Origin: Micavibrio sp. UBA1664 | GTDB taxonomy: Bacteria > Pseudomonadota > Alphaproteobacteria > Micavibrionales > UBA1664 | Length of the DNA stretch: 48,786 bases | Direction: 5' to 3' | Assembly (NCBI GenBank): GCA_002320485.1 | Contig: DCKW01000050.1 | Location: 1-48,786, forward strand | Shown here: piece after piece, positions 1-48,786 of the stretch | Layout of the letters: each line of letters opens with the position of its first letter | How positions within the stretch are numbered: position 1 is the first letter of the stretch | Translations under genes and position numbers: made by a program | Notes under the pieces: generated by a model | Databases searched by the model: none | What the model was told of the DNA's origin: nothing | The model's input: the letters and a program-made list of their open reading frames with translations, nothing else

Positions 1-2
1 TA

Positions 3-575
3 GCAATGGGCTACACAATCGGTTTTCTCATGGTTTCTAAAGGCCGTTTCCAGCTTTTTACTGAAAACACCATCACCGCTATTCTCCCCGCCCTGAACGC
101 TTTCTCACTTAAAACATCTTTATGTACCGCCCGTTTATGGGTGATCGTCTTTATTGCAAACATGATCGGAACCGCTTTTTCCGCCTTTTTAATGGGCCCC
201 GCCGGCGTAGCGTCAAGCGAGCAACTGGAGGTATTTCTCTCTATCTCTAAAAATTTTGTTGTTAAGGAATCACCTGAAACCATTTTTCTGACGGCAATTC
301 CGGCCGGATTTATCCTTGCGACGATGGTCTGGATGTTACCCAATACACAAAATTCAAAAATATTTGTTGTGTTGCTCATGACATATGTCATTGCTATCGG
401 TCATTTTTCGCATGTTGTCGCAGGTTCAAGCGAAGCTTTTTTATTACTTTTTGAGGGACAATTAAGCCTTGCCGATACTTTAACTTATATTAGTTTGGCC
501 GGCCTTGGAAATATTGTCGGGGGAACCGTATTATTTTCACTTTTGGCCTATGCACAAACCTATAAAGAACTATAA
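3..575 (+). CDS. formate/nitrite transporter (FNT) family membrane protein, N-terminus cut by window edge
   Basis: Frame is open back to base 3. It has the G-x-x-LFT-x-N signature (GRFQLFTENT), several hydrophobic helices and a C-terminal GNIVGG motif. 189 aa are present of an expected ~260-280. Confidence 0.7.
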   Translation, partial: AMGYTIGFLMVSKGRFQLFTENTITAILPALNAFSLKTSLCTARLWVIVFIANMIGTAFSAFLMGPAGVASSEQLEVFLSISKNFVVKESPETIFLTAIPAGFILATMVWMLPNTQNSKIFVVLLMTYVIAIGHFSHVVAGSSEAFLLLFEGQLSLADTLTYISLAGLGNIVGGTVLFSLLAYAQTYKEL

Positions 576-590
576 TCATTACAAAATTTC

Positions 591-615
591 GGAACCATTT
601 TAAAATCAGTCCGTT
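591..615 (+). promoter_or_regulatory. ECF (EcfG-like) sigma promoter, GGAAC-N16-CGTT
   Basis: GGAAC at 591-595, 16-nt spacer, CGTT at 612-615, 33 nt upstream of the ATG at 648. Exact match to the alphaproteobacterial general-stress promoter consensus. Confidence 0.6.
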
Positions 616-647
616 GGGGCATGTACATATGAAAGGATGTAAGAGTT

Positions 648-818
648 ATGAATATGACGAAAATCTTATTAACAATTCTGGTCGTCGCCGTGATCGGGAT
701 TTTGGGTCTGATGATTTATCAGAGCCAGCAAAAATCACCAGCTCAGCAAATGGCAGATGATTTCGGTGAAGTTACTGAGGAAATCGGTGACGAAATTGAT
801 GATGCAACCACAAACTAA
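648..818 (+). CDS. small single-pass membrane protein (56 aa), hypothetical
   Basis: Absent from the ORF track (<60 aa). ATG 648, TAA 816-818. MNMTKILLTILVVAVIGILGLMIYQ... is a hydrophobic helix followed by an acidic tail. It lies between the ECF-type promoter and the OmpA-like gene. Confidence 0.5.
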   Translation: MNMTKILLTILVVAVIGILGLMIYQSQQKSPAQQMADDFGEVTEEIGDEIDDATTN

Positions 819-851
819 CTACCAAATTTTTTCAATTAAAGGAGTAAACTA

Positions 852-1448
852 ATGAAAAAAACACTATTAGCCGCAACAACAGCATTGGCAATTACATTGA
901 CTGCAGGCGTTGCTTCAGCTCAGGAAGAAAAACCTCTTGACCTGATTGATTCAAACAATGTACGCGAGCAAAACGCGTATGAATATGAATTTAACCGTGA
1001 TGAACAATGTCAAGGTTACATGCTGGGTGTGAAGCGTCTGGGCATTACTGATTCATGTGCAAAAGATGAAGAAGAAGAATTGATCGTTGTTCCCCAAAAT
1101 GAACAACAAGAGCTTCTAAACGAATATGTCGTTTATTTTGACTTTGATAAAGCGAACATTCGTCCTCAGGATGAAGCTGTTTTGCGTCAAGCCGCAAGCG
1201 AAATTACGAAGTACAACCCATCTGACGTTGCCGTTGTCGGTTACACAGACACAAGCGGATCAATGGCTTATAACCAAGCCTTGTCAGCACGTCGTGCCAA
1301 TGCCGTTTCTAATTACCTTACATCAATGGGTGTTGAAAACTATGTTGTGAAGGAAGCCGCAAGAGGTGAAACAGACTTGGCTGTTCCAACAAACGACGAA
1401 GTGCGTATGCAGGAAAACCGTCGCGTTGCGATCCAGTTCTTACGCTAA
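852..1448 (+). CDS. OmpA-family peptidoglycan-binding protein with signal peptide
   Basis: N-terminal signal peptide (..GVASAQ). The C-terminal OmpA_C-like block is VYFDFDKANI...GYTDTSGSMAYNQALSARRANAV...NRRVAIQF. RBS is AAAGGAG. Confidence 0.9.
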   Translation: MKKTLLAATTALAITLTAGVASAQEEKPLDLIDSNNVREQNAYEYEFNRDEQCQGYMLGVKRLGITDSCAKDEEEELIVVPQNEQQELLNEYVVYFDFDKANIRPQDEAVLRQAASEITKYNPSDVAVVGYTDTSGSMAYNQALSARRANAVSNYLTSMGVENYVVKEAARGETDLAVPTNDEVRMQENRRVAIQFLR

Positions 1449-1455
1449 TCTTTAT

Positions 1456-1478
1456 AATTTATCTTACAAAGATAAATT
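1456..1478. repeat. perfect 9-bp inverted repeat (AATTTATCT / AGATAAATT, 5-nt loop) just after the OmpA-like stop
   Basis: Read directly from the sequence. It lies immediately 5' of the GC-rich terminator hairpin. Confidence 0.5.
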
Positions 1479-1481
1479 TAA

Positions 1482-1509
1482 AGCCCGGCGAAACGTCGGG
1501 CTTTTTTTT
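1482..1509 (+). terminator. rho-independent terminator
   Basis: GCCCGGCG-AAA-CGTCGGGC hairpin followed by a T8 run. Confidence 0.8.
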
Positions 1510-1524
1510 AAAGGAATATAATTC

Positions 1525-2025
1525 ATGATACAAATCGCTGATACTCTTAACACTCTTACATATGTAGAATTAATTGCCCGCGTTGCTCTGGCTGGCATAT
1601 TTGGCGCTCTGCTCGGTCTTGACAGGGATGCCAAAGGCAAACCGGTGGATTTTCGCGCTTTTATGATTGTTTGTATCTCAACATGCCTCGTCGCTATTTT
1701 AGGTCAAGAGTTATTTTTTACGTATAAAAATGAAGCTGAAAGTGAATTTCTTAATCTTGATCTTGGGAAAATTATTGCAGGTGCTCTTACAGGGATAGGA
1801 TTTCTTGGTGCAGGCGCAATCATTCAGAATTGCGACGAACAAAAAGTGGTAGGCACAGCCACAGGGGCCGGCATATGGGGGTCCGCTATTATAGGCTTAT
1901 GCCTTGGTTTCGGACAATTAATACTGGCTTTAACAGGGTTTATAATAATTGGAATTATATTATTTTTCGCTGGACGTATATTTTCTTATTTAAAGACATT
2001 ACAGCAAAAAAATAGCCCGAAATAA
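1525..2025 (+). CDS. MgtC/SapB family membrane protein
   Basis: The N-terminal motif ARVALAGIFGALLGLDRDAKGKPVDFRAF matches the MgtC family (..GxxIGxER...K.AGxRT). There are 4-5 TM helices and the size is 166 aa. Confidence 0.75.
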   Translation: MIQIADTLNTLTYVELIARVALAGIFGALLGLDRDAKGKPVDFRAFMIVCISTCLVAILGQELFFTYKNEAESEFLNLDLGKIIAGALTGIGFLGAGAIIQNCDEQKVVGTATGAGIWGSAIIGLCLGFGQLILALTGFIIIGIILFFAGRIFSYLKTLQQKNSPK

Positions 2026-2033
2026 TCGGGCTA
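2005..2033 (-). terminator. rho-independent terminator for the minus-strand lipoprotein operon (overlaps the mgtC 3' end)
   Basis: TAGCCCGA-aataa-TCGGGCTA hairpin. On the minus strand it is followed by a T-run (A-run 2005-2012 on plus). Confidence 0.6.
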
Positions 2034-2052
2034 AATTTAAATAGTCATTATT

Positions 2053-2283
2053 TTAATCGAAATCGACCTGATCTTCGGTTGTAACCGCCCCTACACCTGC
2101 ACCAACTGCGCCACCTAGTAGAGCACCGCCGCCAACGCTTCCGCCTGTTGCTGCGCCGGCCACCGCACCTGTTGCCGCACCGATACCTGCACCTGATAAT
2201 GCACGCTCACCACGTGTATTACCGCATGCTGAAACTGCGATTGCTGTTGTCGCTAAAAGAGCTGTTAAAAGTAATGTTTTCAT
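2053..2283 (-). CDS. glycine-zipper (17-kDa-antigen-like) lipoprotein
   Basis: Signal peptide with lipobox AVSAC. The Gly/Ala-rich GxxxG repeats read GAGIGAATGAVAGAATGGSVGGGALLGGAVGAGVGA. Confidence 0.75.
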   Translation of the reverse strand: MKTLLLTALLATTAIAVSACGNTRGERALSGAGIGAATGAVAGAATGGSVGGGALLGGAVGAGVGAVTTEDQVDFD

Positions 2284-2313
2284 GAAATTTTCCTCTTGAA
2301 AGTTAAATAATAT

Positions 2314-2517
2314 TTATTGATAGGATGGGTCTATCTGATGATGGATTTCCGCTTCAAGATGATGAAGATTATCATCACAACATTCATGTAATAAAAATAA
2401 TGTCGTTTCCTCATCATTCTCGATCATATGAAATTTTTCATCGAAATCGCGCGCATTGACTTGCATGATTGCTTCTTCGAGATCAGTTTGATGATAATCC
2501 TTGATTTGAGTAGCCAT
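2314..2517 (-). CDS. hypothetical acidic His/Cys-rich protein (67 aa)
   Basis: I prefer the ATG at 2517 (MATQIKDY..) because AAGGAG lies 7 nt upstream. The track's longer start at 2550 lacks an RBS. No family recognised. Confidence 0.5.
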   Translation of the reverse strand: MATQIKDYHQTDLEEAIMQVNARDFDEKFHMIENDEETTLFLLHECCDDNLHHLEAEIHHQIDPSYQ

Positions 2518-2593
2518 TGGATAGCTCCTTTCAATTGTTATATTCAACAAACAAAAGACAGCAAAAAATAGTTCCTATATTGATTTTGTTAAA

Positions 2594-3580
2594 TCACAAC
2601 CATTTCAATATCTTGAATAATCCGATGAAGGCTCCGCCGCACAAAACACATAATCCGACAACGATCCAGAACGCTAATGGATTATTCACCCCCGGCATTC
2701 CGCCGACATTGATACCCAACAATCCCGTCAAAAATCCCAGTGGCAAAAATATGCCTGCAATCAATGACAATGCGTATGTGTTTTTGTTCATGCGATCGGA
2801 GAGAATATTGGTATATTCTTCCTTGATAATCTGGGCCCGTTCCCGAACGGAATCCAGATCTTCCAGATATCGTGTTAGTCGATCCTGATTTTCTTGGAAT
2901 CTCCGGGTTGTATGAGCATGGATCCAAGGCATTTCGGCATTTCGCAAACTGGCCATTACGTCTTTTTGCGGTGAAATATAACGTTTAAATATAAGGGCTT
3001 TGCGGCGAACCTCGTTAACTCTTTGCCGTTCTGTTGAGCTGACATCCTCCAACATCGATTCTTCTATATCATCAATTTCTTCGCCTAATTCAAATAACAC
3101 CGGTTGCATTCGTTCGAATAATCTTTGACCCAGCATGGCCAGAAACGCACCCGCATCCTTGGGGCCTTTCCCACTATCCAGATTATCACGAATATCCTGC
3201 ACCGCCTTTAAAGGACGGCGACGTAGTGAGATTATACGGCTTTCATCAATCCATAAGCGAATGGATATCATATCTTCGGGATCGGCATTTTCCTGCAAAT
3301 TCATACCGCGTAAAATCACCATAGCCCCTTTACCGAAAAAGGTAACACGCGGGCGTGTCTCCTCGGCCAATAACGCGTCGATAATCAGAGAATCCAAATA
3401 ATCTACATTTTCCCTGAGCCAAGGCTCGGTTTCTGATGCAGTGGCATCAAGGTGAACCCAAGCGAGTTTTTTCGCTTTGATCTGTTTGTCGACCTCTTTG
3501 CCTGTGAGGGGCTTTGCTCCGCCCTTACCATCAAACTCGTAAGCGAAAAGAACAAAATTACCTTCATTAAGCTGCGTCAT
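2594..3580 (-). CDS. zntB: CorA-superfamily divalent cation transporter, ZntB-like (zinc)
   Basis: 328 aa with two C-terminal TM helices. The loop LLGINVGGMPG is a ZntB-type G-x-N motif rather than the CorA GMN. The N-terminal cytoplasmic funnel domain is present. Confidence 0.75.
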   Translation of the reverse strand: MTQLNEGNFVLFAYEFDGKGGAKPLTGKEVDKQIKAKKLAWVHLDATASETEPWLRENVDYLDSLIIDALLAEETRPRVTFFGKGAMVILRGMNLQENADPEDMISIRLWIDESRIISLRRRPLKAVQDIRDNLDSGKGPKDAGAFLAMLGQRLFERMQPVLFELGEEIDDIEESMLEDVSSTERQRVNEVRRKALIFKRYISPQKDVMASLRNAEMPWIHAHTTRRFQENQDRLTRYLEDLDSVRERAQIIKEEYTNILSDRMNKNTYALSLIAGIFLPLGFLTGLLGINVGGMPGVNNPLAFWIVVGLCVLCGGAFIGLFKILKWL

Positions 3581-3593
3581 GTGTAAAAGTGTA

Positions 3594-4937
3594 TCAGTTA
3601 ATTATGCCCTGCGCCAGAATGGCATTCGCGACCTTGCGAAAACCTGCCATATTGGCCCCGTGAATGTAACGATCCGGCGATGTCTGATCAGGCATATGAC
3701 GTTTGCATTCGTCAAAAATATCTTCCATTATGGTTTGTAAATTCTCATCAACCCTTTCTGCCGACCATTGTTCCATCATTGCATTTTGAGTGCGCTCTAT
3801 TCCGGATACGGCGACACCACCGGCATTGACAGCCTTTGAAGGAAGCAGGATTATTTTTTCTTTAAGGGCTGCCTCGCCTGCCTTACGAGTTAACGGCATA
3901 TTTGCAGCCTCACATATTATAGAGGCACCGGCTTTTGTAATGGCTTTTACCTCTGCTTCATCCACTTCATTTTGCGTAGCTGACGGGGCGGCAATGTCAT
4001 ATTTGCACAATCCCCAAGGGCTTTTACCATCGTGATACTCGGCATCTATGTTATAATCAGAATGATCGCCCAATCTACCCTTATTATCAAATTTTAATTT
4101 TTTTATCGATTTGATATCTTGAGATGTAAATCCATTATTTTTTATTAATGTTCCAGTACTGTCTGATAATGACACGACAATACCCCCCATTTGCGTCAGT
4201 TTCTCAGCCAGATATATAGCAACATTTCCGGCACCCGAGATCGCTATTTTTTGTTCTTTTACAGACTTAGCATCCGCCTGAAGTGCTCGACGCAAGAAAT
4301 AAGCCGCCCCGTAGCCCGTTGCCTCGGCGCGCATATAACTTCCGCCATAGGACGGGTCTTTTCCCGTTAAAACCCCTTGATGATGATCAGTCAGTGATTT
4401 GTAAGCGCCGAACATATAGCCGATCTCTGTCGAAGACACACCGATATCACCTGCAGGAACATCGGTTTCACGTCCGATAAAGCTTTTTAACTCAATCATG
4501 AAGGCCTGACAAAATCGCATAATTTCTTTATCGGATTTTCCCTTCGGATCAAAATCTGCCCCACCTTTCGCACCGCCCATAGGCAGACCTGTCAAAGCAT
4601 TTTTGAATGTTTGCTCATAGCTTAAAAATTGGAATGTCTCTTCTTTGACTGCCGGATGGAATCGTAATCCCCCCTTGTAAGCACCAAGCGCGTTATTATG
4701 TTGGACCCTCCATCCAGTATTGTGATGAATATCACCGCTATCATCCTGCCAGGTTACGCGAAATTTTATGGTACGATCGTGGTTAAATAAACGCTCAAAC
4801 AGACGGCCCTCTTTATAAGACGGCTCATTATCATAAATTTTCTCAATGGAATGCGCCATATCGGCAACTGCCTGATGAAACATATTGGTGTCGGGTTTCA
4901 ATTGTGAAACCACTAAATTCAGATCATTTTTGGACAT
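3594..4937 (-). CDS. gdhA: NADP-specific glutamate dehydrogenase
   Basis: Motifs seen: RVQHNNALGAYKGGLRFHP, GLPMGGAKGG, GVLTGK, and the Rossmann ISGAGNVA. I take the start at MSKNDL (4937). The track's 5048 start adds 37 non-conserved residues. Confidence 0.93.
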   Translation of the reverse strand: MSKNDLNLVVSQLKPDTNMFHQAVADMAHSIEKIYDNEPSYKEGRLFERLFNHDRTIKFRVTWQDDSGDIHHNTGWRVQHNNALGAYKGGLRFHPAVKEETFQFLSYEQTFKNALTGLPMGGAKGGADFDPKGKSDKEIMRFCQAFMIELKSFIGRETDVPAGDIGVSSTEIGYMFGAYKSLTDHHQGVLTGKDPSYGGSYMRAEATGYGAAYFLRRALQADAKSVKEQKIAISGAGNVAIYLAEKLTQMGGIVVSLSDSTGTLIKNNGFTSQDIKSIKKLKFDNKGRLGDHSDYNIDAEYHDGKSPWGLCKYDIAAPSATQNEVDEAEVKAITKAGASIICEAANMPLTRKAGEAALKEKIILLPSKAVNAGGVAVSGIERTQNAMMEQWSAERVDENLQTIMEDIFDECKRHMPDQTSPDRYIHGANMAGFRKVANAILAQGIIN

Positions 4938-5128
4938 ACGGATAATCTTTACTGTCCTCACCAAACATACATGCCAGACGGTTTTTTTGGTTTTTGTTAT
5001 GCTGTTGTGTGGAAAGCGCTCCATTGCGGGCAAATGATTTTTTATCAAGGCCTTCCGACGACATCATGTATGCAACCCGATGGTGTGTAGATATGTCAGC
5101 TGTTTTCATAGAGAGTATACCTTTCTTT

Positions 5129-5160
5129 GAAAAAAGCCTTGGGTTGATTTACCCAAGGCT
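5129..5160 (-). terminator. rho-independent terminator of the PRC-barrel gene
   Basis: 10-bp stem AGCCTTGGGT/ACCCAAGGCT. On the minus strand it is followed by a T-run. Confidence 0.75.
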
Positions 5161-5182
5161 TAAAATATCAATATAATATTAT

Positions 5183-5968
5183 TTATTGGACGGACAGTTT
5201 GAATTCCGCATTCTGGTCTTTATTCATCACGATTGATGCATCATCGTAATCTACAAGGCCTTTTGAATCCGTTGGCTTATCACCATTATAGGAAACAACC
5301 AATTTTGAGGCTTCATCCCCCTCAATGATAATACTGTCAACTTTGGCAATTTCCTTCATATCGGAATTTACAACACGCGCTCCGACCAAATTAGATGTTA
5401 AATACATATCACCTGTCACAGTATTTTTATCAAACTCGCCCATGGCTTTTAATTCGGCTTCGGTTAGATTTGTATGAAATCCTGCATTATCGCCTGTCGC
5501 TTCCATAGTCATAGACTCATAATCGACAGCAACCGTATCACCGCCTAAACCCAGCAGACCTCCACTTGTTACCACAAGTTTCTCAATATCACCTTCATTA
5601 TCTAGCATGATATCAGTGACATCACCTATTTTCTGATTTTGTGAGTTATAAACATTCATCCCCTCAATATCATCAACTGTAAAGCGGGTTTCATTGTCAA
5701 CATAGGCATCAATATCCGTATTGGTATCCAACCATTTTGCAGTTTCCTCATATGCCTTTTCAGAGCTTTCGGCAACTGAATCTGCGGCTTCTGTTACTGC
5801 TTCTTTGGTTTTGTCCCAAGCGTTTGCCGTTGCTTCTTTTGTACTTTCCCAGCCTGTTTTCGCATCGGCTTCAATTTGGGTTTCTGTTTGCACATCGGCA
5901 TTTTGTGCCATCGCAGGCACTGCAACGAACATAGTTAACGCTGATGCCGCAAGTAGTAAAGTTTTCAT
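5183..5968 (-). CDS. secreted PRC-barrel domain protein (two PRC-barrel repeats)
   Basis: Signal peptide ..VPAMAQ. Two repeats of the type V(Y/V)N..(Q/M)K(I/E)G.V.D(I/S)(M/I)(L/I)..(E/G)(G/D)...KLVV are typical of PRC barrels. Confidence 0.7.
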   Translation of the reverse strand: MKTLLLAASALTMFVAVPAMAQNADVQTETQIEADAKTGWESTKEATANAWDKTKEAVTEAADSVAESSEKAYEETAKWLDTNTDIDAYVDNETRFTVDDIEGMNVYNSQNQKIGDVTDIMLDNEGDIEKLVVTSGGLLGLGGDTVAVDYESMTMEATGDNAGFHTNLTEAELKAMGEFDKNTVTGDMYLTSNLVGARVVNSDMKEIAKVDSIIIEGDEASKLVVSYNGDKPTDSKGLVDYDDASIVMNKDQNAEFKLSVQ

Positions 5969-6039
5969 TTTTCAATCTCCTTTTGGTTTTGATGCCTTGC
6001 CAAAGGTTAAGATCAAAATTAGTTCCACCATTTTCCAAA

Positions 6040-6065
6040 GGAACTTTTCCCCGATTTCGCCCGTA
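6040..6065 (+). promoter_or_regulatory. ECF-type promoter motif GGAAC-N17-CGTA
   Basis: GGAAC at 6040-6044, CGTA at 6062-6065, 51 nt upstream of the ATG at 6116. Confidence 0.45.
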
Positions 6066-6115
6066 GATTTAACATCTACAGCACATCACTATCTATTTAA
6101 GGAGTATAAAAAATT

Positions 6116-6568
6116 ATGTCACATACCGAACGCACTTTACAAAATCTGATCAATATTTGCGAGGATGCACGTGAATTTTACAGCGACGCCATCGATCAAA
6201 CCTCAGATCCTGAGATGAAACGTCTATGCCGTCAAATGGCAGATATAAGAAAAGGGATTATTATTGATTTACGCGCCTATGCCCGTCAAAACGATCTCAA
6301 ACTTGACGAAGCATCAAATACTATCGGCGGACAGGTTAACAAATTTCTTGGCGAGCATATTGCAAAATGGAGCGACAATACCGATGAAGCCTTAATAGTA
6401 TACCTTGAGGAAGCGGAAGATCGTTGCCTTCATTCATTTCAAGAGGCCTCTAATGACGATGATCTACCTTTGGAAGCCCGCCGTTTAATTACGGAAGAGT
6501 TAACCTCTTTGCAAAAGACACACGATTATATGAAAGAATTAAAAATGGCGCTTAAAAATGCCGCTTAA
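6116..6568 (+). CDS. PA2169/DUF2383-like four-helix-bundle (ferritin-like) stress protein
   Basis: 150 aa, all-helical. The N-terminus LQNLINICEDAREFYSDAI and the later EDRCLHSFQEA resemble the DUF2383 family. Assignment is from memory. Confidence 0.5.
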   Translation: MSHTERTLQNLINICEDAREFYSDAIDQTSDPEMKRLCRQMADIRKGIIIDLRAYARQNDLKLDEASNTIGGQVNKFLGEHIAKWSDNTDEALIVYLEEAEDRCLHSFQEASNDDDLPLEARRLITEELTSLQKTHDYMKELKMALKNAA

Positions 6569-6584
6569 TTGATCTCTGTCTTCA

Positions 6585-6613
6585 AAAACCCGTCAGATAT
6601 GGCGGGTTTTTTT
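6585..6613. terminator. bidirectional rho-independent terminator between convergent genes
   Basis: AACCCGTC-agatat-GGCGGGTT hairpin flanked by A5 on the 5' side and T7 on the 3' side. Confidence 0.75.
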
Positions 6614-7349
6614 ATGCAGCAGCCTTAACTTCTATATCGGCGATAAACATGTATCCGACCCCACGTACAGTTTTAATAATATGAGCGTGTGCGGGATCGT
6701 CATTCAATTTTTTACGCAATCGCGTTACCTGAATATCGATTGACCGGTCATAACTATCAAAATTATCGCCCCGTGTCTGTTCAAACAGATATTCGCGGGA
6801 TAGGGCCCGGCCTTTGGATTTTAAGAAAAGCTCTAACAATTCACATTCGCCCGAGGTTAACTCCACAATCTCGCCAGAAGTTTTGCTTAAAGACAATTTG
6901 GAGGCATCATAAATCCAGTCTCCGAAAGCATATGTTTGCGGCTGCTCTGAACTATCATTGCCCTTTAATGTTTCATTAGTGGACGGACGATGGCGCGTGT
7001 TTGCCTTAATACGCGCGACCAGTTCGCGCATTTCAAAAGGCTTTGTCATGTAGTCATCAGCCCCCATTTCAAGGCCGACAATCCTGTCTGTCGTGCTTGT
7101 TTTCCCGCTAATAACAATTATCGCACCGTTGTGAAGCTGTTTTATCTGGGGGATCAGCGTCAGGCCATCCACATCAGGCAAGCCCAAATCCATAAGAATA
7201 ATATCAAAACTATTATCTTTCAGTTTTGCCAGACAATCGGCCCCAGTCGTGACCTGAGTCAATTTCATGCCTTCATCTTCAAGATAATGCAGCATGACAA
7301 GAGCCAAATTCTCATCATCCTCCAAGCTTAAAATATTATAATTCTTCAT
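6612..7349 (-). CDS. OmpR/PhoB-family response regulator (REC + winged-helix)
   Basis: REC domain: ILSLEDDENL..., DIILMDLGLPDVDG, MTKPF. C-terminal trans_reg_C: LTSGECELLELFL...LSREYL.......RSIDIQVTRLRKKL...IKTVRGVGY. I prefer the start at MKNYNIL (7349). Confidence 0.9.
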   Translation of the reverse strand: MKNYNILSLEDDENLALVMLHYLEDEGMKLTQVTTGADCLAKLKDNSFDIILMDLGLPDVDGLTLIPQIKQLHNGAIIVISGKTSTTDRIVGLEMGADDYMTKPFEMRELVARIKANTRHRPSTNETLKGNDSSEQPQTYAFGDWIYDASKLSLSKTSGEIVELTSGECELLELFLKSKGRALSREYLFEQTRGDNFDSYDRSIDIQVTRLRKKLNDDPAHAHIIKTVRGVGYMFIADIEVKAAA

Positions 7350-7480
7350 AAAGTAACTATTACATTCATTGTTACAAAAAAGAAACAAAGTTTTTCAAAA
7401 TGGAAACATAATTGACATCACCCTGTTACAGAGCATCCCTATTCTTAAATCATCGAAAACATGAAGAGATGGAGGTCACT

Positions 7481-8017
7481 ATGTTTACAGATGCACAACT
7501 TATTACTGAGATGGATAAATTAAAGAAATTCGCTATGCGCTTAACACGCAACGATGCAGATTCAGATGATTTGTTACAAAACACAATATTACGCGCATAT
7601 GAGAAAAAACATCTTTTTGAAGAAAACAGCAACGTGTTCAGCTGGACGTCCAAAATTATGTACAACCTTTTTGTTTCTGATTACAGACGTAAAGTTAAAT
7701 TTGAAAGCCAATATGATCCGGAGCCTATTTTGGAAAAAGCCGAGGTTGTAGCCAGCCAGAACGACAAAATTATGGTGAGTGAAGTTGGTGAGGCCATGAA
7801 AAAATTGTCTCAGGATCACCGCGATATTTTGCTGATGGTTTGTGTACAAGGCATGAAATACGAAGAAACAGCCGAAGCATTGGATATTCCGGTTGGAACT
7901 GTTCGCTCACGTTTGTCTCGTGCCAGAACATTGTTGCAGGAATTAATGGATGGTTATAAAGGCCAACAAGGTTTCTCTATTGCAAATACAAATACCGGAC
8001 TTATGAAAGCCGCATAG
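7481..8017 (+). CDS. ECF-family RNA polymerase sigma-70 factor
   Basis: Region 2 (DADSDDLLQNTILRAYEK...FSWTSKIMYNLFVSDYRR) and region 4 (LSQDHRDILLMVCVQGMKYEETAEALDIPVGTVRSRLSRAR) are both present. The ATG at 7481 has GGAGG at 7471-7475. Confidence 0.9.
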   Translation: MFTDAQLITEMDKLKKFAMRLTRNDADSDDLLQNTILRAYEKKHLFEENSNVFSWTSKIMYNLFVSDYRRKVKFESQYDPEPILEKAEVVASQNDKIMVSEVGEAMKKLSQDHRDILLMVCVQGMKYEETAEALDIPVGTVRSRLSRARTLLQELMDGYKGQQGFSIANTNTGLMKAA

Positions 8018-8051
8018 AAATTTACGATTTACCCTTCGAACCCCTCTGAAG

Positions 8052-8079
8052 CCGGGAACTATATGTTCCCGGTTTTTTT
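8052..8079 (+). terminator. rho-independent terminator of the sigma-factor gene
   Basis: CCGGGAAC-tatat-GTTCCCGG hairpin followed by T7. Confidence 0.8.
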
Positions 8080-10312
8080 ATTTAGACTGCTTTTGATCGG
8101 TATGAATATATTTAAAGATTTTTTCTTTGAGAATATCTGTATGAATCGGTTTTGAAATATAATCCGTCATACCGGATTCAATACATTTGTTTTTGTCCTC
8201 GACCAGTGCATGGGCGGTCATACCGATAATCGGTGTGTCCTCAAAATTATTTTCTTTTTCCATGGCACGAATTTCAGAGGTGGCGGTTAAGCCATCCATT
8301 TCGGGCATCTGGACATCCATCAACACAATATCATAACGTTTTCGCTTCCACAATTCCAAGGCCTCTATTCCTGTACGCGCGACATCGTATTGAAGTCCTA
8401 TTTCCTCCATCATATAGGATAGAATAACAATATTTCCTTCATAATCCTCGACTATTAACGCGCATTGCTGAGCCTGAATAACTGAGGAAAGTTTATCGTT
8501 TAATGTACTGGCAATTTGCAGATCATCCTGATCAATTAATTGCATCAGGCGTTCCTCGACCGGCAGATAAAGTGTGAAAGTCGATCCTAGACCCTTACGA
8601 CTTACCACTTGCAAATCGCCGTCCATCAATTCAGCCAGTTTTTTGGAAATAGGTAGCCCTAATCCTGTTCCGCCATATTTTCTGGAAACACTGCTGTCAC
8701 CTTGCTTGAATTCCTTGAAAACAAAGTCCAGCATATTGTTTTCAATGCCAATTCCTGTATCTTGAACGGAGAAGGAGAGATATTTTTCTTTTTTGATCAT
8801 GTCCAGCGAGACCATCACCGTAATCATGCCCTCATCAGTGAATTTAATTGCATTCCCGATAAGATTGATCAAAATTTGCTTGATACGGTTTTCATCCCCC
8901 AGATATTCAAAGTATTTAACATCGTCATAAATAATTTTAAAATTCAAACCTTTTTCATTGGCGGGAACAGACATGATGCTGATAATTTCAGAAATAAGGT
9001 TGCCAAGAAGAAAGGGCTTATTTTCCAACTCCACTTCACCTTTTTCAATCTTTGAAAAGTCCAAAATATCGTTGACCAATCCTTTTAATGCCTTCGTACT
9101 AGTCGTAAGAGTATTGATCAGCTCCTTTTGCCGCTCATCAAAACTATCCGCCTTTTTTTGAAGAATTTCGCTGATACCGCTGATTGCGGTTAAAGGCGTT
9201 CTGATTTCATGACTCATATGCGCCAGAAAATCACTTTTGGCCGCAGAATCCTGTTCCGCCCTGATTGCATCCTGTTCCAGATTCTGTTCAAGTTTTTTAT
9301 GATCGGTAATATCACGATAGGTTCCGATAATACGAACCGCCTGCGCGTTTTCGTCACGGATAGCGAAAGCGCGGGCGTTGATCCACATGTAATGACCGGA
9401 AGAATGCCTCATTCGAAATTCGATAGAATATTCCGGCAATTCGTCATTAATATATTTCGCAGTGTGATTTCTCACCTTGTCCTTATCATCAGGATGTAAC
9501 ATGCCCTGCAATGCGCTTCGCGATGGAGAAAACTCCGCATAATTATAGCCAAGCATTTCAACCAGATATTGCGAGCAATAAATATAATTGGTTTTTATAT
9601 CCCAATCAAAAACACCCTCTCCCGCCGCCAACATGGCATATTGCAATCGTTCTTCGCTATTATATAAATCTTTACCGATAAGACGATTTTGGCGACGTAG
9701 GCGATACAAGAAATAATTTAGAACGATGAAAATTAATCCTGTAATAAAGATGAAAAAAAGTAATTCAGCTATTAGACGTTTTTGCAGACTGCCCAAGCTT
9801 ATTAATTTTTCATTCAATTCGGCATATTTTTCATCCAAAAATTTATTACGGACGGTCCGGATCTGATCTTTAAGGGTTTCTATGGATTCGGTATTTGTTA
9901 AATCAACATCCGGATCGGCAATACGGCTGTCTAGAACCTCCACTAGGTTTATATAGTAACTTTGCAATTCGATAATTTTGCTGACATTAACCGCGTTATT
10001 TTCCTCTTTCGCAATCAATTGTTCAAACGCTTGGCTGATTTCCGCCTGTTTGCCGATATATTGCTGATTAAAGATTTCGTTTTGGGTCAGAAGGTATCCT
10101 CTTTGCAGTGCAATTAAAGAAAGGATTTGACTTGAAATATCCTGAACTTCGAATATAGCCGTATGCGTGTGATCAAGCAGATTACCGGCCTCTTTAAATT
10201 CATTTTGTTTGTAGGTGGCAAAGGCTGCGGCCCCGATAAGACAAACAACCAAGGCGAAAACGGATGAAAAAAAGTTACGAGATCTAAAGAAATCCATAAC
10301 TTTATTAACCAC
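8078..10312 (-). CDS. hybrid sensor histidine kinase/response regulator (CHASE3-TM-PAS-HisKA-HATPase-REC)
   Basis: CHASE3-like N-terminus (..HTHTAIFEVQDISSQILSLIALQRGYLLT). H-box FLAHMSHEIRTPL, N-box LINLIGNAIKFT, G-boxes DTGIGI and GGTGLGL. C-terminal REC has DIVLMDVQMPEMDG and SKP. The start is uncertain: GTG 10312 or ATG 10297. Confidence 0.9.
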   Translation of the reverse strand: MVNKVMDFFRSRNFFSSVFALVVCLIGAAAFATYKQNEFKEAGNLLDHTHTAIFEVQDISSQILSLIALQRGYLLTQNEIFNQQYIGKQAEISQAFEQLIAKEENNAVNVSKIIELQSYYINLVEVLDSRIADPDVDLTNTESIETLKDQIRTVRNKFLDEKYAELNEKLISLGSLQKRLIAELLFFIFITGLIFIVLNYFLYRLRRQNRLIGKDLYNSEERLQYAMLAAGEGVFDWDIKTNYIYCSQYLVEMLGYNYAEFSPSRSALQGMLHPDDKDKVRNHTAKYINDELPEYSIEFRMRHSSGHYMWINARAFAIRDENAQAVRIIGTYRDITDHKKLEQNLEQDAIRAEQDSAAKSDFLAHMSHEIRTPLTAISGISEILQKKADSFDERQKELINTLTTSTKALKGLVNDILDFSKIEKGEVELENKPFLLGNLISEIISIMSVPANEKGLNFKIIYDDVKYFEYLGDENRIKQILINLIGNAIKFTDEGMITVMVSLDMIKKEKYLSFSVQDTGIGIENNMLDFVFKEFKQGDSSVSRKYGGTGLGLPISKKLAELMDGDLQVVSRKGLGSTFTLYLPVEERLMQLIDQDDLQIASTLNDKLSSVIQAQQCALIVEDYEGNIVILSYMMEEIGLQYDVARTGIEALELWKRKRYDIVLMDVQMPEMDGLTATSEIRAMEKENNFEDTPIIGMTAHALVEDKNKCIESGMTDYISKPIHTDILKEKIFKYIHTDQKQSK

Positions 10313-10332
10313 AATCCCATATTTTTTGCCAA

Positions 10333-10364
10333 TAAAAAAGTAGCCTGAAACAGCTTCAGGCTAC
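10333..10364 (-). terminator. rho-independent terminator after the UPF0391 gene
   Basis: 10-bp stem GTAGCCTGAA/TTCAGGCTAC. On the minus strand it is followed by T7. Confidence 0.75.
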
Positions 10365-10388
10365 TTGATCTTGCAATTTTTAAATCTA

Positions 10389-10565
10389 TCAAACCCTTGG
10401 TGCACGGCCTCGCAAGGCATTTGCAACAAGCGCAAGTAAGAAGAGCACGATGAATACAAAAAATATGATTTTTGCAATTTCAACGGATACGGCGGCAACA
10501 CCACCAAACCCTAGAACGGCGGCAATAAGTGCCACAACCAAAAAGGTAAGAGCCCAACCTAACAT
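10389..10565 (-). CDS. UPF0391/DUF1328 (YtjA-like) small membrane protein, 58 aa
   Basis: Absent from the ORF track (<60 aa). The translation [58 protein letters not shown] matches the highly stereotyped UPF0391 pattern. RBS AGGAGA lies 7 nt upstream. Confidence 0.85.
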
Positions 10566-10635
10566 AAAATTATCTCCTGTTTTAAATTATACGTTACAAA
10601 ATAACTAACTGTAAAACCTTAACAAAAGTTCCGCG

Positions 10636-10661
10636 GGAACAAAATCTTTGCTCACAGCGTA
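10636..10661 (+). promoter_or_regulatory. ECF-type promoter motif GGAAC-N17-CGTA
   Basis: GGAAC at 10636-10640, CGTA at 10658-10661, only 9 nt before the ATG at 10670. It is back-to-back with an inverted GTTCC at 10628-10632. Confidence 0.45.
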
Positions 10662-10669
10662 TTTTGAGT

Positions 10670-10855
10670 ATGTTGGAAAAATACAAGGAAAGTATAGAGG
10701 CTTTGGTTGATGGAGAATTGGACTCCCGTCAAAAAAAGCACATCCTGCAATTGATTCAGCATGTTCCGGAATTGCAAGCTTACTATTCCACATTGATGAA
10801 ACAAAAATATGTTTTACAAAAATGGTGGGGCGAGGAACGTGACAAAATTCACTAA
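10670..10855 (+). CDS. small soluble protein resembling a cysteine-less anti-sigma N-terminal domain (61 aa)
   Basis: IEALVDGELDSRQKKHILQLIQHVPELQAYY follows the anti-sigma pattern (..YvDGELs......v..Hl..C..C) but lacks the Cys ligands. There is no TM segment and no SD sequence, so it may be leaderless. Confidence 0.4.
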   Translation: MLEKYKESIEALVDGELDSRQKKHILQLIQHVPELQAYYSTLMKQKYVLQKWWGEERDKIH

Positions 10856-10861
10856 GTATGC

Positions 10862-10886
10862 GGAACTAAAAACAAATTCGAACGTA
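10862..10886 (+). promoter_or_regulatory. ECF-type promoter motif GGAAC-N16-CGTA
   Basis: GGAAC at 10862-10866, CGTA at 10883-10886, 34 nt upstream of the ATG at 10920. Confidence 0.5.
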
Positions 10887-10919
10887 TGATTATTATAAAT
10901 TATTTGAAAGGAGCATATA

Positions 10920-11213
10920 ATGGCTAAAATTACTAAAACAGCAGCAGAAAACGATGTAACAAAGATCCGTGATGATATTCAGGCTTTGCAAAAACACCTT
11001 GGTGACCTGAGATCCGATATGACGGCAATGGGTAAGGTTAAGGCCGCTGAATTGAAGGAGCGTGCGAAAGATAACGTTTCATACTTGCAAGATTACGGTC
11101 GTGACCAATTTAAATATATGGAAGAAAACATTAAATCAAATCCTGCAAAATCAGTTGCAATTGCCTTTACAGCAGGTTTATTGACAAGCTTCCTGTTTAG
11201 CGGACGTAAGTAA
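10920..11213 (+). CDS. DUF883 (ElaB/YqjD-like) membrane-anchored stress protein
   Basis: 97 aa. A coiled-coil N-terminus is followed by the typical C-terminal anchor NPAKSVAIAFTAGLLTSFLFSGRK. RBS is AAAGGAG. Confidence 0.8.
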   Translation: MAKITKTAAENDVTKIRDDIQALQKHLGDLRSDMTAMGKVKAAELKERAKDNVSYLQDYGRDQFKYMEENIKSNPAKSVAIAFTAGLLTSFLFSGRK

Positions 11214-11219
11214 TTCATT

Positions 11220-11666
11220 ATGGATGCACTGCTTAAACTTGCAGAATTTGCCGTATTACAGCGGGTCATAGGTCCCTATGCCCCGTTTAATACGTTGGGT
11301 AAAGTTAAATTATTTCTAGCTTTATTCATCATTATTTTCACATTGACCGGATTGACGTTTTCGCTTGTCGGATATTATTTCTGGTTAAATGCAATTCTGG
11401 CCCAACCGCAAGCCTTGATGATTTTCGGGGCAAGTTTGATGGTTTTATCAGTTCTCATGATTTGCGGATATATGTATGCACAAATCATTAAGGAAAGGAA
11501 AAAAGCACAAATGCGTAATAAGGTTAAAGATGAAATTACCGAGGCATTGTTACTGATTGACCAGAAATTTCAGGAACATAACCCAGTGCAATCTCATCCT
11601 GCAGCATCAATCATCACTTCGGCATTATGTGGATATGCCCTTGGTGAAAAAGCAGTCCGTCGCTAA
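11220..11666 (+). CDS. two-TM membrane protein, YqjE/DUF1469-like (phage-holin-family fold)
   Basis: It lies immediately downstream of the DUF883 gene, as in the E. coli yqjD-yqjE arrangement. It has two long hydrophobic helices. Family assignment is tentative. Confidence 0.45.
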   Translation: MDALLKLAEFAVLQRVIGPYAPFNTLGKVKLFLALFIIIFTLTGLTFSLVGYYFWLNAILAQPQALMIFGASLMVLSVLMICGYMYAQIIKERKKAQMRNKVKDEITEALLLIDQKFQEHNPVQSHPAASIITSALCGYALGEKAVRR

Positions 11667-11687
11667 ACAATCAATCATGAAAAAATG

Positions 11688-11716
11688 AAACAGGGAGTTT
11701 TCTCTCCCTGTTTTTT
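11688..11716. terminator. bidirectional rho-independent terminator
   Basis: CAGGGAG-ttttct-CTCCCTG hairpin followed by T6, with an A-rich stretch on the 5' side. It sits between convergent genes. Confidence 0.75.
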
Positions 11717-13184
11717 ATTTATCTTTCATTGCTTTCTTTTTACTTTTGGCTTTTTGCCTGTTTTTCTGGTCAATAATTTTGATTGGCGCTGCGGGAGCGT
11801 TTCCTTTCTTATCCTCCCCGAAATATAATGTTTGATGCGGGAAGGGTATCTCGATATTCATTGCATCGAATTTAAATTTCATACGACGATTAAATTCACG
11901 TCCTACAGTCCATTGTTTGATAGGGCGCGTCTTAATCCGCGCCTTGATAATAACCGCACTGCTGGCCAGTTTATCAACCCCCATAATTTCCAGAGGCTCC
12001 ATAATCATATCCCCATATTCTTCTTCCCCTCGCATTTCCTGATCAATTTCTTTCAGATACTCAATAACTTCGTCAGTGTTTTCGCGATAAGCGACACCAA
12101 TATCCATAACGTAATAACTGAAATCCTTGGTCAGGTTTTCGACGATTGAAATCTCGCTAAACGGAACCGTATAAACCACACCCGACAAATCCCGTAATTG
12201 TATTTTGCGGATTGTAATACGTTCAATAACGCCTGTTTTCCCGCCAACACTTGCCACATCCCCGACCTGCACCAGATCTTCAAGAATAATAGTAAAACCG
12301 GTAAGGAAATCCTTAATCATCGTCTGCGCGCCAAGGCCGATAGCGATCCCCAACACCCCGGCCCCCGCAAGTAACGGCACGACATTGACACCGATTTCGG
12401 ATAGCAAAACAAGCATAAACAAAATTGTAAATGCGACAAAAAATACATTTCGGATAATCGGGATCAGCGTCAGCATGCGACTGGAGTGGGAGGAATCCAG
12501 TTTTTTGATATAGCTTTCAATAGCAGTATTAACACTTTCCCACACTATAATTGCAATGAATGTCACAACCAATATGTTGAGCATATTGACAAGAATCAAT
12601 TGTCCCGTACCGTTTAAAGTTAAATCACCCTCGCTAAAATCCCAGACAACAGAAAGCGTGTATAACGCAATGGATGTAACAACAAGATAACCGCCATAGC
12701 GTATATAACGTGCATAAAGACGAAACCTGTTGTGGCTTAAATCATGTTTTTCGCGCAACGTGTTGAGTCGGTCCCGCAAAAGATGCGCCAGTTTTCGCAC
12801 AATCATAATAAAGATAAACCAGACAACAATAATCCCGATAGAGGACGTTATTTGTGCGAAAAGTCCTTCGCTAATACCAAGATCAGCCACGAAATTTTCA
12901 TAAGCATTCACAAAACTGCCTGTGGTTTGCGAGAGATCCAATAGGGCTTTTTCTTCTGTGTTGTCCTCTTCCTGAATTTCCGACATGGCTTTGAGTTTAT
13001 CAAGAAAGTCCTGACGTTTTTCCTCATCTTCCAATGTCCCAATCAGGTCATTTAATTGTTCTTTACCTATCTCATTGTCAGCCTGCGATTGTTGATCTTG
13101 CGTAAGGCCGGGTATGCTCTGGGCAGTAGCACTATGAGCGCATATAATAAATAATAATGTTAAGAAACAGACAAATATCCGCAT
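11715..13184 (-). CDS. mechanosensitive ion channel (MscS family) with N-terminal signal peptide and periplasmic acidic domain
   Basis: The MscS core reads GIAIGLGAQTMIKDFLTGFTIILEDLVQVGDVASVGGKTGVIERITIRKIQLRDLSGVVYTVPFSEI. Several TM helices lie upstream of it. Confidence 0.9.
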   Translation of the reverse strand: MRIFVCFLTLLFIICAHSATAQSIPGLTQDQQSQADNEIGKEQLNDLIGTLEDEEKRQDFLDKLKAMSEIQEEDNTEEKALLDLSQTTGSFVNAYENFVADLGISEGLFAQITSSIGIIVVWFIFIMIVRKLAHLLRDRLNTLREKHDLSHNRFRLYARYIRYGGYLVVTSIALYTLSVVWDFSEGDLTLNGTGQLILVNMLNILVVTFIAIIVWESVNTAIESYIKKLDSSHSSRMLTLIPIIRNVFFVAFTILFMLVLLSEIGVNVVPLLAGAGVLGIAIGLGAQTMIKDFLTGFTIILEDLVQVGDVASVGGKTGVIERITIRKIQLRDLSGVVYTVPFSEISIVENLTKDFSYYVMDIGVAYRENTDEVIEYLKEIDQEMRGEEEYGDMIMEPLEIMGVDKLASSAVIIKARIKTRPIKQWTVGREFNRRMKFKFDAMNIEIPFPHQTLYFGEDKKGNAPAAPIKIIDQKNRQKAKSKKKAMKDK

Positions 13185-13265
13185 TAATTTTCAATCCTTG
13201 AGTATGTAATATTGCTAAAGATTAAAGCCTTTACTCTCTTTGCCAAGAGGAAATATTAATATAAT

Positions 13266-13913
13266 TTATTTCATTAATATGCGGTTTGTGCCGAGAACCG
13301 CAAAATGCGGATCAGGTATGATGGACCGTATTGCCGGTGACCCGCATTCTAAATGGCCTGTTAGGGTCCCAAATGCTGGCATAATTATTTTTTTCTCATT
13401 AAAAATAAAACAGGGGCGGCGCATTTTATGCCCTTTGTGAACCATTATATGACAAGGATGATAATGCCCGCTGATTTCACACATGGGGTTATCCGTTGCA
13501 ATATGTGTAAAGACTATCCCTGCAATATCGACCTTTTCGTGAACAACCACATTTTCGGGTGCATGTCCGCGGTCGTGATTGCCGTCAATCCAGATAAGTT
13601 CATGGCCGCTTATAATTGTATCGAATATTGACCGCGCCTGTTCAGCCATACGCTGATAACCATACTGATCGTGAAACACATCACCCAACAAGATCAAACG
13701 CTTCGGGGTCAAACGATCGCATGTTTTCTTCAGTTTATTTACGGTTTCAAAAGAATCATAAGGCGGTATAAAATTACCATGCCTGGCAAAATGCGAGGCT
13801 TTTTCAAAATGCAAATCCGATACAATGAGAGTGTTTTCACTTTGCCAGTAAAGTGCGCCGCAAAGTTGCGGTTGAAATTTATGGCCTGCGAATTCAATTG
13901 ACGGTGTCGACAC
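13266..13913 (-). CDS. pdeM: ligase-associated DNA damage response endonuclease PdeM (metallophosphoesterase)
   Basis: ALYWQSENTLIVSDLHFEK, LILLGDVFHD, GNHD and GHYHP are calcineurin-like phosphoesterase motifs in the PdeM arrangement. It overlaps the helicase 3' end by 20 nt. Confidence 0.85.
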   Translation of the reverse strand: MSTPSIEFAGHKFQPQLCGALYWQSENTLIVSDLHFEKASHFARHGNFIPPYDSFETVNKLKKTCDRLTPKRLILLGDVFHDQYGYQRMAEQARSIFDTIISGHELIWIDGNHDRGHAPENVVVHEKVDIAGIVFTHIATDNPMCEISGHYHPCHIMVHKGHKMRRPCFIFNEKKIIMPAFGTLTGHLECGSPAIRSIIPDPHFAVLGTNRILMK

Positions 13914-16353
13914 TGGCTTCCTTCAAAATTTGTTCCTCAATATCCTCAAAGATATACTCATCCCTGTCCTTGCGGGCAAGGGTTTCACGGGAAATTTGCA
14001 GAATTGTCGGAACCGCCATCGGTGAAATTTTTTGTAAAGGGCGATGAACTATATGACCGACAACCGATGTCAGGAAATGTTTAATCCGGTCGGCATCAAT
14101 CAAACCGTGACGGGCATCACGGTAGGCGGCGCGCAATAAAACATGATCTGGTTCATATTTCATCAATACATCATAAATAAGATCGCTGCTGACCAGAATT
14201 TGCTTGCCGGTTTTGGTGGTTCCCGGGTGACGTCGTTCAATCATTCCCGATATCACGGCGGCATCACGAAACAGCCGTTTCATCAATGGCGTATCTTGTA
14301 ACCATTCCTCAAAATCCTCAAATATAATCGACGGATCGAACAAGTTCTCGGGATGATCAAACGGTTTTAATGCCCACACCGCGAGGGCATAATCTGTCAT
14401 AACAAACCCCATCGGTCGTTTTTTCAGACGTTTCAATCGTCGTAAAATCAAAAAACCCAATGTTTCGTTGGCGTTGCGCCCTGCAAACGTATAAGCGACC
14501 ATGTAATATCTTTTTTCGAACGGGAATGTTTCAATCACCAGATTTTTCTCATCGGGTAGTTGCGATTTTTCATGTTGGAGTTCCAGCCATTCCCTGATCT
14601 GATCGGGGAATAAAGCCCATTGCTCGGGATGCCCTATCATCTGCCTGACCACATCCGATAAATGTGTCGATAGCGACATTCGTCCGCCTGCATAGTTGGG
14701 AACTTGCGCCTGTTTATCTTTCGAACGGGTGACTTTCACAAACGAGTTGTGGACACCCTGAAATTCCAGAACTTCTCCGCCAAACAAAAACGTATCGCCC
14801 GCCGTCATATTATTAACGAAGCTTTCCTCGATAGACCCGAGCGTTTTGTTTCTTAACATGACCTTTAAAATCGGCGCCTCGACGATTGTTCCGATATTCA
14901 TACGATATTGTCGTGCAATTTTTTTATCCCGCAAGGTGAAGCGGCCGTTATCCTCGCTTAGTCGGGCAAATCGGTCATAGGATTGCAGGGCATAGCCACC
15001 ATCCATTACAAACGACACCACATCATTGAAATCCTGCCGCGATAATGTTTTGTAGGGCCATGCCTTTTGAACCTCATCATAAAGCGCGTCCGCATAAAAT
15101 CCGCCGCTACATGCCACCCCGAACACATGTTGTGCAAGAACGTCCAACCCGCCCTCTTTTGGCTCCACACCATCCAGATTGCCTTTTTTAATTTCCGAAA
15201 TCGCGGCCAAACATTCAATATACTCAAACCGATTTGTCGGAACAAGAATGGCTCGGCTTGGCTCGTTTAAGCGGTGGTTTGACCGGCCGATCCTTTGTAA
15301 TAAACGCGATACACCCTTTGGCGCGCCAACCTGAACAACCAGATCGACATCGGCCCAGTCCAGCCCCAAATCGAGGGATGCGGTCGCCACCACACAATTG
15401 ATTGCGCCTTCTGCCATGGAGGTTTCGACCTTGCGGCGTAATTCCCTCTCTAATGATCCGTGATGAATCCCTATTTTCAGATTATCGTCGTTAATGGTCC
15501 AGAGACTTTGAAACAAATACTCCGCCTGAGATCGTGTATTGACAAATACCACCGCAATTTTGGCTTGGCTGACAGCTTTATAAATTTCGGGGATGGCGTA
15601 TCGCGCGCTATGACCGCTCCACGGCATATGATCCTGCGTTTGTAAAACTTCCACCTGCGGGGTTGTCACTGCGGGGGCGGTAACGATTTCTCCCTTTTTA
15701 CGGCACAGCCAGTCACACGCCGTTTCCCGATCATCCAGTGTTGCCGACAATCCGATCCGTTGCAGGTTTGGCGCAAACGTCGATAAACGCTCAAGATTGA
15801 GAGACAACAAATCCGCTCGTTTGGAGTGTAGAAAAGCATGAATTTCATCAATAATAATATATTTCAGATCTTTGAAATACGTTTCCGCATCCTCATAAGA
15901 TGTCATCAAGGCAAGGGATTCAGGTGTTGTCATCAGAATATCGGGGGGTCTGGTTTTTTGGCGTGCGCGTTTGGATTGCGGCGTATCGCCGGTACGGGTT
16001 TCATAGGTAATATCGAGCCCGATTTCCTCCAGTGGCCTTCCGATATTGCGATGAACATCCACCGCCAATGCCTTTAACGGCGAAATATACAGGGTGTGAA
16101 GTTTGCCGTTTGATCCGTTTTCGTGCAGGTCGACCAGTGAAGGTAAAAATCCGGCCATTGTTTTCCCCGCACCTGTAGGGGCGAATAAAATAAAATCGTG
16201 ACCTTTTCGCGCGGCGTTTAATCCCCTGATTTGATGGTCGAACCAGTGCCACCCCCTGTTATGCATCCATTGGGTTAATGGATGGTCGTGCAAAATCTGT
16301 GGAACCGCCACACCTTTAAACCTATTTGATTGTAAATGACTTTCTTGAACCAT
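13894..16353 (-). CDS. ligase-associated DNA damage response DEXH-box helicase (Lhr-like)
   Basis: Walker A is FAPTGAGKT. DEIH box is IIDEIH, followed by SAT. Helicase C has QRIGRSNH. A long Lhr-type C-terminal domain is present. I prefer the start at MVQESHL (16353); the track's extension to 16458 is unsupported. Confidence 0.9.
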   Translation of the reverse strand: MVQESHLQSNRFKGVAVPQILHDHPLTQWMHNRGWHWFDHQIRGLNAARKGHDFILFAPTGAGKTMAGFLPSLVDLHENGSNGKLHTLYISPLKALAVDVHRNIGRPLEEIGLDITYETRTGDTPQSKRARQKTRPPDILMTTPESLALMTSYEDAETYFKDLKYIIIDEIHAFLHSKRADLLSLNLERLSTFAPNLQRIGLSATLDDRETACDWLCRKKGEIVTAPAVTTPQVEVLQTQDHMPWSGHSARYAIPEIYKAVSQAKIAVVFVNTRSQAEYLFQSLWTINDDNLKIGIHHGSLERELRRKVETSMAEGAINCVVATASLDLGLDWADVDLVVQVGAPKGVSRLLQRIGRSNHRLNEPSRAILVPTNRFEYIECLAAISEIKKGNLDGVEPKEGGLDVLAQHVFGVACSGGFYADALYDEVQKAWPYKTLSRQDFNDVVSFVMDGGYALQSYDRFARLSEDNGRFTLRDKKIARQYRMNIGTIVEAPILKVMLRNKTLGSIEESFVNNMTAGDTFLFGGEVLEFQGVHNSFVKVTRSKDKQAQVPNYAGGRMSLSTHLSDVVRQMIGHPEQWALFPDQIREWLELQHEKSQLPDEKNLVIETFPFEKRYYMVAYTFAGRNANETLGFLILRRLKRLKKRPMGFVMTDYALAVWALKPFDHPENLFDPSIIFEDFEEWLQDTPLMKRLFRDAAVISGMIERRHPGTTKTGKQILVSSDLIYDVLMKYEPDHVLLRAAYRDARHGLIDADRIKHFLTSVVGHIVHRPLQKISPMAVPTILQISRETLARKDRDEYIFEDIEEQILKEASVDTVN

Positions 16354-17328
16354 CAGCTTTATATAGACCAAATCAACACGTATATCGATCCGATGGTTCC
16401 GCGTGAAACGGCAATCATAACGCACGGCCATGCCGATCATGCCCGTTTCGGCCATCAAAAAGTAATTGCCACCCCTGAAACAATTGCCATTATGAAGGCC
16501 CGTTACGGCGACAATTGCGCGCAGGAATTTCGTCCTCTTCCCCTAAGGCAGACTATGCGAATGGGAGAAATTGACATTACGCTTTATCCCGCAGGTCATG
16601 TTCTGGGAAGCGCGCAAGTGCTTTTAAATGACGGACAAACACGTATCGTTGTGACGGGCGATTACAAACGGGGAAAGGACTCAACATGCGCCGATTATGA
16701 AATTGTTCCGTGCGATATTCTGGTTACCGAGGCAACGTTCGGCCTGCCTGTTTTTCAACATCCCGACCCGCGTGTTGAAATTCAAAAATTATTGCAATCG
16801 GTCAATAACAATCCGGATCGCGCTCACCTGATTGGTGCCTATGCCCTTGGCAAGGGACAACGTGTTATCAAATTACTACGTGAGTCGGGTTACGATAAAA
16901 CAATTTATTTGCATGGGGCGCAGCGTAAGTTATGTGATCTCTACCAAGCGCACGGGATTGATCTAGGCGTTCTTGAAAATGTCGGAAACCGTAAAAAAAG
17001 TGATTTTGCGGGGGAAATTATTGTTGCGCCTCCCAGTGCGATCAAGGATAGATGGTCCCGCCGTTTTCCCGACCCTGTCATTGCCATGGCCAGCGGATGG
17101 ATGCAGGTTAAACAACGCGCTCGGCAAAAAGGTGTGGAATTGCCTTTAATCATTTCAGATCATTGCGATTGGAACGAGTTATTGCAAACCATTCAGGATA
17201 CGGGGGCGAAAACGATCTGGGTCACGCATGGACGCGAAGATGCCCTTGTCCATTATTGTCAAACGCATCTAGGACTTGAGGCCGAACCCTTGTCGATACA
17301 GGGCTTGGGCGAGGGAGAAGACGAATGA
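16336..17328 (+). CDS. ligase-associated DNA damage response exonuclease (metallo-beta-lactamase/beta-CASP fold)
   Basis: It has the HxHxDH motif (ITHGHADHARFGH) and is 330 aa. It is translationally coupled (ATGA) to the ATP-dependent ligase. Confidence 0.85.
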   Translation: MTFLNHQLYIDQINTYIDPMVPRETAIITHGHADHARFGHQKVIATPETIAIMKARYGDNCAQEFRPLPLRQTMRMGEIDITLYPAGHVLGSAQVLLNDGQTRIVVTGDYKRGKDSTCADYEIVPCDILVTEATFGLPVFQHPDPRVEIQKLLQSVNNNPDRAHLIGAYALGKGQRVIKLLRESGYDKTIYLHGAQRKLCDLYQAHGIDLGVLENVGNRKKSDFAGEIIVAPPSAIKDRWSRRFPDPVIAMASGWMQVKQRARQKGVELPLIISDHCDWNELLQTIQDTGAKTIWVTHGREDALVHYCQTHLGLEAEPLSIQGLGEGEDE

Positions 17329-18899
17329 AAGAATTTGCAATCTTGCTTGAAAAGCTTGCTCTGACGCCTTCCAGAAACAGGAAAATCGCCTTAATCAGTG
17401 ATTATATGGCTGTTACGCCCGACCCCGATCGTGGATTAGCGTTAGCGATCCTGACAAATAATATGACATTTACGCATATCAAATCTGGAAAATTAAAAGA
17501 TATTGCAAAAAATCATGTCGATGAATTTCTGTTCAAACTGTCCTACAATTATGTTGGGGACACGGCGGAGACAATCGCCCTTATATGGCCCTATTACGAG
17601 GAAGGATATGATTTACCGCCATTGCATCGGATAGTTGAAGAGTTTGAAAATACCCCGAAGTCTGACATTCCGAAAATGATTGAGAATTATTTGACCATTG
17701 CCACACCGAACGAGCGATGGGCGATGATCAAAATTGCAACCGGCGGCCTGAGAATTGGCGTATCGGAACGTCTTGCAAAAACCGCTTTGGCAAAATTCGG
17801 CAATAAGGATTTACAGGAAATAGAAGAGATATGGCATGGATTAAAACCACCCTATCTATCACTATTCGACTGGATTGAGGGCAAAGGCCCTAAACCGCAT
17901 GTAAAATTTTCGGATGTGTTTCATCCCCTGATGCTTTCGACCCCCATCGACGAGGAAAAGGATTTCGAAAAACTTGATATTGCTGATTTTCAGGTCGAAT
18001 GGAAATGGGACGGCATTCGCGTACAACTTGTAATGGACGGCGACAAACGCGCGCTATTTTCACGAACAGGTGACGATATTTCGGCCGCATTTCCCGACAT
18101 TACCCAGAATGTCAACGGCTCTGCGGTTTTGGATGGCGAGCTTTTGGTGGGCAAAGATTTCATGCCGGATAGTTTCAATCATTTGCAACAGCGCCTGAAC
18201 AGAAAGACCGTCACCCAAAAACAAATGAGCAGCCACCCCGCCTACATTTGTGTTTATGACATGCTGTTTGATAATGGGGAGGATATTCGCAATCTGCCGT
18301 TGATCCAACGACGTAAACGCCTTGAGGAATGGTTTGACAAAAACCCGCAAACACGCCTGACATTATCGGAAATATTAGAGTCGTCCACATGGGATAGCGT
18401 TACGTCAACCCGTCAAAAAGGTGCCGACGACCATGGTCATGAGGGAGTGATGATAAAACGCAAAGAAAGCGTTTACGTCCCCGGCCGTCCGCGCGGCGAA
18501 TGGTTTAAATGGAAACGCAACCCGTTCTTTGTCGATGCCGTCATGATGTATGGGCAACGCGGGCATGGTAAACGGTCTTCCTATTATTCCGATTACACCT
18601 TTGGAGTGTGGGACGGCAACAATATCGTTCCCATAGGTAAAGCCTATTCCGGTTTTACAGATGAAGAACTTGTCCTCCTTGATAAATTTGTCCGCAACAA
18701 CACCGTGTCGCGTTTCGGTCCCGTGCGTGAAGTCAAAAAAGAGCTGGTACTGGAAATTGCTTTTGACTCGATGCAGGAAAGTACACGGCATAAATCGGGA
18801 ATAGCCTTACGGTTTCCGCGTATCCATCGAATCCGCTGGGACAAACCCGTTCAGGAGGTTCAATCGCTCAGCGAAATACGCCGAGAATTTTTAATTTAA
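17325..18899 (+). CDS. ATP-dependent DNA ligase (cisplatin-damage-response type)
   Basis: Adenylation motif I is EWKWDGIR (KxDG). Further motifs are LDGELLV, YICVYDML and EGVMIKR, followed by an OB-fold C-terminus. Confidence 0.9.
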   Translation: MKEFAILLEKLALTPSRNRKIALISDYMAVTPDPDRGLALAILTNNMTFTHIKSGKLKDIAKNHVDEFLFKLSYNYVGDTAETIALIWPYYEEGYDLPPLHRIVEEFENTPKSDIPKMIENYLTIATPNERWAMIKIATGGLRIGVSERLAKTALAKFGNKDLQEIEEIWHGLKPPYLSLFDWIEGKGPKPHVKFSDVFHPLMLSTPIDEEKDFEKLDIADFQVEWKWDGIRVQLVMDGDKRALFSRTGDDISAAFPDITQNVNGSAVLDGELLVGKDFMPDSFNHLQQRLNRKTVTQKQMSSHPAYICVYDMLFDNGEDIRNLPLIQRRKRLEEWFDKNPQTRLTLSEILESSTWDSVTSTRQKGADDHGHEGVMIKRKESVYVPGRPRGEWFKWKRNPFFVDAVMMYGQRGHGKRSSYYSDYTFGVWDGNNIVPIGKAYSGFTDEELVLLDKFVRNNTVSRFGPVREVKKELVLEIAFDSMQESTRHKSGIALRFPRIHRIRWDKPVQEVQSLSEIRREFLI

Positions 18900-18948
18900 A
18901 AACTTAAAAAAATAATGAACCTTTTTGATCGTGGTTTGTTAGCTATAT

Positions 18949-19033
18949 AATAGCAGGGGCGCTGTTTATTTATAAATGGCTGAGACGCACCCTTTGAACC
19001 TGAAACGGGTAATGCCGTCGCAAGGAAGCTATT
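18949..19033 (+). promoter_or_regulatory. TPP (THI-box) riboswitch aptamer
   Basis: P1 is AUAGC(18950-54)/GCUAU(19028-32). Conserved blocks are GGGGCGC, GGCUGAGA, ACCCUUUGAACCUGA, the ACGGGUAAUGCCGU helix and CGCAAGGAAG. There is one deviation from the usual ..AGGGA.. (here AAGGA). Confidence 0.8.
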
Positions 19034-19037
19034 TCAC

Positions 19038-19079
19038 GGAAACCCCTGCTTCTTTTGAAGTCTGGGGTTTCCTTTTTTT
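19038..19079 (+). terminator. riboswitch expression platform: intrinsic terminator with competing antiterminator
   Basis: GGAAACCCC (19038-46) pairs with GGGGTTTCC (19064-72), followed by T7. CCCCTGCT (19043-50) is the exact complement of aptamer bases AGCAGGGG (18952-59). Confidence 0.8.
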
Positions 19080-19157
19080 AAAAACACCTTAACTTTTTTT
19101 TAACTCCCGTAAGTAAAAATAAATTTAACTGTCAATCAAATTTTTTAAAACATAACT

Positions 19158-19499
19158 ATGTATGACTCTCAAAAACTAGATATTTTTCTCAATCAATTTG
19201 GTGAAACAAAACATCAAATGTTATTGGAAGCCTATTCATCCAGCCTGGCTGAGCAACGGGAAGAATGTAAAAAAGCCCTTGCGAATAGCGACGTGCGTAA
19301 ATTATATTTTTTGACACATGATATTAAATCCATTGCACTAGCAATCGGCGCCCACGATTTGGGTCATACGGCCCAATCCATCGAAAAAAATGCGAAAAAC
19401 GATAATGATAAAGCTGCATTAACTGATGTTCCGCAGTTGATCGATTATATTGAGGACCTTAAGGCCGTTATCGATAATGCATTGGCCACAGGCCGATAA
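19158..19499 (+). CDS. Hpt (histidine phosphotransfer) domain protein
   Basis: 113 aa helical bundle. FLTHDIKSIALAIGAHDLGHTAQSIE matches the Hpt consensus (aHxLKGsa..iGa..L......lE) with the phospho-accepting His. Confidence 0.7.
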   Translation: MYDSQKLDIFLNQFGETKHQMLLEAYSSSLAEQREECKKALANSDVRKLYFLTHDIKSIALAIGAHDLGHTAQSIEKNAKNDNDKAALTDVPQLIDYIEDLKAVIDNALATGR

Positions 19500-19502
19500 C
19501 AT

Positions 19503-22500
19503 TTAATTCATGTATTCCTTGATTTTATTATATAGAATTTCTGTTTTGACGGGTTTGGATAGATAATCGTTCATCCCAACTTCTATACATTGTTCTTTTT
19601 CCTCGGCCATTGCATTGGCTGTCATCGCAATAATAATATTCGTATGCGTAATTTTTCCTTCTGCCTCCAATTTGCGAATTGCCTTTGTTGCATCAAAACC
19701 ATCCATAACGGGCATCATACAATCCATCAGAACAATATCGTAAGGCGGATTTGCCATACCGACTTTATCTATGGCTTCTTGTCCATTTTGCGCCAAATCC
19801 ACCTTGCATTTCATTGATTCCAGCATATCGGTTGCAACCATTTGGTTAATGAATTCGTTTTCAACAAGCAATATCCGTGCATTTAAAACCCTTTTATCTT
19901 CGCCGGTTTTAGATTGTACGGCTTTTTTCGTAGTTGGAATAATTGCATCTTCAATAATATCGCATGGAATATTGAACGTGAAAGTCGTTCCCTCACCCAC
20001 AACGCTTTTAACATCGATATTTCCGCCCATCATCTCCACCAATTTTTTACTGATGGCCAGTCCTAAACCGGTTCCGCCATATTTTTTCGTGGTTGTCGCA
20101 TCCGCTTGTCCAAATTTATCGAAGATAGTTTCCAGTTTGTTTTGCGGGATTCCAATGCCCGTGTCTTCGACCTTTACGTTCAATACAAATTGGTCGGACC
20201 GGTTTGTTTCACCATCCAATAGAATACGGATATATCCCTGATCCACAAACTTTACGGCATTCCCCAACAGGTTGGTCATAATCTGGCTTAAACGAGTGCT
20301 ATCAATATTGAGTGTGGGAATAGTATTTTTATAAATAAATTCCAACAAAATATTTTTGGCATTCGCACGCGGAAGGAAAATAGTTTTTATACGGTGCATG
20401 AAATCATGAATGTTAACCGGCTCCGGATGAATATCCATTTCACCCGCCTCAATTTTTGACAGATCCAAAATATCATTAATCAAAGATAATAATGTATCGC
20501 CCGAATTGGTAATCGCTTCCAGATATTTATCCTGTTTTTGTGTAATTTTGGTATTGCTTCTCAACAGGTCGGCCGCACCGATAACACCATTTAAGGGTGT
20601 CCTGATTTCATGGCTCATATTGGCAAGAAATTCCGACTTCATAATGTTGGCACGCGTGGCCTCTTCCCGCGCAATTTCCATTTGAGTGGTGTATAAATTA
20701 CGTTCAATCTCAATTTCCTTGCGTTGGGTAATATCCTGAATTTGAGAGATAAAATAAATAATATCACCATCATCATCACGCACAGTTGATACGTTTAGTA
20801 AAGCCCAGACAATATGCCCGTCTTTATGATAATATCGTTTTTCCATTTGATAGGTTGATATGTCGCCTGCAAGAATTTTTTTAAGGCGTTTTAAATCCCC
20901 CTCCAAATCATCCGGATGTGTAATAGTTTGAAAATCAATATTCATCAATTCATCGCGTGTATAGCCAAGTATTTCAACCAAAGCGACATTGACCGTCAGC
21001 CATTTTCCTTCGGGCGAAACCAATGCCATCCCAATAGCCGAATTTTCCATCGCGGTTCTGAATTGCTGCTCACTGTTTTTAAGCTCGTTTGCTTTGATAT
21101 GTAACAATCGGGTTTGTCTGCTTGCGGCCATGGCATAATAAATGGCAAACCCGATTAAAACAGACATAAACATTCCGCCTAACAATATAATCAGCGGTAA
21201 ATAGGATTTTTGGGTTTCCATGAAGCGGGATGTAGGCCAAACCCGAACCGTCCATATACGGTTGAAAAATACGATGTCAGATTGTATCGCCATGCCCTCA
21301 TGTCGAGCTGCATCTTCCCCTGTTTGTGTGTAAACGACTGCCTTCCCATCGCTGATTTCGATATTAAACATTTCCCGCGTTTCGGCAGAAAGACTGTTTT
21401 TAAAAAACAAATCCAGGTCATAAATTCCGGTGATAAATCCGTCAAAGCTTTGATTAGGGTAGAGCGGGATATAGCAAATAATCGCTTTATACCCCTGCAC
21501 TAAGTTTATGGGAGGTGTCATGGTTATTGTGTCGGGTGTCATAGCCTCTTCTATTAATGTACGTCGTTCACCATTGAAGGTTACATCAAGGCCTATTATA
21601 TTTTCATTCTTCTCCAACGGTTGAACCCAACGGACATGGAAATCCCTGTCAACCCATTGCAATGTCGTGAGGGCTTGCGTATCGTTTAATAAATTTAAGG
21701 CTTCCGCATTCCATTCATTTTCAGGAATACCATTGCGGCTTTGCCACCTTAGGGCCATTCGACGTTGCGCAATAATTGTATAGCGAATCGTATTATTAAC
21801 GGCCTTTTTTACACTGTCCAATTCATCAGTTAACGATTTTACAACTAACGACTTTTCCTCCTGAGCCATCTGCACATATGTCAGACCTGCGATAGCAAAT
21901 GTTAACATCCCTGCCATGACGGGAATAATATATAAAGCGGATTCGCCTTGCCCTCGCACATAAGATCGGCGTGCGTTTTCGGTGTTCGCGGAGATTATAA
22001 GCAGCATGGCACCGAGAAGACCAGAAAACATAAGCCCGACAATAAGGATATACCATAAGGACCAGTTATAGGATAAAGCGGATTTTGTATCATTTTGAAT
22101 GAAATGCATTTCCCATTCATGTCCGGCAACAGAGACGTTTATTTTTGTCTGTATTCTGTTTTGCGATACAGGTGGATGATGGGGGTTTTCTTTGAAATCA
22201 CTGCTACGTGTATCGTATAAAATATTATTTTGTTTGGCGCTTAAATCCTGCATCACCAAAATCATATTTTTTTGTTTTAAGAGATTGAAAACAGGCTCCA
22301 TCATCTTGCGGACAATAAAGACACCCGCTGTGTAGCCGATCAGGTTTTCACGGCGGGCAATAACATCATTTAAGGTGGATGATATACCGTAGACGGGATT
22401 ATAAAAAATAATACCGTACTCGTTTTCCGCCTGCACAAGAGATATTCGACTGGTAGCCATTACCGCGCTTTCATCGCGGGCACGATCGAGTGTTTTACTC

Positions 22501-23573
22501 CGAATATCCCCTGCTATCGCATCAATACTGTATGTATCATAGCCCAAGGCCGTCTGGTTATTATCGGAAGTCACTGTGTAAGTCACCGGAAAATAGACTG
22601 GCCTTTGGCCTGCCGCACCATTTTGGCCGTTTCCTAACCTTTCCCATATCTCGAAATTTGGAAACCCTTGTGTACGGATGTAATTTTCAAATTCCGCGCG
22701 TTGCGGTAGCATCACCTTTTGATTCCATGATAATGATTGAATACCAGGATATGTATCTAATAATTTACCCGAAAAATTACGAAATTCTTGGTCTGTTACT
22801 TCATCGGAAGACATAACGAATTGTGCGTTGGCAACAAGAATATCAAAATACCCTTGCAAATTTTTCTCGAACACATCGACAATTTCATTGGCGCTGTTTT
22901 TAAACTCATCCAGCCTTTTTTGCTCAACGGTATTTTTTGCACCGATAAACAGGAAAATGGCCATGGCAGCGAATAGGCTTAATGGAATAACGACAATGGT
23001 TTTTCGTAAAATACTAGATGTGGGGCTGGCTAAGATTAAAATGACCGGCGCAAAAAGCAAGACACCTATCGTATCCCCCACCCACCACGTAAACACGTTA
23101 ATAGAAAATGCCTCAGGCGGAAGGACACCTGATAAATATAATACAGCCGGACCTATCGTTGCATTAATCAGGCATGAGACAACGCCGCCGAAAAACAAAA
23201 GGGCAAAGATATCTTTTTCCGATCTCAAAATGGTCGGATCATTCACTTTCACCTTTACCAACCTACCGCCGCAATAAGCTTGCAACATAGCACCGAAAGC
23301 GATTCCCACCGCCACGATAATGGATTTAAATTCAGTGATGTCCGCTCCGTTAGAAGAGGCAACGAAAAAATTGATAATCAATGATCCTGCAAACACGGCC
23401 GGCAACATCTTTCGGCCGCCCAATAAAACGCCGGCAAGGGCAACACCCGCCGCAGGCCATACCGGAGAGGCAAATCCCGGCGGAATTGCCAACATAAGGG
23501 ACAAACGACCCACACAAGCATAAGCTGCCGCCAACATTAAGAATTTTAAAACGAATATTACAAATGTTCTCAT
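19503..23573 (-). CDS. hybrid sensor histidine kinase/response regulator (MASE1-CHASE-TM-periplasmic domain-TM-PAS-HisKA-HATPase-REC)
   Basis: MASE1-like N-terminus (GFASPVWPAAGVALAGVLLGG, ~8 TM). CHASE-like block (PGIQSLSWNQKV...PVYFPVTYT...ALGYDTYS). PAS domain. H-box FLANMSHEIRTPLNG, N-box GNAVKF, G-boxes DTGIGI and GGTGLGL. REC has DIVLMDCMMPVMDG and SKP. Confidence 0.9.
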   Translation of the reverse strand: MRTFVIFVLKFLMLAAAYACVGRLSLMLAIPPGFASPVWPAAGVALAGVLLGGRKMLPAVFAGSLIINFFVASSNGADITEFKSIIVAVGIAFGAMLQAYCGGRLVKVKVNDPTILRSEKDIFALLFFGGVVSCLINATIGPAVLYLSGVLPPEAFSINVFTWWVGDTIGVLLFAPVILILASPTSSILRKTIVVIPLSLFAAMAIFLFIGAKNTVEQKRLDEFKNSANEIVDVFEKNLQGYFDILVANAQFVMSSDEVTDQEFRNFSGKLLDTYPGIQSLSWNQKVMLPQRAEFENYIRTQGFPNFEIWERLGNGQNGAAGQRPVYFPVTYTVTSDNNQTALGYDTYSIDAIAGDIRSKTLDRARDESAVMATSRISLVQAENEYGIIFYNPVYGISSTLNDVIARRENLIGYTAGVFIVRKMMEPVFNLLKQKNMILVMQDLSAKQNNILYDTRSSDFKENPHHPPVSQNRIQTKINVSVAGHEWEMHFIQNDTKSALSYNWSLWYILIVGLMFSGLLGAMLLIISANTENARRSYVRGQGESALYIIPVMAGMLTFAIAGLTYVQMAQEEKSLVVKSLTDELDSVKKAVNNTIRYTIIAQRRMALRWQSRNGIPENEWNAEALNLLNDTQALTTLQWVDRDFHVRWVQPLEKNENIIGLDVTFNGERRTLIEEAMTPDTITMTPPINLVQGYKAIICYIPLYPNQSFDGFITGIYDLDLFFKNSLSAETREMFNIEISDGKAVVYTQTGEDAARHEGMAIQSDIVFFNRIWTVRVWPTSRFMETQKSYLPLIILLGGMFMSVLIGFAIYYAMAASRQTRLLHIKANELKNSEQQFRTAMENSAIGMALVSPEGKWLTVNVALVEILGYTRDELMNIDFQTITHPDDLEGDLKRLKKILAGDISTYQMEKRYYHKDGHIVWALLNVSTVRDDDGDIIYFISQIQDITQRKEIEIERNLYTTQMEIAREEATRANIMKSEFLANMSHEIRTPLNGVIGAADLLRSNTKITQKQDKYLEAITNSGDTLLSLINDILDLSKIEAGEMDIHPEPVNIHDFMHRIKTIFLPRANAKNILLEFIYKNTIPTLNIDSTRLSQIMTNLLGNAVKFVDQGYIRILLDGETNRSDQFVLNVKVEDTGIGIPQNKLETIFDKFGQADATTTKKYGGTGLGLAISKKLVEMMGGNIDVKSVVGEGTTFTFNIPCDIIEDAIIPTTKKAVQSKTGEDKRVLNARILLVENEFINQMVATDMLESMKCKVDLAQNGQEAIDKVGMANPPYDIVLMDCMMPVMDGFDATKAIRKLEAEGKITHTNIIIAMTANAMAEEKEQCIEVGMNDYLSKPVKTEILYNKIKEYMN

Positions 23574-23753
23574 GTATTTAGATGATCATATTTCCGCAAA
23601 TCACAAACTCACTATTTCACGAATATAAAGTATGCCAGTAACGCCCGCGTCCGCCCAGCCAAAATTTTGCATGGCGTAGTAATGTGGTCATATACAATGA
23701 TTGTCTGAATATGCTATCTGATATCAAAATTCGTTATAAGAGAAGGAAAGAAC

Positions 23754-24617
23754 ATGCCCGATGTCCTGAATATGAGTGAGATTATTGTCACTATTGCCGT
23801 ATTGACGGGACTTATCATACTCCGCCTGTTTCTTGTCCGAATGATTAAACGCCGCAGCCCGATACTGGACAAGGCGCAACGGCGCTGGCTTAGCCGTATT
23901 AATAATACGACCATTATCCTTGCTTTTATCATTGTTGTTTTTATCTGGGCACCGCAACTTCATACATTTGCCCTTTCCTTGACGGCAGTCGCAGTGGCAA
24001 TTGTCATTACCACAAAAGAAATTTTGATGTGTTTAACGGGCGGCTTTTTAAGGGCGGCGATGAAACCTTTCGAGATCGGCCACTGGATATCGATTGACGG
24101 CATGACGGGTGAGGTTATGAGTATCAATGCCCTTGGAACAGTGATTCAAGAGGTCGACACCCAAACCCGAACCTATCAATTCACAGGCCGCACGATCGAA
24201 ATTCCCAACAGTAAGTTTCTGACGATGCATGTCGAAAACCTCAATTTTTTCAAACATTATATCTATCACGATATTGTCATCGCCGTGCAACAGGATAGCG
24301 TTGACGCCACTGTTTCACTCGATACATTACAAACCCTTGCAGATACATATTATCAGCCATTTCATAAAGATGCAGTAGCCTTTAATAAAAAAATAGAGAA
24401 GAAGACTGCGATTGATTTTGCCGATCCGGGGCCGCAAAGTTTCCTCAGAACAACCGATCTGGGACATTATGTTTTTACGGTGCAAATGTTGCTACCTACC
24501 TTGAAGGCTATCCAGATTGATACAGCGATCAAAAAAGATTTCTTATCCTTTGTGCATGAGCATAAGAAACAAAACAAGGCCGATGAAGCCGCAAAAGAAA
24601 ACACTAAAAACGATTAA
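23754..24617 (+). CDS. mechanosensitive ion channel family protein (small MscS-like)
   Basis: Three TM helices are followed by ITTKEILMCLTGGFLRAAMKPFEIGHWISIDGMTGEVMSINALGTVIQEVD (MscS beta-domain signature). RBS is GAAGGAAAG. Confidence 0.8.
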   Translation: MPDVLNMSEIIVTIAVLTGLIILRLFLVRMIKRRSPILDKAQRRWLSRINNTTIILAFIIVVFIWAPQLHTFALSLTAVAVAIVITTKEILMCLTGGFLRAAMKPFEIGHWISIDGMTGEVMSINALGTVIQEVDTQTRTYQFTGRTIEIPNSKFLTMHVENLNFFKHYIYHDIVIAVQQDSVDATVSLDTLQTLADTYYQPFHKDAVAFNKKIEKKTAIDFADPGPQSFLRTTDLGHYVFTVQMLLPTLKAIQIDTAIKKDFLSFVHEHKKQNKADEAAKENTKND

Positions 24618-25348
24618 AAGCTTTTCGACATAAAGAATTTCATATTATGGTCGGCAGCACCGTCACTTATGCCAACAAGATACCCCGTTTCATAAGCCAC
24701 CCCGTTACCAAGCTTGCCCTTCAGCACCGGTCCGAACGAATGGCCCTGGCTCTCAAAACCGTCTTGAGTGCGGAGATTGCCGAAATTGTTAAAGGTCTCC
24801 AGTCCCAAACGGTGATTATCCGCAATCGCATAAGTGGCCTGCGCACGAACACTGGCATTTAAACCCGATTCCGAATCCTCGCCAATTTCATGGCTTAAAA
24901 ACTGGTTTGCCCGAATCTCCCATTTATCAAGGGGAAATAATTCGTAAAAACCGATGGTCAAATTATCCGGTTTTTGCGCGCCGTCTTTTAATGTGTAACT
25001 GCCACGCATTCCAAAATCGAAACCGATCTCATCAGCATCCAACAGATCGAAACGATTTTCAAAAGTCAGCCCTTCATATTCGAAACTGTCGCCTTTACGT
25101 TTGTCACCTTCAATAATCAGGCGGGCGGCATACATATCAGTGAAACCATAATCAATATGAACGCGTGAGCGGAAACGCTCATCCTGCGAGCTGCCATCAT
25201 CATCAAGACTGAATCCGACGCGACCCTCAACGGATGTTGCGCCCTTGGTTACGTTCGGCGACCCGACAGAACTTATGGTTTGTGCAAACACAGGTGTTGA
25301 AGCAAAAGCCATTACCACCACCGCGATCATTTTCGAATAAGTTTTCAT
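24614..25348 (-). CDS. putative outer-membrane beta-barrel protein
   Basis: Signal peptide ..TPVFAQ. Alternating amphipathic beta-strand pattern and a terminal aromatic residue (..SKSF). No specific family recognised. Confidence 0.55.
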   Translation of the reverse strand: MKTYSKMIAVVVMAFASTPVFAQTISSVGSPNVTKGATSVEGRVGFSLDDDGSSQDERFRSRVHIDYGFTDMYAARLIIEGDKRKGDSFEYEGLTFENRFDLLDADEIGFDFGMRGSYTLKDGAQKPDNLTIGFYELFPLDKWEIRANQFLSHEIGEDSESGLNASVRAQATYAIADNHRLGLETFNNFGNLRTQDGFESQGHSFGPVLKGKLGNGVAYETGYLVGISDGAADHNMKFFMSKSF

Positions 25349-25443
25349 ATCATACCCTATGTAATTGATTTCAATAAATTAAAGGTATAGATCACCAAGG
25401 TAAAGTATTTTTAGAAAAATAATCACTATATTACTAGCATCAT

Positions 25444-26478
25444 TTATAAGTCAGGGTCGGCTTGTGAAAGTTGCATGCACGCTTTAATGGCCCGCTCAAT
25501 ATGACCGATTTCAACATATGGCACAAAACCTTGGCGGTCCCCCTGCTTCATGCGCTTACATATATTACAAAGTTCCTCATAATGTCCTAGACAGGCTTTA
25601 GCAGCAAGGATACTAATTGCCCAATTGCCCGGCATTGATAGCGGTAACTCGCTAACCTCTTGCAACTCTGCTTTCATATCACGCTGCTGCAATTGCTTAA
25701 AAACATTTTCGAAATCCGAGCGAACATCCGATAATTTTATATCTTCTGCCTCTAGAGTGGCGTCAATCATCACTATTTTTAAAGGGAAAAATTTTTCTTT
25801 TTCATCATTAATTATACTGACTGCTTCCAAATACCGTGCAGGAATAACATTTTCGCCCCAATATAAGGTCATTTTGTTTGATGATTTCCTTATACGCGGG
25901 GAGATTTCAAACACCTTGTCATCTTGCGAAAGAGTGGCAAAACGTGACCCGCCATCAGGATCACGGTGTAACATCCACCCCTTCTCTTTTAAAAAATTGA
26001 ATACATCTTTGTTTGTTATGGTTTCCTCAAAGCGATCGTTAAGCTGGCTAAGCAATTTCTTAATATCTTTGGGGAGTCGTAAGGGCATACTACCCGTTTC
26101 ACTGACATTCCAAAACCCAACTTTTTCTTTAAGCGCGGCATCAAGCGTTGCCCTCAACGCCTCCTCAGCGACTGACCATGAAAATTGCAGGTAAATGGCA
26201 TGTTTTCCAATAACATATTCGGTAATACATGCCTCGTCCAAATCATCATCCTCATGCATATTGATTGCCGTATCGATCCCTCCGTCAATATGATTCATGG
26301 GCGGATATGTTTTCGATAACCAGGTATAGAATTTTTTTAAAGGAACTGTCGTTTGCGTTAATGATGAATAATCATTTTCCGTTTCATCCCACTGCACGAA
26401 TCTTTTATACCATTCTAAAAATTCGGCATCATCAGAGGGCGTATACTGAGGGTCGAAAACCAGTAAATCAAAGCTCAT
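25444..26478 (-). CDS. hypothetical protein (344 aa), no recognisable family
   Basis: It is the longest ORF in this interval, with ordinary amino-acid composition. The antisense 189-aa ORF is Ser-rich and low-complexity. Confidence 0.5.
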   Translation of the reverse strand: MSFDLLVFDPQYTPSDDAEFLEWYKRFVQWDETENDYSSLTQTTVPLKKFYTWLSKTYPPMNHIDGGIDTAINMHEDDDLDEACITEYVIGKHAIYLQFSWSVAEEALRATLDAALKEKVGFWNVSETGSMPLRLPKDIKKLLSQLNDRFEETITNKDVFNFLKEKGWMLHRDPDGGSRFATLSQDDKVFEISPRIRKSSNKMTLYWGENVIPARYLEAVSIINDEKEKFFPLKIVMIDATLEAEDIKLSDVRSDFENVFKQLQQRDMKAELQEVSELPLSMPGNWAISILAAKACLGHYEELCNICKRMKQGDRQGFVPYVEIGHIERAIKACMQLSQADPDL

Positions 26479-26566
26479 TTTGTTACTCTCTTGGCTATAT
26501 AGTGATAATTATACCGCTAAAATTATTGTTTATTTATGGATTATAACTCTTTAGAGTAGCCTTGTT

Positions 26567-26926
26567 TTGAAAAAACTATCGCACAGCATTATTTTAATCG
26601 CATTTTTCCTGCAGACTTTAATCCCTGTGGGATTTATGCCCGTTTTTGCAAGCGACGGTACAACCATTACAATCTGTTCCGGAATTACCGGCGAACCCAA
26701 ACAAATACAGCTTGATGATGCTCCTGCCGACAACCATGAAGATAAAAGCGTTTCATATTGCTCCTATTTTGGCATAGGCACTTATACGTGCGTATCAACG
26801 TCTGTTTTGGTAAAGCTTGATCCATCATACGTACTCTCAAATACAGGTATAAGCGAAATATTTATTCAGCAATCTGTTTATCTATCTAACCAATCAAGAG
26901 GGCCTCCGCATTTTTCTCTGACTTAA
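26567..26926 (+). CDS. secreted small protein, DUF2946-like (tentative)
   Basis: TTG start. The N-terminal hydrophobic segment followed by LIPVGFMP.....TITICSG resembles the DUF2946 pattern seen next to metal-uptake genes. Assignment is from memory only. Confidence 0.35.
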   Translation: MKKLSHSIILIAFFLQTLIPVGFMPVFASDGTTITICSGITGEPKQIQLDDAPADNHEDKSVSYCSYFGIGTYTCVSTSVLVKLDPSYVLSNTGISEIFIQQSVYLSNQSRGPPHFSLT

Positions 26927-26961
26927 AAATATTCAATTAAATTTTATTACGGAGAAATATT

Positions 26962-27732
26962 ATGTGTAGATGGCACAAACTAGCGGCGAAAGAGGCTGCA
27001 ACCAATCCTCATACAGGCGAATTCAATGTCGGTCATTATGCCGTGGCATTAACCGCCATGAGCCAATTCAGAGTAGAGCAGGATAAATGGGGACTTCCTC
27101 AATTATTTGCAATTGACGGGTTTAATCCGGAGGAAATTTTACCTGCCGACAAAATGCAGGCCTTTGAACAATCAGGTTTGAACAAGCCCGTTCATGATGC
27201 CCAGCGCGATTTACAAATCAACATTGCCATCATGCGTCATGCATTGGAGGAAACAGGATTCATGCATGACATGTCGGTCGACGCATTGAACATTCAGGAT
27301 CGCATTACAAAAGATGGTTATAAAAAGACATGTTGCGCAACGCCCAATCCGCGGGATAACGGTCCGTTTCTGGATGCCGCAGTTGTCTATCTTGTTAAAG
27401 GATATGATGATGCCGAAAGATCGTATGCCAGTAAGGATTTAACACTTGTGTCCTCGCATGAGCTTGAGACCATGACTAGCGACACCACTGTTTCCGCAGA
27501 CGACCGCAAACACCTCCCGCTGCTTCACGGTATTCGCAATGCTGTTGAATCCTTCTTGGAGCAACCGGGCGTACCCAAGGCTCTTGAACAGGCATTTGCA
27601 AACACAATACCTGTAATTTTTCAAATGGCGGAAAGTGATTTAAAAGCAGGGCGCGCCCTTACCGGTAAAAGCGATTGTATTATGTGCGAAGGCACAAAAG
27701 GCCGCCAACCTAACGCGTTCAAGTTAGGATAA
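26962..27732 (+). CDS. hypothetical Cys-containing protein (256 aa)
   Basis: ATG with a GGAG RBS. It contains a CC pair (KKTCCATPNP) and a C-terminal CIMC. No family recognised. Confidence 0.5.
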   Translation: MCRWHKLAAKEAATNPHTGEFNVGHYAVALTAMSQFRVEQDKWGLPQLFAIDGFNPEEILPADKMQAFEQSGLNKPVHDAQRDLQINIAIMRHALEETGFMHDMSVDALNIQDRITKDGYKKTCCATPNPRDNGPFLDAAVVYLVKGYDDAERSYASKDLTLVSSHELETMTSDTTVSADDRKHLPLLHGIRNAVESFLEQPGVPKALEQAFANTIPVIFQMAESDLKAGRALTGKSDCIMCEGTKGRQPNAFKLG

Positions 27733-27735
27733 ATC

Positions 27736-28131
27736 ATGGCCAAAGAGACTATAACCAGAAGCCCGTTAGTCGCGGGCTTCATGGCCGTTGCAATAGGATT
27801 GCAATCACCTGCGGGTCATGATGCCGTTTATCAGGGCTTATTACGTATTAGGTTTGCACCCCAATGGATCGTAGCCATGCGCCAGACAGGCGAACCGATG
27901 CGTTTTGAAACCTTCAAAAACAGTGATATGTTACAATTCTGGATATACGATCCAAATCCTGATGTTTTTCTAAATAACATGCGTTTGCTAAATGAAGATT
28001 TTTCATTTTGTTTGCCCTTTGTAAATAACACTGAAGACCAGCCAAAGGTGCCTCAAAATTTCTTTGCCTGCCATGCGCCTGCATTACGCGAGGAAAAACA
28101 AAAAAATAGAATGCGGCTTGCATTTAATTAA
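27736..28131 (+). CDS. hypothetical protein (131 aa)
   Basis: It starts 3 nt after the preceding stop, so it is tightly coupled. No family recognised. Confidence 0.45.
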   Translation: MAKETITRSPLVAGFMAVAIGLQSPAGHDAVYQGLLRIRFAPQWIVAMRQTGEPMRFETFKNSDMLQFWIYDPNPDVFLNNMRLLNEDFSFCLPFVNNTEDQPKVPQNFFACHAPALREEKQKNRMRLAFN

Positions 28132-28151
28132 CTGTGATATTATAACATAAC
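28129..28151. promoter_or_regulatory. Zur-box-like palindrome
   Basis: TAACTGTGATA-T-TATAACATAAC compared with GAAATGTTATA-N-TATAACATTTC matches at 17 of 22 specified positions. It ends 20 nt before the ATG at 28172 (RBS AAGGAG at 28159-64). Confidence 0.5.
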
Positions 28152-28171
28152 AAAAATAAGGAGAAAAATTT

Positions 28172-29149
28172 ATGAGAATTGCATTTTGCGGAAAAGGCGG
28201 AAGCGGAAAATCAACTGTGTCATCATTGATGGCAAAATATCTGGCATCAATGAATAAGGATGTTTTGGTCGTTGATGGCGATATTAATCAACATCTGGGT
28301 CAGGCGCTGGGATTTTCAGACGATGCGCTAAAAGAGCAACCCAAATTAGGCATGTCCCCGGAGGTTTTAAAAGAATTTGTAAAGGGCACAAACCCCCGCA
28401 TTCCTGATGCATCTTATATTACGGAATCGTGCCCTGCAGGACGTGGTTCAGGATTAATTCATTTTAATGAAACCAACCCGGTTTTCGATCATTACCAGCT
28501 ACAACAGGACGGCATCCGCTTCATGGCAATCGGCGGCCATGATGATAGTGATATCGGCACCACCTGTTATCACAAATTTACGGGAATTTTTGGTGTATTT
28601 CTAAATCATCTTATAGATGGCCAAAACCAATATCTGATCGGTGATATGTGTGCGGGCGCAGATCCGTTCGCATCATCAGGTTTGGCCTCGCGTTTTGATG
28701 CGGTTTTTCTGGTTGTTGAACCGACCGTGAAATCCACCAGTGTTTACAAACAATGCCGTGAGTATGCGGATATGTTTGACACAAAATTGTTTGTTATCGG
28801 CAACAAAATTGAAAATAAATCCGATATTCATTACATCCGTGAAAAAGTTGGTGACGATTTGATTGCTTGCCTATCCAAATCGGACTTTGTTCGTGATTTT
28901 GAAAAAGGTATCGCAAGACCGCTATCGGAATTAGAGACCGAAAACAAAGACGTGCTTGACCTGATCTTACAAAAGACGGATAGCCTGAAAAAAGATTGGA
29001 ATAAATATCAGGAAATCGGCATGCGTTTTCATAAATCCGCCGCCGAAGGCTGGGGAAATGCGATGTACGGAATTGATATGATGGGATTTGTTGACCCTGA
29101 ATTTTCTTACGAAGATGTCATCCAATCTAAATCAAAGAAGGCCGCTTAA
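28172..29149 (+). CDS. CooC/MinD/ParA-class P-loop ATPase (putative metallochaperone-type)
   Basis: Deviant Walker A is CGKGGSGKST, followed by VVDGDINQHL and a Walker B-like YLIGDMCAG. It has a CooC-like layout with C-Y-H (28565-28573) where CooC carries its C-x-C metal site (aligned by eye). Confidence 0.7.
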   Translation: MRIAFCGKGGSGKSTVSSLMAKYLASMNKDVLVVDGDINQHLGQALGFSDDALKEQPKLGMSPEVLKEFVKGTNPRIPDASYITESCPAGRGSGLIHFNETNPVFDHYQLQQDGIRFMAIGGHDDSDIGTTCYHKFTGIFGVFLNHLIDGQNQYLIGDMCAGADPFASSGLASRFDAVFLVVEPTVKSTSVYKQCREYADMFDTKLFVIGNKIENKSDIHYIREKVGDDLIACLSKSDFVRDFEKGIARPLSELETENKDVLDLILQKTDSLKKDWNKYQEIGMRFHKSAAEGWGNAMYGIDMMGFVDPEFSYEDVIQSKSKKAA

Positions 29150-29157
29150 GCGGCCTT
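29138..29157. terminator. hairpin between convergent genes (stop codon in loop)
   Basis: AAGGCCGC-ttaa-GCGGCCTT is a perfect 8-bp stem. The flanking T-run is weak. Confidence 0.55.
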
Positions 29158-29158
29158 T

Positions 29159-29863
29159 CTATTTATAAGCACTGCAAATATCAAGCTGTGTGTAATTCTC
29201 GTAGTGAATGGGCATACTCTTAACGTCAATATTTTTGAAACCAACGGCCTTTATCGCATTTTCCATCATTTCAGCTGTTGGTGATAAAGTTCCTTCAATC
29301 TTATATTGTTGCATTTCAATAATGTCGTCTGTTTCCCTGTCGTAAGGGCTAGAGACACTTAGGAAAAGGCCGTTTTCTTTTGTAAAATCATAAGCAGTTT
29401 GCATTGCGATTAATAATTCGTCATAGCTATCAACAACGGGTAACGACTCATTCGCCATCACGATATCATATTGCTTATCAGGCTTATCTTTCAAAAAATC
29501 AAAAACTTTTACTACATCTAGTTTTTCAATAAGCTGCTTCTCAATGAGTTCTGGTGATGCCGTTATAATATTATTGTCATACAAATAATTTATAAAAACA
29601 GGATACTTTTTAAGTAGATCACCTGTTTGCCAATTATTGATTGTATTTTTGAATAACTGAATAGCTTCTGAGCTAAGATCATAACAGGAATAGCTTTCAA
29701 CACGTTCTATATAACCCATCGCCCAATAATGTCCAATTGCGTGCGATCCTAGATCGCATACAGTTCCATGATCAATGCGTTTAATAACATGCTTGATTAC
29801 ATCAGCAAAATATACCGGCATGTTTTCTTCGCTAAACGCAAATTTTTCATATTCTTCATGCAT
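29159..29863 (-). CDS. class I SAM-dependent methyltransferase, NNMT/PNMT/TEMT-like
   Basis: The motif I region is GTVCDLGSHAIGHYW. The acidic post-I residue is in SCYDLS. YDIVMANESL and GLFLSVS follow the NNMT-like order. Family call is from memory. Confidence 0.55.
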   Translation of the reverse strand: MHEEYEKFAFSEENMPVYFADVIKHVIKRIDHGTVCDLGSHAIGHYWAMGYIERVESYSCYDLSSEAIQLFKNTINNWQTGDLLKKYPVFINYLYDNNIITASPELIEKQLIEKLDVVKVFDFLKDKPDKQYDIVMANESLPVVDSYDELLIAMQTAYDFTKENGLFLSVSSPYDRETDDIIEMQQYKIEGTLSPTAEMMENAIKAVGFKNIDVKSMPIHYENYTQLDICSAYK

Positions 29864-29890
29864 AATAAGCCTTTTTTGAACTTTACAAAT

Positions 29891-29913
29891 AAAATGTTAT
29901 GTTGTAACAGTAT
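29891..29913. promoter_or_regulatory. Zur-box-like palindrome in the divergent promoter region
   Basis: AAAATGTTATG-T-TGTAACAGTAT compared with GAAATGTTATA-N-TATAACATTTC matches at 16 of 22 specified positions. It ends 23 nt upstream of the ATG at 29937. Confidence 0.45.
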
Positions 29914-29936
29914 CGTTATACAGGAAAATTAGTATA

Positions 29937-31391
29937 ATGAACGCTAAAATTAAAAAAACATCAAAAAATAACTTACAATCTGTGCCCTATCGGTTGCATC
30001 CCAAGATGCATCCTATGATAAGGGAGGTTATGGAACAAAAAGATTTTATTTTTTATTTGATGAAGAAATACGGATCACCTTTAAATCTGATTTTTCCGCA
30101 AATATTTCGCGAAAAATATGAATTATTCGATCAAATGCTGAGGGGTGAACATCTCAATTATCGCCTTTATTACACGTGCAAACCTAATCGTTCCAATGCC
30201 CTTTTGCGCGAGGCTGCCGAATTAGGCGCCTATGTTGATGTTAGCTCGCACGGTGAATTTCAGGCAGCGTTGCAAGTCGGAATTGAGCCTGAGAAAATCT
30301 CAGCGACAGGCCCAAAAAATAAAGTCTATATGGATATTATTATCGAGAATCAATCCATGTGTGTAATTGATAACTGGCATGAACTAGAATACATTTCAAC
30401 CTATGCCCGATTAGGGCAACCTGTAATGGTGCGTTTATCAAAACCATTAATAAACAGTGCCGTATCCGATGATACTTTTGGCCTGCCCTACAATGAATTA
30501 AACCAAATAATTCAAACAATTAAGAACACTGCTACATTGGATTTTTATGGTTTTGCAGTTCATTACAATTACCGAACAGAAATAAATGTCGCACATATCG
30601 AAACTGTCGTGTCAGCAACCTTGCAAGCCTTTGAAGGCGGCTTGTCGCCAAAGGCTGTAAATATTGGTGGTGGGTATCTGGTTCGGTATGTTGATTGTAA
30701 AGATGACTGGAATGATTTTATAAATCACATAAAAGGGTCTTTAAAGGGTAACAATGAGCCGGTTACATGGGATGGGAACGGAATGGGGTTTCGTTTGCAA
30801 AACGGTACTGTTATTGGAACGGAAGGCTTTATGAATCATTGCGAGCCCGTGACATGCGAAAACCATCTTGAGAAAGTGTTGTACAGCACATTAGAGTGTT
30901 TGGACGGCACATCCCTATTAGATTTTATAAGAGATAGTGGTTTGGAAATATATGTTGAACCTGGACGTGCCTTAATGGATCAATGCGGCGTTACACTTGC
31001 CAATGTTGAATTTACCAAAAAATCATCCAAAGGGAACCTACTGGTTAATCTGGATATGCATTACGCCAATTTAAATGCACACACTTTTAAATATATGGCA
31101 GAACCTGTTTTAATCCATCGCAATGATAATCTGCCTCCCAATCAAGAAGGTGTATATTATTACGGCTCGCTGTGTTTTGCATCTGACCTGATTACCTTTC
31201 ACAAAACATTTCCCGATTATTTGCCTGAGAATGGCGATATTGCCGCCTTCATCAATACCGCCGCTTATCGCATGGATTTTACCGAATCTGAAATGCTGCG
31301 TCATCCCAACGCCGTCAAGATATGCATCACGCAAAATGACAATCAGTGGATGGAAATAACCGACAATGATTACAAAAAGGATCAATCATGA
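29937..31391 (+). CDS. type III (alanine-racemase-fold) PLP-dependent decarboxylase, Orn/DAP/Arg decarboxylase family
   Basis: YGSPLNLIF and the PLP-lysine context YYTCKPN (consensus YAxKAN) are present. Also DVSSHGEF, GGGY and EPGRALMDQCG. Confidence 0.8.
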   Translation: MNAKIKKTSKNNLQSVPYRLHPKMHPMIREVMEQKDFIFYLMKKYGSPLNLIFPQIFREKYELFDQMLRGEHLNYRLYYTCKPNRSNALLREAAELGAYVDVSSHGEFQAALQVGIEPEKISATGPKNKVYMDIIIENQSMCVIDNWHELEYISTYARLGQPVMVRLSKPLINSAVSDDTFGLPYNELNQIIQTIKNTATLDFYGFAVHYNYRTEINVAHIETVVSATLQAFEGGLSPKAVNIGGGYLVRYVDCKDDWNDFINHIKGSLKGNNEPVTWDGNGMGFRLQNGTVIGTEGFMNHCEPVTCENHLEKVLYSTLECLDGTSLLDFIRDSGLEIYVEPGRALMDQCGVTLANVEFTKKSSKGNLLVNLDMHYANLNAHTFKYMAEPVLIHRNDNLPPNQEGVYYYGSLCFASDLITFHKTFPDYLPENGDIAAFINTAAYRMDFTESEMLRHPNAVKICITQNDNQWMEITDNDYKKDQS

Positions 31392-32689
31392 TTGTTGAGA
31401 AAATAACCGATCTCATCGGCAATACACCGATATTGAAAATCGCATCAGATGTGCATGGCTTGCCGAATATCAATCTATACGCAAAACTGGAAATGATGAA
31501 TCCGTTCGGATCTGTTAAAGACCGTATTGCGTGGGAAATGCTCAAAGATGACTTGGGTGATATTGTTGCAAATAATAAATTGATTGTAGAAAATTCAAGT
31601 GGCAATACCTCTAAAGCAATGCAAGCCATAGCAGGAATATATGGTGTGAATTTTAAATTAATGTCTGCTATTGCAAAAGTTCCTGAGCCTATAGACATCA
31701 TGCGCATAATGGGTGCCGATATTGAGGAGTTAACGCAAGCCGGATCCGATTGTTTTGACCCGAACGACCCGAACGATCCGCAATATCTTATTGAGAAATT
31801 TATTGAGCAATCCGAAAGACAGGTTTTTTTCACTTCTCAGTTTACCAACGAAAAAAACTTAAAAGCTCATAGAGAAACGACCGCACCGGAAATTTTAAAT
31901 GATCTTGACTGCGTTGATTGGTTTGTAGGCGGCCTTGGAACGACCGGGTCATCCCGTGGCATAATCGAAACCATTAAGACACGCGACGCCCATATGAAAG
32001 CTATTGGAGTTTGTGGTGCCGCAGGTGAATTAATTCCAGGTATACGCGCTAGCGAACAATTGGTTGAAGCGGGCTTTTATGAACGGAAAATTTATGATGA
32101 AATGATTACACTTTATGCTAAAACAGCCGTTGATAATATGTTGGAATTAAATCATAAAAGCGGATTACTTTGCGGGCCGTCCACTGGCGCGCAATATGCC
32201 GCCATCAAACACTATTTCACTGACAACCCTGTATCGACCGAAACCAATGTGGTCTTCCTCGCCTGTGACCGAATGGAATGGTATATTTCCTACATCAAAA
32301 AATATCGCCCTGATATTTTCGGTTTGAAGGATAATACATCCGTCATGGCATATTTCATTAACAAACAACAAGCCAGTCAATGCCAGATAGCACCGGACGT
32401 TATAAATAAATGGATTGATCAGGAGCAACCTTTTATCGTTGATATGCGCACACCTGCATCACTGAAAATTTTGAGCTTTGAAGGGGCGATCAATATCCCT
32501 GAAAAAACGTTGGAAGATATGATTGAAAAACAGCAGCCTTTCCCTAAAGGGAAGAAGGTTTTATTCATCTGCGCGGTGGGACAGAAATCTTTAAAAATTG
32601 CGTCTTACCTTCGCGATAAAGATGTAGATGCATACTCTCTGGAGGGCGGTGTTGTGGCTTATCAAGATAATAAAAGGCGCGTGGCCTGA
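31388..32689 (+). CDS. cysteine synthase/SbnA-like PLP enzyme fused to a C-terminal rhodanese domain
   Basis: PALP fold motifs: GNTPILKI, KLEMMNPFGSVKDR (PLP Lys), SSGNT, GTTGS. The C-terminal ~95 aa form a rhodanese domain (IVDMRTP...GAINIP...VLFICAVGQKSLKIASYL..EGG) that retains the active-site Cys. Confidence 0.8.
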   Translation: MIVEKITDLIGNTPILKIASDVHGLPNINLYAKLEMMNPFGSVKDRIAWEMLKDDLGDIVANNKLIVENSSGNTSKAMQAIAGIYGVNFKLMSAIAKVPEPIDIMRIMGADIEELTQAGSDCFDPNDPNDPQYLIEKFIEQSERQVFFTSQFTNEKNLKAHRETTAPEILNDLDCVDWFVGGLGTTGSSRGIIETIKTRDAHMKAIGVCGAAGELIPGIRASEQLVEAGFYERKIYDEMITLYAKTAVDNMLELNHKSGLLCGPSTGAQYAAIKHYFTDNPVSTETNVVFLACDRMEWYISYIKKYRPDIFGLKDNTSVMAYFINKQQASQCQIAPDVINKWIDQEQPFIVDMRTPASLKILSFEGAINIPEKTLEDMIEKQQPFPKGKKVLFICAVGQKSLKIASYLRDKDVDAYSLEGGVVAYQDNKRRVA

Positions 32690-33297
32690 TGCTTACCCTT
32701 GGTGCCATCCAATATGAAATCGGCGGCAAAACTATATTGAATGATGTGTCTTTGTCGTTGGGGGGAAATGATCGCCTTCTCATTCATGGACCGTCAGGAT
32801 GCGGGAAATCGACGCTCATGCATATTATGGCGGGTTTATTAAAACCCACATCAGGAACAGTTGCTTTCAAAGGTCAGGAATATGGCGATTTGACAGGTGT
32901 GCAACTTGATACATTACGTGGCAATAACTTCGGTTTCGTATTTCAAAAAATGCACCTTATCAGCCATTTAACGGCCCGGCAGAACATTGCGCTTGCCGGG
33001 TCTCCGGACAGGGAGATTGCTCAAGATCTCGGCATTGTCAATCTTATGCACCAAAGGACATCATCTTTAAGTGTGGGGGAAAGTCAGCGTGTGGCGATTG
33101 CACGTGCGGTTGCCAATAATCCCTCCATTATTTTTGCCGATGAGCCGACCTCCGCACTTGATGCATATAATGCCGATAAGGTCATGACCATGCTTTTTGC
33201 CCAAGCTGAAAAACATGGCAGCGCCCTTGTGGTGACCAGCCATGATGAGCGCATTCAGGCTCGCTTTGATAATACATTGGGCCTAAATCATGAATAA
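32689..33297 (+). CDS. ABC transporter ATP-binding protein (MacB/LolD-type)
   Basis: Walker A is GPSGCGKST. Signature is LSVGESQR. Walker B is IIFADEPTSALD. The H-loop is TSHD. Confidence 0.9.
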   Translation: MLTLGAIQYEIGGKTILNDVSLSLGGNDRLLIHGPSGCGKSTLMHIMAGLLKPTSGTVAFKGQEYGDLTGVQLDTLRGNNFGFVFQKMHLISHLTARQNIALAGSPDREIAQDLGIVNLMHQRTSSLSVGESQRVAIARAVANNPSIIFADEPTSALDAYNADKVMTMLFAQAEKHGSALVVTSHDERIQARFDNTLGLNHE

Positions 33298-34528
33298 TTT
33301 CACCTATATACTCTCGTCCCTTAAAAGCCGTTTATTGGGAAGCATCTTGACCGTGCTGCTTACGGCCTTTGGTGTCGCAATGGTGTTGAGCGTTCTCCTT
33401 TTCAGCCACCATGTTCAAACACGTATGAACAAAGATTCGCAGAATGTTGATCTTGTTATCGGTGCGAAGGGCAGCCCCCTGCAAATCATTCTGTCATCCG
33501 TTTACCATATCGATATTCCAACCGGTAATATCCCATGGGATGATGCCCAACAGTGGATGAGCCATCCGCAAATAAAAACGGCAATCCCGCTTGCATTAGG
33601 TGATAATTGGAAGGGATATCGCATTGTCGGCACCACGCCCGATTATCTCACCTTCTATCAGGCATCTCTTAAAAAAGGTGAAATTTGGGATCATGCTTTC
33701 GAGGCCGTTATCGGTTCAAATATTGATCTAGATATAGGTGATGAGTTCATCGGCGCGCATGGATTGATGGATGGCGGGCATGTACATGACAATGAAAATT
33801 ACAAAATTGTCGGACAGCTTGATAAAACGGGCACTGTTTTGGACCGATTGATTTTAACATCCCTCGATAGCGTTTTAAAAATTCATGGGCTGGAAGGGGT
33901 TGAGGACGGGCACAGCCACGATCATAACGATCATCATTACCATCACCACGCGCATGGAGAGGAGCATGACCATCATCATGAGACCGCAGGCGAACCCGAA
34001 ATTACCGCTCTCCTCCTCCAAAAAAAAACGCCGCGTGCCAATATGCAACTACCCTATTTGATTAATCAGGATGGAGCATTACAGGCGGCCAACCCTGCCA
34101 TGGAAATGGCACGTCTGACCTCGATGCTGGGCGTAGGCACAAAAACCTTAACGGCACTATCGACACTTCTTATGATCATTGCCTGTTTCAGCATATTTGC
34201 CGGAATTGCCGGCACATTGGAAAACAGAAAAACCGATCTTGCGGTGTTACGGGCACTAGGATATTCCCGCGCTCGAATATTCAGCATTATCGCGGGGGAG
34301 GGTCTTACACTTGTGTTCATAGGGGCCGTTACAGGTGGATTATTATCCGTCATCGGCTTTACTTTCCTGATAAAAACGATGCCGTCTTTATCGGCCAGCG
34401 GCGCAACATACCAGATTATACCCGAAATGCTGTATGTCTATGGTGGGGCACTGCTGGCAGGGGTAATTGCCGCAATCATTCCGGCTTATCGTGCTGCAAA
34501 AGTTGATGTTGCACGTCAACTCGCCTAA
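33290..34528 (+). CDS. FtsX/MacB-type ABC permease with histidine-rich periplasmic insert
   Basis: TM1 is followed by a ~250-aa extracytoplasmic domain and a C-terminal FtsX-like 3-TM bundle. The His tract HSHDHNDHHYHHHAHGEEHDHHH lies at 33911-33979. Confidence 0.8.
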   Translation: MNNFTYILSSLKSRLLGSILTVLLTAFGVAMVLSVLLFSHHVQTRMNKDSQNVDLVIGAKGSPLQIILSSVYHIDIPTGNIPWDDAQQWMSHPQIKTAIPLALGDNWKGYRIVGTTPDYLTFYQASLKKGEIWDHAFEAVIGSNIDLDIGDEFIGAHGLMDGGHVHDNENYKIVGQLDKTGTVLDRLILTSLDSVLKIHGLEGVEDGHSHDHNDHHYHHHAHGEEHDHHHETAGEPEITALLLQKKTPRANMQLPYLINQDGALQAANPAMEMARLTSMLGVGTKTLTALSTLLMIIACFSIFAGIAGTLENRKTDLAVLRALGYSRARIFSIIAGEGLTLVFIGAVTGGLLSVIGFTFLIKTMPSLSASGATYQIIPEMLYVYGGALLAGVIAAIIPAYRAAKVDVARQLA

Positions 34529-34531
34529 ATT

Positions 34532-35062
34532 ATGGATATGATAAAGATTCTACTCCTTGCCGTCGTTTTGGTTACATCCTCCCCTGCCCTTGCATTGGAG
34601 GAGGAACCACCATATTCGACGCAAACACTCACAGATGAGGAAATTGTCGGACAAATCCAAAATTTCACCTCGACACCCGAGGGAGGCGTTGATTGGAAGC
34701 TTTTTTCAGAAACCGAAGACGTGCCGTACAAGGTGGAGAGAGAGGGGCAAGAATGGGAGGGTGTGAAGCCAAAATTTTCCGCTGCTTTAGAAAATCTGGA
34801 TGGGAAAACAATCAAGATGAGCGGATATATGTTTCCTCTGGACCAAACGGCTAAACAATCGCAATTCCTGTTCGGGCCGTTTCCTTTAAGCTGCCCTTAT
34901 CATTATCACGCGCCGAACAGCCTGATTATCGAGGTTCATACTGACAAGCCGATATCGTTCAGTTACGAACCGATTACTCTACAGGGGACATTGGAATTGG
35001 TCCCCGAAGATTACGAATATAATACATTTTATAAATTACAAAGCGCCCGGATAGTTAAGTAA
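34532..35062 (+). CDS. DUF3299-family periplasmic protein
   Basis: Signal peptide present. LENLDGKTIKMSGYMFPLD......FLFGPFPLSCPYHYHAPNSLIIEV....ITLQGTLEL matches the DUF3299 pattern (L.Gk.V.i.GfmvPl...flL.p....C.f). Confidence 0.7.
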   Translation: MDMIKILLLAVVLVTSSPALALEEEPPYSTQTLTDEEIVGQIQNFTSTPEGGVDWKLFSETEDVPYKVEREGQEWEGVKPKFSAALENLDGKTIKMSGYMFPLDQTAKQSQFLFGPFPLSCPYHYHAPNSLIIEVHTDKPISFSYEPITLQGTLELVPEDYEYNTFYKLQSARIVK

Positions 35063-35120
35063 TATTCATACATCATCGGGTATTTTATACGCCATAATTA
35101 TAAAAAATTCAGAAGAGAAA

Positions 35121-35195
35121 TGGTGCCGGCAGCAAGATTCGAACTCGCGACCTTTCGATTACAAATCGACTGCACTACCACTGTGCTATGCCGGC
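35121..35195 (-). tRNA. tRNA-Thr (anticodon UGU), CCA encoded
   Basis: The reverse complement GCCGGCA-TA-GCAC-AGTGGTA-GTGC-A-GTCGA-TTTGTAA-TCGAA-AGGTC-GCGAG-TTCGAAT-CTTGC-TGCCGGC-ACCA folds as a cloverleaf. The 7-nt anticodon loop is UU-UGU-AA. Confidence 0.9.
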
Positions 35196-35220
35196 GTTTA
35201 ATGTCGTTTTGACGAGACAT

Positions 35221-35250
35221 CTTATAATCGATAACGTTTTCCTTTGTCAA
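35221..35250 (-). promoter_or_regulatory. sigma-70-type promoter for tRNA-Thr
   Basis: On the minus strand: TTGACA (35250-35245), 18-nt spacer, TATAAG (35226-35221), about 25 nt upstream of the tRNA 5' end. Confidence 0.45.
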
Positions 35251-35334
35251 ACCCTATTCGACTTTGTTATACAATTTTATTAAAGTATAAAAAAATTAAT
35301 AAACATTGAAGCATTTAAAGGGTAGTATAAATAT

Positions 35335-36591
35335 ATGTCTGGTGGCGGTGGCGGTGACAGTAATGACGGTTTATGGATGTTGTTTTTCATCTTCGCCTTT
35401 TTAGGCGGGGCTCTGTTTGCCATCTGGTTTTTCTTTACCCCGCAGGTTTTGCAAGGATATTTATGGTTGCGGCAGGGTGAGATGGCACTCGCATCACTAT
35501 GGACCGACAATGATTACACGGTCGAGGTTATAACGCCGCGCGGTGTCCAGCCGATGACCTTTGCCGAGGCAAGAAATCTAGTCAACACTGCAACACCCGA
35601 TCAATTGGAAAACCACCCGAATTTATTAAATATTATGCATGCCACGTCTTTGGCGGCGATGAAACCTATGCGCTATTTTTTCGGGCCCTTGTTTCTTTTA
35701 ATGGGGATTTATGCGTTGTTTTACGGCCCGACCAGCCATAACCGCAGAAAATACAATTTGCAAAGCCTGATTCAAGCACAAGCGCAAAGCTTTCCGGCCA
35801 TTGCCCCTATTGTTAATTTCAATCCCTTGACCGATACGAAGCACAGACCGCCTGGAGCCCTTGTTCCTGCCCAACTTCCTTTGTTTGCGGAGGCATTAAG
35901 CCCGGAGGAATGGGCGGCCTTTCATAAAATTCCTATGCCGGACGGTAAAGTTGATCGGGATGCAGCCGACGAAGCCTTTGCTTTGCAACTAGGTGAAAAA
36001 TGGCGCGGGCCACAAAAATTAAAACCATATATGCAGGTGCTTTTGGCGGCCTTTGCCCTAAAAGCCGCACGAAAAAGACTGGAATCCGATCAAATGATGG
36101 GGCAATTGGCCCAATGCTGGAGCCATAATGGCGGATTGAAACTCGACGGCTCCCTCGTTTCAAAAGCACGAAAAATTCTTAAAAACAAGGATATTAGCGG
36201 TGAAACCCTGTCACGATGTAATCATCATGCCTACGTAACAACGGCTCTTCTCGGTGCGCTGGACCTTGCGCGATCCGAGGGCGGCGTTCTGGCGCCGGCG
36301 CAGTTTTTATGGCTGCGCGGACAGGACAGAACATTGTGGTATCCTCTTAATAACCTCGGCCGTCAATCATTTCATGCCGAAGCCATGGGGGCCATGAGCC
36401 ATTATCGGGCGGAAAAACAAGTACAGCGCCCTATTCCGAAACCGATGTTAAATGATGCATATGATGTTATTTCCGCTTATCTTGAAGATAACAAAAAATC
36501 CATGCCGATCCCGCAGGTGGATTTCAGCATGATTAAAAATAAATCCGCGCCGAAGAAAAACAAAGGCGTTATGAAACCCGCAGGGACATAA
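35335..36591 (+). CDS. dotM: DotM/IcmP-like inner-membrane protein (type IVB coupling complex)
   Basis: A Gly-rich N-terminus is followed by a hydrophobic hairpin (LWMLFFIFAFLGGALFAIWFFF...), then a second TM and a large cytoplasmic domain. It is ~400 aa and lies upstream of a DotL-like gene. Assignment relies on architecture and context. Confidence 0.5.
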   Translation: MSGGGGGDSNDGLWMLFFIFAFLGGALFAIWFFFTPQVLQGYLWLRQGEMALASLWTDNDYTVEVITPRGVQPMTFAEARNLVNTATPDQLENHPNLLNIMHATSLAAMKPMRYFFGPLFLLMGIYALFYGPTSHNRRKYNLQSLIQAQAQSFPAIAPIVNFNPLTDTKHRPPGALVPAQLPLFAEALSPEEWAAFHKIPMPDGKVDRDAADEAFALQLGEKWRGPQKLKPYMQVLLAAFALKAARKRLESDQMMGQLAQCWSHNGGLKLDGSLVSKARKILKNKDISGETLSRCNHHAYVTTALLGALDLARSEGGVLAPAQFLWLRGQDRTLWYPLNNLGRQSFHAEAMGAMSHYRAEKQVQRPIPKPMLNDAYDVISAYLEDNKKSMPIPQVDFSMIKNKSAPKKNKGVMKPAGT

Positions 36592-36624
36592 AACAAATAA
36601 AACCAAACAGAAGAAGTAGGACTT

Positions 36625-37164
36625 ATGACATTTTGTAACGCAAATAAACCTAAAGCACAATTATCGGGAAACAATCTGGTTTTATCCCTTCCTGATGCCA
36701 TGACCCCTGTGGTGTGGATGATCGACACAAAAACAAGCGGCAGCTTTTTCGTGCGGATAGAGGAAGATGCAAACGGTCTTTTTATCCTTCAAAAAATTGA
36801 AGGGACGGGAAAAGAAATTAAAATAGAGGATATTGCCTACTACAAGAACAAGTATTCAGCCACACAAGCCATGAATAAAATCGGTAGAGTGCTCGACAGT
36901 GCCGACCGTCAACCGTCTGCAAAAGGGAAAATTTTTGCAACGGTTTTAATAACAACGATATTCTTGGTTTTATTGGCCTTGGCGGGACTATATGCGCTTG
37001 GAAAAGGGTGGATCAATCCGGGCCAACCTCTGACTGCACCGCAAAATACGGCGCAGCAAAGTGCACCGCCGCCTGTTATCGGAAATACACCTGACGCGGT
37101 TGGTGTCCCGTTATCCGCCGATGAGTATATGAATCAAAACAATTCAGGCGCTTTACCGTTTTAA
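36625..37164 (+). CDS. hypothetical single-TM protein (179 aa) between the DotM-like and DotL-like genes
   Basis: ATG 36625. It has one TM helix (IFATVLITTIFLVLLALAGLYAL) and a Pro/Gln-rich C-terminus. No family recognised. Confidence 0.45.
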   Translation: MTFCNANKPKAQLSGNNLVLSLPDAMTPVVWMIDTKTSGSFFVRIEEDANGLFILQKIEGTGKEIKIEDIAYYKNKYSATQAMNKIGRVLDSADRQPSAKGKIFATVLITTIFLVLLALAGLYALGKGWINPGQPLTAPQNTAQQSAPPPVIGNTPDAVGVPLSADEYMNQNNSGALPF

Positions 37165-37176
37165 GGGATAAAATTT

Positions 37177-39585
37177 ATGGCATTGGACGAAAGTAAATAT
37201 AGTTACGGTGTTGACCATTGGTTGCGCGATACGCGTCCTTTGGGCAAAAGACTGAAAGACTGGTTTAAAAAATCAGACAATGCCATGGTCTTTATCTATA
37301 TGCTGGGATTTGCAGGAATATTCATGCAACAAAGCATTCCGTTTCTGGATATTCTTTTCTTTATTGCCTGCCTTTATTTTATTTGGCTGAAAACCCGTGA
37401 TCGCCATTTAACGCACAAGCTGCCGGCGTGGAGCAAATACAAAAAAGATTCTAAAAATGTGGGCGGAGGCCGTAGCGGCAAACCGGAGGGTATTCTTTAT
37501 CTCGGGAACACCTCAGATAACGGTGGCGAGGAAATATGGTTTACCAACAATGATATCCGAACTCACTTTCTCTATCTCGGAACGACGGGATCGGGGAAAA
37601 CGGAAGGTTTGAAATCTCTGGTTACCAATGCGTTGACATGGGGATCGGGATTTGTCTATATCGACGGTAAAGCCGACACCGATCTATGGTCTTCCTTGTC
37701 ATCATTGTGCCGCCGTTTCGGACGTGATGACGACTTGCTCGTCCTCAATTATATGACCGGAAACTCCGACGAACGGGCGCCGTCCAACTCCCTTAATCCT
37801 TTCTCCAGCGGATCAGCCTCATACCTGACCAACATGCTTGTATCCCTAATGCCCGAGGCCGGCGGTGATAACGCGATGTGGAAGGAACGCGCGGTATCAT
37901 TGCTTAGCTCTGTTATGCCCGCTCTTACATGGTTGCGCGATCATATGGATGTACCTCTCTCCATTACGACCGTTCGACAATCATTGGGTTTTGCTGAAAT
38001 TATCAAATTGTCACGCAACGAGGCATTACCTGAAAAATTGAGACTGGCGGTTGTGGATTATTTAAAAGAATTGCCCGGCTATGTCGATGCCGCCTTTGAT
38101 GATGAAGGTAAGGAAAAACCGGTCGGCCCCGATGTCCCGCAAAGTGATGCTCAAGTTCCGATGCAACAGCACGGCTATTTGACCATGCAATTTACCCGTT
38201 CCCTGCAATCACTGGGCAGTGATTACGGTTATATTTTTGACGTGGAAAATGCTGATATCGATATGGTGGATGTTGTTTTGAACCGCCGTATTCTAGTTGT
38301 TCTTATCCCCGCCTTGGAAAAATCGGGCGACGAAACCGCCAACTTGGGTAAAATTATTTCCGCCACCCTAAAAGGGATGATGGGAACGACATTGGGGGCA
38401 AAGGTCGAAGGAGAAACCTCCAAAGTTATTGAAAACAAACCGACAAACTCCTCCACGCCGTTCATGACGGTTTTCGACGAGGTCGGATATTATGTAACCG
38501 ACGGGATGGCCGTTATGGCGGCGCAGGCACGATCGCTCGGTTTCTCGCTTGTTTATGCCGCACAGGATCTGGCAGCGCTGGAAAAGCGCGTCAAGGAGGA
38601 AGCGCGTTCTATCACAGCCAACTGTAACATCAAGATATTTGGTAAGCTGTCCGATCCGGGCACCACAAAAAAATTCTTTGAGGATACGCTTGGGAAAGCA
38701 TTAGCAACGCAAGTAGCCGGTTATCAATTAAATCCGGGGTCTATAACGGGGGCATTTGAAACACAAACGTCTGCCAGCATTACTTTTGTTGATAAAATTG
38801 ATTATGGCTCCGCTCAAGAATTCAAGGAAGGGCAGGCTGCGCTTGCCTATTCCAATATTGTCGATGAAATAAAAGTATTCTATTGCAGTCCGGGCACGGC
38901 CAAGGCCATGCGCGTTCAAAAATTACTAGGATTTCATAAGGCCGATGATTATGTGATGCGCAATTTGAAAAACATTGCCGCTTTACGCGACCGTCTGGTT
39001 CATAAAACGTGGACGGCACATAAGGCAGATGTCCGCGCCGATGCGGAACCTGAATTGGATATTATTATCAGCGGTATAAAAGATGCGCAAACCCGGGGCT
39101 TGTCGGCCATTGAACTCGGCGCAATGGGTTTAGCGTCCTTATATGCAAATGAAAATTCCCATGTGGCTACACCGAATGAGGGAACCGCTACTGCCGAGCC
39201 GCTGGTTGCAGAAAAAAAGGCGGCGGATGAGATGTCGTGGGCTGATATTATGGGCGACGACGACACTACTGACGTCCAAGACGAGGACGATGAAACAGAA
39301 GCAGACAAAACCTCATCTTCCGGTGGCGTTAGCCCTGCTGTTGCCCGTGAAGACTATTCTGTTGAGGATGCAATTGCGCAAAAAGCGGAAAACGGCCTGA
39401 CAATGTTACCTGAAAATTTGAGCGACGAAGTCAAGGAAATTTTAAAATCAGCCGCCGACACATTAACCGCCGGACTGTTCAATCCACCGACATTGGAACA
39501 ATATGCTCAAGGCGGAGAAGGCGACAGCAAAGGCCTCAAGGCAAAAACGGTTACACCGGGGCAACAACCGGGTCGCAGAGGGTAA
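37177..39585 (+). CDS. dotL: type IV secretion coupling protein, DotL/IcmO-like
   Basis: Two N-terminal TM helices. ILYLGNT....EIWFTNNDIRTHFLYLGTTGSGKTEGL (Walker A), YIDGKAD, Walker B-like VFDEVGYY. It is ~800 aa with an acidic C-terminal tail (DDDTTDVQDEDDETEADK). Confidence 0.65.
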   Translation: MALDESKYSYGVDHWLRDTRPLGKRLKDWFKKSDNAMVFIYMLGFAGIFMQQSIPFLDILFFIACLYFIWLKTRDRHLTHKLPAWSKYKKDSKNVGGGRSGKPEGILYLGNTSDNGGEEIWFTNNDIRTHFLYLGTTGSGKTEGLKSLVTNALTWGSGFVYIDGKADTDLWSSLSSLCRRFGRDDDLLVLNYMTGNSDERAPSNSLNPFSSGSASYLTNMLVSLMPEAGGDNAMWKERAVSLLSSVMPALTWLRDHMDVPLSITTVRQSLGFAEIIKLSRNEALPEKLRLAVVDYLKELPGYVDAAFDDEGKEKPVGPDVPQSDAQVPMQQHGYLTMQFTRSLQSLGSDYGYIFDVENADIDMVDVVLNRRILVVLIPALEKSGDETANLGKIISATLKGMMGTTLGAKVEGETSKVIENKPTNSSTPFMTVFDEVGYYVTDGMAVMAAQARSLGFSLVYAAQDLAALEKRVKEEARSITANCNIKIFGKLSDPGTTKKFFEDTLGKALATQVAGYQLNPGSITGAFETQTSASITFVDKIDYGSAQEFKEGQAALAYSNIVDEIKVFYCSPGTAKAMRVQKLLGFHKADDYVMRNLKNIAALRDRLVHKTWTAHKADVRADAEPELDIIISGIKDAQTRGLSAIELGAMGLASLYANENSHVATPNEGTATAEPLVAEKKAADEMSWADIMGDDDTTDVQDEDDETEADKTSSSGGVSPAVAREDYSVEDAIAQKAENGLTMLPENLSDEVKEILKSAADTLTAGLFNPPTLEQYAQGGEGDSKGLKAKTVTPGQQPGRRG

Positions 39586-39588
39586 TCC

Positions 39589-40161
39589 ATGATAAAATTG
39601 ATTTTTCTGGCCGGGAGTATCCGCAAACATTCCTACAACCGGAGACTGGCACAGTTAGCATGCCGCATAGCAACGGATAAGGGCGCTGAAGCAGAATTTA
39701 TCGAATTGGCTGACTATGACATGCCGTTATTCAACGAAGACCTAGAACACGAACAGGGACTGCCTGAAACGGCGCGGCTTTTGAAATCAAAATTTGAACA
39801 ATGTGACGGGTTTTTTATCGCCTCTCCCGAATATAACAGTTCGATCACCCCTCTTTTAAAAAATACAATCGACTGGATTTCCCGTAAGGAAAGTGATACC
39901 GAAAAACCGCTGTCCGCTTTCAAAGGGAAAGTGGCGGCATTGGGCAGCGCTTCCCCCGGTGCATTGGGCGGTCTACGCGCCCTTGTTGTTGTTCGTATGC
40001 TTTTGGGCAATATCGGCGTGCATGTGTGTCCGACACAAGTGGCCATTAGTAACGCTGCAGATGCCTTTAACGAAAACGGGGTGATCGTTTCAGGTCACCT
40101 TAAATTGTTGGATGCGACAATCGACGAATTAATTGCCACTACCAAGGCACATAATGCCTGA
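39589..40161 (+). CDS. NAD(P)H-dependent FMN reductase family oxidoreductase
   Basis: LAGSIRKHSYNRRLA and FIASPEYNSSITPLLKNTIDWISR are the FMN_red signature. Confidence 0.85.
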   Translation: MIKLIFLAGSIRKHSYNRRLAQLACRIATDKGAEAEFIELADYDMPLFNEDLEHEQGLPETARLLKSKFEQCDGFFIASPEYNSSITPLLKNTIDWISRKESDTEKPLSAFKGKVAALGSASPGALGGLRALVVVRMLLGNIGVHVCPTQVAISNAADAFNENGVIVSGHLKLLDATIDELIATTKAHNA

Positions 40162-40969
40162 ATTACCCGAGGTGGAAACCGTTAAACGCGGGCTTGAACC
40201 TGTTTTAAAACATGCTGTTATCCGCCGCCTGACACTTCACCGGCCTGATTTAAGAATTCCCTTCCCCGAACGTTTGAGCGAGCGATTAGAGGGTCGGTGT
40301 TGTTTAGGCTTACGCCGACGTGGGAAATACATATGGGCGGATTTTAATAACGGTGAAACGCTTGTCATTCATTTAGGCATGAGCGGAAGCTTTACTATCA
40401 ACCCTCACAAATCACGTCCGCACGATCATCTTGTCATTGAAACAGAAAATGGCGATAAAATCGTTTACAATGATCCGCGCCGGTTCGGGATGTTTTTCAT
40501 CGTAACAACAGGTCAGGAAGCCGCGCATTCCGCCTTTGCACGCATGGGACCCGAACCTTTGGGCAATGAATTCAACGCCCCATCCTTATTGCACGCGTTA
40601 AAAAATCGCCATACGCCCGTTAAAGTCGCCCTTCTGGATCAATCTGTTGTGGCCGGCATCGGCAATATATATGCGTGCGAGGCCCTTTATATGGCCGGCA
40701 TAAGCCCTTTAACAAAAAGCAGCGCTATCACGGTTGAGCAAGCAAACACACTTGTCACGGCAATAAGAGAGGTTTTAAATCTCGCCATTGCCTCAGGCGG
40801 GTCCTCATTACGTGACCATATTCAAACAGACGGAACGATGGGATATTTTCAGCATTCCTTTAAAGTCTATGGCAGGGCCGGAGAAACATGCGGGGAAACA
40901 GGAGATATAATTCAAAAAATAATACAAGCTGGCCGATCAACGTTTTACTGTCCGGCTAAACAACGATAA
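40154..40969 (+). CDS. mutM: formamidopyrimidine-DNA glycosylase (Fpg/MutM) with degenerate zinc finger
   Basis: The N-terminus MPELPEVETV has the catalytic Pro2/Glu3. H2TH is present. The C-terminus GETCGETG...STFYCPAKQR retains only 2 of the 4 Cys ligands. Start is at 40154, overlapping the upstream gene by 8 nt. Confidence 0.9.
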   Translation: MPELPEVETVKRGLEPVLKHAVIRRLTLHRPDLRIPFPERLSERLEGRCCLGLRRRGKYIWADFNNGETLVIHLGMSGSFTINPHKSRPHDHLVIETENGDKIVYNDPRRFGMFFIVTTGQEAAHSAFARMGPEPLGNEFNAPSLLHALKNRHTPVKVALLDQSVVAGIGNIYACEALYMAGISPLTKSSAITVEQANTLVTAIREVLNLAIASGGSSLRDHIQTDGTMGYFQHSFKVYGRAGETCGETGDIIQKIIQAGRSTFYCPAKQR

Positions 40970-40979
40970 ACTGTCACGC

Positions 40980-41339
40980 ATGAAAATGTTTTTTTTAATT
41001 GTATGCCTCTTTATTTCCCTGCCTGCTATGGCCCAAAGCAATACGATCCCTTTTTTTGATAGTACACCGGTAATGCCTGGATTCCGGCAAATGCATGACA
41101 GCCTGATGGTCTTTGATAAGCCGGAAGGCAAAATTGCGGAAATTTCGTTGATTTGTGATATGCGTTGCCCATCGCCGCAACAGGTATCCGCCTTTTATCG
41201 TTATCATTTGGTGGCACTGGGCTGGAACATGACCTCTGCAAATAATTTTCATAAAGGAACACAACAATTATCTATCACATATTCCGATAGTGACGATACA
41301 ACGCCATCTGTTATTCTGACTTTTCATTCAAAGAGTTAG
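40980..41339 (+). CDS. hypothetical secreted protein (119 aa)
   Basis: Signal peptide ..LPAMAQ. No family recognised. Confidence 0.5.
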   Translation: MKMFFLIVCLFISLPAMAQSNTIPFFDSTPVMPGFRQMHDSLMVFDKPEGKIAEISLICDMRCPSPQQVSAFYRYHLVALGWNMTSANNFHKGTQQLSITYSDSDDTTPSVILTFHSKS

Positions 41340-41382
41340 AAAACCGCAAGAAAAAATATTTTGAAATTTTATTGTGTTTTTC

Positions 41383-41411
41383 TTGACATGCGCCGCTCTT
41401 AGAGATACAAC
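41383..41411 (+). promoter_or_regulatory. sigma-70-type promoter for rpsT
   Basis: TTGACA (41383-88), 17-nt spacer, TACAAC (41406-11), about 38 nt upstream of the ATG. Confidence 0.4.
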
Positions 41412-41449
41412 CACACAGTTATTTGAAGAAATGAAAGAGATTAAAACGA

Positions 41450-41722
41450 ATGGCTAATCATAAATCCGCAAAAACAAGAATTCGTCGTAACGAGCGTCGC
41501 GCCGTCATTAACGGTGAACGTATGTCCCGTATCCGTACGTATATTAAAAAAGTTGTGATGGCTATTGAATCAGGTGATGCCAAGGCTGCTGACGAGGCAT
41601 TGCGCGCGGCACAACCAGAACTGTTCCGTGGTGTGTCAAAAGGTATCATCAAAAAACAAACGGCCTCTCGTAAAATGTCCCGTTTGTCTGCCGGTGTTAA
41701 GGCGTTAAAAACAAAATCATAA
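41450..41722 (+). CDS. rpsT: 30S ribosomal protein S20
   Basis: [35 protein letters not shown] is a canonical S20 N-terminus. 90 aa. Confidence 0.95.
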
Positions 41723-42084
41723 TCGCTTTTTCAAGCTATATTACAACCGTCAAAAATATTTATGTTTCTGGCGGGTTTTCTGCATGTATTTCAAAGACAT
41801 AGGCAAGATAATTTCTTTTTTAAAAAACTTATTTTTTTCGCTTGAAATAATCCCCAATTATTTTTAAGGTCAAAAGATATCCAGTCATTCAAAAGCTGAT
41901 TGAGATGAAGAAAAACGGTCTTGTAAAAATAAGACTTAATAACGACGTAAAAATTATAAAAAATCAGCTTTGAGGTCATTGCTCACGAGCATGGCAGGCA
42001 TAAATTCACCTGAATTTGCGCCAAAGGATTTTTTTGCCCTGTTGACAGGGAGCAATGAATATACTTGGGAAGGAAAAATAACTG

Positions 42085-43521
42085 ATGAATACAGAAGGGG
42101 GAAATGATATGCCATCGTCAAACGTCGTTGCCATGAAACAATTTAACGTCGAGCCATCCGCAGATATAATGGGCGCATGGCAGTCAGTCTATGGCAAAAT
42201 GCGTGACGAATTCGGCGAAGGCGTTTACCGAAGCTGGCTTAAACCCATGCAGTTGCAGGCTTATTATGAAGGCACAATGGAAATTTCCGTCCCAACACGT
42301 TTCATGCGTGACTGGATTCAAAACCATTATCTGGACCAAATATTAAGAATGTTAAAGACGGAAAATGCCGAAATTGCGCGTCTGCAATTTGTCGTGTCGG
42401 TCCAAAATCAAATACAAACACCGGAAACAGACCACTTATCAGCAAAAACAAAACCGATAACAGCTGCCGCGAAATCCTCATCCAAAGTAGATGAAGAGCC
42501 GCTTTCCGCCCCTCTTGACCCCCGCTTTACTTTTGACACATTCGTTGTGGGCGAGCCCAATGCGTTTGCCCATGCCGCATGCCGCCGCGTTATCGAAGCC
42601 GAGGGCATGCCTTTCAATCCGCTATACATCTATGGGTCTGTCGGCCTGGGTAAAACCCACCTGATGCATGCGATGGCTCGCGCTTTACGTGAAAAAGGCA
42701 AAGGCGAGGTTGTGTATCTTTCTGCGGAAAAGTTTATGTATCAATTCGTTAAAGCCTTACGTGCCAACGATTCCATGTCATTCAAAGAAAAACTCCGTAA
42801 TGTGGATATCCTGATGATTGATGATATTCAATTCATCGCGGGCAAGGAGTCCACACAAGAGGAATTTTTTCACACATTCAATGCTTTGGTTGATAATGGT
42901 AAGCAAATTATCATTGCCGGCGACCGCGCACCGATGGATCTGGAAGGTCTTGATGAACGCTTGAAATCCCGTATGGGATGGGGGCTGGTTGCCGATATTC
43001 GCCCCTCCACACTCGATTTGCGTTTAAATATCGTCAATCACAAGGCCGATATGATGGGATTGGAATTGCCGGAGGATGTTTCCGTCTTTCTGGCCAATAA
43101 AATTACATCCAACATTCGTGAACTGGAAGGGGCGCTTAACCGCTTAGCCGTTCAATCGGATATGAGCGGAAAAACCACTACATTAGACGCGGCGACAGAT
43201 ATCCTGTCCGACGTTTTAAGGTCTTACGAACGCCGTATTACGATTGATGAAATTCAGCGCAAAGTGGCGGAACATTATACTTTACGCCTGTCAGATATGC
43301 ATTCAGCCCGCAGATCACGCAATGTTGCCCGCCCGCGTCAAATTGCAATGTATTTGTGCAAAAAACTGACACCGCGGTCATTGCCTGAAATCGGTCGCAA
43401 ATTCGGCGGACGCGATCACACAACCGTCATGCATGCCGTTCGCAAAATCGAGGAAATGGTGGGCGAGGATATTTCTTTTGCCGATGAAGTAAAATTGATT
43501 ACGCGTAAATTAAAGGGATAA
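42085..43521 (+). CDS. dnaA: chromosomal replication initiator protein DnaA
   Basis: AAA+ Walker A is GSVGLGKTHL. Walker B is MIDDIQF, followed by sensor motifs. The C-terminal DNA-binding helix region is GRKFGGRDHTTVMHAVRKI. An alternative start is the ATG at 42109, which has the better SD (GGGGGA). Confidence 0.95.
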   Translation: MNTEGGNDMPSSNVVAMKQFNVEPSADIMGAWQSVYGKMRDEFGEGVYRSWLKPMQLQAYYEGTMEISVPTRFMRDWIQNHYLDQILRMLKTENAEIARLQFVVSVQNQIQTPETDHLSAKTKPITAAAKSSSKVDEEPLSAPLDPRFTFDTFVVGEPNAFAHAACRRVIEAEGMPFNPLYIYGSVGLGKTHLMHAMARALREKGKGEVVYLSAEKFMYQFVKALRANDSMSFKEKLRNVDILMIDDIQFIAGKESTQEEFFHTFNALVDNGKQIIIAGDRAPMDLEGLDERLKSRMGWGLVADIRPSTLDLRLNIVNHKADMMGLELPEDVSVFLANKITSNIRELEGALNRLAVQSDMSGKTTTLDAATDILSDVLRSYERRITIDEIQRKVAEHYTLRLSDMHSARRSRNVARPRQIAMYLCKKLTPRSLPEIGRKFGGRDHTTVMHAVRKIEEMVGEDISFADEVKLITRKLKG

Positions 43522-44355
43522 TCTGGCATACCCTTGCCGACGACCGCTTATACTCTCAAAAGCATTGATCGTCCCGGTCAATGCTTTTTTTAGTTTGCTT
43601 TTGGTTGCATTGGCCCTTACCGGATCAAGTTGCGGCATATGATCCCCATCGGCAGAGTTGTCGCGCATATAGGTATTATATTTTAATTCGATCATACAGG
43701 CCTCGACATTAGGCTGCGCCCCGTAATGACGGACAATATGCCCCCCTGAAAATTGCGGAAGACTTGCCAGAGTAAAACCTTGAGCATTGAAATCACGACT
43801 CAATTGATCTTTAAGGTCTGCGCCCTTATCACCATGTCGCCCAGCCCCAAGACAAATATCAGCCTCGGTTTCTACGGCAAAACTGTGCATGTCGAGAACA
43901 TAGGCATGTCCAAAACGCTCTATTTTGGCATTTATAGTTTCTTGTAAGATTGCATGAAACGGCCGATAAAAATGAGCGATACGAAATTCCTCCCTTAAAT
44001 CACATCCGGCGTCTTTTAAAATAGGGTCGCCCCATGTGTCTTTGGTGTAAATCAAGCTGCTGCGATAGCTTTGACCGCCGCTTAACTGCTCCAATCCTCG
44101 GTTCACATCAATAACATAACGGCTAAAATCAGCCTCGATTGTTGTGACACCCAACTCAGGTAAAAAATCGTAAATGTCTTGAAGGTGCCAATCGGTATTC
44201 CGTAAACGCGACAGATGGGTTTGGGTATAAAGACCCTTCAGTAAGGGCGGAATGTAGGTACCGCTATGCGGAATACTTGCCACAAACGGGGTTTCATATC
44301 CGTGTGGATGATGAACAGTAACAGGTGCTTTTGTGAATTCGGTTATCCTTTCCAT
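43510..44355 (-). CDS. N-formylglutamate amidohydrolase (FGase) family protein
   Basis: IPHSGTYIPP, DVNR and YVLDMHSF are FGase-family motifs. It is convergent with dnaA, and the 3' ends overlap by 12 nt. Confidence 0.7.
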   Translation of the reverse strand: MERITEFTKAPVTVHHPHGYETPFVASIPHSGTYIPPLLKGLYTQTHLSRLRNTDWHLQDIYDFLPELGVTTIEADFSRYVIDVNRGLEQLSGGQSYRSSLIYTKDTWGDPILKDAGCDLREEFRIAHFYRPFHAILQETINAKIERFGHAYVLDMHSFAVETEADICLGAGRHGDKGADLKDQLSRDFNAQGFTLASLPQFSGGHIVRHYGAQPNVEACMIELKYNTYMRDNSADGDHMPQLDPVRANATKSKLKKALTGTINAFESISGRRQGYARLSL

Positions 44356-44367
44356 ATCGCTTCTTTT

Positions 44368-44376
44368 TTATCCACA
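44368..44376 (+). promoter_or_regulatory. perfect DnaA box TTATCCACA
   Basis: Exact 9-mer in the divergent hutG-like/dnaN intergenic region. Confidence 0.6.
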
Positions 44377-44393
44377 CTGGTAATTGATTTTTC

Positions 44394-44421
44394 CCGTCAA
44401 AGTCAAGCATTGTCTTGACGG
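44394..44421. repeat. inverted repeat CCGTCAA...TTGACGG (with a nested GTCAAG/CTTGAC alternative) upstream of dnaN
   Basis: Read directly from the sequence. The outer stem is 7 bp and the inner stem is 6 bp. Confidence 0.5.
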
Positions 44422-44485
44422 AAAATCGTTTCTGGTTAATATCAATCCAAAGAATTGACCGGAAGACGAGAAGGACATACAAACA

Positions 44486-45604
44486 ATGAAACTGACCATT
44501 GATCGCGCTGATCTTATGAGAGCGTTAAGCCACGTACAATCTGTTGTCGAGCGTAGAAATACCATACCTATTTTATCGAATGTGCGCCTTGACGCCATGG
44601 ACGGCATATTGACATTGACAGCTACCGATATGGATCTGGAAATTAACGAGTCCGTTGCCGCATCAGTAGAGACCGAAGGTGCGACAACCGTTCCGGCCCA
44701 TACCTTTCATGACATTGTCCGTAAACTGCCTGACGATGCCAAAGTTGAACTTGTTTTGGAACCCGGTGGCGGTATGATGACCGTTACGGCAGGCCGTTCC
44801 AAATTCAAGCTATCATGTTTACCTGTCGCAGATTTTCCGGAATTAGGATCAGGCGATATGGATGTGTCTTTCCAGATTGCCGCGGGTGACTTGCGCGAAC
44901 TGGTTGACCGCACCCGTTTTGCCATGTCAAACGACGAAACACGCTATTATTTAAACGGGGCCTATTTCCATGCGGCGGATGCCAATGGTGTATCGGTATT
45001 GAGAACTGTTGCCACTGACGGACACCGTCTGGCACAACATGAAATGCCTTTGCCAGAAGGTGCGTCCAACATGCCGGGTGTTATTATTCCGCGTAAAGCC
45101 GTGGCCGAAATCCGCAAGCTTGCCGATGAAGCAGCCGCCCCGATTACAATTGAAATTTCCGAAAATAAAATTCGTTTTGCCTTTGACCATATTGTTATGA
45201 CGTCGAAATTGATCGACGGGACGTTTCCTGATTACCAAAAGGTTATCCCGCAAGGCAACGACAAAATTGTTGAGGTGAATCCGAAAATCTTCACCAGCGC
45301 GATCGACCGTGTTTCCACGATCTCCAACGAAAAAACACGCGCGGTGAAGCTGGCGATTGACGGTAATACAATGACCTTGAGCGCACAAAGTCCGGATGCA
45401 GGATCGGCAACCGAAGATATCGAAATTTCAAACGATAACACCGCACTCGAAATCGGGTTTAATTCCCGTTACCTACTGGATATCACCGCACAAATCGGCA
45501 GCGAACGGTGCCGCATTACACTGGCGGATGCGGGCGGCCCGACAATTTTACAGGATATGGATGATACGTCCGCCCTGTATGTTCTGATGCCGTTACGCGT
45601 TTAA
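44486..45604 (+). CDS. dnaN: DNA polymerase III beta sliding clamp
   Basis: MKLTIDRADLMRALSHVQSVVERRNTIPILSNV is a canonical DnaN N-terminus. 372 aa with a C-terminal LMPLRV. Confidence 0.95.
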   Translation: MKLTIDRADLMRALSHVQSVVERRNTIPILSNVRLDAMDGILTLTATDMDLEINESVAASVETEGATTVPAHTFHDIVRKLPDDAKVELVLEPGGGMMTVTAGRSKFKLSCLPVADFPELGSGDMDVSFQIAAGDLRELVDRTRFAMSNDETRYYLNGAYFHAADANGVSVLRTVATDGHRLAQHEMPLPEGASNMPGVIIPRKAVAEIRKLADEAAAPITIEISENKIRFAFDHIVMTSKLIDGTFPDYQKVIPQGNDKIVEVNPKIFTSAIDRVSTISNEKTRAVKLAIDGNTMTLSAQSPDAGSATEDIEISNDNTALEIGFNSRYLLDITAQIGSERCRITLADAGGPTILQDMDDTSALYVLMPLRV

Positions 45605-45633
45605 TTGCACTGAAAAAAAATGAAATTGTTAAT

Positions 45634-45662
45634 AGCCCCCTGCCCGTGCAGGGGGTATTCTT
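45634..45662 (+). terminator. putative terminator after dnaN
   Basis: CCCCCTGC-ccgt-GCAGGGGG is a perfect 8-bp stem. The downstream T-tract is weak (TATTCTT). Confidence 0.5.
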
Positions 45663-45668
45663 ATAAAA

Positions 45669-46796
45669 ATGACACATATCGCCTCCCTCACCCTGACTGC
45701 CTTTCGTAATTACGAGGCCACCTCTATTGATGGGTTAGAGAATAATTTTATCGTCCTGATCGGCGAAAACGGCGCAGGGAAAACAAATTGCATGGAGGCC
45801 ATTTCAATCCTGTCACCCGGACGCGGTTTGCGCGGTGCCACTGTTATGGAATGCCAATCACAATCCGTTAAAACACCTTGGGCCGTGTCCGCATCGATTA
45901 TCGACAAAGATGGTGATGCGACACGCCTTGGCGTGGGGCGCGATCCGCAAAAGCCTGATAAAAAGATCGTTCGGGCCGATGGAGATACACTTAAAAATCA
46001 ACAGGAGCTGGGGGATGTATTACGCACAATCTGGCTGACACCCCAGATGGACGGTCTGTTTTTACAAGGCGGATCGGAACGGCGCCGCTTTTTCGACCGT
46101 CTGGTTGCCAGTTTTGATCCAGCGCATACAGGTCGTATGACCCGATACGAGAAAGCCATGCGTGACCGTTTAACCCTTCTTAAAGCCGAGGCCGAGGCAG
46201 GAAACACCGCTGACCCGACATGGTTGGCCGCATTGGAATCTATTATGGCGGAAACGTCCGTGGCCATCGCCGCTGCGCGTATTGAAACGCGAAACCGCCT
46301 GCAATATGTTATCAATCATGCAACTTTGAGCGAATTTCCCTCGGCAATTATCGATTTAAGCGGTGAGGTTGAAGAAGCCCTGAGCAAACGAACCGCCCTC
46401 AGTGTCGAGGACATGGTTCGTGATCGCCTGATAAATATTCGGAAGGCCGACGGGCATACAGGCCGCACCAATTTCGGCGTACAACGCACCGATATGGCTG
46501 TCACCTATAATGAAAAAAATGTCGGCGCCGCGCAATGTTCAACAGGGGAACAAAAGGCGTTGCTCACGACCATCATCCTTGCCCATGCCCGCATGGTGGC
46601 CGCGCGATACGGCGCCCCTCCTTTATTATTATTTGATGAGGTGGCCGCCCATTTTGATAAAAAACGTCGGGATGCTTTATTCGACGTGTTGAAAGCGTTT
46701 AAAACGCAGATATGGTTGTCAGGTCAGGACAGGGAACAATTTGCAAATCTGGATAACAGTCATATATTACATATTCATAACAATGTTATTTTATGA
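45669..46796 (+). CDS. recF: DNA replication and repair protein RecF
   Basis: LTLTAFRNY and Walker A GENGAGKTN are present. The signature is SxGEQK (STGEQKAL). Walker D is LLLFDEV. Confidence 0.93.
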   Translation: MTHIASLTLTAFRNYEATSIDGLENNFIVLIGENGAGKTNCMEAISILSPGRGLRGATVMECQSQSVKTPWAVSASIIDKDGDATRLGVGRDPQKPDKKIVRADGDTLKNQQELGDVLRTIWLTPQMDGLFLQGGSERRRFFDRLVASFDPAHTGRMTRYEKAMRDRLTLLKAEAEAGNTADPTWLAALESIMAETSVAIAAARIETRNRLQYVINHATLSEFPSAIIDLSGEVEEALSKRTALSVEDMVRDRLINIRKADGHTGRTNFGVQRTDMAVTYNEKNVGAAQCSTGEQKALLTTIILAHARMVAARYGAPPLLLFDEVAAHFDKKRRDALFDVLKAFKTQIWLSGQDREQFANLDNSHILHIHNNVIL

Positions 46797-47354
46797 TGAA
46801 ATTTTTTCGACCCGCATTGTATATATCAATCCCATCGCTCCCTGTTTCACCTCACCATTTTTAACGGAGGCAAACACCTTGAAACTGATATCATTATCAG
46901 GAATACGATACTCATATTGCAAAGACCCCATCATATCGCTGATATTTTTTTTGATCGGGGTGATCTGTATTCCTTTAATTTGAGCAAAGCCCTTCATCGC
47001 CTGTTTGAATTCGGCCTCGACATCGGCAAAACGAAGTTGTTTATCACCAACGAACTGACAACTGCCGGCAGAAGGGTCAATTACCGCAACAAAATTGGCT
47101 TTGGTAAAATTGAATCCCCAAACCTTGCTTTCCGGTCCCGCTTCCAGATTTTTACGAAAGGCGACCGCCTCATTTTCCGGTAATTGCTTGAAGTTGGAGA
47201 GTAACTGCGCAACACGTTCGGGATTAGTTACACTACCCATACAGACATCATGGAAAATCCGCACCGATGCCATGGCAATTTCATTTTGATCATCAGCCTT
47301 TACGGGAAATGAAAATGAGAGAAAACCCATTAAAAACAAAAGAAAAAGGCGCAT
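46791..47354 (-). CDS. hypothetical secreted protein (187 aa)
   Basis: Signal peptide ..SFPVKAD. Its 3' end overlaps the recF stop by 6 nt. No family recognised. Confidence 0.5.
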   Translation of the reverse strand: MRLFLLFLMGFLSFSFPVKADDQNEIAMASVRIFHDVCMGSVTNPERVAQLLSNFKQLPENEAVAFRKNLEAGPESKVWGFNFTKANFVAVIDPSAGSCQFVGDKQLRFADVEAEFKQAMKGFAQIKGIQITPIKKNISDMMGSLQYEYRIPDNDISFKVFASVKNGEVKQGAMGLIYTMRVEKISS

Positions 47355-47499
47355 GACAATATTCTCCTACCCTTTTATTATAAACTTTTATTAGAATTTT
47401 TGAAAGCCCTTGTGAATAACCGTTAAAAAATGACAAAAAGCCTAGGTTTAGCGCACCTTGCAAGGTATAATCCGGTATTCAATTCAAGAGGAAATATTT

Positions 47500-48786
47500 A
47501 TGGCTGACAATACGGCAGAAGAGCTCCCAGCAAACACGGCAAATACTGTCGAATATGGCGCGGATTCAATCAAGGTTTTAAAAGGGCTCGACGCCGTTCG
47601 CAAACGCCCGGGCATGTATATCGGCGATACCGATGACGGTACGGGCCTCCACCACATGGTGTTCGAGGTGTCGGACAATGCCATCGACGAAGCCTTGGCC
47701 GGTCACTGCGACCTGGTGCTGATCGAGCTCAATTCCGATGGCTCCGTCAGCGTGGAAGACAATGGCCGCGGCATTCCGGTCGACATGCACAAGGGCGAAG
47801 GCGTCTCCGCCGCAGAGGTCATCATGACCCAGCTGCACGCGGGCGGCAAGTTCGAGAACACCAGCGACGACAATGCCTACAAGGTATCGGGCGGCCTGCA
47901 CGGCGTGGGCGTTTCGGTCGTCAACGCGCTGTCCGAATGGCTGGAACTGGTCATCTGGCGCGATGGCAAGGAACACTGGATGCGCTTCGAACATGGCGAT
48001 GCCGTGGAGAGCCTGCGCGTCGTGGGCGATGCCCCGCCAGTCGAATCGAATGGCGACGATAACGGCCTCAAGAAAGGCACGCGCGTCACCTTCAAGGCAT
48101 CGGAAGATACCTTCAAGAACGTGACCGAGTTCGATTTCGACAAGCTGGAACACCGCTATCGCGAACTGGCCTTCCTCAATTCGGGCGTGCACATCCTGCT
48201 GCGCGACAAGCGTCACGAAGAACCGCTGGAACACGATCTGTTCTATGAAGGCGGCATCGCGGCCTTCGTGAAATATCTGGATCGCAACAAGCAGGCGCTG
48301 GTCGCCGAACCGATCTCGGTCAGCGCGGAGAAGGAAGGCATCGGCATCGATGTCGCGCTGGAATGGAACGATTCCTATTACGAGAACGTGCTGTGCTTCA
48401 CCAACAACATCCCGCAGCGTGACGGCGGCACCCATCTGGCCGCCTTCCGCGCGGCGCTGACGCGCACGCTCAACAATTATGCCACTTCGTCGGGCCTGAT
48501 GAAGAAGGAAAAGGTTTCGCTTTCGGGCGAGGATATGCGCGAAGGCCTGACCGCCATCGTTTCGGTCAAGCTGCCCGATCCCAAGTTCGGATCACAGACC
48601 AAGGACAAGCTGGTTTCTTCCGAAGTGCGCCAGCCGCTGGAATCGCTCATGGGCGAAAAGATGGGCGAATGGCTGGAAGAAAATCCCAATGACGCCAAGC
48701 AGATCATCCAGAAGGTGATCGATGCCGCCGCCGCCCGCGAAGCCGCGCGCCGCGCCCGCGAGATGAGCCGCAAGGGCGCGATGAGC
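47500..48786 (+). CDS. gyrB: DNA gyrase subunit B, 3'-truncated by window end
   Basis: Absent from the ORF track because there is no stop in the window. ATG 47500 has RBS AAGAGGAAA. The translation MADNTAEE...[51 protein letters not shown]...GRGIPVD...LHAGGKF...[19 protein letters not shown]...QTKDKL is canonical GyrB. 429 codons remain in frame to the last base. Confidence 0.95.

Follow-up and report, generated by a model that had tools for sequence, protein, structure and literature searches.

A TPP riboswitch in an atypical context, upstream of an Hpt phosphotransfer gene in Micavibrio sp. UBA1664

TPP riboswitches control genes for thiamine biosynthesis, salvage and transport, and the genes located downstream of them are routinely used to predict thiamine-related functions. 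The question raised by the locus described here is what such an element does when the gene that follows it encodes a component of a phosphorelay. The locus lies on contig DCKW01000050.1 of Micavibrio sp. UBA1664, a marine bacterium that is uncultured, and the whole stretch of DNA that was analysed, 48,786 nucleotides long, is referred to as the window. The original prediction, made from the sequence alone, placed there an intact TPP riboswitch with a terminator/antiterminator platform, the 3′ end of a DNA-ligase operon upstream, an Hpt phosphotransfer gene downstream and no thi-type gene in the surroundings. TPP riboswitches constitute the commonest riboswitch class, with about 16,700 representatives in nearly all bacterial lineages (PMC5473149).

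The whole window was scanned with cmscan against Rfam 15. Only two matches exceeded the gathering score, one tRNA and one to RF00059, the latter at 18945-19044 of the plus strand with 66.0 bits (gathering score, 54.3; E 7.3e-11). The full RF00059 model was aligned, with positions 1-105 all matched, and these values ruled out a chance resemblance to a riboswitch. The TPP (THI-box) aptamer itself spans 18949-19033 (+) and comprises helix P1 (A-AUAGC at 18949-18954 with GCUAU-U at 19028-19033), P2 (18955-60/18987-93), P3 (18961-68/18973-80), the junction J3/2 (UGAGAC) and P4-P5 (19008-19025), where P5 is formed by an ACGG/CCGU helix with a GUAAUG loop (UAAU). Every strongly conserved stretch of the aptamer consensus was recognized, namely GGGG-GC, GCUGAGA, ACCCUUUGAACCUGA, the P5 helix and the CG in J5/4. 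In TPP aptamers, CUGAGA in J3/2 is the pyrimidine sensor while ACCUGA and the J5/4 CG in P4-P5 make up the pyrophosphate sensor, and these ligand-contacting motifs were all present in the cmscan alignment. P3a, an optional insertion, was missing. The sole departure from the consensus was AGGAA instead of AGGGA just 3′ of P4, around which the posterior probability of the alignment was lower; we counted this departure against the reading of the element as a working switch. The minimum free energy (MFE) fold of 18940-19085 showed the aptamer as a three-way junction, with a hairpin (19038-19072) and a U7 tract behind it (-47.6 kcal/mol; z = -3.4 against shuffles), and both the MFE and the co-transcriptional folds reproduced P1, P2-P3 and P4-P5. 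The score above the gathering threshold and the agreement of the folds bear out the proposed intact TPP riboswitch, and every sequence feature claimed for 18949-19079 was found in place. Judging by its sequence and predicted structure, we take the aptamer to be an ordinary RF00059 member with an ordinary terminator platform, and it is predicted to bind TPP.

Downstream of the aptamer, an intrinsic terminator (19038-19079, +) is formed by a 9-bp stem, with arms GGAAACCCC (19038-19046) and GGGGUUUCC (19064-19072) and an inner CUUC/GAAG stem, and by the U7 tract at 19073-19079. A strict terminator scan of 18700-19700 flagged no site; the riboswitch hairpin was missed because its loop is longer than 8 nt. 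The 5′ strand of the antiterminator, AGCAGGGG (18952-18959, +), overlaps the 5′ strands of both P1 and P2 and is the exact 8-nt complement of the 3′ strand, CCCCUGCU (19043-19050), which overlaps the 5′ arm of the terminator. Since AGCAGGGG overlaps P1/P2, ligand binding would sequester it. An 8-nt complement to the P1/P2 5′ strand appeared in about 1% of the shuffles of the downstream 52 nt and in 73 out of 6934 other 52-mers of the window; this rarity, together with the overlap with the terminator arm, indicates that the platform is no product of chance.

Nascent transcripts of increasing length were folded one by one and their MFE structures were compared. Up to 19037, the MFE structure was the aptamer with P1 (-24.4 kcal/mol). 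When the RNA ended at 19050-19063, it was the AGCAGGGG/CCCCUGCU antiterminator, with P1/P2 broken (-31.7 to -32.0 kcal/mol), and from 19072 onward it was the terminator state (-46.5/-47.6 kcal/mol versus -36.9 kcal/mol with the antiterminator forced). The antiterminator duplex amounted to -16.6 kcal/mol and the isolated terminator hairpin to -21.8 kcal/mol. Both the exact 8-nt pairing and the passage from aptamer to antiterminator to terminator as the RNA grows correspond to the alternative structures that had been proposed. According to these models, the fold series presents the pattern of a kinetically controlled OFF switch of standard design, in which the ligand would have to keep P1/P2 closed while the transcript extends from 19050 to 19063. 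With TPP bound, P1/P2 would hold AGCAGGGG and the hairpin at 19038-19072, together with U7, would stop the RNA polymerase near 19079. At low TPP, AGCAGGGG would pair with CCCCUGCU, the 5′ arm of the terminator would be removed and the polymerase would read on.

The gene located upstream of the riboswitch encodes an ATP-dependent DNA ligase (17325-18899, +; TIGR04120, 744.6 bits; Pfam DNA_ligase_A_M and DNA_ligase_A_C). It is the last of the four genes of a complete ligase-associated DNA-damage-response module, the others coding for PdeM (13266-13913, -), an Lhr-core helicase (13894-16458, -) and an exonuclease (16336-17328, +). Each of them scored above its NCBIfam cut-off, in agreement with the DNA-ligase operon end that had been recognized upstream. 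The Rfam match begins 46 nt after the ligase stop codon, and P1 50 nt after it. The strict scan found no terminator between this stop codon and the aptamer and, therefore, the transcripts of the operon must enter the riboswitch, whose hairpin is the sole terminator-like structure after the ligase stop. A transcription start feeding the riboswitch is also presumed. The search for a sigma-70 promoter upstream of P1 yielded nothing convincing (no site with at least 9 out of 12 matches), which was counted against a working switch. An ECF/EcfG-like motif (tGAAC-N16-tGTT) at 18916-18940, a candidate noticed post hoc, would put a start site just before P1.

On the other side, an AT-rich spacer of 78 nt (19080-19157, +), within which there are three TTAACT repeats, separates the U-tract from the start of the Hpt gene. 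No ORF, Shine-Dalgarno sequence or terminator was found in this spacer and the promoter scan detected no sigma-70-like site with at least 9 out of 12 matches in it, as expected from the gap without ORF or obvious promoter described earlier. The Hpt gene (19158-19499, +) is co-oriented with the riboswitch, a point in favour of a working switch. It encodes a LuxU-like, stand-alone Hpt protein of 113 aa that matched PF01627 with 37.3 bits (cut-off, 24.6) over 82 of the 84 profile positions, confirming the assignment made from the reading frame. The phospho-accepting residue is His54, in an HDIKS motif, and H54, D55, S58, G69 and A72 were invariant in an alignment of 21 family members. A profile of the Hpt matched the PDB Hpt domains 7c1i and 3myf and LuxU 1y6d (E 2e-4 to 4e-3), and the score against the LuxU model NF041948 was 29.3 bits (E 9e-7), below its equivalog cut-off of 140. 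The protein thus resembles LuxU in its role and is no orthologue of it. The Hpt gene has no Shine-Dalgarno sequence, which we counted against a working switch; the kinase gene that follows has none either, and many genes of the window have AGGA/GGAG.

The two REC-bearing hybrid kinases announced for the window were both recovered with Pfam. The first one, of 1356 aa (MASE1-CHASE-PAS-HisKA-HATPase-REC; 19503-23573, -), is convergent with Hpt, with only 3 nt between the two stop codons, and is likely to be its phosphodonor. The second one (CHASE3-PAS-HisKA-HATPase-REC; 8078-10312, -) has no Hpt domain and constitutes a possible additional input to Hpt. No terminal response regulator for the Hpt relay was identified in the window. 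We found no strong plus-strand terminator after Hpt and, thus, read-through would cover the 3′ end of this kinase gene in antisense.

A TPP riboswitch typically, although not by definition, accompanies a thiamine gene, and canonical leaders of the terminator type precede thiC, tenA and thiamine transporter genes. Here, the downstream gene is Hpt. No thiamine-related Pfam family was present in any ORF of at least 100 aa in the window and no thiamine-related gene occurred in the 9 kb beyond its left end, so that the absence of thi-type genes around the riboswitch holds over both. This left extension carries the dcw cluster and the RNase P RNA. A search with the protein at the right end of the window returned no record. 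The element shares with the canonical terminator-type TPP riboswitches P1-P5, CUGAGA, ACCUGA and the J5/4 CG, an intrinsic terminator with a U-tract, the OFF logic and the mutually exclusive P1/P2 and antiterminator helices. Unlike them, it precedes a signalling gene and has no thi gene in the window or in the 9 kb beyond, it is placed 46 nt after the stop codon of a DNA-repair operon and lacks a clear promoter of its own, and its gene association is not conserved in relatives.

The same gene order was recovered from other assemblies. At least 23 contigs of the ENA, Logan and Tara Oceans assemblies carried the Hpt gene, and nine out of the ten contigs that we retrieved included the riboswitch. 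Three of these (L001, L002 and L008) spanned the ligase gene, the riboswitch and Hpt, while the other six (L003-L007 and L009), which begin 3′ of or within the ligase gene, spanned the riboswitch, Hpt and the kinase gene. Their origin from different samples and pipelines ruled out an assembly chimera, and the presence of the riboswitch junction in at least nine independent marine assemblies means that it is not an assembly artefact. Over up to 20 kb, the retrieved contigs matched the window with 99.8-100% identity, and in the riboswitch the identity was 100%. As all the copies of the riboswitch are identical, there is no covariation signal, and a clonal population offers no evidence of purifying selection, which was counted against a working switch.

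Conservation analyses were carried out on both sides of the element. On the ligase side, 13 GTDB loci were recovered, 11 of them from alphaproteobacterial MAGs with 61-65% ligase identity. The four-gene repair module was kept in most of the closer loci, and the genes that come after it are unrelated and for the most part convergent (FAD oxidase, glycosyltransferase, ABC-F, aldehyde dehydrogenase and acyl-CoA synthetase). Our own pattern search with a regular expression, which is not an Rfam search, found no TPP-core motif in the ligase-module loci, and no thi gene was located downstream of the module in these relatives. The original prediction had considered that relatives might carry a thi gene at this position that had simply been deleted here; the genes in question turned out to be varied and of non-thi type, and the deletion was rejected as far as such distant relatives can tell.

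On the Hpt side, a word-index search with the protein returned only its own cluster, while an exhaustive HMMER search revealed a family of stand-alone Hpt proteins about 113 aa in length (61 matches, the best 49% identical). A search with the N-terminus of the kinase gave best matches of about 40% identity and no TPP element; in one of the loci (L024), the kinase gene is followed by Hpt in the same direction. A metagenome scan with a 3-sequence alignment added one remote locus, and the word-index, HMMER and profile searches of the databases found no closer intermediate relatives. In L029-L031, Hpt (52% identity over 92 aa) faces a convergent MASE1-CHASE-PAS hybrid kinase of the same architecture, which shares with the kinase of the window 49% identity in the sensor part and 64% in the kinase-REC part. 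The 5′ flank of this Hpt consists of an AlaRS-like gene and a 497-nt spacer. The Hpt/kinase pair of L032 adjoins a corA gene that is 79% (nt) and 92% (aa) identical to the corA of the window, the pair of L033/L034 follows an AraC gene near LuxI/LuxR genes and a sigma-54 regulator gene, and in L035 and L036/L037 Hpt is found beside REC or LuxO-like sigma-54 regulators and hybrid kinases. The partnership between Hpt and a REC-bearing hybrid kinase is convergent in the window, L029, L032 and L033, with kinases nearby in L036; the relatives with a convergent pair have an Hpt that is 37-52% identical. None of the loci L029-L037, whether their Hpt is an orthologue or a paralogue, contained RF00059 at the gathering score, which we counted against a working switch, and L029 had none even at E values up to 10.

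We conclude from these comparisons that the convergent unit of Hpt and kinase is an ancestral arrangement. A different gene precedes Hpt in each of the relatives, and the riboswitch is confined to the lineage of the window, where it sits exactly between the repair module and the Hpt/kinase unit. An ancestral Hpt/kinase pair with a variable 5′ gene fits a juxtaposition by rearrangement, and the data support a lineage-specific juxtaposition at a rearrangement-prone junction. We consider the element a TPP riboswitch in an atypical context and not a new regulatory class, because the association is seen in one clonal lineage only and is missing from all relatives.

To which extent does this riboswitch control Hpt? 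The reading that we favour, with a confidence that is about even, is that a working TPP OFF switch came to lie beside Hpt through a lineage-specific rearrangement and that its read-through transcripts carry Hpt. The ancestral convergent Hpt/kinase unit would have been brought beside a riboswitch that lost its thiamine gene. Since there is nothing between the U-tract and the Hpt start, every read-through transcript would include the LuxU-like Hpt, whether it comes from the riboswitch promoter or from the ligase operon, and, once past Hpt, it would enter the convergent hybrid kinase gene from its 3′ end, in antisense orientation. When TPP is scarce, part of the Hpt expression would increase and, hence, so would the capacity of the hybrid-kinase-to-Hpt relay. 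We infer this read-through, and any physiological benefit derived from it, from the arrangement of the locus. Read-through into Hpt would be mechanically unavoidable if the element is transcribed and, consequently, being an orphan and regulating Hpt are not mutually exclusive. The pairing of the riboswitch with Hpt may be a novel link in regulation or a side effect of genome rearrangement.

It is also possible, with a lower probability, that the element is an orphaned relic that was cut off from its thiamine gene by the rearrangement and has not yet decayed, with Hpt being transcribed from its own promoter in 19080-19157; the element would then only terminate its own short transcript and/or the ligase operon. 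Its absence from all Hpt relatives and all ligase-module relatives, the 5′ flank of Hpt being different in every relative, its hairpin being the only terminator-like structure left to the ligase operon and the company of thiamine genes that TPP riboswitches keep elsewhere are consistent with such a relic. Moreover, as the relatives drive Hpt from short private upstream regions of 24-133 nt, it is plausible that a promoter within 19080-19157 bypasses the switch. However, the aptamer and the platform are fully intact, including the exact 8-nt antiterminator, the 78-nt spacer yielded no promoter-like site, and read-through would still enter Hpt, so that full insulation needs constitutive termination or an untranscribed element. 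The original prediction put forward an Hpt relay gated by TPP status. Taken as a selected input to the two-component phosphorelay, in which the riboswitch would gate the one Hpt that both hybrid kinases can use and perhaps antisense transcription into one of them as well, this coupling seems unlikely to us and finds no comparative support: every relative recovered (L029-L037) has the Hpt/kinase pair without a TPP element, and the adjacency of riboswitch and Hpt is not conserved.

Less probable still is an antisense control, in which a long transcript made at low TPP continues past Hpt over the REC-coding 3′ end of the kinase gene and lowers kinase expression, either by antisense pairing or by transcriptional interference, with the Hpt coding sequence being perhaps a passenger or co-regulated. 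In Listeria monocytogenes, a B12 riboswitch controls AspocR, an RNA antisense to pocR (PMC5449094), and the present element shares the geometry of lmo1149/pocR, with one gene ending before it and a regulator gene converging on it (PMC5449094). The 3 nt between the Hpt and kinase stop codons and the lack of a strong plus-strand terminator after Hpt point in the same direction, but relatives without the riboswitch also have convergent Hpt/kinase pairs separated by short spacers and, thus, the overlap is not specific to the element. Alternatively, the element could produce a stand-alone terminated sRNA of about 130 nt that pairs with or titrates a target elsewhere, or that is a mere TPP-terminated by-product. 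The compact platform, the strong terminator and the precedent of terminated riboswitch RNAs that act in trans (PMC5449094) would suit it, but there is no nameable target and nothing in the sequence demands a trans function, and we give it only a slight chance. A chance resemblance or an assembly chimera, for which the odd context speaks and nothing more, is close to negligible given the E value of 7e-11, the score above the gathering threshold and the finding of the junction in several assemblies.

The favoured reading, a working switch whose read-through carries Hpt, can be compared with known cases in which a cofactor riboswitch acts on regulation. In Listeria and Enterococcus, the B12-riboswitch RNAs Rli55/EutX sequester the response regulator EutV (PMC5449094). 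As for AspocR, a cofactor riboswitch lies 3′ of one gene and is convergent with a regulatory gene and, as for both AspocR and Rli55/EutX, the output would feed a regulator or two-component pathway instead of a metabolic enzyme (PMC5449094). In those systems, however, the regulated pathway makes use of the cofactor and the RNA produced by read-through is non-coding, whereas here the read-through RNA would encode Hpt and there is no known link between TPP and a kinase/Hpt relay. Similarly to SreA/SreB, which are SAM riboswitch RNAs that act in trans (PMC5449094), the terminated transcript of the riboswitch could be a small RNA in its own right, but SreA still controls its own downstream transporter operon and no trans target is known for the element described here.

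Regarding the relay itself, the locus resembles the Vibrio LuxU system (LuxQ/LuxN to LuxU to LuxO) in its stand-alone Hpt, which is about 113 aa long and has an H-x-x-K-S motif, and in the REC-bearing hybrid kinases that this would serve, and members of this Hpt family are found beside sigma-54 LuxO-like regulators and LuxI/LuxR genes (L033, L036). It differs in the weak similarity of the protein (29 bits against a cut-off of 140) and in the MASE1-CHASE-PAS input kinase. To our knowledge, LuxU is not controlled by a riboswitch. The literature that we searched contained no report of a TPP riboswitch upstream of an Hpt, two-component or other signalling gene, which was also counted against a working switch.

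A complete TPP switch in front of a phosphorelay component calls for caution in guilt-by-association annotation. If functional, it would represent a cofactor riboswitch rewired into signal transduction, which so far has been documented mainly for B12 riboswitches in Firmicutes. Rearrangements can place an existing regulator before a new gene, and the locus may be a snapshot of regulatory innovation or of decay. Should TPP status be a true input to the relay, this would be turned on under thiamine starvation. Vitamin B1 scarcity is common in the surface ocean, and such a switch would link it to signalling and behaviour in a marine alphaproteobacterium that is probably host- or prey-associated; it would also be the first TPP riboswitch whose target belongs to signalling and not to thiamine metabolism.

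Regarding the remaining content of the window, the best homologues of the ligase module, the kinase, a sigma factor and a response regulator belonged to alphaproteobacterial MAGs (Micavibrio-like, 'Rickettsiales bacterium' and Devosiaceae), and an affiliation with the Legionellales, at first suggested by DotM/DotL, was rejected on this account. The window also encodes DotM/DotL-like type IVB coupling proteins and carries dnaA-dnaN-recF.

Directly upstream of the TPP riboswitch, the plus strand carries the sequence tGAAC-N16-tGTT (18916-18940), which agrees at 7 out of 9 positions with the alphaproteobacterial ECF/EcfG consensus GGAAC-N16-17-CGTT. This match, recognised post hoc, would place the predicted transcription start site at approximately 18947-18950, directly 5′ of P1, the closing helix of the aptamer. 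For the exact tGAAC-N16-tGTT pattern, itself picked post hoc, the window held three occurrences when compared to 0.55 expected. Three TTAACT hexamers were found on the same strand between the riboswitch terminator and the start of the Hpt gene (positions 19089, 19100 and 19125, within 19089-19130), and these repeats could mark a regulated promoter proximal to Hpt. The first two copies (19089 and 19100) are spaced by 11 nt, resembling direct-repeat response-regulator boxes.

Near the left end of the window, an intergenic GAAC-N16-CGTT sequence (592-615, plus strand) located 5′ of an OmpA-family gene (852-1448) may be a promoter of the general-stress (EcfG) type. Not far from this site lie genes typical of that regulon, namely PRC-barrel and DUF2383 genes (5183-6568). 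Genes of the same two kinds likewise adjoin the kinase-Hpt locus of a relative (L024).

In two other relatives, Hpt-family members adjoin LuxR/LuxI (autoinducer synthase) genes and sigma-54 LuxO-like regulators (L033:2701-6342 and L036:5001-9631), and these neighbours suggest that the family plays its role in quorum-sensing-type phosphorelays. The orthologous Hpt gene at locus L029 is preceded by a 497-nt AT-rich spacer that matched no Rfam family and contains a perfect GC-rich hairpin (GGCGGCAG...CUGCCGCC; L029:5641-5670). We also compared positions 1-1100 of L032, a 1.5-kb contig from a relative, with window positions 3360-3600 and 19158-19800. The 5′ end of its corA gene showed 79% nucleotide and 92% amino acid identity to the window corA, and the Hpt divergent from it was 46% identical to the window Hpt. 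Convergent with this Hpt was the REC end of a kinase, 63% identical to that of the window, where 15.6 kb separate corA from Hpt. Between the two layouts, either the Hpt/kinase pairs are paralogous or a large rearrangement took place.

Within the ligase-associated repair module, the longest ORF of the Lhr helicase (13894-16458, minus strand) overlaps the divergent exonuclease gene (16336-17328, plus strand) by 123 nt. With the 754-aa helicase start used in contig annotations (at about 16158), 177 nt remain as a divergent promoter region serving both halves of the module.

Regarding the chromosomal setting, the replication origin region (dnaA-dnaN-recF, 42085-46796) lies rightward of the riboswitch at a distance of approximately 23 kb. 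Directly left of the window, with L039:5798-6155 as the corresponding coordinates, are the RNase P RNA and the cell-division genes of the dcw cluster. Two genes, one DotM-like (35335-36591) and one for a DotL-like type IV coupling protein (37177-39585), adjoin a minus-strand tRNA (35124-35195; region 35124-39585) and hint that the organism has a type IVB secretion system and lives in association with a host or prey. They occur in a genome that otherwise looks alphaproteobacterial.

Follow-up and report, generated by a model that had tools for sequence, protein, structure and literature searches.

The window, that is, the whole stretch of 48,786 nucleotides that was analysed, carries two PLP enzymes in one operon with a Zrg-like ABC module, which raises the question of what these enzymes make and what it has to do with zinc. 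The island around them (~26567–35062) consists of three modules. The first comprises three small Cys/His-rich proteins without assigned function. The second contains an ATPase of CooC type, a PLP decarboxylase with a methyltransferase gene divergent from it, and the fusion of a CysM-like with a rhodanese domain. The third, which resembles Vibrio ZrgBCE and Pseudomonas PA4064-66, pairs a split ABC pump of MacB type with a DUF3299 protein. The features are as follows.

26567..26926, +, 119-aa protein, hydrophobic near the N terminus, with two Cys motifs and a weak likeness to DUF2946 (ORF, Pfam)
26962..27732, +, 256-aa Cys/His-rich protein of a rare family (homologue search, alignment, AF2)
27736..28131, +, 131-aa protein with conserved GH, FCLP and ACHA motifs (alignment with L088 and L009)
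28133..28152, no strand, Zur box 1 (TGTGATATTATAACA) upstream of the ATPase (pattern search)
28172..29149, +, CooC-family P-loop ATPase (family profile vs CooC1)
29137..29158, no strand, hairpin terminator for both directions, where the ATPase and methyltransferase genes converge (9-bp stem, 6 GC pairs, both strands)
29159..29863, −, class I SAM methyltransferase, small-molecule NNMT/PNMT/TEMT-like, divergent from the decarboxylase (Pfam)
29895..29909, no strand, Zur box 2 (TGTTATGTTGTAACA) in the divergent methyltransferase/decarboxylase promoter (pattern search, 13/15)
29937..31391, +, fold-type III PLP decarboxylase, Orn/DAP/Arg family (Pfam Orn_Arg_deC_N, E 9e-21)
31388..32689, +, fusion of a CysM-like PLP beta-replacement domain and a rhodanese domain (Pfam PALP 1e-40, Rhodanese 3e-9)
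32689..33297, +, ABC ATPase subunit of the split MacB-type transporter, ZrgC/PA4064-like (ABC_tran, E 1e-31)
33290..34528, +, MacB/FtsX-type permease with a His-rich periplasmic loop (Pfam MacB_PCD and FtsX)
34532..35062, +, secreted DUF3299 protein, ZrgE/PA4066-like (Pfam DUF3299, E 2.6e-8)
35121..35195, −, tRNA-Thr(TGT), downstream boundary, before dotM/icmP (ARAGORN)
35335–36591, DotM (profile matches)

ORF, profile and pattern checks have recovered in its place everything that the original prediction put on the sequence, from genes, domains and junctions to the tRNA and the two Zur-box-like sites. In the ORF list the four junctions are overlaps of 4 nt (ATGA), 1 nt (TGATG) and 8 nt and a gap of 3 nt, and the operon runs from the enzyme genes into the pump genes without a break. 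The unit extends beyond the five genes, since the upstream ATPase operon (26567–29149) is part of the same conserved cassette.

Zinc control and the accessory modules

We have searched for Zur boxes with the pattern TGTTATAWTATAACA, allowing up to 2 mismatches; where 0.14 matches are expected, the window has 3, a number reached in 0 of 100 shuffles. The core of box 1 (28133–28147) agrees at 14 of 15 positions, with an overlapping match at 28138, and the ATPase starts 25 bp downstream; related loci (denoted by L numbers) have a box at the same position in eight cases (L006, L009, L015, L019, L025, L033, L050 and L088). The site claimed earlier for the promoter shared by methyltransferase and decarboxylase is matched by box 2, as is the second one, before the ATPase, by box 1. 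In L088 the corresponding gap holds a perfect box, and the boxes of this locus at 6696 and 8469 occupy the same two positions as those of the window, while in L011 (2 mismatches) and L007 boxes lie just upstream of the methyltransferase and decarboxylase genes. Of the 29 boxes in 81 non-duplicate loci, 22 lie within cassettes, which account for 39% of the sequence (binomial p 6e-5).

In addition, a Fur-family gene stands beside the cassette in 38 of the 84 related loci first collected (to which all such counts refer), and those neighbours of proteobacterial type have Zur as best match, where tested. COG0523 genes occur in or beside the cassette in some loci, and Zur-znuABC lies ~600 bp downstream of it in L098. 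Because Zur boxes, Zur-like genes, COG0523, znuABC and the Zrg-like module all occur at the cassettes, a link to zinc is indicated, and the Zur control that had been proposed is supported: the two boxes are predicted to control the ATPase gene and the promoter from which methyltransferase and decarboxylase diverge.

The transport module is of the Zur-regulated Zrg and PA4063-66 kind (PMC9817125, PMC11481552), which bears out the earlier comparison with PA4063-PA4066. In ZrgABCDE of Vibrio and PA4063-PA4066 of Pseudomonas aeruginosa, both Zur-regulated operons, ABC ATPase and MacB/FtsX-type permease are separate proteins, accompanied by a DUF3299 protein of the periplasm (PMC9817125, PMC11481552), which in Vibrio is ZrgE (PMC9817125); all three components are present in the window in the same order. 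The ABC ATPase best matches the LolD, FtsE and MacB types in NCBIfam, and the DUF3299 protein has a conserved CP(Y/F)xYH motif and a PDB match to 4hsp (E 4e-4). No homologue of ZrgA/PA4063 (DUF2796) or ZrgD (DUF2607) was found among the tested neighbours. Unlike the known systems, the window permease itself bears a His-rich periplasmic loop between TM1 and TM2 (14 His in 40 aa, residues ~191–230), found at the same place in the permeases of L006, L008 and L088, and the module shares one operon with biosynthetic genes. It follows the core in few lineages only (the window, L006, L008 and L088/89). The transport direction of the known systems is itself disputed, zinc import standing against pyochelin-cobalt export.

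The methyltransferase, previously called NNMT-like, has kept that label: its own Pfam match is a weak one to Methyltransf_23, and 3 of 7 homologues match NNMT_PNMT_TEMT (best E 1.1e-6) and 2 of 7 CARME. It is in the same divergent position in L011, L015, L025, L050 and L088, and three unrelated methyltransferase types recur among the related loci. As for the small proteins, the 119-aa one matches DUF2946 at E 0.095 with the whole profile covered, and its homologues stand beside the 256-aa gene in 16 related loci. For the 256-aa protein only 38 homologues exist in 5.8 billion proteins, none of them with a Pfam domain; C2, H5, C124, C125, C239 and C242 are invariant in the alignment, no PDB fold match was found for its AF2 model (pLDDT 90), and the gene is cassette-linked in 15 loci. 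The 131-aa protein has no Pfam match and is 24–25% identical to the 132-aa and 143-aa genes at the same position in L088 and L009, respectively.

The decarboxylase and the CysM-like/rhodanese fusion

Could the two enzymes simply be lysA and cysM housekeeping copies that stand beside a zinc transporter by chance? They do share superfamilies with LysA and CysM, and the decarboxylase is closest to DAP decarboxylase. However, it scores 112 bits with the NCBIfam lysA model (cutoff 298), and the fusion scores 148 and 139 bits with two CysM models (cutoffs 413 and 394), all far under the equivalog level. Besides, CysM has neither the rhodanese fusion nor the family-specific invariant DCFDPNDPNDPQ insertion, which carries Cys122, and the pairing, Zur boxes and mobile-element contexts are conserved. 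Both identities were rejected on these scores, for the fusion also on its architecture and insertion, as the original prediction would have it; the housekeeping account is almost certainly wrong. A dedicated pathway is favoured by the sub-cutoff scores, by a decarboxylase gene that immediately precedes the fusion gene in 83 of 84 loci, and by the overlapping junctions and conserved catalytic residues. These residues are PLP Lys44 and rhodanese Cys395 in the fusion, and the catalytic K82, GGG244–246, EPGR341–344 and C413, conserved in 74 decarboxylase sequences.

The best Foldseek matches of the fusion are aspergillomarasmine A (AMA) synthase structures, apo and O-phosphoserine-bound (8h4h/8h4q), and among the PDB entries found only these combine PALP and rhodanese domains. 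By sequence the two are related at E 6.5e-23 with ~22% identity, and the PLP domain scores higher with CysM (110 bits) than with AMA synthase (85 bits); the link rests on architecture and fold at this low identity. AMA synthase makes a metallophore for Zn2+, Ni2+ and Co2+ from O-phosphoserine and L-Asp (PMC8829947, PMC12751119, PMC11091072), and AMA is a Zn2+ metallophore (PMC8829947, PMC8319579). Fda4 of Fusarium, likewise a PLP-rhodanese enzyme, condenses O-phosphoserine with L-Ala, and its gene is grouped with an FAD oxidoreductase, an N-acetyltransferase and an MFS transporter (PMC12751119). The cysteine-synthase-like PLP and C-terminal rhodanese-like domains of the fusion are shared by AMA synthase from Aspergillus oryzae (PDB 8H4H/8H4Q) and, according to the literature, by Fda4 from Fusarium poae. 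But they are fungal, ~22% identical, and without decarboxylase, SufS, NTPase or Zur context, whereas the bacterial family is marked by the invariant DCFDPNDPNDPQ insertion and by a rhodanese loop of canonical sulfurtransferase type.

The rhodanese domain had been taken to suggest sulfur chemistry. Since both characterised PLP-rhodanese enzymes form C–N bonds from O-phosphoserine without sulfur chemistry, the domain alone is no proof of it. The fusion's rhodanese domain does align with GlpE-type sulfurtransferases, its invariant Cys falling on the GlpE catalytic Cys, and this residue, the SufS-like desulfurase adjoining 48 of 84 cassettes and a pyridine-nucleotide disulfide oxidoreductase in the Streptomyces locus keep a sulfur role likely.

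A second likeness is to staphyloferrin B synthesis, where SbnH, a decarboxylase of the Orn/DAP family, creates an ethylenediamine-type arm after a cysteine-synthase-fold enzyme has alkylated an amino-acid nitrogen. The latter is the chemistry of SbnA (PMC12751119), and synthesis of EDDS (aes, Amycolatopsis japonicum) is, in line with the original prediction, zinc-repressed through Zur (PMC9252823, PMC6103462). The window, however, has no SbnB-type dehydrogenase or NIS synthetase, the fusion scores 146 bits with the SbnA family (cutoff 350), and neither pathway is known to have a rhodanese domain, SufS or NTPase. The Zur-regulated staphylopine/pseudopaline operons (cnt/zrm) similarly join the synthesis of a small amino-acid-derived chelator to transporters (PMC7438024, PMC6103462), but the cassette chemistry is PLP-based, and no enzyme of CntL (nicotianamine-synthase-like) or CntM (opine dehydrogenase) type is among the annotated cassette genes.

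The conserved core and its possible function

Neighbourhood comparison does not show the five-gene operon as a conserved set; what is conserved is ATPase, decarboxylase and fusion, with SufS as a frequent addition. The decarboxylase-fusion order and orientation are kept across about seven phyla, usually with the ATPase and desulfurase, while COG0523, znuABC and MFS, RND or MacB transporters vary. The ATPase family profile matches CooC1 over its full length (3kje, E 5.5e-29), with a deviant Walker A and 'GqtCYH' aligned on 'GSQCYC', so that the invariant C132-x-H134 takes the place of the metal-binding CxC at the interface. It differs from CooC in this CxH and in having no CO dehydrogenase/acetyl-CoA synthase context. 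Its genomic role is shared with Zur-regulated COG0523 proteins (ZigA/ZagA/ZNG1 type), which replace or accompany it in some cassettes. We know of no CooC-family member under Zur control, and a literature search has found none. The link between COG0523 and zinc is established (PMC2770081).

We give about even chances to the reading that under zinc starvation the core builds a nitrogen/sulfur chelator from amino acids. The chelator idea of the original prediction has gained a precedent in AMA synthase, while the word metallophore stays an interpretation. It is suggested by the AMA synthase match of the fusion and by the FAD enzyme, GNAT and MFS partners in Obscuribacterales and cyanobacterial clusters, which are of the same kinds as those of Fda4; recurrent methyltransferases and the pumps downstream of the fusion suggest small-molecule tailoring and export. 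The CysM-like domain would convert O-phosphoserine or O-acetylserine to aminoacrylate and add a nucleophile, either an amino-acid nitrogen, as in AMA synthase, Fda4 and SbnA, or sulfur delivered by a persulfide relay from SufS to Cys395. Were cysteine the sole product, a pathway taking its SufS sulfur from cysteine would be circular. The decarboxylase would then turn the new 2-amino-2-carboxyethyl arm into an aminoethyl arm, like SbnH, and the methyltransferase may cap an N or S atom. The resulting small nitrogen/sulfur-donor ligand would scavenge or buffer zinc; in this genome, transport of ligand or zinc across the envelope may fall to the split MacB pump, with its His-rich periplasmic loop, and to the DUF3299 protein, and the CooC-type ATPase, its dimer-interface CxC changed to CxH, may handle metal for or with the fusion enzyme.

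Several observations speak against a chelator. The window shows neither a TonB-dependent receptor nor an importer for metallophore complexes, transporters are missing beside roughly half of the loci (e.g., L001, L062 and L087), the cassette is present in Patescibacteria with their minimal metabolism, and the PLP domain is nearer CysM by sequence score. Moreover, L093 has ATPase and fusion without any decarboxylase, and the tight coupling to a CooC-like/COG0523 NTPase points to protein metallation, for which the metallophore pathways known to us have no need.

It is conceivable, though rather doubtful, that the core is an intracellular metallochaperone and sulfur-trafficking system that makes no chelator and keeps an essential zinc-dependent or zinc-sparing process running in scarcity, for example a bypass of Zn-dependent SufU-type sulfur transfer, or cofactor synthesis. 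SufS and the rhodanese Cys would mobilise persulfide, and the NTPase would metallate the fusion or another client, or assemble a metal-sulfur site on it. The full-length CooC relationship with its conserved interface Cys/His motif would suit this, as would the company that the ATPase (58 of 84 loci and further distant relatives) keeps with the fusion in all neighbourhoods that were examined, even without decarboxylase, its replacement by COG0523 in L042, L054, L074 and the Streptomyces loci, the conserved SufS and active-type rhodanese, and self-contained mobile versions without transporter (L062). Left unexplained are the translationally coupled decarboxylase, the recurrent methyltransferases, the FAD/GNAT/MFS partners and the architectural match to chelator- and Dap-forming synthases, and a candidate client enzyme is not encoded.

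The same enzyme evidence would also fit a non-exported low-molecular-weight thiol or amine (cysteamine-, thialysine- or lanthionine-type), not a secreted metallophore but a compound that stays in the cytoplasm, where it would buffer zinc or carry it to the NTPase chaperones. Transporters missing at many loci and the pairing with cytoplasmic chaperones agree with it, and the DAP-decarboxylase likeness would suit a thia-DAP (lanthionine-like) substrate. Yet MFS, RND or MacB pumps lie directly downstream of the fusion in several independent lineages, the window operon continues into its pump genes, and no direct evidence speaks for any thiol product; we consider this unlikely.

Lanthionine-to-thialysine chemistry, conceivable for these enzyme classes, could instead yield an antimetabolite or toxin, e.g., the lysine analogue thialysine, used by predators or parasites on prey or host. 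Many of the carriers bear the label of lineages described as predatory or host-dependent (Bdellovibrionota, Micavibrio and Patescibacteria), and a Dot/Icm-bearing organism carries the cassette too. Cyanobacteria, Chloroflexia and Streptomyces are carriers as well, to our knowledge not predators, and regulation and neighbours are consistently zinc-related (Zur, COG0523, znuABC, Zrg-like module), which makes this very improbable.

Overall, region 26567–35062 is best explained, from its sequence, as a Zur-repressed zinc-starvation island with a widely shared and apparently horizontally mobile enzyme core. No published description of this core was found in the literature; it recurs beside predicted zinc regulators in about seven phyla as a so far uncharacterised system, and it probably makes a small zinc-binding molecule.

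Organisation of the island and its candidate Zur sites

We have analysed the ORFs of the island around a gene encoding a fusion of a CysM-like PLP domain and a rhodanese domain, and the genes up to its downstream end are as follows.

Genes from the divergent methyltransferase to the downstream end of the island
29159-29863, minus strand: methyltransferase (ORF list; weak class I methyltransferase signal in Pfam)
29937-31391, plus strand: PLP decarboxylase (ORF list; Orn_Arg_deC_N in Pfam)
31388-32689, plus strand: fusion enzyme (Pfam PALP at residues 6-294 and Rhodanese at 337-427)
32689-33297, plus strand: ABC transporter ATPase (ABC_tran)
33290-34528, plus strand: permease (MacB_PCD and FtsX)
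34532-35062, plus strand: DUF3299 protein (PF11736, E 2.6e-8; PDB 4hsp, E 4e-4)
35121-35195: tRNA-Thr, downstream end of the island

The junctions from the decarboxylase to the DUF3299 gene are a 4-nt overlap, a 1-nt overlap, an 8-nt overlap and a 3-nt gap. The original prediction had described these five genes with the divergent methyltransferase as a candidate zinc-metallophore operon next to a tRNA gene; our ORF list reproduces its coordinates and overlaps, the tRNA is found there, and Pfam and NCBIfam agree with its labels (Orn_Arg_deC_N, PALP plus Rhodanese, ABC_tran, MacB_PCD plus FtsX, DUF3299). The block is real, but the unit is larger than proposed and extends upstream to 26567. Among seven homologues of the methyltransferase, three match NNMT_PNMT_TEMT (best E 1.1e-6) and two match carnosine N-methyltransferase, so the earlier label "NNMT-like" is reasonable; a PDB sequence search for the methyltransferase returned no match. 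A hairpin terminator (29137-29158) lies between this gene and the convergent gene of a CooC-type ATPase (28172-29149, plus strand).

For the Zur boxes, we have searched for the 15-mer palindromic core TGTTATAWTATAACA of the proteobacterial type with at most two mismatches. Three matches occur in the 48.8 kb, against 0.14 expected, and none of 100 shuffles reached three. One site at 28133 (14/15, with an overlapping second match) lies 25 bp upstream of the ATPase start, and another at 29895 (13/15) lies inside the 73-bp divergent gap between the methyltransferase and decarboxylase genes, so that both Zur-box-like sites noticed earlier hold up against chance. No such box was found at this threshold upstream of the first gene of the island, which encodes a 119-aa protein, and the domain search found no zur gene among the window ORFs scanned. 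In related loci collected around fusion homologues, Zur boxes occur at conserved positions, and the locus L088, an 895-kb marine contig, has perfect or near-perfect boxes at both equivalent promoters. Among 81 non-duplicate loci, 20 carry at least one box, and 22 of the 29 boxes fall inside the spans of the cassette, i.e., the decarboxylase, the fusion and their usual partners, which account for 39% of the DNA (p 6e-5). Judged by their sequence, the putative Zur sites in the window are real signals. This zinc-specific context of the cassette also argues against a predator toxin, which we consider unlikely.

On the 3' side, the island is followed by dotM/icmP and then by a gene for a dotL-like coupling protein, which indicates that the host carries a type IVB secretion system. 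The tRNA-Thr at the island end stands directly upstream of dotM/icmP (35062-35335) and may mark a place of integration. No Pfam family matches the 179-aa ORF at 36625-37164, which lies between dotM and the dotL-like gene and carries a hydrophobic segment in its C-terminal part. Upstream of the island, the minus strand encodes a 1356-aa MASE1-CHASE-PAS hybrid histidine kinase (19503-23573) and a DUF6990 protein (25444-26478). Farther away (16336-18899), the gene for a metallo-beta-lactamase-fold/RMMBL protein overlaps that for an ATP-dependent DNA ligase, the two being typical partners in the DNA-repair ligase operons of bacteria.

The fusion enzyme and its decarboxylase

In the alignment, the PLP lysine K44 of the fusion, the rhodanese Cys395 (in 20 sequences), and Cys122 within a family-specific insertion, DCFDPNDPNDPQ, are all invariant. 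The PLP domain is CysM-like by sequence, yet it scores far under every NCBIfam equivalog cutoff: 148 against 413 and 139 against 394 for CysM, 142 against 351 for cysK, and 146 bits against 350 for the SbnA family TIGR03945. In its partner, the PLP lysine and the catalytic Cys are conserved, as are the GGG and EPGR motifs; the closest relatives are DAP decarboxylases and BtrK, and for lysA it reaches 112 bits with the cutoff at 298. The reading of the pair as housekeeping cysM/lysA, which had been named beforehand as one of the possible refutations of the metallophore idea, is excluded by these scores together with the conserved synteny of the gene context.

By phmmer, the fusion matches 5xem with 110 bits, CysM with 103 bits and 8h4q with 85 bits. 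Its AF2 model (pLDDT 83) has as best PDB matches by Foldseek 8H4H and 8H4Q (TM 0.62, identity ~22%), which are the fungal aspergillomarasmine A (AMA) synthase, apo and with O-phosphoserine. This enzyme is also a significant sequence match of the fusion (E 6.5e-23), and among the match lists its structures are the sole PDB entries sharing the PALP plus rhodanese architecture. AMA synthase joins O-phosphoserine and L-Asp into toxin A and then AMA (PMC12751119, PMC8829947, PMC11091072), a Zn2+ metallophore (PMC8829947, PMC8319579, PMC11091072). A second such enzyme is Fda4 of Fusarium poae, a PLP enzyme with a rhodanese-like domain that condenses O-phosphoserine with L-Ala, after which an FAD oxidoreductase frees L-Dap; genes for an N-acetyltransferase and an MFS transporter belong to the same cluster (PMC12751119). 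Both share with the fusion a cysteine-synthase-like PLP domain, the catalytic PLP lysine and a C-terminal rhodanese-like domain.

The rhodanese part aligns with GlpE-type sulfurtransferases, with Cys395 on the loop Cys of GlpE, 3iwh and TT1651, so the catalytic Cys in the active-site loop of active rhodaneses is kept; searched alone against the PDB, this part aligned with 8h4q marginally (E ~1.2). The original prediction had taken the rhodanese domain as a sign of sulfur chemistry. As a proof this is weakened, since both characterised enzymes of the same architecture form C-N bonds (PMC12751119). We retain sulfur chemistry as possible because the rhodanese Cys is invariant and a SufS-like desulfurase gene is adjacent in many loci. 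The product of that gene has the SufS-type active-site Cys; it is not a phosphoserine aminotransferase supplying O-phosphoserine (348 bits for SufS against 18 bits for SerC).

The decarboxylase gene lies directly upstream of the fusion gene and overlaps it by 4 nt. An Orn/DAP-family PLP decarboxylase partnering a beta-replacement enzyme is a feature shared with the SbnA/SbnB/SbnH-type Dap or ethylenediamine chelator pathways (staphyloferrin B, presumably also EDDS). Pathways of this type also have an SbnB-type dehydrogenase and NIS synthetases, whereas none is found among the window genes at 26567-35062, in agreement with the original prediction. Some distant clusters of the cassette carry an FAD oxidoreductase instead of an SbnB-type dehydrogenase.

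A conserved cassette with its own ATPase and variable transporters

A genome scan with the fusion alignment gave 80 loci, and two Streptomyces linear plasmids from a plasmid collection (unannotated, used for synteny) were added later. By their record titles, the scan loci come from Bdellovibrionota, Alphaproteobacteria (Micavibrio, Rickettsiales, Rhodospirillales) and Gammaproteobacteria, and also from Obscuribacterales/Melainabacteria, a few cyanobacteria, Chloroflexia, Patescibacteria, one actinobacterium and Bacillota. To count co-occurrence, the complete ORF sets of 84 loci were searched iteratively with the window proteins, and further partners were obtained by neighbour clustering.

Genes accompanying the fusion
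Decarboxylase directly upstream of the fusion: 83/84 loci
CooC-type ATPase: 58/84 loci
119-aa gene: 16/84 loci
256-aa gene: 15/84 loci
SufS-like cysteine desulfurase, immediately adjacent: 48 loci (neighbour clustering)
Fur-family regulator: 38 loci (neighbour clustering)
CrtO/amine-oxidase-like FAD enzyme: 17 loci (Obscuribacterales, cyanobacteria)
443-aa GNAT protein: 15 loci (neighbour clustering)
514-aa protein without assigned function: 14 loci (neighbour clustering)
Asp/Asn-hydroxylase-like protein: 11 loci (neighbour clustering)
TehB-like methyltransferase: 9 loci (neighbour clustering)
BT1/MFS transporter: 8 loci (neighbour clustering)
COG0523 GTPase: 7 loci (neighbour clustering)

In the neighbourhoods of fusion homologues, the upstream small genes and the ATPase co-travel with the decarboxylase and the fusion. 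The window methyltransferase occurs in 6/84 loci, with a window-like divergent position in L011, L015, L025 and L050, and also in L088/89 (added later). L088 has the ten gene families of the window, an extra 123-aa gene and a Zur gene; the Fur-family regulators of proteobacterial type that were tested have Zur as their best match. Neighbourhood conservation, which had been proposed earlier as a check on the five-gene set, is strong for the decarboxylase-fusion pair and narrow for the transporter: the ABC/permease/DUF3299 module adjoins the fusion in L006, L008 and L088/89.

The two plasmids, from cultured strains, carry decarboxylase, fusion, SufS and methyltransferase (L090 5217-13667, L091 7619-12528), and in L090, from Streptomyces sp. 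NBC_01237, these genes are preceded by a COG0523 gene and followed by one for a pyridine-nucleotide disulfide oxidoreductase. Micavibrio aeruginosavorus (L034) is another cultured carrier. In L005, HlyD and AcrB lie directly 3' of the fusion, and in L098 a Zur-ZnuA-ZnuC-ZnuB set lies ~600 bp downstream of the cassette. A Patescibacteria MAG (L062 3538-14934) has the order Fur-ATPase-decarboxylase-fusion-SufS-COG0523, flanked by terminase-like, DNA methylase, transposase-HTH and serine recombinase genes, and in L001 (369-2833) the cassette stands beside a phage-type integrase and AlpA; these two contexts indicate that the cassette is mobile. Overall, the comparison establishes a Zur-linked, conserved, mobile cassette whose invariant part is the decarboxylase and the PLP-rhodanese fusion, to which a dedicated CooC-type ATPase and SufS usually belong, and whose extras vary among methyltransferases, oxidoreductases, acyltransferases, zinc chaperones, and exporters or zinc transporters. 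In two unrelated loci (L093 5938-9867, L098 5351-6490), a gene for a YibE/F-family membrane protein lies just upstream of the cassette and divergent from it, and this protein may be another cassette-associated transporter.

The ATPase has the deviant Walker A motif GKGGSGKST, fitting GKGGxGK[ST], and its family profile matches CooC1 (3kje) with E 5.5e-29 in two stretches covering most of the protein. While the CooC family of SIMIBI metallocentre-assembly ATPases has a CxC metal-binding motif, this subfamily has an invariant CxH instead: in the profile alignment, C132-Y-H134 falls on the CooC "C-Y-C" at the interface metal site. No CO dehydrogenase/acetyl-CoA synthase genes were seen in any neighbourhood viewed. 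Distant members (30-36% identity) were found only beside the fusion, and marine (Tara) metagenome contigs encode proteins identical to the window ATPase. L093 has the ATPase beside the fusion without the decarboxylase, which ties the ATPase to the fusion enzyme. The same locus, the NTPase coupling, and the mobile versions without a transporter speak for the strongest rival explanation, in which the cassette acts inside the cell and keeps a process running during zinc starvation by trafficking sulfur or metal with the help of a chaperone; that role would leave the decarboxylase, the tailoring enzymes and the exporters without explanation.

The upstream trio begins with the 119-aa protein, a weak DUF2946-like match. 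The 256-aa protein (26962-27732) has invariant C2, H5, C124, C125, C239 and C242 and is a member of a very rare family, with only 38 homologues among 5.8 billion proteins. AF2 models it with confidence (pLDDT 90, pTM 0.89), and Foldseek found no fold relative in the PDB (best E 0.58). Some Micavibrio relatives have it joined to a membrane segment that carries a His-rich tail. The 131-aa protein has GH, FCLP and ACHA motifs, and neither of the latter two has a Pfam or NCBIfam match. Taken by themselves, both the CxH CooC-type ATPase and the 256-aa fold may be novel.

As for the transporter, the window has the separate ABC ATPase, the MacB/FtsX-type permease and the DUF3299 periplasmic protein (ZrgE/PA4066) of ZrgABCDE/PA4063-PA4066, whereas ZrgA/PA4063 (DUF2796) and ZrgD (DUF2607) have no Pfam match in the ORFs at 26567-28131, where the weak DUF2946 is the only signal. 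All four cassette-linked permeases have a periplasmic His-rich loop between TM1 and TM2, with 14-17 His in 40 residues. In the window permease it spans residues ~191-230 (33860-33980; 14 His in 40 aa), and in L006, L008 and L088 it has the same place and similar composition with a different sequence. The DUF3299 proteins share a CP(Y/F)xYH motif. The module is of a known, Zur-regulated kind, for which the direction of transport is under debate: the Vibrio type is described as zinc uptake (PMC9817125) and the Pseudomonas type as pyochelin-cobalt export (PMC11481552). Export would agree with its position behind the biosynthetic genes of the operon, and direct metal handling with the His-rich loop.

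A possible route to a zinc ligand

Based on the above analyses, the known kind to which the island is best assigned is Zur-regulated chelator synthesis with transport. The metallophore reading of the original prediction is partly supported; its centre has to be moved to the ATPase-decarboxylase-fusion(-SufS) core and its upstream limit to 26567. Following the precedents of AMA synthase, Fda4, SbnA/SbnH and the EDDS pathway, which is under Zur control (PMC9252823, PMC6103462), the fusion would perform a beta-replacement on an activated serine, the decarboxylase would turn the new amino-acid arm into an aminoethyl arm, and the tailored product would bind zinc. The nucleophile may be nitrogen, as used by the characterised fusions, or persulfide sulfur; sulfur involvement is argued by the invariant Cys, SufS and the disulfide oxidoreductase. 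A non-secreted thiol or amine zinc buffer would be a variant of the same idea. Cyanide detoxification (beta-cyanoalanine synthase plus rhodanese), taurine/cysteate synthesis, and a bypass of DapE or methionine synthase were set aside, as the neighbourhoods gave no support.

Our full proposal, which we put forward tentatively, as possible rather than probable, is an unrecognised, mobile pathway, widespread in ~7 phyla including Patescibacteria, whose product would be a zinc ligand of the aminoethyl type that contains sulfur. At its centre would stand the bacterial equivalent of the fungal AMA-synthase architecture, and the accompanying ATPase (CxC to CxH) would be the first of the CooC family to be linked to zinc. 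The pathway would represent a new class of zincophore or zinc-buffer biosynthesis, and the ATPase a new class of zinc chaperone. Our literature search found no description of the fusion family, a Zur-linked CooC-type ATPase or the cassette, and in the source databases the proteins carry only generic names (cysteine synthase B, CO dehydrogenase maturation factor, hypothetical protein).

If the proposal is true, zinc-responsive metallophore synthesis would extend beyond the opine-type (cnt), NRPS-type and EDDS-type routes to a PLP-based route, often on mobile elements, in predators, symbionts, cyanobacterial relatives, ultra-small Patescibacteria, actinomycetes and a marine Dot/Icm-bearing bacterium. 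AMA-like chelators, which attract interest as metallo-beta-lactamase inhibitors, would become available from bacteria, and a CooC-type ATPase would gain a function beyond carbon monoxide metabolism that can be tested. The cassette context could help to settle whether MacB systems of the ZrgBCE/PA4064-66 type export a ligand or import zinc, and the three cassette-linked Cys/His-rich proteins are new zinc-handling candidates. Should the chelator idea fail, the ATPase, decarboxylase, PLP-rhodanese enzyme and SufS would still form a unit under Zur control, conserved in many lineages as a part of the bacterial zinc-starvation response without assigned function.

What the first reader, a model, noticed from the sequence alone, without database searches (positions are those of the whole stretch)
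47575..48786. Abrupt jump from ~40% to ~60-65% GC about 80 nt inside gyrB: chimeric join or unameliorated allele replacement
Seen: the first ~27 codons of gyrB (47500-47580) use the AT-rich codons typical of the rest of the window (for example GCA GAA ... AAT ACT GTC GAA TAT ... GTT TTA AAA). From GGG CTC GAC GCC GTT CGC AAA CGC CCG GGC onward, the remaining ~1.2 kb is GC3-saturated. Hand counts of 60-nt lines give 42% at 46801-46860 and 37% at 47401-47460, against 60% at 47581-47640 and 65% at 48301-48360. The reading frame is continuous and the protein is canonical GyrB on both sides. The switch point coincides with the near-universally conserved [13 protein letters not shown] motif. The high-GC part also generates long spurious antisense ORFs (47578-48435, 48477-48773), as expected for foreign high-GC DNA.
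Inference, option one: an assembly or binning chimera joined two alphaproteobacterial genomes at a conserved gyrB k-mer. This is plausible because the switch lies at the end of the window or contig.
Inference, option two: a very recent homologous-recombination replacement of gyrB from a high-GC donor.
Basis: seen in the sequence. Interest (0 to 1): 0.6.

Follow-up and report, generated by a model that had tools for sequence, protein, structure and literature searches.

The report
Misassembled foreign gyrB tail at contig end
The last 1.16 kb of this contig is a piece of another bacterium's gyrB gene (family Erythrobacteraceae), almost certainly stitched on by the metagenome assembler at a short shared sequence, so it is an artefact to trim rather than a biological event.

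Summary
The GC jump is real. The last 1.16 kb of the contig is the most GC-rich kilobase of the whole 1.6-Mb MAG (GC 0.61, GC3 0.80). By comparison, 581 long ORFs have mean GC3 0.45, sd 0.06, max 0.63.

The window is the entire contig C91, and gyrB runs off its end.

Ten independent public assemblies of the same population are identical to the window up to base 47627. All ten then continue with a different, native gyrB (GC3 0.54, 817 aa, about 89% identical to same-genus GyrB). From 47628 on, the window is only 69% identical to them.

The tail nests inside Sphingomonadales/Erythrobacteraceae: 93% aa identity to Aurantiacibacter gilvus and 95% to two high-GC metagenome contigs.

The junction (47605-47628, motif GMYIGD|TDDG) lies where native and donor-like genes share their longest exact word, 20 nt ending at 47627.

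The chimeric product is on record nowhere else. The MAG lacks the rest of gyrB and at least 5 kb of native downstream DNA.

The parts
44486..45604 (+). dnaN, a native control gene
   Evidence: 83-88% aa identity to same-genus genomes, 72-75% to the same family and 55-71% to the same order. This is the expected hierarchy. GC3 is 0.50.
45669..46796 (+). recF, a native anchor used to find other assemblies of the same population
   Evidence: The exact 375-aa product is found on 8 public contigs with the same neighbours. GC3 is 0.50.
46791..47354 (-). 187-aa hypothetical protein, a native anchor
   Evidence: The exact product is on 22 public contigs. All ten that were shown have a full or partial gyrB next door.
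47500..47627 (+). Native 5' part of gyrB (codons 1-43, [43 protein letters not shown])
   Evidence: 0 mismatches to ten independent assemblies over this stretch. The N-terminus MADNTAE matches same-genus GyrB. GC3 is 0.55.
47605..47628 (+). Breakpoint interval of the chimeric join, inside the codons for GMYIGD|TDDG
   Evidence: The window keeps native AAA at 47602-47604, where all 7 donor relatives have AAG. The first non-native base is 47628. The closest donor-like gene (L136) shares its longest exact word with native gyrB here: 20 nt, 47608-47627.
47628..48786 (+). Foreign gyrB fragment (last base of codon 43, then codons 44-429) from an Erythrobacteraceae bacterium, running off the contig end
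   Evidence: 69% nt identity to the native allele. 93% aa identity to Aurantiacibacter gilvus. 95% aa and 88% nt identity to the high-GC metagenome contigs L136/L137. In the tree it falls in a 99* clade with these, inside a 100* Sphingomonadales clade. GC is 0.61 and GC3 0.80.
47578..48435 (-). Spurious 285-aa antisense ORF
   Evidence: Listed. It lies entirely antisense to the GC3-rich gyrB frame, an expected by-product of high GC3 (inference).
48477..48773 (-). Spurious 98-aa antisense ORF
   Evidence: Listed. Same reasoning as for the 285-aa antisense ORF.

Best explanation
This is an inter-genome assembly chimera.

The contig is genuine DNA of a small-genome, roughly 45%-GC marine alphaproteobacterial population up to base 47627, which is codon 43 of its gyrB. 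At the highly conserved [10 protein letters not shown]-coding stretch, the native gene and the gyrB of a co-occurring high-GC Erythrobacteraceae bacterium share an exact word of about 20-23 nt.

The inferred mechanism is that the k-mer-graph assembler walked from one genome into the other through that word. Because the join is at homologous positions, the frame stays open and the product looks like an intact GyrB.

The binner then carried the foreign tail into the MAG as part of a 48.8-kb native contig.

Shown: the two origins, the position of the junction, the existence of the native allele in the same population, and the location at the contig end.

Inferred: that the join was made by the assembler and not in a cell.
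For: 1. The window is the whole contig C91, and gyrB is cut by the contig end.

2. Ten independent assemblies from different samples are 99.7-100% identical to the window over the part of 44001-47574 that each covers, and identical over 47575-47627. All diverge at the same base, 47628, and are 69-74% identical afterwards. They carry a complete 817-aa native gyrB followed by an MFS transporter gene and infC.

3. The native allele groups with same-genus genomes (99* clade, 89% identity). The window's tail groups with Aurantiacibacter gilvus and two GC-0.65 metagenome contigs (99*), inside Sphingomonadales (100*). Same-genus GyrB sequences are 85-95% identical to each other but only 67-70% identical to the window's.

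4. The neighbour gene dnaN shows the normal identity hierarchy, and so does secD on another GC-rich contig end.

5. The junction ends exactly where the closest donor-like gene shares its longest exact word with the native gene (20 nt, 47608-47627). Downstream of the junction the two genes share no word longer than 14 nt.

6. The 429-aa chimeric product is on record nowhere else.

7. The MAG contains neither the rest of gyrB (native or foreign) nor the 5.4 kb of native DNA that follows it.

8. The same test does find a real variant. The high-GC integrase next to tRNA-Ser on C121 is seen in an independent assembly.

9. Prior from the literature: conserved sequences shared among organisms cause inter-genome misassemblies, which were the most frequent error type in the CAMI benchmark assemblies (PMC9661791). 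[quoted passage not shown]

10. A parallel case: in P0007, an Erythrobacter-type GyrB N-half is joined to a ParE-type C-half at MTDADVDGAHI, 518 nt from the end of a 424-kb Nitratireductor MAG contig.
Against:
- The exact donor sequence was not found. The best matches are 95% aa and 88% nt, so co-occurrence of the donor in the same sample is inferred, not shown.
- The shared word seen in the nearest donor relatives is 14-29 nt. Whether the true donor shares at least k-1 bases for the assembler's k is unknown, as are the assembler and its k.
- A single recombinant strain sampled only by this assembly cannot be excluded on sequence grounds alone.
Confidence: 0.9

Rival explanations
1. This is a genuine, very recent recombinational replacement. 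One strain of this population took up Erythrobacteraceae DNA. It replaced gyrB from codon 44 onward by a crossover in the 20-23-nt identical stretch (homology-facilitated recombination). The contig ends there only because the assembler could not resolve strain variation.
For: The frame is continuous and the join is at homologous positions, so the product is a plausible functional GyrB. The junction lies in a micro-homology that could also serve as a crossover point. Absence of read data leaves this rival formally open.
Against: - None of ten otherwise identical assemblies has the mosaic, and the mosaic product is not on record elsewhere.
- The partners are only 69% identical, with no shared word longer than 14 nt downstream. 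By established knowledge, homologous recombination is strongly suppressed at that divergence.
- The foreign piece never returns to native sequence. It ends as a dead-end 1.16 kb on, and the native downstream genes are missing from the MAG. With both alleles present in the sample, an assembler would be expected to break at the start of the divergence, not 1.16 kb into one arm (inference).
- gyrB is an essential gene whose product must pair with native GyrA.
Confidence: 0.07
2. This is native codon bias. On this reading, gyrB is simply a highly expressed, GC3-rich gene of this genome, and nothing is foreign.
For: dnaN, recF and the native gyrB are somewhat GC-richer (GC3 0.50-0.55) than the genome mean of 0.45. 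The first 47 nt of the apparent high-GC block (47581-47627) are indeed native.
Against: The native allele of the same population is known and differs: GC3 0.54, and 69% nt identity to the tail. The tail's GC3 of 0.80 is about 6 sd above the MAG's long ORFs. The tail is phylogenetically inside Sphingomonadales.
Confidence: 0.01
3. This is a post-assembly merging artefact. Two contigs were joined by an overlap-based merger or scaffolder, not by the primary k-mer assembler.
For: The outcome would look the same, a foreign tail at a contig end. The MAG's pipeline is unknown.
Against: Native and donor-like genes are only about 82% identical over the 100 nt around the junction, by a hand count from the alignment. 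That is too low for the high-identity overlaps such mergers usually require (own knowledge). There are no Ns at the junction.
Confidence: 0.02

Closest known systems
Inter-genome translocation misassembly (interspecies chimeric contig) in short-read metagenome assemblies, as defined and benchmarked for metaMIC (PMC9661791) and DeepMM (bioRxiv 10.64898/2026.10.15.759294)
   Same: Two genomes are joined in one contig at a sequence conserved between them. The foreign part is carried into the bin because binners assign whole contigs. Marker-based contamination stays low, 0.99% here.
   Different: Here the join is in frame inside a single essential gene, so it yields an intact-looking mosaic protein. 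The read-level signatures those tools rely on could not be examined.
P0007, a 665-aa 'DNA topoisomerase (ATP-hydrolyzing) subunit B' of a Nitratireductor MAG (GCA_039968065.1, contig JBDVQM010000014.1)
   Same: An Erythrobacter-type GyrB N-half (93% identical to this tail) is fused at a conserved type IIA topoisomerase motif (MTDADVDGAHI) to a different gene. The gene begins 518 nt from the end of a long contig.
   Different: The partner is a ParE-type C-half of a different order, and the junction is at the Toprim motif, not the GMYIGD motif. I did not test it further.
Genuine mosaic genes made by interspecies homologous recombination (for example mosaic penicillin-binding-protein genes of Neisseria and Streptococcus; own knowledge)
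   Same: In-frame blocks of foreign sequence within a conserved housekeeping-type gene, with breakpoints in conserved stretches.
   Different: Those mosaics arise between species that differ by a few to about 20%, and they are seen repeatedly in isolates. Here the partners differ by 31%, belong to different orders, and the mosaic is seen in one contig end only.

Membership tests
Inter-genome assembly chimera | The two sides of the junction have different phylogenetic origins. | tested here: met
   Upstream genes and codons 1-43 of gyrB are native to the genus. The tail sits in a 99* clade with Aurantiacibacter gilvus inside a 100* Sphingomonadales clade, while the native allele sits in a 99* clade with the genus.
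Inter-genome assembly chimera | The junction lies on a sequence shared exactly by both source genomes. | tested here: met
   The junction interval is 47605-47628. The nearest donor-like gene shares its longest exact word with native gyrB at 47608-47627 (20 nt), and other relatives share 14-29 nt there. The true donor's sequence upstream of 47628 is unknown.
Inter-genome assembly chimera | The unjoined native sequence exists in the same population. | tested here: met
   Ten independent assemblies are identical up to 47627 and then continue with native gyrB.
Inter-genome assembly chimera | Read-level signature at the junction: a coverage step, clipped reads or discordant pairs. | not testable with these tools
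Inter-genome assembly chimera | The foreign part is a short terminal segment that does not rejoin native sequence. | tested here: met
   The foreign part is 1,159 nt at the very end of contig C91. Native downstream DNA is absent from the MAG.
Real recombinant (mosaic) gyrB allele | The mosaic is reproducible in independent samples or assemblies. | tested here: not met
   All ten assemblies shown have the native allele. The exact mosaic product is not on record.
Real recombinant (mosaic) gyrB allele | A second crossover returns to native sequence downstream. | tested here: inconclusive
   The contig ends inside the foreign block. No other contig of the MAG holds a gyrB C-terminal part.
Real recombinant (mosaic) gyrB allele | Single molecules (reads, long reads or amplicons) span the junction at the depth of the host genome. 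| not testable with these tools

The most novel reading that the evidence does not exclude
One strain of this oligotrophic marine alphaproteobacterial population really carries a mosaic gyrB. Its ATPase domain, from codon 44 on, would have been replaced very recently by that of an Erythrobacteraceae bacterium from a different order, through a crossover in only about 20-23 nt of identity.
Probability: 0.06. Interest if true: 0.5.

Novelty: not a real feature. Interest (0 to 1): 0.08.

Why it matters
Biologically this is nothing new. It matters for data quality.

The MAG is a species representative in a reference collection, and it carries a gyrB that is about 97% Erythrobacteraceae over its assembled length. 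gyrB is a widely used phylogenetic and typing marker (own knowledge). This sequence would therefore mislead gene trees, horizontal-transfer screens and primer or probe design. Its 0.99% marker-based contamination gives no warning.

The contig should be cut at 47605-47627. The native allele (817 aa, in ten public assemblies) can stand in.

The case also gives a clean recipe for separating chimeras from real variants without reads. Look up exact-product neighbours in independent assemblies and find the first diverging base. The same recipe correctly recovered a real integrase island on contig C121.

Tried and rejected
- Search for the exact donor. The genome-contig scan, the metagenome contigs pattern scan and the protein search gave at best 93-95% aa and 88% nt identity. 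No identical donor contig was found, so co-occurrence in the same sample stays inferred.
- Look-up of the chimeric 429-aa product in other assemblies: not on record.
- Search for other foreign tails in the MAG.
  - The C11 5' end (GC 0.57, secD) proved native, at 83-91% identity to the genus.
  - The C121 5' end (GC 0.62, integrase next to tRNA-Ser) proved to be a variant also present in an independent assembly, so it is not a chimera.
  - The C122 3' end and the C77 5' end were listed but not followed up.
- Codon bias of a highly expressed gene as the explanation: rejected, because the native allele is known and differs.
- Overlap-merger artefact: thought unlikely, because identity around the junction is only about 82%.
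- I did not name the MAG's taxon.

Full report
**Observation**

The window is the whole of contig C91 (48,786 nt) of a MAG. The MAG has 1.61 Mb in 129 contigs, GC 44.6%, 86% completeness and 0.99% contamination.

gyrB starts at 47500 on the + strand and runs off the contig end after 429 codons.

GC in 200-nt windows rises from 0.32-0.47 before the gene to 0.55-0.63 inside it. The 1-kb windows at 47501-48700 are the most GC-rich of all 14,899 windows in the MAG: 0.60, against 0.564 for the next locus, with mean 0.44 and sd 0.045.

GC3 of 47629-48786 is 0.80. A proxy gene set of 581 long ORFs has mean 0.45, sd 0.057 and maximum 0.63.

**The tail is not the gyrB of this lineage**

The N-terminal halves of same-genus GyrB are 85-95% identical to each other and have GC3 0.33-0.49. 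They are only 67-70% identical to the window's GyrB, and so is every other genome of the family and order.

The neighbour gene dnaN behaves normally: 83-88% identity to the genus, 72-75% to the family and 55-71% to the order.

Only the first residues (MADNTAE...) look like the genus.

**The native allele of this very population is known**

I looked up the exact products of the two genes just upstream, the 187-aa hypothetical protein and RecF, in public assemblies. The 187-aa protein alone was on 22 contigs, largely from Tara Oceans and other marine metagenomes, and ten places were shown.

These ten are 99.7-100% identical to the window over the part of 44001-47574 that each covers. Six have no mismatch there, among them two that cover all 3,574 nt. 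All ten are identical to the window over 47575-47627. All ten then differ from the window at the same first base, 47628, and are only 69-74% identical afterwards.

They carry a complete 817-aa gyrB with GC 0.51 and GC3 0.54, followed by an MFS transporter gene and infC.

The GC-rich codons for [15 protein letters not shown] (47581-47627) are therefore native.

**Where the tail comes from**

A scan of one genome per prokaryotic species gave Aurantiacibacter gilvus (Erythrobacteraceae) at 93% aa identity. Novosphingobium, Porphyrobacter and other Sphingomonadales followed at 75-86%, and everything else was at or below 72%.

Two metagenome contigs with GC 0.65 (L136, L137) are 95% aa and 88% nt identical. 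Partial proteins at 95% identity carry Erythrobacteraceae-type N-termini.

In a maximum-likelihood tree of 76 sequences:
- The tail falls in a 4-row clade (SH-aLRT 99) with A. gilvus, L136 and L137, inside a Sphingomonadales clade (100).
- The native allele (L131) falls in a 6-row clade (99) with the five same-genus genomes.

**Anatomy of the junction**

The window keeps the native AAA at 47602-47604, where all seven donor relatives have AAG. The first non-native base is 47628. The join therefore lies within 47605-47628, in the codons for GMYIGD|TDDG.

Donor relatives share exact words of 14-29 nt with the native gene here. For the closest one (L136), the longest exact word shared with native gyrB anywhere in the gene is the 20-mer at 47608-47627, which ends precisely at the junction. 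Downstream of the junction, the tail and the native gene share no word longer than 14 nt.

This is what a walk through a k-mer graph would produce: one way in and no way back.

**Other context**

- The 429-aa mosaic product is on record nowhere else.
- The MAG has no other gyrB piece, only parE on C31.
- The MAG lacks the 5.4 kb of native DNA that follows the junction in the other assemblies.

**Controls**

secD at the GC-rich 5' end of C11 is native.

The GC-0.62 integrase fragment at the 5' end of C121, next to tRNA-Ser, has no counterpart in four other assemblies. It is present with only 3 mismatches in an independent one, L143. The look-up approach can therefore recover a real strain-specific variant, and it found none for the gyrB mosaic.

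**Interpretation**

The best explanation is an inter-genome assembly chimera (confidence about 0.9).

Conserved sequences shared between organisms are a recognised cause of such misassemblies, and inter-genome translocations were the most frequent error type in the CAMI benchmark assemblies (PMC9661791). [quoted passage not shown]

A parallel turned up by chance. P0007 is an Erythrobacter-type GyrB N-half fused at MTDADVDGAHI to a ParE-type C-half, and the gene begins 518 nt from the end of a 424-kb Nitratireductor MAG contig.

**What remains open**

That test is coverage, clipped reads and spanning pairs at 47605-47628.

The exact donor was not found, and the assembler and its k are unknown.

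A genuine recombinant strain (about 0.07) would need three things: a crossover in about 20 nt of identity between genes that are 31% divergent, in an essential gene, seen in none of ten sister assemblies. Even then, it would not explain why the contig dies 1.16 kb later without returning to native sequence.

**Verdict**

This is not a real biological feature. Interest is low, apart from its value as a curation flag for a species-representative MAG and a commonly used marker gene.

Noticed in passing
G000:C121:1-638 (= L138:1-638): The first 548 nt of contig C121 (GC 0.62) encode the N-terminal part of a tyrosine-integrase-like protein, directly downstream of tRNA-Ser(tga) at 549-638. Four other assemblies of the population have a CNNM/CBS gene there instead. 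One independent assembly (L143, SRR5324479) has the integrase version with 3 mismatches, so this looks like a real strain-specific island at tRNA-Ser.
   Followed up: partly
P0007 / L147:519-2516 (NCBI GCA_039968065.1, JBDVQM010000014.1, last 2.5 kb of a 423,837-nt contig); also P0008: The 665-aa and 672-aa 'topoisomerase subunit B' proteins have an Erythrobacter-type GyrB N-half that switches to a ParE-type C-half at the MTDADVDGAHI motif. P0007 begins 518 nt from a contig end of a Nitratireductor MAG. These are probably the same kind of chimeric tail.
   Followed up: partly
window 44486-47500 versus relatives G005 and G006: This population has dnaN-recF-(187-aa gene)-gyrB in one block. In the well-assembled same-genus genomes G005 (30 contigs) and G006 (9 contigs), dnaN and gyrB lie on different contigs, while genus g3 of the same family keeps them adjacent. 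This may be a synteny difference within the genus.
   Followed up: no
G000 (whole MAG) versus L131:7700-13128: The native DNA downstream of the junction is absent from the MAG. It comprises the rest of gyrB, an MFS transporter gene, a 68-aa ORF, infC and an AprE/HlyD-like gene, at least 5.4 kb in all. The chimeric join therefore coincides with a real gap in the bin.
   Followed up: partly
G000:C11, about 800-1050: A run of N about 250 nt long sits inside secD near the 5' end of contig C11. It is either a scaffold gap or a masked stretch. The flanking secD parts are native.
   Followed up: no
window 47641-47643: The tail encodes DDGTGLHH where the native allele, all relatives and all Erythrobacteraceae hits have DDGSGLHH. 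This single Thr-for-Ser difference lies 13 nt after the junction. It could be a donor-specific variant or an error near the join.
   Followed up: no
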